From positions 1 through 17,203 of the forward strand of contig CAYVGZ010000028.1 in the NCBI GenBank assembly GCA_964450845.1: a stretch of 17,203 nucleotides of DNA. Reading direction: 5' to 3'. Of this stretch, positions 1-17,203 are shown in pieces. The translations under genes and the position numbers were made by a program. Positions within the stretch are counted from its first letter, which is position 1; every line of letters starts with the position of its first letter. This stretch comes from an uncultured Candidatus Bathyarchaeia archaeon. GTDB taxonomy: Archaea > Thermoproteota > Bathyarchaeia > Bathyarchaeales > Bathycorpusculaceae. The notes under the pieces were generated by a model. It worked only from the letters and a program-made list of their open reading frames with translations. It was not told where the DNA came from and ran no database searches.

Positions 1-31
1 CACGCACACACAGAACAATAGGATAGAATAT

Positions 32-37
32 AAAAAA
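32..37 (-). terminator. Oligo-T tract after tuf, possible archaeal terminator
   Basis: T6 on the minus strand 13 nt after the tuf stop; could instead be part of a TATA box for the next gene. Confidence 0.3.
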
Positions 38-50
38 TGGAGATAGACGC

Positions 51-1355
51 TTATGGTCCTTTCTTTGTTATTTCCTTCACAACACCAGCAGCCACAGTAG
101 TACCCATGTCCCTAACCGCAAACCGTCCAAGCTCAGGAAAATCGCTGTAGCTCTCAACCGAAATCGGATGCAAAGGCTCCATACGCACTAAAGCAGCATC
201 ACCAGTCTTCAAAAACGCAGGCTTCTCCTCAACAGCCTGCCCAGTACGCGGATCAATCTTCCTAATTAGCTCAGTGAACCTGCACGCAATCTGCCCAGTG
301 TGATAGTGAAGAACAGGCGTGTAACCAGCAGCAATAGCAGTTGGATGATAAATCACAATTATCTGCCCAATGAACTCGTTAGCCACAGTCGGCGGATTAT
401 TAACTGGACCAGCAACATCACCACGACGAATATCAGTCTTTGACACGCCTCTCACGTTAAATCCTATGTTATCGCCAGGCTCAGCCCTAGGAATCCTAGT
501 GTGATGCATCTCTAAAGACTTAACTTCAGCCTGCTTGTTAGCTGGCATAAACATTATCACATCGTTTTCTTTAAGCACACCAGTTTCAACCCTGCCAACG
601 GGAACAGTGCCAACACCAGTAATAGTGTAAACATCTTGAACAGGAACACGCAACGGCTTGTCAAGTGGTTTAGGAGCCAACTCGAAAGTGTCCAAAGCAT
701 CCATCAGTGTTGGTCCCTTATACCATGGCATTTTGTCGCTTTGTTTAACAAGGTTGTCACCCGTCCATCCAGAAGTGGGCACAAACGGAATCTTCTCAGT
801 CTTATAACCGACCATTTTAAGCATTCTTGAAACTTCATTTTTAACTTCATCGTATCGCTCTTGACTCCAATTAACTGAAGCATCATCCATCTTATTGACA
901 GCCACAACCAACTGGCGAACACCTAACGTGAAAGCCAAAAAACCATGCTCTCTTGTCTGGCCACCCGCTCCAATGCCAGCTTCGAATTCTCCACGTTTGG
1001 CCGAGACAAATAGTATGGCGCCATCAGCTTGGCTTGCTCCAGTGATCATGTTTTTAACGAAGTCTCTGTGTCCCGGCGCATCTATAACTGTGAAATAGTA
1101 TTTTTTGGTTTCAAATTTTAAGAATCGAAGGTCAATTGTTAAGCCTCTTTCCCGCTCTTCTTTTAGGTTGTCGAGAACCCATGCGTACTTGAAAGTTTCT
1201 TTGCCCATCTTCTTGGCTTCTTCTTCGTAGGCTTTGACTGTTCGTTCATCAACTGCTCCTGCTAAGTATAACATGTGTCCTGTTGTTGTTGATTTCCCAT
1301 GGTCTACGTGTCCCATGATTACTAGGTTTAAGTGTGGTTTTTGGGTTTTGCTCAT
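51..1355 (-). CDS. tuf: Elongation factor 1-alpha (aEF-1A)
   Basis: [29 protein letters not shown] and C-terminal [10 protein letters not shown] motifs; SD GGAGG 7 nt before the ATG. Confidence 0.99.
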
Positions 1356-1530
1356 TCTTTTTCCTCCTTTATCCTTATTTCAAATTCCCTTTAAATTTTA
1401 GTGAATCGTTTACACAACTGTTCATTCAATTATTTTAACTTTACCATAGCATAATAAGATGAGACGTTTACTACATTGGAAACAAATATTAAAGTTAACT
1501 TTGGAAATTATTGATTGGACGCGTTTGTTT

Positions 1531-2706
1531 ATGCCAACAAACTTGCCTCCCGACGCTAAGAAGAAATGGGCAGAGGTTGAAGCAACCAAATATCCAAGAG
1601 AAAGACTTCAACGTATGGAAGAATTCTTGAGTTTAGTTCCCAAACATAAGGGCACATTAAAACTTTGTGGACAAACTAAAAAGCAAATTGCAACTTTGCG
1701 AAAAGAAATTGAGGAAAAGAAACGAAGAAAAGCTGGGAAAGGTGGACCAAAGTTTTTCATAGAAAAGGAAGGCGCAGCCCAAATAGCTCTTCTCGGTTTA
1801 ACAAACGTTGGAAAAAGTAGCTTACTTGCAACGGTTACAAATTCGCAGGTTGAAGTTTCCGCTAATCCTTACACCACAAGACAGCCCACGCCAGGAATAA
1901 TGAATTACGAGGATATTCAATTTCAAATAGTAGAAGCCCCAGCCTTAATGGAAGGCTCTGCGGATGGAAGAGCTGGAGGACTGCAAACTCTGGCTTTAGC
2001 ACGAAATGCTGATGGGCTAATTTTAATGGTGGATTTATCCCGAGATCCTGTAGAACAGTTATCGCTTATCTTAAGTGAAATGGAGAAAGCCCGAATATTG
2101 GTTAGCATGCCAAAGGCACGTGTTGAAATTGAGAGGAAGTTCATGGGTGCAGGCTTGCGGATAATTTTGATTGGAAGGCTTGTGGACTGCAATTTTAAAG
2201 ATGTTGAAGAGCTTCTAAGAAGTTACCGCATTACGGATGCAGTTGTAAAAATTTCTGGAGAAGCCACATTGGATGAAGTTGAAGACGCAATCTTCGAAAG
2301 CACAGTATATAAGCCTGCGGTGATTGTTGCAAATAAAATCGATTTGGAAGGCTCAGAAGCGAATCTAAAATCCTTAGAGGATTACGTTGGCAACAAACTG
2401 CCTATCCTTACAGTTTCATGTGAAAAAAACCATGGTCTGGAAAAACTTGGAGAAACCATGTTTAAAACTTTAAACATTATACGAGTTTACACAAAAGAAC
2501 CGAACAAAAAAGAGTTTTCTAAAAAACCTTTTATCCTAAAAAACGGTTCAACAGTCTACAACTTAGCCAAAAACATCCACAGCGACTTCAGCAAAAAATT
2601 CTCCTATGCAAAAGTTTGGGCTAAACGCCTTGTTTTCAGCCCCCAAAAAGTTGGATCCTCATTTGTTCTAAATGACAAGGACATCGTTGAAATTCACGTA
2701 AAATAA
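1531..2706 (+). CDS. DRG/RBG-like OBG-family GTPase with C-terminal TGS domain
   Basis: MPTNLPP N-terminus, G1 GLTNVGKS, G2 PYTT, G4 NKID, TGS-like IRVYTK...KVWAK...DKDIVEIH; G3 is atypical (EAPA). Start moved from 1459 to ATG 1531 by family N-terminus and an AT-rich box near 1485-1495. Confidence 0.88.
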   Translation: MPTNLPPDAKKKWAEVEATKYPRERLQRMEEFLSLVPKHKGTLKLCGQTKKQIATLRKEIEEKKRRKAGKGGPKFFIEKEGAAQIALLGLTNVGKSSLLATVTNSQVEVSANPYTTRQPTPGIMNYEDIQFQIVEAPALMEGSADGRAGGLQTLALARNADGLILMVDLSRDPVEQLSLILSEMEKARILVSMPKARVEIERKFMGAGLRIILIGRLVDCNFKDVEELLRSYRITDAVVKISGEATLDEVEDAIFESTVYKPAVIVANKIDLEGSEANLKSLEDYVGNKLPILTVSCEKNHGLEKLGETMFKTLNIIRVYTKEPNKKEFSKKPFILKNGSTVYNLAKNIHSDFSKKFSYAKVWAKRLVFSPQKVGSSFVLNDKDIVEIHVK

Positions 2707-2723
2707 TTTTATCAAAATTGTCG

Positions 2724-3320
2724 CTATCTTGAGGATTGGGCTATTCTTTCTAACTCATGGCGTTTCGAAACCGCATAGCTTTTCATGTCGTGGTTTGCCG
2801 CCAACACCAATTCTTCTGCTAGGCATTCTTCGATTGAACGTGGATTGTTTATTGATGCTTGCCTTGCCGCCTCGCAGATGTTTCTTAAAGCCAAGTCAAG
2901 CCTTCTCTGTGGAGCGACATCAATTGACAAGTGGTATACTATGCCCCCGTAGCTAATCCTTGTCGTATCTTCACATGGTGCAGAGTTTTCCACAGCCCTA
3001 ACGAGAACCTCTAGGGGGTTTTTGCCAGTGCGCAGATGGATTATTTCGAAGGCATGGTTCACAATGTTCATGGCTTTAGCTTTTTTTCCAGCATTTCCTC
3101 CAAGTCGCATAAGATTGTTTACAAGTCTTTCTACAATGTTGACGTTTGCTTTGCGAAAACGCTTATGTTCATGCCTTCCCATACTGTGCGGAATTACCAT
3201 GGGTTTTAGGGAGATATACCTCTGTAAACCCAAGTCCTTTACTTGAACTTCTTTAAAACTCCATTTCTCAAAAAGTTTAATTTCTTGCTTTTCTTCTTGT
3301 GCCTGAGTCAAAATGCTCAC
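2724..3320 (-). CDS. rps7: 30S ribosomal protein uS7
   Basis: [47 protein letters not shown]; GTG start overlaps the rps12 stop (GTGA). Confidence 0.98.
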
Positions 3321-3757
3321 CGTGCAGGTTTCTGCTTTCTTCCATAAACAAGTTCATTTAATGATACGCCGTTAATCATTATGACTTTCCAGCGTACTCC
3401 TGGAATGTCGCCCATGCTTCTCCCACGGGAACCGCCTATACCATCAACTATTACTTCATCATGCTCATCAACAACGTTTAGAGCTCCGTCTCCGGGTAGA
3501 AAAGCGGTTATGACTCTACCGTTTTTTATAAGTTGAGTCCTCACACATTTCCTTATAGCGCTGTTGGGTTGCTTACTTTCCACGCCTACTTTTTCGAGGA
3601 CTATGCCTCGGCCCATGGGTGCTTTCTCAAGAGGATCAGACTTCACGTCGAGCCTTAGTGTTCGCCGTTTATAGTACATGTTGCTCCAGCGTAGTTTTTT
3701 TCGTCTTTTCAGTAGTTTTCTTGCAGCGAATTCGCCTTTTGGGGATTTTGAACCCAT
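3317..3757 (-). CDS. rps12: 30S ribosomal protein uS12
   Basis: [32 protein letters not shown]. Confidence 0.99.
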
Positions 3758-3797
3758 GTTTTTCTTTTTCCTCTCGCTACGTCTAATCCAACACTAA

Positions 3798-3805
3798 TAT
3801 TTAAA
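3798..3805 (-). promoter_or_regulatory. TATA box for rps12-rps7
   Basis: TTTAAATA on the minus strand about 40 nt upstream of the ATG, followed by an SD-like GAGAGG. Confidence 0.5.
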
Positions 3806-3847
3806 GTGTAACGTGCAAATTCTCCTCGCATTTAAGGATAAATATGT

Positions 3848-4240
3848 CTATGATTTCGCTATTTGCAACGTTAACTTTTCTCCATTGCGGTTATACACTG
3901 CAACGGTTCTCTCGTCCGCAAACGGAAAGCCAACAATCATGAGTACAACCCCAAAAACATGATTCAAATCAGCATTGGAGGGAGTCAAATTTCCAGAAGG
4001 ATGCGAATGCACGGTTCCAACAATGGAAAAATCCATGGGCAACATATGAATTGGAATATTGGCGAAACCTGAACCATAAGTAGCCAAAGGCGGAACAACA
4101 ACCTCAGAAATCTCGATGCTGTTCTTCTTTTTTTTACCCCTAAGAAGCAGGATTATCTCCTTTGGATAAAGCCTTCGGGCACCTTCAAGAACCGCCTGTA
4201 ACAGTTCCTCGCGAACCAAAACGAATGTACTCGAACTCAT
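3848..4240 (-). CDS. JAB/MPN+ (JAMM) metalloprotease, desampylase-like
   Basis: Upstream Glu (YPKE) plus HSHPSGNLTPSNAD matching H-x-H-x7-S-x2-D; TAATTAA about 26 nt upstream suggests a leaderless start. Confidence 0.9.
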   Translation of the reverse strand: MSSSTFVLVREELLQAVLEGARRLYPKEIILLLRGKKKKNSIEISEVVVPPLATYGSGFANIPIHMLPMDFSIVGTVHSHPSGNLTPSNADLNHVFGVVLMIVGFPFADERTVAVYNRNGEKLTLQIAKS

Positions 4241-4306
4241 ACAACATCAGAATCATCCAATCTTAATTATCTTTACTAACCAGAAAGTGAAAAATTGTAG
4301 AAACCC

Positions 4307-4355
4307 AAAGTTGAAGCTATATATAGGGGGCTATAAATTTCGCAGAGAGCAAAAG
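4307..4355 (-). repeat. Dispersed bipartite motif, copy A
   Basis: Reverse complement CTTTTGCTCTCTGCGAAATTTATAGCCCCCTATATATAGCTTCAACTTT; 41/46 aligned columns identical to copy C. Confidence 0.9.
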
Positions 4356-4440
4356 TAAACCCCTCCAAAAACTCGTAGTCAAGCAAAAAACAAAAATCAA
4401 TCCCTAAACAAACTAAGACAAAACAAAAAAGGCAGATACT

Positions 4441-5229
4441 ATGAACGATTGGCGGTTGCTAAAACTCGAAACTCGCGATGCCTACAGAAACATGGCTATA
4501 GACGAAGCCATACTAACCGCCAGAATAGGAGACCTTACCTCAAACACGATAAGGTTCTACCGCTGGAATCCATCCGCCGTTTCTATTGGAAAATTTCAAA
4601 ACATTGAAAATGAGGTTCATTTAGGCAACTGCAGAAAGCATGGTGTAGATGTTGTTAGGCGCATAACTGGTGGTGGCGCAGTTTACCATGATGCTGAAGG
4701 CGAAATCACCTACAGCGTAGTCGCCAGCAAAAAAGATTTGAAAGCCGAAAACATAAACGCTGTTTACGCTAAATTTTATGGTGGAATAGCAGAAGCGCTC
4801 AAGATTTTAGGATTAAAGGCAGATTTTAACGAAGGCAACGCAAAAACATGCCCAAACCTAACTGTAAACGGCAAAAAAATCTCAGGAAGCGCTCAATCTC
4901 ACAAAAAAGGCATAGTCTTGCAACACGGAACACTACTCATAGAAGTAAACCTGCAGAAGATGTTCACAATACTACGAGTACCATGGGCAACTTCTTGCAT
5001 GCAAGTCGTCAACATCGCAAAAAATAAAATCACCTCAATACAAAAAGAAACCGCAAGAAACATCCCAATAAGCGAAGCAGAACAAGCATTAATCCAAGGC
5101 TTCCAAAGAACATTAAACATTAAGCTATTAGAAGGCAAACTGACAACCTATGAACGTGAACTTGCGGAAAAGCTTTACAAACAAAGATACACAACAGACG
5201 ATTGGAATTTCCACGGGAAAAACCAATAG
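4441..5229 (+). CDS. Lipoate-protein ligase A family catalytic domain (no C-terminal domain)
   Basis: NMAIDEA, RRITGGGAVYHD, NGKKISGSAQ (catalytic Lys), LQHGTLL. Confidence 0.92.
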   Translation: MNDWRLLKLETRDAYRNMAIDEAILTARIGDLTSNTIRFYRWNPSAVSIGKFQNIENEVHLGNCRKHGVDVVRRITGGGAVYHDAEGEITYSVVASKKDLKAENINAVYAKFYGGIAEALKILGLKADFNEGNAKTCPNLTVNGKKISGSAQSHKKGIVLQHGTLLIEVNLQKMFTILRVPWATSCMQVVNIAKNKITSIQKETARNIPISEAEQALIQGFQRTLNIKLLEGKLTTYERELAEKLYKQRYTTDDWNFHGKNQ

Positions 5230-5238
5230 GTGAACATC

Positions 5239-5616
5239 ATGGTAAGAGTTGCACTCTTGGATTTAGAAGAACCAAAAAATCGAAACCGCTGGATAATCGG
5301 AACACCAGAAGACATCCCGAAAACCTCACCATTCTACTCCGAACAAATCCAAATCGCACACGTCAAAAACCCGCGAAAAGGTTTATTGGAAAAGGAAGAA
5401 GAGCACTCGCACACACCGCCGATAGAAGAATATTACCTAGTCTTAGAAGGCACATTAACAGTCAAAGTAGAAAACAAAGAAATCACCATAAAACCAAACC
5501 AAATACTAACCATACCACCAGAAAAACGCCACAAAATCACAAACTACACGCTACCGCTTAGATGTTTCACCATACGCGCCCCAATCTCAACACAAAAAAC
5601 AAAAATAACAGAATAA
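5239..5616 (+). CDS. Cupin-domain protein
   Basis: HSH-x4-EEYYLVLEG and IPPEKRHKITN motifs with intact His/His/Glu/His ligands; SD AGGTGA overlapping the upstream stop favours ATG 5239. Confidence 0.85.
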   Translation: MVRVALLDLEEPKNRNRWIIGTPEDIPKTSPFYSEQIQIAHVKNPRKGLLEKEEEHSHTPPIEEYYLVLEGTLTVKVENKEITIKPNQILTIPPEKRHKITNYTLPLRCFTIRAPISTQKTKITE

Positions 5617-5625
5617 AAGGGCACT

Positions 5626-7053
5626 TTATACCTTTCGCCATCTGACACCTTCAGGTGTATCTTCAACGATTATGCCCATCTGCTTAAGCTCTTCCCTAAT
5701 TTTGTCCGCTGCCTTCCAATCTTTGGCTTTTCTTGCTTCTTCTCTTTTTTGAATAAGTTCTTCAGCCTCTTTAGACAGTTTCTCTTCCTTCTCAACCTCG
5801 CCAATCACGCCAAGAACCTTGTCAAACCTCATCATCAACTCATAAACTTCTTGAGCCTCTTCCTTACTAAGCATATTGTCGTCCACAAGTTTGTTCACAT
5901 CTCTTACAAAGTCAAACAGCGCAGCCAACGCCACACTTATGTTAAGGTCATCATCCATAGCTCCTTCAAAATCCTTTCGCACGCGATTAATTAGATTCCT
6001 TATCTCTTCTCCGCAACCTTTTCCATTAGCTTTCACCAGTTTGTACACAAAGTTAGTTAGTCGATCCACTGCACTCTTCGCAGCTTCTAACCCTTTGAAA
6101 GTGAAGTTTAATTGTTGCCGATAATGAGTTGCCATAAGTAAGTACCGAATAGCCTTCGGATCATAACCTTTTGCTGTTAAATCCTTCAATGTAAAACAGT
6201 TGCCAAGACTCTTATGCATGGCTCTTCCTTCAACAAGTAGATGCTCATTATGAAGCCAGTAATCTGCGAATTTCTTACCCGTCGCTGCCTCGCTTTGTGC
6301 AATTTCATTTTCATGATGAGGAAACATATTGTCCACTCCGCCACTATGGATGTCTATGGTTTCACCTAAATACTTCATAGCCATCGCTGAACACTCAATA
6401 TGCCAACCAGGATAGCCCTTTTCACACCACGGCGATTTCCAATTCATAATGTGTCTAGGATCATTTATCCACAGCGCAAAATCAAACTGATTCTTCTTAT
6501 CCGAATTATACTCTACCTTTCCACCTGCCCCAAGTTTTAACTTCTCAATCGTGTTACCAGAGAATTTCCCATAGTCTTCAAATTTTGCAACATCAAAATA
6601 GACAGACCCATTCACAACATAAGCATAGCCTTTCTCTACCAATTTTTTCACTAGCTCAATCATTTCATTAATATGATCTGTAGCCCTAGGCCTAACCATT
6701 GGTTCTTCAAAATTCATTACCTTAGCATCTTCCAAAAACGCCTTAATATAAAAATCAGCCACAGCCCAAGGATCCTTCTTTTCCCTCATCACCGCAGCTT
6801 CCATTTTATCCTCTCCTATATCGACATCCTCAAACATGTGCCCAACATCAGTAAAATTCATAACCTGCTTAACCGTGAAGCCCTTGTATTCCAGATATCT
6901 CCTTAAAACATCTGCAAACGTAAATGCACGCAAATTTCCTATAGTTGCATAATCATAAACAGTTAAGCCACAGTTATACATCGTTACAATACCCTTCTTC
7001 AACGGTTTGAATATCTCTTTCTTCTTGGAAAACGTATTATACAACTTGAGCAT
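5626..7053 (-). CDS. cysS: Cysteine--tRNA ligase
   Basis: [38 protein letters not shown]-terminal ADKIREEL; HIGH and KMSKS appear as TIGN and AMHKS. Confidence 0.95.
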
Positions 7054-7247
7054 CTAACCACCCCACTTCGATGTCCCTTCCATTACCATTGAACCGTGTT
7101 AACCACGTAAAGTATCTATTTATCTAAGTTATACTTTTCTTCTAAATCAAGTGCCAAAAACCAAAATTTTGCCTAAAATTCCCACATTGAACAACATAAA
7201 ACAAAACAATAAGACCAACAAAAGAGTCTTGCGCTGAAACAAATAAA

Positions 7248-7403
7248 CTAATCATATTTTTTTAATTTTATCATTTCTCTAAAATTTTTCAGATCTTGAG
7301 CTACTTGCTTTAGAAAATGAAGTTCCTCCATTGTCCTTTCGAATTTTGCAAATTCCTCTCGAATCTTCTTCACGAAACGCTCATTTTCATCCATTCCTCG
7401 CAT
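7248..7403 (-). CDS. Small helical hypothetical protein (51 aa); may extend to GTG 7453 across a 1-nt frameshift
   Basis: Manual translation MRGMDENERFVKKIREEFAKFERTMEELHFLKQVAQDLKNFREMIKLKKYD; below the ORF-track cutoff; amphipathic pattern. Confidence 0.45.
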   Translation of the reverse strand: MRGMDENERFVKKIREEFAKFERTMEELHFLKQVAQDLKNFREMIKLKKYD

Positions 7404-7453
7404 CCTCACGTATGACTCAAATGGAGGGCTTTCATCGTTTTTTGGCTAACCAC

Positions 7454-7550
7454 GCAACCACTTCCGTCATCGAGGAGAAAGGAGAAGGCTTCGAAAACGG
7501 AAAAACCGATTCTTGGTTGCTTGAAGCTTAGCCTTCAACCTTAGCCCTCC
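7454..7550 (-). ncRNA. Candidate structured leader RNA (strand inferred)
   Basis: Nested stems GCAACCA/TGGTTGC, TTCCGT/ACGGAA and TCGA/TCGA, plus adjacent TTGAAG/CTTCAA; TTTTTATA box near 7585-7592. Confidence 0.45.
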
Positions 7551-7633
7551 ACACTGCATCGTAAGACTTAAGACATCATCCGCCTATAAAAACGTTGCTG
7601 AATAAGGCGAATGCACAGACATTAAGGTGAAGT

Positions 7634-8188
7634 TTAGCCTATTGCTAAGATGCCTTCTAAAATGTTTTTTTCGGGAATGCCGAGTTGTTTTGAGAGCCAT
7701 GTTTTTAAGAGTGGGGTTTGTTTTGGGAGTTCGCCGCTGTAGGTTATGATTTGGTTGTCTTTTAGTGCGTCTACTTGGAAGGTTTTTTCGGTTTCTCTGT
7801 ATAGGAAGGATAGTGTTTGGGCTTGGTTGGCTAGTGTTTGAAAGTCTTCCCATTGTTTGCAGCGTAAAATGACGGGGGGTCCTTTCACTTCTTTAGCTTG
7901 TGATGTTTCAGGTCTTTGTTCTTGTGTTAATTGTGTTAGCACTGGGGGAGCTTCGTGTGAAGCTGACAAATATGTGATTAGGTTTGCTATTTCATTCTGT
8001 AATGTTGTTAGTCTCTCTTCAACTTTCTCTATTTTTCCGCTTAATACACCAGTATCGCCTAGTCTTTCGGTTATGCCACCTAACTCACTTATTAATTTGT
8101 CCAAGTCCTTTTCATGCTCTTTTAAAACATTCACTATAAAGTCTAGAGCTTCTAAGGCATCGTTTTTCGATGGAGGTTTCTTGGACAT
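7634..8188 (-). CDS. Hypothetical protein: N-terminal coiled coil, Pro/Gln linker, alpha/beta C-terminal domain
   Basis: 184-aa ORF, SD GAGG upstream, heptad-like N-terminal half, TTTATAAA box near 8228-8235. Confidence 0.8.
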   Translation of the reverse strand: MSKKPPSKNDALEALDFIVNVLKEHEKDLDKLISELGGITERLGDTGVLSGKIEKVEERLTTLQNEIANLITYLSASHEAPPVLTQLTQEQRPETSQAKEVKGPPVILRCKQWEDFQTLANQAQTLSFLYRETEKTFQVDALKDNQIITYSGELPKQTPLLKTWLSKQLGIPEKNILEGILAIG

Positions 8189-8526
8189 TGCTTTTTTCCT
8201 CTTTCTTCAACCTATTAATGTCCGTTCTTTATAAATAAACGTAGCGAATCCTCAAAACATATCCAGACGAAGACGTATCCATATTAATTGAGAATCATGT
8301 GTGGTATTTTTGAATTAAGCACATGTTTCATCTTTCGCTTTTCGGCGCTCCACGGAAAATCAAACTCTCCTTATAGGCTGTAGATTTGTCGCAGTGCGTA
8401 ATTTTTGTTTTGTCAGACAATAGATGTTTGGTGCAGTTTTGTTGTCGGAGAGGTTAAGATTTGATGAGAGGGTTAAAATATCGGTTTTAAAATGAGTTAG
8501 ATACCCATTAAAAAGTGGGCTTTGCC

Positions 8527-9948
8527 ATGCAAGGAACATTGGGTTTCTCTGAAAAAGAAGAAATTGTTAGGTTCATCTCAGAAAAAGGCGTCAAAATCCT
8601 TAATTTGTGTCACATTCCAGAAGATGGAAGGTTAAAAACCCTAAGCTTTTCAGCAATGGATAGGAACAGAGTTTATGAGATTTTGGAGTTTGGTGAAAGA
8701 GTGGATGGCTCAAACCTATTCCCATTCATCGAGCCAGATAAAAGCGACATTTACATAATGCCCAAAATTGATAGAGCCTTCACTAACCCTTTTTCAACAA
8801 TTCCTACACTCAACATTTTATGTGATTATTTGGATGAGCATGGAAAACCGCTTGATGTTGCACCGAAAACTGTTTTGGTGAGGGCAGAAGAAAAATTACG
8901 CTCTTCAACCGGAGTTGTTCTAAAAGCTTTAGCTGAACTCGAGTTTTACGTGATTTCTAAACAAGAAAATGAGACACTTTTTCTTGGAGCACCAGACAAG
9001 AATTATCATGAATCTGCTCCTTTCACAAAATTTGAGAATTTAAGGAATGAAGTTTTGGCTATGCTGGCTGACGTTGGCGTTGCTACCAAGTATGGACACA
9101 GCGAGGTTGGCCGAGTTTTTAGTAAAGGCGGTATATTCATGGAACAGCAGGAAATAGAGTTTTTGCCACAGAATTTAGCGGAAATGGCTGAAACAATCGC
9201 AATTGCAAAGTGGGTCATCCGAAACATTTGCGTGAAACATGTTGTGTCCGTGTCCTTTTCCCCTAAAATATCTCTTGACCATGCGGGAACTGGGATGCAC
9301 ATTCACTTGTGCGCATTGAAAAATGAAGAAAATATAGTTGCAAATCCAAATGGAACCTTAAGTGCCGAAGCCCTGAAAATAATTGGTGGAATATTGAAGT
9401 TTGCACCAAGTCTCACAGCCTTTGGAAACACAACACCCGTATCCTATCTACGTTTTATCTCACGAAAAGAGTCTCCAATGCACATTTGTTGGAGTGCTAG
9501 AAACCGTTTAGCTCTGATACGGATACCATTATGGTGGAGTTTCGTAAAGAAGGGCGAAGAAGAGGACAGCATTAGGGAAACTTTTGAGTACAGGGCTCCA
9601 GACCCGTTGGCGAATGCTTACTTGCTTTTTGCAGGAATAGCTTTAGCTGTAAATTATGGTTTAGAGAACTCGGAAGAGGCTTTGAAAATGGCTGAAGACT
9701 TGCACGTTGAAGGAACTGGCGGTGGAAGGAAAAGGCTTAGAATTTTGCCGCGGTCTTGCAGCGAATCGGCGAAAAACCTTAGGAAGCATAGAGGATTTTA
9801 TGAGGCGAACGACGTTTTTCCAAAAAAATTAATCGATAATACTATAGATAAATTGAGAGCGTATAGGGATAAGGATTTGTGGAAGAATTTGGCTGATAAG
9901 CCAGAAAAAGTCGAAAGCGTGCTAAAGCAGTATTTGCATTATGGCTAG
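8527..9948 (+). CDS. glnA: Glutamine synthetase family protein (GSI-like, divergent)
   Basis: DGSN, AELEFY, HSEVG, EQQEIEF, GTGMHIH, NRLALIRIP, EYRAPDP..NAYL; ATG 8527 preferred to GTG 8515. Confidence 0.9.
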   Translation: MQGTLGFSEKEEIVRFISEKGVKILNLCHIPEDGRLKTLSFSAMDRNRVYEILEFGERVDGSNLFPFIEPDKSDIYIMPKIDRAFTNPFSTIPTLNILCDYLDEHGKPLDVAPKTVLVRAEEKLRSSTGVVLKALAELEFYVISKQENETLFLGAPDKNYHESAPFTKFENLRNEVLAMLADVGVATKYGHSEVGRVFSKGGIFMEQQEIEFLPQNLAEMAETIAIAKWVIRNICVKHVVSVSFSPKISLDHAGTGMHIHLCALKNEENIVANPNGTLSAEALKIIGGILKFAPSLTAFGNTTPVSYLRFISRKESPMHICWSARNRLALIRIPLWWSFVKKGEEEDSIRETFEYRAPDPLANAYLLFAGIALAVNYGLENSEEALKMAEDLHVEGTGGGRKRLRILPRSCSESAKNLRKHRGFYEANDVFPKKLIDNTIDKLRAYRDKDLWKNLADKPEKVESVLKQYLHYG

Positions 9949-9957
9949 TTAAATGCT

Positions 9958-10002
9958 CTTTTGCTCTCTGCTTGACTAGACCCCCCTTATATATAGGTTC
10001 AA
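9958..10002 (+). repeat. Dispersed bipartite motif, copy B
   Basis: CTTTTGCTCTCTGCTTGACTAGACCCCCCTTATATATAGGTTCAA; first 14 nt identical to copy A and same 16-nt spacing. Confidence 0.85.
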
Positions 10003-10159
10003 TTGCTGTTTTGACTGGAAGAAGAAAGTTCTTTTTGATTGGTCAAAATTGTGTTCTGGTTTTGCAAGAGGTTCTCAGAAACTTTAAGTAAAGGCAAAGT
10101 TTAGAATAGCCTTAACATCCAAAAACAGTTGGAAATATTATTGAGGCGTGGCTTTGCAT

Positions 10160-10237
10160 GGGCGGGTAGATCAGTTTGGTATGATCGCCACGTTGGCATC
10201 GTGGAGGCCGCGGGTTCAAATCCCGCCCCGTCCACCA
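10160..10237 (+). tRNA. tRNA-Ala(GGC), CCA encoded, no intron
   Basis: Acceptor GGGCGGG/CCCGTCC with G3:U70, D stem GATC/GATC, anticodon stem CCACG/CGTGG with GGC at 10195-10197, T arm GCGGG-TTCAAAT-CCCGC. Confidence 0.97.
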
Positions 10238-10406
10238 GACACAGCGTTGGCATCCTAGTTTGTTTCATTCCGCTTGTATGTTGTGTTTCCTGAATTTTGT
10301 TCGCTATTCTTTTGATGTTCTGTTTTTTGATATATGTCTGGGGTCGAAGGAAGTGCTTTATTGAGATTTACGATATAGAATTGTAGTGGCACAGGGTGTT
10401 GGGAAT

Positions 10407-10643
10407 ATGAAGAAAGGGAAAAAGGTAGATTTGCGCGACGTTCAACTCGTTGAGAGCATAAAGCTTGCGTGGAAGGCTAGAAGGCAGGTTCAACAGGAAA
10501 TCTTGCAGAAGAAGCTGGTGCAATGTTTCTTGAAGCCACGCAAAGGACGCAAGTGTATTCAGCGATACCCTGAAGCCATGCAACCGATGATTAAGGATTT
10601 CATGCGAAAAGCCGAGGAGCAAACGAGACTTTACCGCCTATAG
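10407..10643 (+). CDS. Small basic hypothetical protein
   Basis: ORF with GGGTG SD-like element before ATG 10407; Lys/Arg-rich; no family recognised. Confidence 0.5.
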   Translation: MKKGKKVDLRDVQLVESIKLAWKARRQVQQEILQKKLVQCFLKPRKGRKCIQRYPEAMQPMIKDFMRKAEEQTRLYRL

Positions 10644-10690
10644 CATTACGCTTCTCTCATCATTCCTATATGTCTGCACGCTTTCTCTTA

Positions 10691-10736
10691 TGCTCTCTGC
10701 AAAAATTTATAGCCCTCTATATATAGATTGAACTTT
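10691..10736 (+). repeat. Dispersed bipartite motif, copy C
   Basis: TGCTCTCTGCAAAAATTTATAGCCCTCTATATATAGATTGAACTTT. Confidence 0.9.
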
Positions 10737-10782
10737 TAGTATACTCCGTTATGGAGGCTTGCAAGTTCAAGAACTTAGGCTT

Positions 10783-10998
10783 TTATGGTTTGGGTTTTTT
10801 CGCTGTTTTAGGGTTTGTCGTGGTTAGAATTACTAATCCATCTTCACTTTGCTCATAGTTTTCGACTTGTTTAAAAAGCCATTCCGTTAACTTTTGACAT
10901 TCATTTGGGTTGCAATACAGATGGCTGTCTTTTTTCCATTCCCAAAACAAGCATTTAAAACATGGAATCTCTGCTAAAACGTCAACATTAGTTTTCAT
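10783..10998 (-). CDS. Small 4-Cys metal-binding protein, possibly a TFEbeta/RPC34 C-terminal Fe-S-domain homologue
   Basis: IPCFKC-x12-CNPNECQKLTEWL. Confidence 0.6.
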   Translation of the reverse strand: MKTNVDVLAEIPCFKCLFWEWKKDSHLYCNPNECQKLTEWLFKQVENYEQSEDGLVILTTTNPKTAKKPKP

Positions 10999-11235
10999 GC
11001 TGCACCGTGAAAGTGAAGGCTCGAAGGTTTAACTTATACATTATGAATCGGCAAGCATGACAAAACCTAATGATTACGATTTCTGATTCACAGTTTTCTT
11101 GTAATGACGATTTAAAATGGAAAAATTAAAATGCAAGTTTCATTGAAATTACCTGTCGGACGGCTGTAAAGATGATTCCACAGTAATAACGTTCATTGCT
11201 TTGAACAACTAAACAGCCTAAATTCTGAATCCGAG

Positions 11236-12468
11236 ATGTTTTTAATGTTGAAACATTTGAGAGAAGAGTTTAGTTTCGTTCATGGAAACGTTTTGATACT
11301 CATAACCATGTGGACAATTACAGATTTTGCCAACTTTCTTCCAAACACCTATTATTCGCTTTACGTTGAAGCTTTAGGAGCTTCAGCATTCCTACTAGGC
11401 GCCATATTGTCTGCTGCCAGTCTCGCCATGGCTTTCCTTCTTTTGGCAGGGGGCTATTGGGCTGACAGGTACGGAAGAAAACTGATAATCGTAACCGTGA
11501 GTTTCCTAAGAGGCTTGACCTTTTTGATTTTTGCGACAGCACCAACATGGCACTTCATTCTCTTAGGCGAAGTATTGCTAGGCATATCTTCAATATCCGA
11601 GCCTGCTGTAGGAGCCCTTTTTGCAGATTCATTGCCACCTGAAAAACGTGGCTTAGGCTATTCTTTCTCTCTAGTAGTTGGCGCCACTTCAATACTTTCG
11701 CCTCTAATCGCAGGGTTGCTTTACATAAGCTTCAGTTTAGTCCAAGCAATGCGAATAACCTACTTAATAGTCTCTGCATGCTGGTTCACTGCTGGAACGA
11801 TATCTCTCAGACTAACAGAAACCATAAAACCTGAAACTGTCAAAATTTCGATAACGCAAGCGGTAAAACAATATCCAAGAGCCATCAAGGAATGCGTAAA
11901 CGTTTTAAAACTTCTTCCTAAATCTCTTCTTAACCTTATTCTCGTTTTTACACCAATCATGTTTTTCATAAGAATGTGCACGCCATATTACGTGTTATAC
12001 GCAAACCATGTTTTGCAAATAGAGGAATTCCAATGGGCACTACTGCAAACTTGGTCTTCCATAGTTTTCTACATTTTACTGCTTCCAATAGGTAAATTCG
12101 TAGACGTTTTTGGAAGAAAAAAGCCACTCTTGCTATCCTCAATATTTTTTGCCTTAGGGCTTTCACTATTTTTATACGGGAATTTGCTTCGGCTTTATGT
12201 TTTCTTTGCCCTATCTGCAATAGGCAACGCAATGGTTTTCACAGCATATCCCTCATTACAAGCCGACTTAACACCGAAAGAAATCAGAGGAAAAGTGATA
12301 GGCTTCACAAGCTTTCTAGACTGCATTTTAGCTTCCGGAGCATTACTCTTAGGAGGCGTCCTCTACGAGAAAGTCGCACCCGCAACTCCTTTTCTTTTAC
12401 AATTAATCGCCATGACCATTACAGCTATAGCAACGTTCTTCTTCATCAAAGAAACCGAAACCAAATAA
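11236..12468 (+). CDS. MFS transporter
   Basis: About 12 hydrophobic segments; motif A GYWADRYGRK and its repeat GKFVDVFGRK. Confidence 0.93.
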   Translation: MFLMLKHLREEFSFVHGNVLILITMWTITDFANFLPNTYYSLYVEALGASAFLLGAILSAASLAMAFLLLAGGYWADRYGRKLIIVTVSFLRGLTFLIFATAPTWHFILLGEVLLGISSISEPAVGALFADSLPPEKRGLGYSFSLVVGATSILSPLIAGLLYISFSLVQAMRITYLIVSACWFTAGTISLRLTETIKPETVKISITQAVKQYPRAIKECVNVLKLLPKSLLNLILVFTPIMFFIRMCTPYYVLYANHVLQIEEFQWALLQTWSSIVFYILLLPIGKFVDVFGRKKPLLLSSIFFALGLSLFLYGNLLRLYVFFALSAIGNAMVFTAYPSLQADLTPKEIRGKVIGFTSFLDCILASGALLLGGVLYEKVAPATPFLLQLIAMTITAIATFFFIKETETK

Positions 12469-12612
12469 AAATAATCAAAAGAAAATTGCATTTTTCTCCT
12501 ATGCGAATATTCACTTTACAAGTAATCGCCCCAAAAGTTTTCACTTTTGTCAATAAACGTTATCTATAAAAGGCAAGCTTACTATTCTAAAACATAACAA
12601 AGTCGGGAAAAC

Positions 12613-12948
12613 ATGACACAAGAATCAGACAATAACGAATCAGCTCCACCAGAAAAGCTTCTAATTGATAACCTATCTGACTTTCGGTTTCACGCTGCCT
12701 ATCTCACCTACTCCGACATCTACGACAAAACAGCCAACCCCGAAACCAAGAAACAACTAAACCAGAACATTACGGCGCTCCAACAAAATCAAATAGACTA
12801 CCCAACCTTTTACAGAAACATAGATCAATACCGAACAGGAGAGGGTTCCCAGTACAGCCACGGCAGAAGTCTTATAAAAACACAGAAAAAACGAGAATGG
12901 CGCATAAAAACGCAAAAACGAGAAAGAAACAAACGACACAGAAAATAA
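12613..12948 (+). CDS. Hypothetical protein with a very basic C-terminal tail
   Basis: 111-aa ORF; TCTATAAAA box near 12563-12571; tail IKTQKKREWRIKTQKRERNKRHRK. Confidence 0.75.
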   Translation: MTQESDNNESAPPEKLLIDNLSDFRFHAAYLTYSDIYDKTANPETKKQLNQNITALQQNQIDYPTFYRNIDQYRTGEGSQYSHGRSLIKTQKKREWRIKTQKRERNKRHRK

Positions 12949-12972
12949 CAACTATATTTATTTGCAGACACA

Positions 12973-13605
12973 CTAGGCTTTTAGCCTTACACAATAACCC
13001 GTGCTTTTTCCAATCCTTAACTGCCGTTCACCTCTAAACATGGACACGCGTGCATTCTCAATTTGAACAGTGTCTCCTACAGAGATGGAACTTATTTGCT
13101 CATTCCATAGACAAAGTTTGATTGTTCCAGTTTCGTCCTCTATCAAAGCGTTGGCTACGCTGGCATAGTTTCCAAACCTCGTAAAGACAAGCGTTGGTCT
13201 TGCAACTTCTAGAATTTTAGCCTTCAAATTAACTTCTTTCATTCCAGTTCGTAAGTCTCTAATGTGAAGGAAATGCGGCTCCTTGTTTCCCTTATTTAGA
13301 TGTCTGCGGACCATGTTAGGGTTTATAAGATCCTTAATTGGATTGCCTTGTCCCAAGAGAAATTCTTTGGGTATTGGAAATTGTGCAACAACTTTTTGAC
13401 CCTTCGTTATTAAAAGAACAGTCTTGTCATTTAATTTACTGCGACATTTGATCAAAAGGTTTCCGCACATGGATTTTTGGTTTTCCCCTGCTGAGATTAA
13501 AGCATGAAAAAGTTTGTCGGGGTCAACTTCATATTTTATAGAAAGAAAGGCGAGATACTCGCCAATTGATACTTTGCTTCGCAAGGTTTTCCTACTCTTT
13601 TGCAA
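12973..13605 (-). CDS. Unknown N-terminal domain fused to an SSB/RPA-type OB fold
   Basis: C-terminal half IRDLRTGMKEVNLKAKILEV...EDETGTIKLCLWNEQ...GDTVQIENARVSMFRGERQLRIG matches the crenarchaeal SSB OB pattern; TTG start overlaps the end of alba by 14 nt. Confidence 0.85.
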   Translation of the reverse strand: MQKSRKTLRSKVSIGEYLAFLSIKYEVDPDKLFHALISAGENQKSMCGNLLIKCRSKLNDKTVLLITKGQKVVAQFPIPKEFLLGQGNPIKDLINPNMVRRHLNKGNKEPHFLHIRDLRTGMKEVNLKAKILEVARPTLVFTRFGNYASVANALIEDETGTIKLCLWNEQISSISVGDTVQIENARVSMFRGERQLRIGKSTGYCVRLKA

Positions 13606-13879
13606 GCGTTATTTCCATTGTCGAAACCATCCGTGCTCTGTTTTCGCCTTCCCTTGGTGGCATCTCTTCTGTCCCTATGGATATTTTGCTTATCTTTAGG
13701 TCCTTTAGGAAGCGATTTCTGGCTATTTCAGCCACGTCAACTGCTGTTGTTATTGCTCGTCCTCGGGCTTTCAGCGTTATTTCTTTAGCATCAGATGCCG
13801 ATAGACTTGTAATGATCGCTAGAACGTAGCTCATTGCAGGTTTATTTCCAACGAAAACAATTCCAGATCTTTCCGCCAT
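13592..13879 (-). CDS. albA: DNA/RNA-binding protein Alba
   Basis: VFVGNKPAMSYVLA, LKARGRAITTAVDVAE, VSTMEITL; SD GGAGTGA. Confidence 0.96.
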   Translation of the reverse strand: MAERSGIVFVGNKPAMSYVLAIITSLSASDAKEITLKARGRAITTAVDVAEIARNRFLKDLKISKISIGTEEMPPREGENRARMVSTMEITLAKE

Positions 13880-13906
13880 TTTCCATCACTCCTTTTATTG
13901 TTGATT

Positions 13907-13970
13907 GTAGCGCATAGCATCGTAGCGTTTCTGTGCTTTTTTCGTTCTTCAACGACAGAACGCTACTGCC
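13907..13970 (-). promoter_or_regulatory. Structured 5' leader of alba
   Basis: 12-bp stem 13922-13934/13955-13966 with one bulge, inner hairpin CGTT-GAAG-AACG; TTTATAAG box at 13991-13998. Confidence 0.6.
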
Positions 13971-14018
13971 CATCATAATACGCAAACTTCCTTATAAATG
14001 CGACTAAAAACAGCGCAT

Positions 14019-15137
14019 CTATTCCAACTCTTCTATTGTAGTTTTCGTCAAGGCTTTAATATTGTCGAATTCTGTTAGCTCTCCGTAGCCCACAAGCGAT
14101 ATGGCTGTTCCTTCCAGCCCCATTCTAGCAGTTCGCCCGATTCTATGAAAATACACTAGCGCATCTAATGGAATATCATAGTTTATTATATGAGTTATTC
14201 CTTGAATGTCCAGGCCTCTCGCAGCAACATCCGTTGCAACAAGCAACTTCAATTTTCCCCTTCTGAAAGAGTTGACAACGAAGTCTCTTTGCGGTTGAGT
14301 GAAGCCAGCATGCAACGGTTTTGCGTCATATCCACGGGCTCTTAGCTTATCTGCCAGCATGCTAGTGTCTGTACGTGTTCTGCAGAATATTATGGCTCGA
14401 CCTATATGGTTTTCATCCAAGACGTTGCATAGAATTTGAAACTTGTTTGCAGGGTTCACAACCATATAATACTGGTTTATCTGTGTGAGGGCTATTTCAT
14501 CTTTGCTCACGAGTATTTTTTCAGGTTTGTTCATGTATCTATTGCATACATTCATTACTGATTGGTCTATTGTTGCCGAGAATAGGCTTGTTTGCCTGTT
14601 TTTTGGCACTTTTGAAAGTATGTATTCTATATCATCTATGAATCCCATATCGAGCATTCTATCAGCCTCGTCGAGGACAACAATTTTCACTGATGCTAGG
14701 TTTAGTGTTCTTCGTTCCAGATGATCTATTATGCGACCTGGCGTGCCCACAACAATTTGGACGCCGCCTTTCAGCGCGCTTATTTGTTTTTGGATAGGTT
14801 CTCCGCCATAAACTGGCAAGACATTGAATGCTGCAAATTTGCCAAATCGGCTTATATGGTCTGCAGCCTGTATGGCAAGCTCACGCGTTGGTTCTAAGAC
14901 TAAGCCTTGAACAGTGTTAATTCTTGGGTTTAGGCGTTCAATCATTGGAATTCCGAAAGCCGCCGTCTTGCCTGTTCCAGTTTGTGCTTGTCCAATAACA
15001 TCTTTGCCCTCAAGTAATGGAGTCATTGCTTGCGCCTGAATTGGAAAAAGATCACTAAATCCAAGCTCTTCAATGCCTTTCATAACTTCTGGACTTAACG
15101 GCAAATCTTTAAAGTATTGCATTTGCATATATTTCAT
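14019..15137 (-). CDS. deaD: DEAD-box RNA helicase, core only
   Basis: Q motif GF..LFPIQ, AQTGTGKT, PTRELA, GTPGRI, DEAD, SAT, TDVAARGLD, HRIGRTAR; start is one of ATG 15137, 15128 or 15122 after SD AGGAG. Confidence 0.96.
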   Translation of the reverse strand: MKYMQMQYFKDLPLSPEVMKGIEELGFSDLFPIQAQAMTPLLEGKDVIGQAQTGTGKTAAFGIPMIERLNPRINTVQGLVLEPTRELAIQAADHISRFGKFAAFNVLPVYGGEPIQKQISALKGGVQIVVGTPGRIIDHLERRTLNLASVKIVVLDEADRMLDMGFIDDIEYILSKVPKNRQTSLFSATIDQSVMNVCNRYMNKPEKILVSKDEIALTQINQYYMVVNPANKFQILCNVLDENHIGRAIIFCRTRTDTSMLADKLRARGYDAKPLHAGFTQPQRDFVVNSFRRGKLKLLVATDVAARGLDIQGITHIINYDIPLDALVYFHRIGRTARMGLEGTAISLVGYGELTEFDNIKALTKTTIEELE

Positions 15138-15238
15138 TTCTCCTGTCACAAAAATTTTGCATGCAATTTTCAAAAGCCTTCAAAAGCTTCTTTAATGTAA
15201 GCATGAATTAATGTGACCAACTCCATTAAGCAGTAACC

Positions 15239-15250
15239 CTTATATAAAAA
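15239..15250 (-). promoter_or_regulatory. TATA box of the DEAD-box helicase gene
   Basis: TTTTTATATAAG on the minus strand about 100 nt upstream of the start. Confidence 0.55.
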
Positions 15251-15279
15251 GGTTTAGCGCATTTTTTCAAGAATTGAGG

Positions 15280-15432
15280 AACAAGAATTTCAAATTAGTA
15301 ATCTTTTTCCATTATTTTCATAACTTTACCGAAAATTTCGTAGACTGTCTCCAAGTGTTCCTCTTCTGTGCTAATCAATGCAACATCATAATGAAAATTG
15401 GGGATTACAAATATTCACTTCCCTAAATCCAT
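15280..15432 (-). pseudogene. Decayed N-terminus of a GH38 (alpha-mannosidase-like) gene
   Basis: Single frame MDLGK*IFVIPNFHYDVALISTEEEHLETVYEIFGKVMKIMEKDY*FEI resembles the GH38 start (PHxHxD.aW..T.E.Y...il.kv...le.d.dykF.ie). Confidence 0.5.
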
Positions 15433-15689
15433 AAAATTAGACCCGTGGATGAAATTTAAGAACTTTGCTACCTAACACTCATCAACATTTAACCTTACCC
15501 ACTAAATATTTATCTCCCAATGCTTGGATTTAAGATAGTACATGCCATGCTTTGAACTTGCGCAAGCTGAACTGGCGCGAATGGCACACAAAACTGAGTG
15601 CATAAATACGAAGGTTAGCGAAGTATAAAGTTGTGAGTCGAGATCGTTTTGCGAGCAAATGCTTTTTCTTTCTAGCCTGAATATTATCT

Positions 15690-15926
15690 ATGTTTAAGGT
15701 GATGTTTAGATTGGTTAAGTGGGAGTATAAGGTGGTCCTGATAAAGACGCAAATTCATTCAGATCATTTCCAAGCCGACAGAAAGCCAGTCATAGAGGAT
15801 ATTCAAAATGACCTGAATGCCCTAGGCAATGAAGGATGGGAGCTTGCCGGCGTCCAAGACATTAGGCTGCCAGACGGCAGAATGTTCACTGTCGCCTACC
15901 TCAAGAGACAAAAGAGGGCCAGCTAG
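15690..15926 (+). CDS. DUF4177-like small protein
   Basis: WEYKVV ... LNALGNEGWEL ... AYLKR pattern. Confidence 0.8.
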   Translation: MFKVMFRLVKWEYKVVLIKTQIHSDHFQADRKPVIEDIQNDLNALGNEGWELAGVQDIRLPDGRMFTVAYLKRQKRAS

Positions 15927-16182
15927 CCCGCGCTCTATTTGGTTGATATGGTGAAAAAAATTACGCCTCCGAATTAGCTGATTCGCTTGCCTGCTGGCGT
16001 TTCTGCATTCACTTCTTCCTCTAATCAGAATGTTATCTTGACTGGTTATATCTTTAACCATAGGTGAAGATTAGCGTGCGCTGGACCTATATCACATGTC
16101 GCCTAGGTTTATGTAGACGCCCGAAATAGCTTATGTGGAAATTAGAATAGCAAATAATAGAATTTGAATGGGGGGTGAAACA

Positions 16183-16335
16183 ATGGGAAATAGGAAGTTG
16201 GAACTTGCATTCATTGATAAGGATGGGAAAGTGTATCTATTAGATGATGTTACCCGTGAAGATTTAGCTAAGGGTCTTGAAAAAATCTCTAAAGAAATCG
16301 CAAAGAGACTGCTATTGCTAAAAGAACAAAGATAG
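16183..16335 (+). CDS. Small hypothetical protein (50 aa)
   Basis: Manual translation MGNRKLELAFIDKDGKVYLLDDVTREDLAKGLEKISKEIAKRLLLLKEQR; strong SD GGGGGTGA; T-tract follows. Confidence 0.65.
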   Translation: MGNRKLELAFIDKDGKVYLLDDVTREDLAKGLEKISKEIAKRLLLLKEQR

Positions 16336-16485
16336 AACCTGGCCTATTCCTTTTTTCAGGAAACTCCAAGAGCGCGCGCAAATTTCGCCTCAAACGCACG
16401 TTCTTATCTTGGAAAATCTAGAAAATGCAGAAAACTTAAAACCGAATCAGACGAATTAGTTAGAACGATAAGAGGGGGAACTGAA

Positions 16486-16983
16486 CTGACTGAAGATGAA
16501 TGGGTCGTGAAACTCAGGAAAATGAAAGAAGAAACAGAGAAAGAAATACGAGACAGCCGCTATGCAGAACAGCACTTACGAGAGAAATACAAAGATGAAC
16601 CAACAAAAATAATAGTGCTACTTCGCGCTAAGCTGAAGAAAGTCGAAGAAGTCTTCAAAGAATCAGCGCAGCAGGAATTGGATCAACCGAAGGTGGAAAG
16701 CGGCACTTGGGGAGCATGTTTAAGCGTTCCTATTATTCATTCAGGCACGCATGTAGGGCTGAAAATATGTTTCTTTTTACATTTGACTGATAAAGGATAT
16801 GGGTTGAGAGTTTCTAAAGATATGTATGATGGGATGTATGACAAGCCTTTCGAAACGAGCGGATACATTCACCCGCCTGTTACCGCTGGTGCTATTCAGA
16901 AAGAAGTGACAGATTTTCTAGAAGCGCGCAACAACACTATTAAGAGGATGGAAGAAAAAGAGAAACGATTCCGAAAAGAATGA
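16486..16983 (+). CDS. Hypothetical protein; start may be CTG 16486 (track start GTG 16507)
   Basis: Long open frame; SD GAGGGGG at 16472-16478 fits CTG 16486; charged helical N-terminus then an alpha/beta region. Confidence 0.7.
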   Translation: MTEDEWVVKLRKMKEETEKEIRDSRYAEQHLREKYKDEPTKIIVLLRAKLKKVEEVFKESAQQELDQPKVESGTWGACLSVPIIHSGTHVGLKICFFLHLTDKGYGLRVSKDMYDGMYDKPFETSGYIHPPVTAGAIQKEVTDFLEARNNTIKRMEEKEKRFRKE

Positions 16984-17064
16984 AGATAGACAGTAAGAAC
17001 TAGAGCCGCGTGCTGAAGTTTAAATACGACTTGAATGATACAAGACGAATGGTGAAAATGCAAG

Positions 17065-17203
17065 ATGGTTGGGCTTACAGCATCTCTGCCTGCAAAGTGG
17101 GAACAGTTTCTGAAACGTTTGGCCGACGATCACGAAATTGATCTCAACACCGTCATCAGTGAATTGTGCGAGTGGGCCTTTTCCTTTCCTGAAAGCAAAG
17201 AAC
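17065..17203 (+). CDS. Partial ORF running off the window, ribbon-helix-helix-like
   Basis: MVGLTASLPAKWEQFLKRLADDHEIDLNTVISELCEWAF... shows a strand-helix-turn-helix pattern; SD GGTGA and a TTTAAATA box near 17016. Confidence 0.5.
   Translation, partial: MVGLTASLPAKWEQFLKRLADDHEIDLNTVISELCEWAFSFPESKE

Follow-up and report, generated by a model that had tools for sequence, protein, structure and literature searches.

Strand-specific G+T and A+C patches in the genome of an uncultured Bathyarchaeia archaeon

The genomes of this sediment archaeon and its relatives carry a DNA-level, strand-specific substitution bias in box-like patches of 0.2–5 kb, which is not an effect of coding or expression. 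Within a patch one DNA strand has an excess of G+T, and the other of A+C, at freely variable positions (the free sites, defined as codon position 3 and intergenic sites). The A and C of one strand have been replaced, bringing that strand to ~75–90% G+T at silent and intergenic sites, and the amino-acid composition is dragged along by this drift. The patches are a real, heritable footprint of a one-strand mutation process, and their pattern lies outside every described model of replication or transcription. As a general claim, local mutational pressure on one strand is very probable. Approximately 29% of free sites genome-wide lie in patches, with a G+T of ~0.29 or ~0.69, and neutral DNA between the patches accounts for about 65–70% of sites.

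About 30% of the genome, including the core genes for EF1a and CysRS, is under a local directional pressure that is able to alter proteins. Phylogeny, codon-usage analysis, the detection of HGT and the prediction of origins in these archaea use substitution models that are stationary and strand-symmetric, and the pressure violates what those models assume.

The patches along the window

The window is the whole stretch of DNA analysed, 17,203 nucleotides in length. Genome-wide, keto/amino is the sole overdispersed axis, with a variance ratio of 3.55 compared with 1.46 for purine and 1.41 for GC3. In the window 20 of the 286 non-overlapping 60-mers contain at least 42 bases of one class, where ~0.8 would be expected. 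The 60-mers singled out in the earlier note have exactly the composition given there (A+C 49/60 at 4381–4440 and 42/60 at 7141–7200; G+T 43/60 at 8401–8460 and 44/60 at 10261–10320). The same note divided the plus strand into seven blocks, and at free sites the sign of all seven is correct:

1–950: plus-strand G+T 0.27, z −8.4
951–2350: plus-strand G+T 0.55, z +2.4
2351–2715: plus-strand G+T 0.34, z −3.5
2716–3800: plus-strand G+T 0.58, z +3.3
3801–7400: plus-strand G+T 0.345, z −12.4
7401–11000: plus-strand G+T 0.56, z +5.4
11001–12960: plus-strand G+T 0.40, z −6.3

The kilobase-scale flipping is thus upheld. An HMM resolves the ‘GT blocks’ into short strong patches (984–1366, 3560–3769, 7627–8147, 8379–8474 and 10256–10401) amid near-neutral DNA. 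The patches, with coordinates from the HMM segments and G+T as the plus-strand fraction, are as follows:

1–948: A+C-rich, G+T 0.27; 3' two thirds of EF1a (minus strand), reaching the contig end
984–1366: G+T-rich, 0.73; 5' third of EF1a (minus)
2472–2658: short, A+C-rich, 0.25; 3' end of the DRG GTPase gene (plus)
3560–3769: short, G+T-rich, 0.73; start of S12 (minus)
3917–7245: main A+C-rich domain, 0.21–0.29; JAB (minus), intergenic DNA, LplA (plus), cupin (plus) and CysRS (minus); HMM segments 3917–4282, 4346–4578, 4695–5619, 5794–5932, 6358–7069 and 7150–7245
7627–8147: strongest G+T-rich patch, 0.80; 3' two thirds of the hypothetical coiled-coil gene 7634–8188 (minus), hyp7634
8379–8474: short, intergenic, G+T-rich, 0.72; upstream of glutamine synthetase, holding the 60-mer 8401–8460
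9864–10827: scattered G+T-rich segments (plus) at 9864–9897, 10027–10063, 10145–10181, 10256–10401 and 10775–10827; ORF-poor DNA around and downstream of tRNA-Ala (10160–10237, plus)
11706–12954: A+C-rich segments (plus), 0.21–0.31, at 11706–11880, 12216–12485 and 12586–12954; 3' half of the MFS gene and hypothetical gene 12613–12948 (both plus), ending where the convergent SSB gene has its stop codon
14466–14910: weaker G+T-rich patch, 0.66; within the DEAD-box helicase gene (minus), beyond the range of the earlier note

Patch edges lie mostly within genes and do not follow gene boundaries. Polarity flips within EF1a at ~950–985, and the right edge of the strongest patch falls within gene 7634–8188. 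No motif was found at the patch edges. In the main domain the coding strands of minus genes are G/T-rich and those of plus genes A/C-rich; the third positions of the cupin gene are A 0.54, C 0.30, G 0.11 and T 0.05. The GC skew at 5001–5750 is −0.16 to −0.34, with A exceeding T by 0.24–0.46, and at 7651–7950 it is +0.39, with a T−A of +0.45.

The skew is carried by codon position 3 and intergenic DNA, and not by positions 1 and 2. At 4-fold sites the G+T-rich strand contains A 0.12–0.17, C 0.08–0.11, G 0.26–0.30 and T 0.44–0.52, with G/C and T/A ratios of 3–4 in patches, and its composition is approximately equal whether it is coding, template or intergenic. Positions 1 and 2 have a G+T of 0.44–0.53 within the blocks of the window, and they shift in the same direction as patch polarity.

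Gene direction is irrelevant to the skew, as had been claimed: the sign of the correlation between neighbouring genes follows their relative orientation (tandem r = +0.48 to +0.50; convergent −0.33 to −0.47; divergent −0.36 to −0.42). Coding strands are A+C-rich as often as G+T-rich, and their G+T at position 3 has a mean of 0.47 with symmetric tails. Three of the four wobble counts reported previously are exact, namely 28/40 codons ending A/C at the start of S12, and 25/40 ending G/T (2101–2220) and 31/40 ending A/C (2521–2640) in the GTPase; the last 40 JAB codons give 24/40 ending G/T, not 29/40, and the whole JAB gene has 0.67 G/T-ending codons. The skew also persists after control for amino acids and genome codon usage, the loss of which had been named as a refutation (conditional z +9.3 for the 3' half of EF1a, +7.9 for CysRS, −6.5 for cupin and −6.4 for hyp7634; −3.3 for GTPase 2521–2640 after amino-acid conditioning).

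Relatives and the substitution spectrum

Positions 27–10240 of the window are collinear with an independent assembly of a congener (G002), which has the same flip in EF1a; the refuting condition of recent inversions or assembly joins thus fails as well. Local skew correlates with that of the congener (r = 0.83) and of another genus (r = 0.60); a near-closed relative of 1.46 Mb (G010) shows the effect more strongly. In the latter the autocorrelation of plus-strand skew is 0.48, 0.22 and 0.04 at lags of one to three genes, slightly negative at lags 4–7 and ~0 beyond lag 10, giving a correlation length of 2–3 genes. The local skew is largely common to relatives, apart from patches gained, strengthened or reversed in sister lineages. 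The 1–948 patch, in which the coding strand of EF1a is G/T-rich, is common to the congener only and absent in the other genera sampled; the first third of EF1a has A/C-rich wobble positions in many sampled relatives, most clearly in G008 and G010.

Comparison of the source genome (G000) with the congener reveals strand-coordinated changes. At 7651–7950 there are 37 transitions in which G000 has G/T and one in the opposite direction, next to a stretch (7951–8250) with 96–97% identity. Transitions are 50:11 in the G/T direction at 10201–10650 and 0:24 at 14101–14400, beside the 14466–14910 patch. Over 221 kb of alignment there are 55 strand-coordinated transition clusters, and 27 windows of 20 transitions have an absolute sum of at least 16, compared with 0.36 expected. 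When polarised with the near-closed relative, 345 of 364 changes begin at A or C of the strand gaining G+T. The main substitutions on that strand are of the expected type (C>T, 144; A>G, 126), a point in favour of the earlier note, and are accompanied by A>T, A>C, C>A and C>G, while T>C, G>A, T>A and G>C are depleted; A<->C and G<->T transversions show a 40:5 asymmetry. Changes are enriched at silent sites, with 677 at position 3 and 349 at positions 1 and 2.

Transversion density is equal inside and outside the clusters, and the fraction of clusters within 600 nt of recombinationally replaced segments (0.30) does not differ significantly from random (0.23, n = 53). The derived residues that G000 carries in the hyp7634 cluster are unlike those of a candidate donor, G008, and both sister lineages have changed in place, in opposite directions. 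Alleles have been exchanged between genera at CysRS–cupin, where two allele classes of opposite polarity are at odds with the species tree; the exchange also has a part in the protein change of CysRS, which is only 63% identical between the two congeners. At abrupt junctions the 3' ends of G+T-rich strands meet 24 times as against 7, a mostly terminus-like rather than origin-like arrangement, and most patches have no partner of opposite polarity.

Relation to described strand asymmetries

The closest published kin of the patches is GRINS (2021, PMC8256042), in which GC and TA skews, of either sign, are intense and positively correlated within 1 kb. The earlier note knew of no described mechanism, a statement to be qualified by the publication of these skews as a phenomenon. 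GRINS skew is strongest at third codon positions and shifts amino acids between Gly, Val, Cys, Trp and Pro, Thr, His, Gln (PMC8256042). The patches share these features: over more than 500 bp they show positively correlated GC and TA skews whose mean absolute values exceed 0.15, together with the third-position maximum and the amino-acid shift. By definition, however, GRINS are duplications of >500 bp, each with another copy at >80% identity, found in PKS and further repeated genes, and they are linked with gene conversion among paralogues (PMC8256042). The strongly skewed tracts are single-copy, with no >80% identical copy in the same cluster or genome; the only second copies of window sequence within its own genome are SSB (77%), Alba (81%) and intergenic repeats of 45–60 bp. 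Unlike GRINS, the patches occupy single-copy core genes and intergenic DNA, cover ~30% of an archaeal genome and are common to the whole order.

Replication strand asymmetry, and that of the H and L strands of animal mtDNA, similarly raises G and T and lowers A and C through C>T and A>G, and in animal mtDNA the amplitude at 4-fold sites is comparable. Patch polarity nevertheless changes every 0.2–5 kb, not only at origins and termini, with neutral DNA around. Replichores are coherent over hundreds of kb, whereas the 17 kb of the window contain several flips, some of them in genes. Transcription-associated asymmetry, a G+T excess of the non-transcribed strand (PMC2927911, PMC10030826), resembles the patches in axis, substitutions, local scale and direction past tRNA and rRNA genes. 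The patches differ in their far larger amplitude and in having no relation to annotated gene orientation, boundaries or likely expression, and a coding-strand G+T excess bounded by transcription units was not found. Kataegis, the clustering of changes in ssDNA at resected breaks (PMC10030826), is likewise strand-coordinated, with sharp limits and polarity pairs fitting two 3' tails, and the patches contain such clustered substitutions (37:1 at 7651–7950; 27 windows against 0.36). Patch changes, by contrast, are stepwise, under purifying selection, heritable and conserved across genera, with A>G and C>T about equally frequent; the silent-site enrichment and these counts do not fit a single, cytosine-only (APOBEC-type) event.

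Possible origins of the bias

The explanation as a whole, a one-strand bias produced by ssDNA templating and NucS, is offered with somewhat less than even confidence. The mechanism itself, the likeliest of the candidate causes, is tentative: one strand would recurrently be an ssDNA template in repair or recombination, and NucS would be blind to the mispairs. In each patch the same strand might repeatedly be single-stranded, either as a 3' tail after long resection or in a gap being filled during recombinational or other repair. A and C are the bases damaged in ssDNA, and NucS/EndoMS cuts G/T, G/G and T/T mispairs well and A/C, A/A, C/C and A/G poorly, so that errors opposite template A or C would survive and the template strand would gain G+T. 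In very slowly dividing cells repair synthesis could exceed replication as a source of mutations.

The preferred substrates of EndoMS are G/T, T/T and G/G mispairs (PMC4838380; PMC6159521), to which the depleted T>C, G>A, T>A and G>C changes correspond. The 24 junctions with 3' ends together, against 7, are the expectation for two resected tails around a break, and the exchange of CysRS–cupin alleles of opposite polarity between genera also speaks for the mechanism. NucS was found in the source genome, and 28 of 31 searched genomes of the same order also have it. Among sampled outgroups keto overdispersion occurs in 0/8 without NucS and 5/11 with it, a weak association (one-sided Fisher ~0.04) from 20 kb samples per genome and related genomes. 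NucS is also found in three sampled sister-order genomes that have no patches, and is therefore necessary at most. Because UDG and EndoV are there, the bias cannot be put down to a simple loss of deamination repair. Several points count against the proposed mechanism: the absence of edge motifs, clusters not significantly nearer to replaced segments, the lack of opposite-polarity partners for most patches, and the 40:5 transversion asymmetry, which NucS specificity does not predict. The repeated exposure of the same strand at the same place over evolutionary time, which the mechanism leaves unexplained, also counts against it. [quoted passage not shown]

It is possible, though rather unlikely, that an undescribed strand-specific DNA process is recorded across a whole archaeal order, either as one-strand exposure with the NucS A/C blind spot or as self-propagating skewed alleles, and that it could also underlie bacterial GRINS. 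Patch maps would then be a sequence-only readout of the place and strand of ssDNA in uncultivated, slow-growing archaea, and a major source of their protein divergence would be identified.

It is unlikely that the bias stems from long-lived R-loops or from cryptic transcription that is not translated, in either the sense or the antisense direction. The non-template strand would be exposed in slow-growing cells, where deamination or alkylation would remove its A and C and make it G+T-rich, and patches would be self-sustaining because GC skew favours R-loops; they would then form a fossil R-loop map. The changes do originate at A and C on a single strand, the patches are about as long as known R-loops, and reviews tie non-template-strand deamination and GC skew to R-loops (PMC10030826). 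The sense strand is also G+T-rich downstream of tRNA genes (0.58–0.59 in the near-closed relative, against 0.45 upstream), of 16S rRNA (0.54–0.69 over ~900 nt) and of 23S rRNA (0.90 over the first 125 nt), which lends slight support to the earlier suggestion of R-loops or antisense transcription. Against it, 5' edges of the G+T-rich strand show no TATA-like enrichment or other promoter signal, edges lie mostly within genes, the profile past stop codons is flat, giving no read-through signal, and coding strands are equally often A+C-rich. In highly expressed genes the coding strand is not G+T-rich, and over the 1 kb that precedes 23S rRNA the sense strand is A+C-rich.

Recombination filtered by NucS is a quite unlikely drive. 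Only donor alleles giving A/C, A/A or C/C heteroduplex mispairs would escape cleavage; conversion tracts would pass strand-coordinated allele subsets, and skewed alleles would invade more easily and spread, as in the proposed life cycle of GRINS. Box-like tracts without edge motifs, the conflict of the CysRS–cupin allele classes with the species tree, the outgroup association of NucS with skew, the fit of transition and A<->T / C<->G asymmetries to EndoMS specificity and the tie of GRINS to gene conversion (PMC8256042) are consistent with this. Against it stand the in-place, opposite changes and non-donor residues of hyp7634, and clusters with unchanged transversion density and no enrichment beside replaced segments. 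A random invading strand, moreover, should cancel the bias rather than give 80–90%.

Replication skew with a G+T-rich leading strand, either scrambled by frequent inversions or arising from many close origins, is very improbable. The near-closed relative has a weak chromosome-scale cumulative keto curve, and patch polarity balance per 80 kb tracks this background (r = 0.74), but the autocorrelation is 0.04 by the third gene and ~0 further out; this loss after 2–3 genes largely refutes replichores with inversions. Flips within intact EF1a, hyp7634 and GTPase genes, and collinearity with the congener across flips, argue in the same direction. Neutral DNA at 65–70% of sites and terminus-like junctions also speak against it, and make the many local priming or strand-displacement sites proposed earlier a poor fit.

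Selection acting on amino-acid composition, on codon preference linked to expression or on the structure of mRNA (RNA rich in A/C being unable to fold) is refuted as the main cause by the conditioning, intergenic and orientation tests, and is extremely improbable: z reaches 9 after amino-acid conditioning, intergenic DNA has the same skew, opposite-strand neighbours are anticorrelated, strand composition is the same whichever strand codes, and positions 1 and 2 are dragged along. In most sampled relatives the wobble positions of ribosomal proteins, EF1a and Alba lean mildly towards A/C, which probably contributes a small component at gene level.

Least probable of all is an artefact of assembly or binning (chimeric contigs, damaged DNA or strain mixing), since, although the genome comes as a MAG in 120 contigs, one of them a 197-kb phage contig, that contig is without the effect (keto variance ratio 1.42), the silent-site enrichment means that the changes have passed selection, and the same patches occur in the independent congeneric MAG and more strongly in the near-closed relative.

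Keto skew within the window

The window, an entire contig (C28) of a 1.64-Mb metagenome-assembled genome (MAG) in 120 contigs (referred to as G000), carries the genes listed below, whose identities were assigned by Pfam, and one tRNA gene.

51-1355, minus strand, EF1a
1459-2706, plus strand, DRG-type GTPase
2724-3320, minus strand, S7
3317-3757, minus strand, S12
3848-4240, minus strand, JAB
4441-5229, plus strand, LplA
5230-5616, plus strand, cupin
5626-7053, minus strand, CysRS
7634-8188, minus strand, coiled-coil hypothetical gene (hyp7634)
8515-9948, plus strand, glutamine synthetase
10160-10237, plus strand, tRNA-Ala
11236-12468, plus strand, MFS transporter
12613-12948, plus strand, hypothetical gene
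12973-13605, minus strand, OB-fold SSB
13592-13879, minus strand, Alba
14019-15173, minus strand, DEAD-box helicase

An earlier note described a mosaic of A+C- and G+T-rich blocks on the plus strand. Its four 60-nt composition counts are exact on recount, as are three of its four wobble counts; the last 40 JAB codons include 24 ending in G or T rather than the 29 counted previously. The sign of all seven proposed blocks is right (z 2.4 to 12.4), but the G+T blocks consist of short strong patches, in which one strand is G+T-rich and the other A+C-rich, within near-neutral DNA. Splitting the plus-strand keto (G+T) skew by site class assigns it to third codon positions and intergenic DNA, with positions 1 and 2 near 0.5. 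Coding-strand G+T at position 3 ranges across the window genes from 0.16 (cupin) to 0.67 (JAB), and inside EF1a the position-3 skew passes from -0.80 to +0.64. The proposed independence from gene direction holds, since JAB (minus), LplA (plus), cupin (plus) and CysRS (minus) are all A+C-rich when read on the plus strand and so lie within a single block.

It had been allowed that the skew might vanish after control for amino acids and codon usage. When the amino-acid sequence is conditioned out with genome-wide codon usage, z values of up to 9.3 remain, and this conditioning together with the intergenic sites rules out amino-acid composition and codon preference. Nor are the blocks recent inversions or assembly joins, as 27-10240 is collinear with an independently assembled congener (G002) that has the same flip in EF1a.

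Genome-wide extent and strand dependence

The skew is real and genome-wide, and most of the genomes sampled from the order have it at a raised level. Across the 1500 ORF-based genes called in the whole MAG, G+T at position 3 is overdispersed (standard deviation of z 3.3). In 50-codon windows the overdispersion is confined to the keto axis (variance ratio 3.55, against 1.46 for purine and 1.41 for GC3), and a 197-kb phage contig from the same bin gives a keto ratio of 1.42. An assembly artefact is ruled out by the recurrence of the pattern in independent assemblies and its absence from the phage contig of this bin. A three-state HMM assigns about 29% of the free sites of G000 (position 3 and intergenic) to patches whose G+T is 0.29 or 0.69. 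In the near-closed 1.456-Mb genome of a relative from another genus (G010), analysed in full, patches of 0.25 or 0.73 G+T make up 34% of the sequence (log-likelihood gain 16,000). After merging, the median patch measures about 200 nt, 90% of patches are no longer than 1 kb and 99% no longer than 3.2 kb. The largest, at 1-4811 of G000 contig C4, extends over 4.8 kb and three minus-strand genes; its plus strand has 75-80% A+C in each of the codon positions, and it is the most extreme patch in G000. In 20-kb samples, keto overdispersion is 1.4-7.0 within the family and 1.5-3.6 in other families of the order, being raised in most genomes, and 0.96-1.29 in three sister-order genomes.

Coding-strand G+T at position 3 correlates positively between tandem neighbours (+0.48 to +0.50) and negatively between convergent (-0.33 to -0.47) and divergent (-0.36 to -0.42) neighbours. 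Autocorrelation of the plus-oriented skew of G010 drops from 0.48 at lag 1 to 0.22 at lag 2 and 0.04 at lag 3; lags 4-7 give slightly negative values, and longer lags values of about zero. This decay, the intragenic flips and the collinearity with G002 rule out replichore skew combined with inversions. A cumulative keto curve is present but weak at the scale of the G010 chromosome, and the polarity balance of patches per 80 kb follows it (r=0.74); fork direction may therefore modulate the patches, but does not define them. The composition of the G+T-rich strand at 4-fold sites is about equal in coding, template and intergenic settings, and codon positions 1 and 2 move in the same direction as the patch skew, which together indicate that the patches reflect mutation pressure and not codon selection.

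When patches are oriented by their G+T-rich strand, their average profile is a symmetric box, which rules out directional decay away from a start site. Patch edges are mildly enriched at gene boundaries (15% versus 9% within 30 nt) and in intergenic DNA (22% versus 13% expected). Among 6- and 7-mers at both edges none exceeds chance. The 45-bp repeated intergenic motif was rejected as a marker of flips, its window copies (around 4300, 9950, 10690 and 11030) lying away from them. For patches of opposite polarity that meet within 100 nt of each other, the plus-strand order is G+T then A+C in 24 cases and the reverse in 7.

Substitutions between relatives and candidate mechanisms

In 300-nt windows, local skew in G000 correlates with that of G002 within the genus (r=0.83) and of G010 within the family (r=0.60). 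The sign is kept in G010 by 88% of windows strongly skewed in G000, a figure for alignable DNA only, in which reversals are under-counted. G000 and G002 nevertheless differ by strand-coordinated transitions, with counts of 37:1 at 7651-7950 (beside a stretch of hyp7634 that is 96-97% identical), 0:24 at 14101-14400 and 50:11 at 10201-10650. The 221 kb aligned contain 55 such clusters, and 27 windows of 20 transitions have an absolute sum of at least 16, against 0.36 expected. Changes within clusters fall at position 3 (677), in intergenic DNA (315), at position 1 (210) and at position 2 (139), and from this distribution it follows that they accumulated under selection, not in one event. Transversion density is equal within and outside clusters. 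The hyp7634 cluster contains derived changes in both sister lineages, in opposite directions; import of this patch from a donor resembling another relative, G008, is unsupported by the derived residues of G000. An association of clusters with neighbouring recombinationally replaced segments is not significant.

Polarisation of 18 clusters with G010 gives, on the strand gaining G+T, 144 C>T, 126 A>G, 26 A>T, 20 A>C, 20 C>A and 9 C>G changes. The reverse-complement classes on the same strand are T>C 9, G>A 2, T>A 3, T>G 2, G>T 3 and G>C 0. The A and C residues of one strand are thus miscopied in every direction. Loss of deamination or mismatch repair is ruled out, as UDG, EndoV and the mismatch endonuclease NucS (EndoMS) are all present in G000. 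The preferred mispairs of EndoMS/NucS are G/T, G/G and T/T, and it cuts A/C, A/A, C/C and A/G inefficiently (PMC4838380; PMC6159521), so that an error made opposite A or C of the template would escape it. This specificity fits four of the six depleted classes, and the A<->C / G<->T asymmetry is unmatched. Keto overdispersion of at least 1.9 occurs in none of 8 outgroup samples without NucS and in 5 of 11 with it. These 19 samples (three from sister orders, the other 16 from elsewhere in the phylum, 20 kb each) are noisy and the genomes related, and for that reason the association is only suggestive. No UDG (PF03167) was found in two relatives with genomes 96-97% complete, G004 and G005, where keto overdispersion is 7.05, the highest of all samples, and a raised 3.11. 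Its absence is a weak lead to the skew, since G010 combines UDG with strong patches.

The general reading of a one-strand process of the single-stranded-damage type is supported, while none of the specific mechanisms first proposed for it is shown. Tentatively, and with somewhat less than an even chance, the patches would arise where one strand is recurrently used as a single-stranded template in repair or recombination, this use acting together with the NucS blind spot. R-loops are an unlikely cause. The sole positive sign for them, or for transcription generally, is that in G010 the sense strand following tRNA, 16S rRNA and 23S rRNA genes is rich in G+T; the metagene skew profile around stop codons is flat, giving no sign of read-through from upstream genes. 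TATA-like hexamers, learned from upstream regions, show no enrichment at the 5' edge of the G+T-rich strand and are enriched about 1.4-fold just past its 3' edge only. Still less probable as the cause is a conversion drive filtered by NucS.

Literature searches found no account of such skew patches in Bathyarchaeia. The closely comparable features of GRINS, published tracts of intense skew, are correlated GC/TA skews of either sign within 1 kb, whose mechanism is unexplained (PMC8256042). The patches match GRINS in these paired skews, in their concentration at position 3 and in amino-acid drag, but the duplication that defines GRINS is absent from the skewed tracts here. Asymmetries of the replication, transcription and kataegis types each have at least one defining feature that the patches lack.

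Further features of the window

At 1355-3757 EF2 is missing from the usual archaeal S12-S7-EF2-EF1a arrangement, and S7 and EF1a are separated by the DRG-type GTPase in opposite orientation, an organization kept in G002, G008, G010 and a further relative, G014. Both G000 (window 1-50) and G002 (contig C57, 1-557) break off within about 50-560 nt downstream of EF1a, in the A+C-rich patch. The break in two independent assemblies suggests a repeat or hard-to-assemble region just past the contig end.

Downstream of hyp7634, 7248-7634 contains no ORF of at least 80 codons; its conservation is about 89% in G002 and about 74% in G010. Substitutions by position modulo 3 (20/12/11 and 38/27/20) show weak codon periodicity only. 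Candidates for the segment are a small gene, a non-coding RNA and a long 3' UTR. Two further stretches of about 1.3 kb, 9948-11236 and 15173-16507, have no ORF of at least 85 codons. Within them 10296-11102, 15677-15925 and 16071-16380 are 79-87% conserved in relatives, and given this partial conservation the stretches likely hold unannotated small genes or RNAs. An intergenic repeat of 45-60 bp occurs at 4298-4371, 9949-10033, 10687-10736 and 11029-11089, with dozens of copies on other G000 contigs and in G002, G008, G010 and another relative, G011.

Finally, two haplotypes are found at 4800-7200, comprising the 3' end of LplA, cupin and CysRS. In G000 and G008 the cupin gene is present and the CysRS coding strand is G+T-rich; in G002 and G010 cupin is absent and that strand is A+C-rich. 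CysRS sequences have an identity of 0.77-0.79 inside a class and 0.62-0.63 across the two, a pattern at odds with the species tree, which indicates that segments at CysRS-cupin have also been exchanged between genera.

Follow-up and report, generated by a model that had tools for sequence, protein, structure and literature searches.

A multi-copy intergenic cassette with a TATA-type core in Bathyarchaeia and their viruses: one-sided strand skew and a possible strong promoter

Closest described systems

Archaeal core promoters consist of a BRE and a TATA box, bound by TFB and TBP. The cassette described here, from an uncultured Candidatus Bathyarchaeia archaeon of soil, resembles them in its central 8-bp TATA-type octamer and in conserved flanks long enough for a promoter with its initially transcribed sequence. 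It differs in the extent of conservation (about 62 bp instead of about 15), in a BRE that is not purine-rich, in forming a discrete class apart from the ordinary promoters of the genome, and in that half of its copies face the 3' ends of genes. Correia elements of Neisseria and some MITEs, which known transposases mobilise, are bounded by terminal inverted repeats and target duplications. They too are short, multi-copy intergenic elements, spread by copy-paste and able, as may be the case here, to bring a promoter to their neighbours; the cassette, however, shows no terminal inverted repeats in an alignment of 56 copies and no target duplication at one site. In somatic hypermutation of immunoglobulin genes and in transcription-associated strand asymmetry, zones of mutation are anchored at promoters and decay with distance. 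The effect reported below likewise starts near a presumed promoter, runs one way for about 1.5–3 kb and fades with distance, but it is an evolutionary footprint in a prokaryote, with no deaminase implicated, and its sign is opposite to that of the classical G+T-rich non-template strand.

Chi, KOPS/AIMS and Ter/Tus are asymmetric DNA words whose orientation, like that of the cassette, tracks strand composition or a polar DNA process, and they are co-oriented with replication across whole replichores. In G010, a closed genome of another genus, cassettes are 14 plus and 21 minus in one replichore and 7 plus and 5 minus in the other, with many switches. A Chi- or KOPS-like replication-oriented word was rejected for this absence of leading-strand co-orientation, and a replication or segregation site tied to replichores, one of the options raised in a first-pass annotation of the DNA, is set aside because orientation is unrelated to the global direction of replication. 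The genome of halovirus HF2 carries recurring intergenic repeats (58 and 29 bp) whose AT-rich cores look like promoters, and nine of them were cloned upstream of a reporter gene (PMC8707807). The cassette is likewise present in contigs of archaeal viruses, upstream of a terminase. The repeats described there, however, lie in one viral genome, upstream of its genes, whereas cassettes occupy the host chromosomes of many genera, ignore gene direction and are linked to strand skew.

A discrete family of cassettes

The window (the whole stretch of 17,203 nucleotides analysed) holds three copies, A on the minus strand and B and C on the plus strand, all located where the first-pass annotation had placed them (Table 1). 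The match of A and C at 41 of 46 columns was reproduced, and the spacing said to be fixed is 16, 16 and 17 nt. The window has exactly three occurrences of GCTCTCTGC, all within these copies, and TATATATAG with at most one mismatch occurs nine times against 2.3 expected, a count reached in none of 200 shuffles. Genome-wide, the full bipartite pattern has seven exact copies and none in the reversed control. The proposed genome scan with a position weight matrix (PWM; 31 columns, threshold 14 bits, reversed sequence as control) returned 58 copies in the whole 1.6-Mb Bathyarchaeia genome against none in the control, as well as copies in related genomes. Scores are bimodal, with just three matches at 8–14 bits, so that the copies, nearly identical to one another, form a discrete family.

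Table 1. Features of the window around the three cassette copies
Feature	Position	Strand	Remarks
JAB gene conventional BRE/TATA	4262..4276	-	GTAAAGATAATTAAG; conserved in G010 and G011, both without cassette there
Copy A	4302..4357 (core 4302-4332, box to about 4357)	-	GCTCTCTGC box, TTTATAG, C-run, TATATATAG, CTTCAAC; PWM score 38.4
Skew domain of copy A	4333..7200	.	Plus-strand G+T 0.32-0.50 over lplA (+), next gene (+), cysS (-)
A/C-rich 90-nt leader	4351..4440	+	GCAGAGAGC box of copy A to lplA start; no other TATA-like word
lplA (lipoate-protein ligase)	4441..5229	+	Follows copy A when this is read TATA -> G-run -> GCAGAGAGC; G+T at third positions 0.29
glnA	8515..9948	+	3' end adjoins GCTCTCTGC side of copy B
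Copy B	9955..10011	+	First base 7 nt past glnA stop codon; PWM score 39.0
tRNA-Ala(GGC)	10160..10237	+	165 nt past copy B
Small basic protein gene	10407..10643	+	78 aa from ATG; stop 48 nt before copy C
Copy C	10685..10741	+	Flanked by two convergent, conserved small genes; PWM score 36.3
72-aa Cys-rich (zinc-ribbon-like) conserved gene	10783..10998	-	Converges on copy C; stop 42 nt from core

Alignment of 56 copies gives about 62 conserved nucleotides and nothing beyond, with two ends that are not complementary and the consensus ttGCTCTCTGCGGWGACTAGA-CCCCCC-TTATATATAG-RTTGAAC-TTTGGTT. The AT-rich 8-bp TATA box (TTATATATA, TTATAAATA or TTATTTATA) is nearly invariant across 58 + 47 copies, and correlated changes define sub-families (ACTAGA...TTATATATA versus TTATAG...CTATAAATA). 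CTAG and GTTSAAC are the only palindromic pieces of a cassette that is strongly asymmetric overall, and no stem-loop-forming imperfect palindrome of the REP/BIME kind was found in it. A run of T4–6 stands at its entry edge, on the GCTCTCTGC side.

There are 47 copies in G010; among 60 genera sampled from the family, about 13 have the core in several copies, and three IMG/VR viral contigs contain the motif. Copies A and C stay at the same sites across genera (C in G000, G002 and G008), and copy B is found in G000 and G008 whereas the same site has no cassette in G002 and G010. Since a motif of about 50 bits is present or absent at orthologous sites, and copy number differs about two-fold within one genus, spread appears to have been by copy-paste. 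The remark in the first-pass annotation that no target duplication is seen holds for the one pair of occupied and empty sites (A1) for which a base-by-base alignment was made.

Strand skew on one side of the cassette

Copies had been noticed to lie on a locally G/T-skewed strand. This was correct and proved to be the main feature of the family; what is new is that the orientation of the motif predicts a one-sided skew domain. The strand reading GCTCTCTGC...TTATATATAG is G+T-rich over 2–3 kb on the GCTCTCTGC side, and when orientation was compared with local keto skew, the predicted side was found at 50 of 52 copies in G000 and 45 of 47 in G010. Skew is strongest beside the cassette, decays over 2–3 kb and has a sharp boundary about 200–400 nt past the motif; a second conserved word at this domain edge was looked for and not found. 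It is an effect at third codon positions (0.609, 0.336, 0.46), with a transition-type, complementary signature, and the strand of the gene is irrelevant: about half of the genes within domains are on the other strand. Coding strands generally lean the A/C way (0.46), and A/C-richness is seen in two other thermosome genes and in the 5' part of the ribosomal operon, each on its coding strand.

Comparisons with and without a cassette come out as predicted, both between orthologues (glnA, lplA) and between thermosome paralogues. By contrast, 28 candidate sites matching the conventional promoter pattern (AAA-N1-3-TTTATAT) show no comparable skew. PWM score and skew are weakly correlated (rho about 0.25, p about 0.07–0.1). 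On a viral contig the same pattern reaches extreme amplitude, with a GC skew of about 0.5, which host replichores cannot cause because the contig is viral. The skew at cassettes is local and 10–20 times stronger than the global skew, and a quarter or more of the sharpest boundaries in the skew mosaic are accounted for by cassettes. A short DNA element would here be able to override the coding-strand composition and codon usage of housekeeping genes, and it would tell, from sequence only, where and which way a polar process runs in organisms not yet grown. Inside the domains both strands stay open, and genes called from ORFs or inferences from codon usage are not to be relied on there.

Gene context

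Copies are intergenic, and a tabulation of all 58, suggested at the outset, shows that neither orientation follows the direction of neighbouring genes. A same-direction gene lies within 260 nt at 20 of the 58 copies read TATA -> G-run -> GCAGAGAGC and at 17 read the opposite way, and 28 have one in neither. Gene 3' ends make up 55% of copy flanks against 41% expected, and copies often follow closely on the 3' end of a strongly expressed gene (16S rRNA, tRNAs, a thermosome gene, glnA). In the GCTCTCTGC...TTATATATAG orientation, convergent real genes make up 31 of the 51 downstream neighbours, and some of them have a stop just 10–55 nt away. Most flanking genes retain a conventional TATA of their own, and some copies are directly upstream of genes without any other TATA.

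In the window, the 5.6-kb 'block' that had been seen between A and B dissolves into ordinary housekeeping genes. Copies B and C, said to fire antisense, do face the 3' ends of real genes, C lying between convergent, conserved small genes; the 40 nt between C and the convergent stop are conserved, and an ORF starting there is frameshifted in G002. The tRNA-Ala gene past copy B is independent of the cassette, since G002 and G010 have none at this site. Of 41 ARAGORN-called tRNA genes, three are preceded by a copy at no more than 330 nt, whichever its orientation, and a fourth (C5, intron-containing, missed by ARAGORN and found by Rfam) has one 85 nt upstream. A promoter class for stable RNAs (tRNA/rRNA) was rejected, as most of these genes have no upstream copy and the 16S promoter of G010 is conventional.

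A copied promoter

We give about an even chance to the reading, built on sequence comparison, that the cassette is a copy-pasted, very strong promoter which fires TATA -> G-run -> GCAGAGAGC and leaves a transcription-linked footprint; that the cassette is active, that it fires this way and that transcription causes the skew is what we infer. A lineage-specific promoter cassette of about 60 bp would have been copied to 50–60 intergenic sites per genome and be common to viruses of the same archaea. Firing would run one way, from GTTSAAC upstream through TATATATAA and GGGGGG to GCAGAGAGC around the start site, and yield an A/C-rich RNA. To a gene in the same direction (putatively lplA, PHP, PycB, the L3 ribosomal operon, the viral terminase) the cassette would supply or add a strong distal promoter, the transcript of which begins with a long A/C-rich leader free of structure, and from a neighbour in the opposite direction (glnA, the basic ORF, cysS, tRNAs, one thermosome gene, 16S rRNA) it would produce antisense RNA. 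Its transcription would fade over 2–3 kb, and synonymous sites of the non-template strand would become rich in A+C, no matter which way the resident gene runs. The first T5 run comes at a median of 498 nt in the reverse direction and of 64 nt in the forward one, opposite to the proposed firing, so that transcripts initiated that way would be short.

The promoter-like reading TATA-GGGGG...GCAGAGAGC of the first-pass annotation thus keeps the best-supported direction, with lplA, PHP, PycB and the terminase downstream, its activity being still a prediction. That copy A would drive the lipoate ligase gains from comparison: lplA keeps the cassette in G000, G002 and G008 although the gene on the other side changes, and the JAB gene on that side of copy A has a conventional promoter of its own. 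A same-orientation cassette precedes both the PHP gene and PycB in G000 and G010, and a terminase lies downstream of a cassette in the provirus-like block of G010 and in IMG/VR contig L114. The likeness to deaD, also pointed out early, is real, as the region upstream of that gene reads TTTTATATAAGGG towards it, and its presumed promoter region TATATAAGGG. The polar skew, its differences between orthologues and between paralogues, the A/C lean of coding strands and the turnover of copies speak for this reading as well. Ordinary promoters of these genomes are of another kind, having an A-rich BRE and TTTAWATA, and beside them the cassette, with its perfect TATA octamer, forms a family of its own.

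Several observations speak against a promoter. The TATA of the cassette stands between CCCCCC and GTTSAAYC, and GTTCAAYC upstream of TATA is not a typical purine-rich BRE. Just 20 of 58 copies have a same-direction gene near by, most flanking genes have a conventional TATA, sites of the conventional promoter pattern lack a comparable skew, and PWM score and skew are weakly correlated. For several copies, firing would run into a highly expressed gene from its 3' end (16S rRNA, tRNAs, the thermosome gene). The sign of the skew is wrong under classical non-template deamination, the deamination-type gain of G+T being on the presumed template strand, and the skew begins 'upstream' of the presumed promoter, by 200–400 nt. 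Archaeal transcription usually starts about 23 nt (23–27 nt) from the TATA box; the reading frame of PycB, with its HMGL domain from residue 6, starts 16 nt past it, which is too close and a warning sign. The sign of the skew and the conflict in this one spacing leave some probability to models of a polar barrier and of a nick.

Should the cassette be a strong and portable promoter, it would be a first handle on transcription in Bathyarchaeia, which are abundant, almost entirely uncultured and, to our knowledge, without promoter mapping. It would offer a ready-made strong promoter for future genetics, some 50 predicted sense and antisense transcripts per genome, and a promoter type common to hosts and their viruses.

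Other explanations

A possible but tentative view is that a 60-bp site common to hosts and viruses imposes on its neighbours a kilobase-scale, one-directional, strand-asymmetric mutational regime, and would be a previously undescribed polar genome element. Such a regime could come from one-way transcription of exceptional density that has an unusual template-strand bias, or else from nicking, resection or stalling anchored at the site, and much of the A/C versus G/T mosaic that these Bathyarchaeia genomes show at kilobase scale would then be written by such sites.

It is unlikely that the cassette acts as a polar barrier or end-point which, with TBP/TFB or a dedicated protein on it and the T-run before it, halts RNA polymerase, the replisome or repair synthesis arriving from the GCTCTCTGC side. 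Stalling would expose the arriving strand as single-stranded DNA up to 2–3 kb behind the block, and C->T and A->G deamination would make it G+T-rich. Classical deamination of single strands would give the GCTCTCTGC-reading strand a skew of the sign that is seen, which is also the sign of the weak genome-wide leading-strand skew; the peak of the skew beside the cassette and its abrupt end 200–400 nt past it, the enrichment of gene 3' ends at copies, and the frequent position after 16S rRNA, tRNAs, the thermosome gene and glnA, with T4–6 at the entry edge, fit as well. Orientation, however, is unrelated to global fork direction, yet skew is found at more than 90% of copies. With about half of domain genes on the other strand, 'arriving' transcription would need to be pervasively antisense. 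The starts of lplA, PHP, PycB and terminase directly past the box are left unexplained, and the viral contig shows the same pattern.

A promoter of the opposite orientation is more doubtful still. GCTCTCTGC would be an upstream activator site at about -55 and the C-run an unusual BRE similar to eukaryotic BREu, followed by TATA, GRTTGAAC and a start about 12 nt past GAAC; short G/U-rich RNAs would be made, or downstream genes and tRNAs driven. From TATA to predicted start the DNA is AT-rich and would melt easily, conservation reaches that start (gGyTTCTAg) and then ends, and TTATATATA fits the polarity of TTTAWATA slightly better. Genes on this side (same-direction ones at 17 copies, and tRNAs 85–322 nt downstream of three copies) speak for it. 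Against it, the 31 downstream neighbours named above are convergent, the JAB gene and tRNA-Ala need no cassette in relatives, and the ORF past copy C is the one frameshifted in G002. The early T5 run and a skew domain on the other side count against it too.

That an enzyme nicks the DNA, or makes a one-ended break, near the GTTGAAC side is improbable. Resection of the other strand, 5'->3', would repeatedly expose the GCTCTCTGC-reading strand and make the site a hot spot of recombination or repair, with a mutational gradient to one side. The one-sided domain with its distance decay and abrupt edge 200–400 nt from the cassette, the transition-type, complementary third-position signature, the near-palindrome GTTSAAC as a possible protein site, and copies that turn over and are common to viruses are all in keeping with this. 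No candidate nuclease or HUH enzyme was identified, however, and no co-occurring gene was found (TFB copy number being the one tested); the domain edge has no second conserved word, a perfect TATA box would go unused, and the gene associations would be unexplained.

Very improbable, finally, is a selfish, non-autonomous mobile repeat (MITE/REP-like) without host function, its skew a coincidence of insertion place: presence/absence variation at orthologous sites, the two-fold copy-number difference within a genus, sub-families with correlated changes and viral copies would suit it, but just about 62 bases are conserved, with neither terminal inverted repeats nor a hairpin in them, and the one site compared shows no target duplication, which leaves the MITE-end remnants considered in the first-pass annotation without support too, and A and C are retained at their sites across genera. 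The rise of the skew towards the cassette, and its difference between orthologues with and without one, argue for the cassette as cause rather than for insertion preference.

A family of intergenic cassettes

The three intergenic copies of a bipartite motif noticed in the first-pass annotation are real and sit where it placed them, and its figure of 41 identical columns out of 46 between copies A and C is exact. They belong to a family of TATA-containing cassettes of about 60 bp. In what we call the forward orientation, the layout is TGCTCTCTGC, a spacer of 16-17 nt, (C/T)TATATATAG, then (A/G/C)TT(G/C)AA(C/T); the reverse orientation, that of the first reading, is its reverse complement, TATATATAA-GGGGGG-...-GCAGAGAGC. 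In the genome to which the window belongs (G000: 1.64 Mb, 41% G+C, 120 contigs, the window being contig C28), the exact bipartite pattern has 7 matches, with none in a reversed control. A genome-wide scan with a position weight matrix, which had been proposed as a check, did reveal further copies: with 31 core columns, 58 matches score over 14 bits (44 of these over 30), whereas the control yields none. Scores between 8 and 14 bits are almost empty, which sets the cassette apart as a separate class instead of the strong end of the ordinary promoter distribution. When 56 copies are aligned with gaps, about 62 positions are conserved, ttT..cT.TTGCTCTCTGcGg...(ACTAGA or TTATAG)-CCCCCC-TTATATATAG-RTTGAAC-TTtgGyT, and correlated changes separate two sub-types, ACTAGA-C6-TTATATATAG versus T(T/A)TATAG-C4T-CTATAAATAG. 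Two paralogous tandem pairs, with cores 66-67 nt apart, were also seen, the second cassette of each having a divergent upstream half (GCTCTCAGAACGCCTACCC).

Ordinary promoters in cassette-bearing genomes are unlike this: they combine an A-rich BRE with TTTAWATA, 35-55 nt 5' of start codons, as in the conventional promoters of the 16S rRNA (GAAAAGAAATGTTTATAT), thermosome (AAAGTAAAAGTTTATATT) and JAB (GTAAAGATAATTAAG) genes. A tRNA/rRNA promoter class was rejected for the cassette, and Rfam at gathering thresholds returned tRNAs only from the window and nine motif-bearing contigs. An extra TFB paralogue in motif-bearing genomes was ruled out as well, two TFB genes being present in nearly all of 41 genomes, with or without the cassette.

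Searched with a 20-nt degenerate pattern, genomes from four of the family's genera contain 13-47 copies, while another 23 relatives and the controls contain none. About 13 of the 60 genera sampled have several copies (9-36) of the 14-nt core, CCCCYTATAWATAS. Three viral contigs of IMG/VR carry 2-3 copies each. Turnover is visible among relatives: copy number in G002, of the same genus, is about half that of G000; copy C sits at an equivalent position in G000, G002 and G008, the last from another genus (alignment A2); copy B is present in G000 and G008 and cleanly absent from G002 and from G010, a closed chromosome from a genus other than that of G000 (alignment A1). Comparing occupied with empty sites in A1, we found no target duplication at copy B, and the cassette has neither terminal repeats nor a hairpin. 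Its copies must spread by some copy-paste route, since a motif of about 50 bits cannot arise repeatedly through point mutation. Contig C1 of G000, which is phage-like and about 200 kb long, lacks the cassette; it carries 15 clustered tRNA genes (168-186 kb) and probably represents a bacteriophage that was binned together with the archaeon.

A polar domain of skewed strand composition

The quantitative link between the cassette and strand composition is new here, and literature searches found no description of the motif, or of such skew domains in archaea. The remark made at first pass that each copy accompanies a locally G/T-skewed strand proved general in the two genomes given the full skew analysis. 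In G000, G+T on the forward strand exceeds 0.5 from -1000 to -50 for 50 of 52 copies (mean 0.567), against 28 of 52 on the other side; random windows give 0.502 (sd 0.046). It stands at 0.57-0.58 from the cassette to about -1 kb and reaches 0.50 by about -2.6 kb. The domain edge is abrupt, with G+T at 0.51 at +200 to +250 nt past the cassette. The pattern recurs more strongly in G010, where G+T is 0.60-0.63 and returns to 0.50 near -3.4 kb, with 45 of the 47 copies skewed on this side versus 22 on the other. The skew lies in third codon positions, regardless of gene strand, and positions 1 and 2 hardly shift: compared with 0.46 elsewhere (n=1008), coding-strand third-position G+T rises to 0.609 in domain genes that lie on the forward strand (n=27) and falls to 0.336 in those on the opposite one (n=23). 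On the forward strand G and T gain while A and C lose, a complementary, transition-type shift.

Contrasts between orthologues agree with a cassette-linked skew, and are illustrative, not statistical, because kin are not independent. Third-position G+T of glnA is 0.73 (G008) and 0.54 (G000) with the cassette, 0.50 (G002) and 0.41 (G010) without; for lplA it is 0.29, 0.34 and 0.35 with, 0.42 and 0.50 without. Coding-strand G+T is 0.36 and 0.38 in two thermosome genes, and 0.55 in a paralogue followed by a cassette. On the viral contig L114 of IMG/VR, GC skew passes from -0.52 to +0.55 between inverted cassettes.

More widely, strand composition in G000, the window included, and in G010 alternates on a kilobase scale between A/C-rich and G/T-rich domains, forming a mosaic; in G010 the standard deviation of G+T in 1-kb windows is 0.063 versus 0.016 expected by chance. 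Of the 100 most abrupt 'divergent-type' skew boundaries in G010, the cassette accounts for 25. The rest revealed no word in common, and a search for a second conserved element, whether at the far domain edge or at motif-free boundaries, was negative. In the main ribosomal-protein operon of G010, coding-strand G+T is 0.36-0.43 in the first 1.5-2 kb and drifts to 0.54-0.58 distally, a trend suggesting that promoter-proximal gradients can arise in the absence of a cassette as well. Replichore-linked orientation was rejected, cassette orientation and replichores being unrelated in G010 (origin near cdc6 at 1.086 Mb, terminus near 0.656 Mb), where the genome-wide excess on the leading strand is small, about 1%. 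Opposed neighbours up to 12 kb apart are arranged -,+, their reverse directions converging, by 6:0 in G010 and 7:4 in G000; A and B form such a pair.

Gene context

Gene calls were crude hexamer-scored ORFs, checked with Pfam only where this is stated. On these calls all copies in G000 but two are intergenic, and the cassette follows the direction of neighbouring genes in neither orientation: 16 settings are tandem with the forward motif opposed, 14 convergent, 9 divergent and 9 tandem co-directional, convergent gaps making up only 14% of intergenic gaps genome-wide. Gene-calling error behind the 'convergent' neighbours was ruled out by Pfam on 20 neighbours. Domains extend up to the C-termini of archaeosine TGT, PheT, TruD, H+-PPase and FtsY, and genes ending at the GCTCTCTGC side, that of the skew domain, are likewise real (Sua5, OTCase, HAD hydrolase, metallophosphoesterase); one missed gene, PHP on C23, was uncovered. 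A same-direction gene lies within 260 nt of 20 copies in reverse and 17 in forward, with none on either side for 28 of the 58, and most such genes retain their own conventional TATA.

Direction and interpretation

Several gene contexts favour the reverse orientation. The cassette lies 75-95 nt upstream of lplA in G000, G002 and G008, with a different gene on its other side in G008. The lplA leader is A/C-rich and without any other TATA; in G010 and in a further relative, G032, lplA lacks the cassette and has a conventional TATA in its place. The JAB gene, which lies on the forward side of copy A, carries a separate conserved promoter of the conventional kind, found also in G010 and in another relative, G011, without the cassette. 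Directly past the GCAGAGAGC box come a PHP-domain gene (C23 of G000; G010), PycB (G000, G010), the L3 ribosomal operon (G000, with its own TATA as well) and the terminase large subunit (a provirus-like block of G010; L114). As pointed out initially, the region upstream of deaD reads TTTTATATAAGGG toward the gene. Counting against this orientation, other copies read in reverse face the 3' ends of glnA, a thermosome gene, the 16S rRNA gene and two tRNA genes.

The virus/provirus block between inverted cassettes encodes a Terminase_6N protein of 528 aa; A+C makes up 75-81% of its transcribed strands, and stop-free reading extends over hundreds of codons on both strands. The first T5 run occurs at a median of 64 nt forward and 498 nt reverse; selection against T-runs beyond composition was not seen, runs being above shuffled expectation on both strands.

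From these sequence patterns, we consider it about an even call that the cassette is a very strong one-way promoter firing in the reverse orientation, with transcription that would fade over 2-3 kb. This is the most economical model: it would yield the gene associations, the long A/C-rich leaders, viral use, the decay with distance and the indifference to the direction of resident genes, and it fits the lean of coding strands to A+C (0.46), extreme in some highly expressed genes. However, the sign of the skew is wrong, contrary to the classical model, since deamination-type enrichment falls on the presumed template strand. Further weak points are a 200-400 nt shoulder of skew in what would be upstream sequence, the lack of comparable skew at pattern-matched conventional promoter sites, and PycB. 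In G010 this ORF starts 16 nt after the TATA, its HMGL domain running from residue 6, which is too near for canonical spacing and counts against the reverse orientation. The PycB N-terminus, (I/L)TDTT(L/F)RDAHQSL, is encoded beside the cassette in both genomes; the start codon is TTG in G010, and G000 has no in-frame ATG, GTG or TTG before the conserved segment, which may reflect a start at ACG or ATC, or else a mistake in the assembly. A polar barrier or a nick-and-resection site, instead of a promoter, would give the right skew sign and a sharp edge, but does not account for the gene associations and leaves the independence from replication direction unexplained.

Neighbouring features

Locations of cassette copies and associated features
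Feature	Location	Strand	Remark
Cassette copy A	window 4302..4357	-	
Cassette copy B	window 9955..10011	+	begins 7 nt 3' of glnA stop
Cassette copy C	window 10685..10741	+	
Tandem cassette pair	G000 C2:299-395	-	
Tandem cassette pair	G000 C72:1347-1444	-	
78-aa lysine/arginine-rich protein gene	window 10407-10643	+	conserved beside tRNA-Ala in G002, G008; no Pfam match
72-aa Cys-rich gene	window 10783-10998	-	CxxC...C..C, zinc-ribbon-like; kept in G002, G008
TTTTTGTTTTGTCAGACAAT	window 8395-8421	+	
TTTTTGTTTTGTCAGACAAT	G000 C10:18767	-	
TTTTTGTTTTGTCAGACAAT	G000 C22:16931	-	
PycB N-terminus	G000 C27:13007-13075		
PycB N-terminus	G010:C1:602720-602768		
Virus/provirus block	G010:C1:369341-374124 (L056:9341-14124)		
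Virus/provirus block	IMG/VR L114:2378-5695		
Main ribosomal-protein operon	G010:C1:1052000-1061000		
Intron-containing tRNA (L019)	G000 C5:10500-10611	-	found by Rfam, missed by ARAGORN
16S rRNA gene (L031)	G010:C1:1372047-1373693		no 23S in next 650 nt

Copy C lies between the stops of the 78-aa basic protein gene and of the conserved 72-aa Cys-rich gene on the opposite strand, the latter easy to overlook since an ORF on the plus strand overlaps the flank 3' of it. A small ORF 26 nt past copy C (ATG at 10752) was ruled out by a frameshift in G002, and a minus-strand ORF (10368-10622) was rejected as a target of copy C, as it resembles an antisense artefact, the plus-strand basic ORF looking real.

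G000 has exactly three copies of a 20-nt word, TTTTTGTTTTGTCAGACAAT, that includes the inverted repeat TGTC-N-GACA: one about 100 nt upstream of glnA and two located 90-110 nt past cassettes. The word might serve as operator of a small (nitrogen?) regulon. The intron-containing tRNA lies 85 nt beyond a cassette in the forward direction. In G010, a cassette lies 120 nt past the 16S rRNA 3' end, its GCTCTCTGC side facing the rRNA.

Follow-up and report, generated by a model that had tools for sequence, protein, structure and literature searches.

A structured RNA family of Bathyarchaeia with a conserved pyrimidine-rich loop and a candidate protein partner encoded upstream

Introduction

Y RNAs with Ro60, and the bacterial Rsr–Y RNA modules, resemble the RNA described here in several respects: they are small RNAs (~100–160 nt) with ends paired into a long stem, they are encoded beside the gene of the presumed partner, and phages carry related RNAs. 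The differences concern both components. There is no TROVE/Ro60 protein at the present locus, where the neighbor is a coiled-coil/eL38-like protein, and the RNA has neither a tRNA-like module nor an Rfam Y RNA match; its conserved part is the apical loop, whereas that of Y RNA is the bulged helix. SRP Alu RNA with SRP9/14 provides another comparison. The C-terminal domain of the candidate partner belongs to the SRP9 α-β fold class (Z 5.1–5.3), and if such domains bound, as a dimer, an RNA that folds back with loop pairing, the complex would look like Alu, but the candidate lacks sequence homology to SRP9/14, the Alu U-turn and UGUAAU motifs are missing, and the real SRP RNA lies elsewhere in the genome. 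As in CsrB/RsmZ with CsrA, or the autoregulatory leaders of r-proteins and L7Ae, a dimeric RNA-binding protein could recognize a short repeat that an exposed loop presents, and a junction motif of the RNA is found again, in some loci, in the 5′ UTR of the mRNA for the protein itself. Unlike CsrB/RsmZ, the motif is pyrimidine-rich (UUCUCC twice) rather than GGA, each RNA has one head instead of many, the lineage is archaeal, and protein binding is a candidate property. Archaeal C/D-box and H/ACA sRNAs (L7Ae K-turn) are likewise small, and CGAUGA and UUGA in this genome resemble C/D boxes, but the GA on both strands is lost in type-B members (GCCAACACACAUAACC), there is no ACA box or Rfam match, and complementarity to rRNA does not exceed that of shuffles.

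Bathyarchaeia are among the most abundant archaea of sediments and soils and are essentially uncultured. A literature search found neither a lineage-specific non-coding RNA described for Bathyarchaeia nor a published description of the RNA reported here, which was located in a 17,203-nt stretch of contig CAYVGZ010000028.1 (the window) from a Candidatus Bathyarchaeia archaeon.

Results

A preliminary description of the window had placed a switch-like element at 7640–7444 on the minus strand, built around a 67-nt hairpin (7520–7454). Covariation, fold z-scores and conservation bear out a conserved, functional structured RNA at this site. The hairpin is real but forms only the upper half of a rod-shaped RNA of ~160 nt (~7566–7404, minus strand), in which helices P0–P4 carry a conserved loop on top; the covariance-model match (7411–7568) scored 148 bits. 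The 197 nt originally delimited folded no better than expected (z −0.81; 41 of 200 shuffles folded as well). With boundaries taken from conservation, 7569–7401 gave −60.1 kcal/mol and z −3.94, with none of 200 shuffles as good, and 7550–7423 gave z −3.63. The enclosing helices P0, P1, and P2 had escaped notice at the outset.

The 5′ and 3′ ends of the RNA are paired with each other through P0, making one long rod from P0 to P4. The 5′ strand of P0, CUUACGAUG (7557–7565), pairs with CAUACGUGAGG (7414–7404), as seen in the MFE fold; across loci, the 5′ and 3′ flanks of one and the same locus pair at −8.39 kcal/mol compared with −7.60 for permuted flanks (0/300 permutations as good). In type-B loci, where the RNA stands alone and conservation stops at the 3′ strand of P0, this pair reads UUGUUAGUG / CACUAACAA. 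P1 joins UGGAGGGCU (7543–7551) to AGCCCUCCA (7430–7422), and in the covariation count both sides change in 6/6 pairs, with 92% of cells paired. The 5′ strands of P2 (GGCUAA), P2b (CUUC), and P3 (GCAACCA) follow at 7514–7533 and pair with 7460–7444, P2 itself linking 7533–7528 and 7449–7444; both sides change in 15 of the 16 pairs of these three helices. The pairings that had been proposed for the hairpin are present as claimed: GCAACCA (7520–7514) with UGGUUGC (7460–7454), UUCCGU (7502–7497) with ACGGAA (7467–7462), and UCGA (7494–7491) with UCGA (7473–7470), closing a 17-nt loop (7490–7474). The 5′ side of the UCGA stem is invariant, and changes on its 3′ side (UCAG, UCAA, UCGU) are uncompensated. 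The structure belongs to one strand: G-U pairs, which are frequent in the helices, would read as A·C mismatches on the opposite one.

Two conserved junctions flank P2. The first, AAGGUUGAAGGC (7531–7542), includes positions G27–G35, which are invariant or >90% conserved in A1. Its GAAGGC (7536–7531) is complementary to the loop GCCUUC (7489–7484), and its GGC also takes part in P2, with which this conserved alternative pairing competes. GAAGGCU (7536–7530) is, as had been pointed out, the exact complement of AGCCUUC (7490–7484), and the GAAGGC/GCCUUC complementarity is retained across the family. Where the loop is GCUUUC (L153/L154 and L177), two events compensate by changing G-C to A-U; L041, L057, L084, and L118 have A·C mismatches. 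The second junction, AAAAAACGAUGAA (7431–7443), is A-rich, with the family consensus GCCAAMAMAC... Two other elements of the initial picture fared differently. GGCTAA, counted four times, occurs three times on the minus strand (7639, 7546, and 7533), but the fourth is present only as its complement TTAGCC (7449). The proposed second hairpin, UUGAAG/CUUCAA, does not occur in the closest relative (88% identical) or in most of the others.

The head hairpin (7462–7502) consists of P4 (UUCCGU / ACGGAA) around UUUUCGAAGCCUUCUCCUUUCUCCUCGAUG. Its loop, UUUUCGAAGCCUUCUCCUUUCUCCUC, comprises two tandem YUUCUCC heptads and is the same in 20/20 relatives found without selecting for it; ~34 nt of the head are identical in these relatives, which belong to different genera. 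The core GC(C/U)UUCUCCUUUCUC(C/U) is retained in the most divergent members, L176 having a few substitutions, and the 3′ side of the head is variable (GAUA, AAUAA, AGUGA). The loop is large, nearly invariant, G-poor, and single-stranded in every fold.

Covariation was assessed on 92 distinct sequences and 30 base pairs. Compensatory changes were found in 25 of the pairs, in the lower and middle stems; 85% of cells were paired and 247 were compensatory, 0/500 shuffles were as good and slid controls reached 28–44%, counts that lean somewhat toward the hand-set structure since the helices emerged only after that structure had been combined with covariance-model realignment. RNAalifold on the raw MAFFT alignment recovered only the invariant AGGUUGA:UCG..GCCU pairing, with no covariation. 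Unselected relatives retrieved by blastn showed 66–88% DNA identity across genera, up to the stop of a small downstream ORF. At least 119 species genomes contain the exact 23-mer, and all except two bear Bathyarchaeia or Bathyarchaeota in their titles. Loci other than the 20 blastn relatives and those fetched from covariance-model and protein-profile matches were gathered with this 23-mer, and loop identity in the loci so gathered is by construction. Covariance-model matches were confined to one order of Bathyarchaeia, and the window's own genome contains 0 second copies within 4 mismatches. The RNA is a previously undescribed family, conserved in one order of Bathyarchaeia.

The TTTTTATA box that had been reported upstream of the hairpin was found at 7592–7585 and is read as a promoter element of the RNA: a TATA box, UUUUUAUA, with a BRE-like A-rich stretch before it. 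(U)UUUAUA stands at a constant distance from the RNA in the majority of loci, both among the 20 unselected ones and among the rest. The RNA has its own predicted archaeal BRE/TATA promoter, with transcription probably starting at ~7569–7562.

A search with Rfam 15 (4227 models) placed no family at its gathering threshold here, the sole match in the window being a tRNA at 10160–10234; within 7000–8400 the best E was 1.2 in a search extended to E 10, and all matches were far below gathering. The SRP RNA (RF01857) of this genome is on contig C83 (158 bits, Archaea_SRP) and marks the genome as archaeal, an origin that the initial description had missed. RNase P RNA (RF00373) does not match the locus and was detected in 19 of 21 genomes (20 relatives and the window's own, which gave no match); ten of those genomes also carry the new RNA, with RNase P RNA on another contig in nine and ~15 kb away on the same contig in G004. 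A T-box is disfavored by the loop, AGCCUUCUCCUUUCUCC, which has no UGC or UGU (Cys codons), and by the absence of cysS from most loci. Against a C/D-box or other L7Ae-type K-turn, type-B members lack the GA, having GCCAACACACAUAACC across from GGUUGAAGG; against an H/ACA sRNA, there is no ACA box, the lower stem is followed by GUG, GCG, or UUG, and the internal loop is 12 nt vs. 2 nt. A coding reading, as a leaderless ORF beginning at AUG 7559 or at the UUG in GGUUGAAGG, is open here but was rejected: many relatives have ACG in place of that AUG, and indels have lengths not divisible by three. The longest complementary runs between the loop and 16S/23S rRNA of two complete relatives were 11–13 nt, equal to those of shuffled loops and at non-conserved sites, and k-mer similarity of the RNA to rRNA or SRP RNA did not exceed chance.

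Directly upstream, on the same strand, lies a gene for a 184-aa protein (7634–8188), the candidate protein partner, with a coiled coil and an eL38/SRP9-like domain. It precedes the RNA in 130/139 loci, ending ~135 nt before the loop, and also adjoins the divergent RNA of family f7. The AF2 model (pLDDT 77) has a long N-terminal helix (residues 8–76), which gives coiled-coil matches, and a C-terminal domain (106–178). This domain (107–180) aligned to full-length eL38 over 65–70 residues in ~40 ribosome structures (Z 5.3–7.2, rmsd ~3 Å), where values of Z <8 may reflect only a common arrangement, and to SRP9 with Z 5.1–5.3 and a Foldseek probability of 0.99–1.0 but E 0.01–0.05. Both eL38 and SRP9 are RNA-binding proteins. 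No sequence family linked the 184-aa protein to either: PF01781 (eL38) was absent among the 25 families matched by most of 43 members and from the first member's table (E up to 1), and the canonical eL38 of the genome is on C46 (30.9 bits). Neither this protein nor the 51-aa protein described below has a named family in Pfam, NCBIfam, PHROGs, PADLOC, PDB sequence profiles, or ESM Atlas, and the anti-phage defence models of PADLOC gave no match for the 184-aa protein. In ~17–27 of 86 loci, the mRNA that encodes the 184-aa protein itself carries the junction motif AGGUUGAAG at its 5′ end. Co-occurrence is imperfect. Paralog copies have no adjacent protein gene; in G124, G143, and G148 (95–97% complete) the RNA is present and the protein gene is missing beside it or genome-wide at E ≤ 0.001; genus g38 has the protein with no RNA detected; and in family f6 the two genes are unlinked.

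Downstream in type-A loci is a conserved 51-aa ORF (7248–7403, minus strand; …EEFxKFExTMEELxxLKxVAxDLKxYRxMIKLKKYD), whose start region is within the 3′ strand of P0. Its 59 distinct homologues have the stop at a constant distance and synonymous third-position changes; it was not found in three type-B genomes. Searches of Pfam, NCBIfam, and PADLOC assigned the protein to no family, PADLOC returning one chance-level match (E 0.004). The ORF starts at a fixed +91 to +106 after the RNA, and through P0 the 5′ end of the RNA is paired with the 11 nt directly before AUG 7403. The earlier proposal that the structure sequesters a start region thus holds insofar as pairing covers a start, but the start is AUG 7403, covered by P0, not GTG 7453 and the 67-nt hairpin. 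No conserved ORF begins at GTG 7453, which is part of helix P2b, and the SD-like GGAAGUGG is helix sequence, not a Shine-Dalgarno site. Downstream genes are not coherent: cysS follows in 54/139 loci, the small ORF in type A only, and nothing conserved in type B. The constant neighbor of the RNA is the upstream gene.

The head hairpin alone, on unrelated self-complementary stems, was found in eight tailed-virus contigs encoding terminase, portal, major head, and tape-measure proteins. The viral flanks form their own compensating stems, and the copies sit within structural-gene modules. No integrase was found among the ten flanking ORFs scanned, and the viral contigs have no homologue of the 184-aa protein. 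In L042, as in viral contigs, an ORF starts 79–122 nt after the motif; the gap between the end of the upstream ORF and the motif is 7–11 nt in L186 and L188.

Discussion

The reading we favor, at roughly even chances of being correct, is that of a stable structured non-coding RNA recognized by a protein, with the 184-aa neighbor as candidate partner. A protein partner is supported by the eL38/SRP9-like fold, the coiled coil, the tandem loop, and the presence of AGGUUGAAG in the protein's own mRNA. The head (P4 and its loop) would be the recognition module for a trans-acting host factor, most plausibly the protein of the gene immediately upstream, which would form dimers or oligomers; the tandem repeat fits a dimeric partner, and one C-terminal domain per heptad would yield a small ribonucleoprotein. 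Pairing of the junction GAAGGC with the loop GCCUUC could mask or expose part of the head. In this genome and its type-A relatives the transcript may run on into the 51-aa ORF, with P0 producing a closed leader that limits its translation, and tailed viruses of these archaea, which would have only the head hairpin in their late operons, may borrow or titrate the same host factor.

The loop might act instead as a trans-acting antisense sRNA, its pyrimidines pairing, like the 16S anti-Shine-Dalgarno end, with purine-rich ribosome-binding regions (GGAGAA/GGAGAAAGG); targets would include the mRNA of the 184-aa gene, whose translation would be controlled, and viral copies would act for or against host mRNAs. 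The exposed, G-poor loop is consistent with this, the 16S 3′ end of relatives reads GGAUCACCUCCU, and the 5′ UTR of the 184-aa gene is 68% purine. GGAGAA, the exact heptad complement, occurs in 21/86 of these UTRs vs. 1/59 for the small ORF and 3/32 for cysS, and a duplex of these UTRs with the loop is predicted at −13.7 kcal/mol vs. −9.1 and −8.3. However, the same UTRs pair nearly as well when shuffled (−13.3), so the pairing is a composition effect; the window's own UTR has no GGAGAA, across the genome the best complements, 14-mers with E 0.067 each, do not exceed chance, and seed pairing would leave the invariance of ~30 nt, including UUUUCGAAGCC, unexplained. The antisense role is unlikely. 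We consider quite unlikely the view taken in the preliminary description, a purely cis-acting 5′ leader (riboswitch, thermometer, or protein-responsive operator) for the 51-aa ORF and possibly cysS. Such a leader would account for the fixed spacing of the type-A ORF, the cover that P0 provides before AUG 7403, and the ORFs that begin past the motif in viral contigs and L042, and the alternative GAAGGC:GCCUUC pairing could be its switch. Yet the RNA is kept with neither small ORF nor cysS in type-B genomes and paralog copies (27 type-B loci are in genomes lacking the ORF altogether), cysS is next in a minority of loci, the loop offers no Cys codon as a T-box-like specifier, and riboswitch families gave no match.

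The position of the hairpin, always in a short gap between same-strand genes, would also suit a processing, 3′-end, or stability signal read by a host nuclease or termination factor in hosts and viruses alike, as would the upstream ORFs that end just ahead of the motif in L186/L188 and the U-rich runs after some copies. The U-tracts are inconsistent, though, there is no known archaeal processing motif such as a bulge-helix-bulge, and the host RNA has its own predicted promoter and conserved junction motifs, needless for a simple site; this explanation is improbable. A DNA-level element is hardly to be entertained, whether the priming stem-loop at a skew switch suggested earlier or a recombination (att) core common to viruses. 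The GC skew does change sign near 7000–8000, and an identical 23–33-nt core with unrelated flanks in virus and host resembles att sites, but the skew change separates two genes of the same strand that differ in composition, G-U pairs preserve many of the helices, the promoter stands at a fixed distance, and the viral copies, inside structural-gene modules and with no integrase among the ten flanking ORFs scanned, have flanks that form compensating stems of their own.

Going beyond the favored reading of a protein-bound RNA, one may speculate, with considerable doubt, that the RNA and the 184-aa protein constitute a new lineage-specific archaeal ribonucleoprotein with the head loop as its handle, and that the viral copies are decoys disarming it or tags recruiting it to late transcripts. 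If true, a major uncultured group of archaea would be engaged in an arms race by RNA mimicry, of a kind that to our knowledge is known so far only for CRISPR repeats. A loop as conserved as rRNA cores and copied by viruses suggests contact with some central piece of host machinery, and knowing this partner would give access to a new part of archaeal RNA biology. Hosts might also be assigned to uncultured archaeal viruses with the help of the shared motif. The outcome comprises a well-supported RNA family, for which there is a usable covariance model, a candidate protein partner of no known family with a fold like an RNA-binding domain, a new conserved micro-protein of 51 aa, and a link to tailed viruses through a loop common base for base. 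As a separate observation, extra 16-mer matches in complete genomes were mostly in unrelated pyrimidine-rich DNA.

A conserved RNA rod encloses the hairpin

On the minus strand, between the 184-aa gene (7634-8188) and a downstream small ORF, lies an RNA structure (approximately 7566-7404) that is conserved, specific to one strand, and equipped with a promoter, and whose loop is a near-invariant tandem repeat. The hairpin reported in the preliminary description was confirmed in the sequence: GCAACCA (7520-7514) pairs with UGGUUGC (7460-7454), UUCCGU (7502-7497) with ACGGAA (7467-7462), and UCGA (7494-7491) with UCGA (7473-7470), which leaves a loop of 17 nt. The stretch GAAGGCU (7536-7530) is perfectly complementary to AGCCUUC (7490-7484), as described, and the upstream TTTTTATA box lies at 7592-7585. 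Three of the four reported GGCTAA copies are on this strand, and the fourth is present only as the complement. An adjoining hairpin (UUGAAG/CUUCAA) is not conserved and is missing even from the closest relative, and the proposed GTG start at 7453 sits within helix P2b and opens no conserved frame. The 197-nt stretch originally delimited has no folding advantage over shuffles (z -0.81); once the boundaries follow conservation, 7569-7401 reaches -60.1 kcal/mol (z -3.94, with 0/200 shuffles as good) and 7550-7423 gives z -3.63. The minimum free energy (MFE) structure is a single rod, with the original hairpin (P3, P4, P5, and loop) nested within P2 (GGCUAA/UUAGCC), P1 (UGGAGGGCU/AGCCCUCCA), and the outer helix P0 (CUUACGAUG/CAUACGUGAGG).

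To assess covariation, 125 distinct copies were aligned (A1), the rod was set by hand on the row of the window, and a covariance model (R1) built from both yielded 98 matches that were realigned as A2. In A2, which was fitted to the hand-set structure, standard pairs occupy 85% of cells, changes occur on both sides at 25 of 30 pairs, and compensatory cells number 247; 0/500 shuffles reach these values, and pairing falls to 28-44% when the 3′ partners are shifted by 1-3 columns. Covariation in relatives is seen in each of P1, P2, P2b, and P3, whereas P4 is near-constant. RNAalifold on the raw MAFFT alignment recovers only the invariant pairing between junction and loop. P0 varies in sequence by subfamily (CUUACG…/…CGUGAGG in the window; UUGUUAGUG/CACUAACAA in type B, the loci without a small ORF) and is supported by a permutation test, in which the 5′ and 3′ flanks of the same copy pair at -8.39 kcal/mol and permuted flanks at -7.60 (0/300 permutations as good). 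G-U pairs are common in the helices of A2, which places the structure on the transcribed strand and not in duplex DNA. A DNA element, proposed earlier from a skew flip at the hairpin, is highly improbable; the flip is the boundary between two same-strand genes of differing composition. The 184-aa gene is strikingly rich in A and C on its coding strand (7700-7900, minus strand), and the adjacent cysS (5626-7053, minus strand) has the opposite GC skew.

Distribution and identity of the RNA

When 40 related genomes were searched with the intergenic DNA, without selecting for the loop, it matched at 66-88% identity in approximately 20 genomes of different genera. Conservation extends from the upstream ORF through the RNA to exactly the stop of the small ORF (7248); approximately 34 nt (UUUUCGAAGCCUUCUCCUUUCUCCUCGAUGACGG) are identical in 20/20 aligned relatives, which likewise retain the TATA box and, around the predicted start of transcription, a CUUAAGUCUUACGAUG block. 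At least 119 species-representative genomes contain the 23-mer of the loop without mismatch, and only two of them bear a title other than Bathyarchaeia or Bathyarchaeota. These exceptions are titled Acidobacteriota metagenome-assembled genomes (Acidiferrales, Acidoferrum) with the same archaeal neighbors; their contigs (L028, DASPPK010000101.1; L046, DASPTR010000067.1) carry the RNA, the 184-aa gene, and glnA, and are probably mis-binned archaeal sequence. Across 151 genomes of the class, the covariance model hit 23, all within the order of the window (18/20 genomes in family f1, 1/1 in f2, and 3/4, weakly, in f6), and none in approximately 110 genomes of other orders. Family f7 has a divergent member with loop CGCUUUCUCCUUUCUCUUUGAUGA. 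Even the most divergent copies retain GC(C/U)UUCUCCUUUCUC(C/U), which amounts to a tandem pair of YUUCUCC heptads; among these copies, L176 has a few bases of this core changed. Some genomes contain a second, unlinked copy of the RNA.

An Rfam search of the RNA returned no family, whether gathering thresholds were applied or E was relaxed to 10; Rfam and ARAGORN recognize a single RNA in the window, a tRNA-Ala (GGC) at 10160-10237 (plus strand). RNase P RNA, found in 19 of 21 genomes searched (20 relatives and the window's own), was rejected as an identity: it is separate in 10/10 genomes carrying both RNAs and on another contig in 9/10. The window's assembly is archaeal (Archaea_SRP RNA, 158 bits, on a different contig) and 93% complete, and 16S rRNA, 23S rRNA, and RNase P RNA, which relatives have, were not found in it; this looks like an assembly gap rather than biology. 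Both a C/D K-turn and an H/ACA RNA were rejected, as type-B members lack the GA elements required for the former and the ACA element required for the latter. An ORF running through the RNA was also dismissed, as the AUG is ACG in many relatives and indels do not come in threes.

Genomic neighbors

Linkage to the 184-aa gene is fixed. It lies upstream in 130 of 139 loci, ending approximately 135 nt before the loop, and is the constant neighbor; downstream genes are not constant (cysS in 54 loci, glnA nearby in 30). Fusion to a micro-ORF is optional. In type-A loci, a conserved ORF of 47-62 aa follows at a fixed distance (51 aa in the window, 7403-7248, minus strand, helical, with C-terminal KLKKYD), with the consensus …EEFxKFExTMEELxxLKxVAxDLKxYRxMIKLKKYD from 59 distinct sequences and no family match in Pfam, NCBIfam, or PADLOC. 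There, the 3′ end of the RNA abuts the ORF, and the 11 nt ahead of AUG 7403 fall within P0, as in a leader; a purely cis-acting leader or riboswitch, the original proposal, is nevertheless rather unlikely. In 27 type-B loci, conservation ends right behind the 3′ strand of P0, and the small protein is absent from the three type-B genomes searched. Given this and the unlinked second copies, the RNA is primarily a stand-alone gene. A type-B subgroup (L035, L063, L082, L089, L091, L108, L109, L112, and L130) has a second conserved noncoding block approximately 120-200 nt after the RNA (…CGCCAAACCUUAUAUC…GGUUGAUUUGUUUGGCUGUUGACGUUUCAAGAACAAAGAAACCGAAGCUUCC), which may comprise a promoter and another small RNA or leader.

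The 184-aa protein matched no family in Pfam, NCBIfam, PHROGs, or PADLOC, and its ESM Atlas relatives are Bathyarchaeota hypotheticals. An AlphaFold2 model from 43 homologs (pLDDT 77) predicts a 70-residue helix (residues 8-76), a disordered linker, and a β-α-β-β-β-α-β domain (residues 106-178). The domain aligns with the full length of ribosomal protein eL38 from approximately 40 ribosome structures (Z 5.3-7.2, 65-70 residues, rmsd approximately 3 Å), and more weakly with SRP9 (Z 5.1-5.3; Foldseek probability approximately 1.0 but E 0.005-0.05); all of these scores are moderate. The true eL38 of the genome is encoded elsewhere. The protein represents an uncharacterized Bathyarchaeia family that joins an N-terminal ALEALDFIVNVLKEHEKDLD coiled coil to the C-terminal eL38/SRP9-like domain. 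In other families of the class, each genome encodes several paralogous proteins of 180-230 aa that share only the N-terminal motif. RNA and protein co-occur well, if not perfectly.

Head copies in viruses and possible mobile elements

The exact 23-mer was also found in eight IMG/VR contigs (L186-L193). These encode terminase large subunit, portal, major head, and tape-measure proteins and are tailed viruses, presumably of Bathyarchaeia hosts; none encodes a homolog of the 184-aa protein. They share only the head (P4 and loop) with the host RNA; the stems beneath it are long, unrelated in sequence, and self-complementary within each virus, so the head is a portable module. The viral hairpins occupy short gaps between co-directional, late genes, as a processing or stability signal might, a role we consider improbable for the element; the viral copies suggest that a host factor recognizes the head. 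Through the 23-33 nt in common, these viruses might be assigned to Bathyarchaeia hosts, and the interest of the family lies in its extreme conservation and these copies. Two host loci have only the head hairpin, placed on other stems, beside RHH and Zn-ribbon genes at one and AbrB and PIN-like genes at the other (L042, L044), and may lie within integrated mobile elements.

Possible function of the head

The RNA could act as an anti-Shine-Dalgarno-like antisense sRNA. A strongly conserved promoter (GAUUCGCUACGUUUAUUUAUA; 8195-8250, minus strand) belongs to the 184-aa gene itself and is followed by a purine-rich 5′UTR; GGAGAA, which is complementary to the heptad, is present in 21 of 86 such 5′UTRs. 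The favorable loop-UTR duplex energy follows from base composition, and we regard this explanation as unlikely, if the least so of the alternatives. Complementarity of the loop to 16S or 23S rRNA does not exceed that of shuffles. Junction motif AGGUUGAAG recurs at the 5′ end of the 184-aa mRNA in 17-27 of 86 loci, and the 5′UTR often begins with UAGGUUGAAG, the same motif as RNA junction J1/2.

The nearest known systems in working are partner-encoded small RNAs (Y RNA with Rsr, SRP Alu with SRP9/14, and CsrB-type decoys). The RNA belongs to none of these, as none of the membership features examined was clearly present, and full-text literature searching found no paper on Bathyarchaeia noncoding RNAs. 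It was rated a new RNA family. We give an even chance to the head serving as a handle for a protein, with the neighboring coiled-coil/eL38-like protein as the likeliest partner; two protein domains would sit on the two heptads of one RNA head. Access to the head might then be modulated by the GAAGGC:GCCUUC pairing between junction and loop, which shows two compensatory events (L153/L154 and L177) and A.C mismatches in four other loci.
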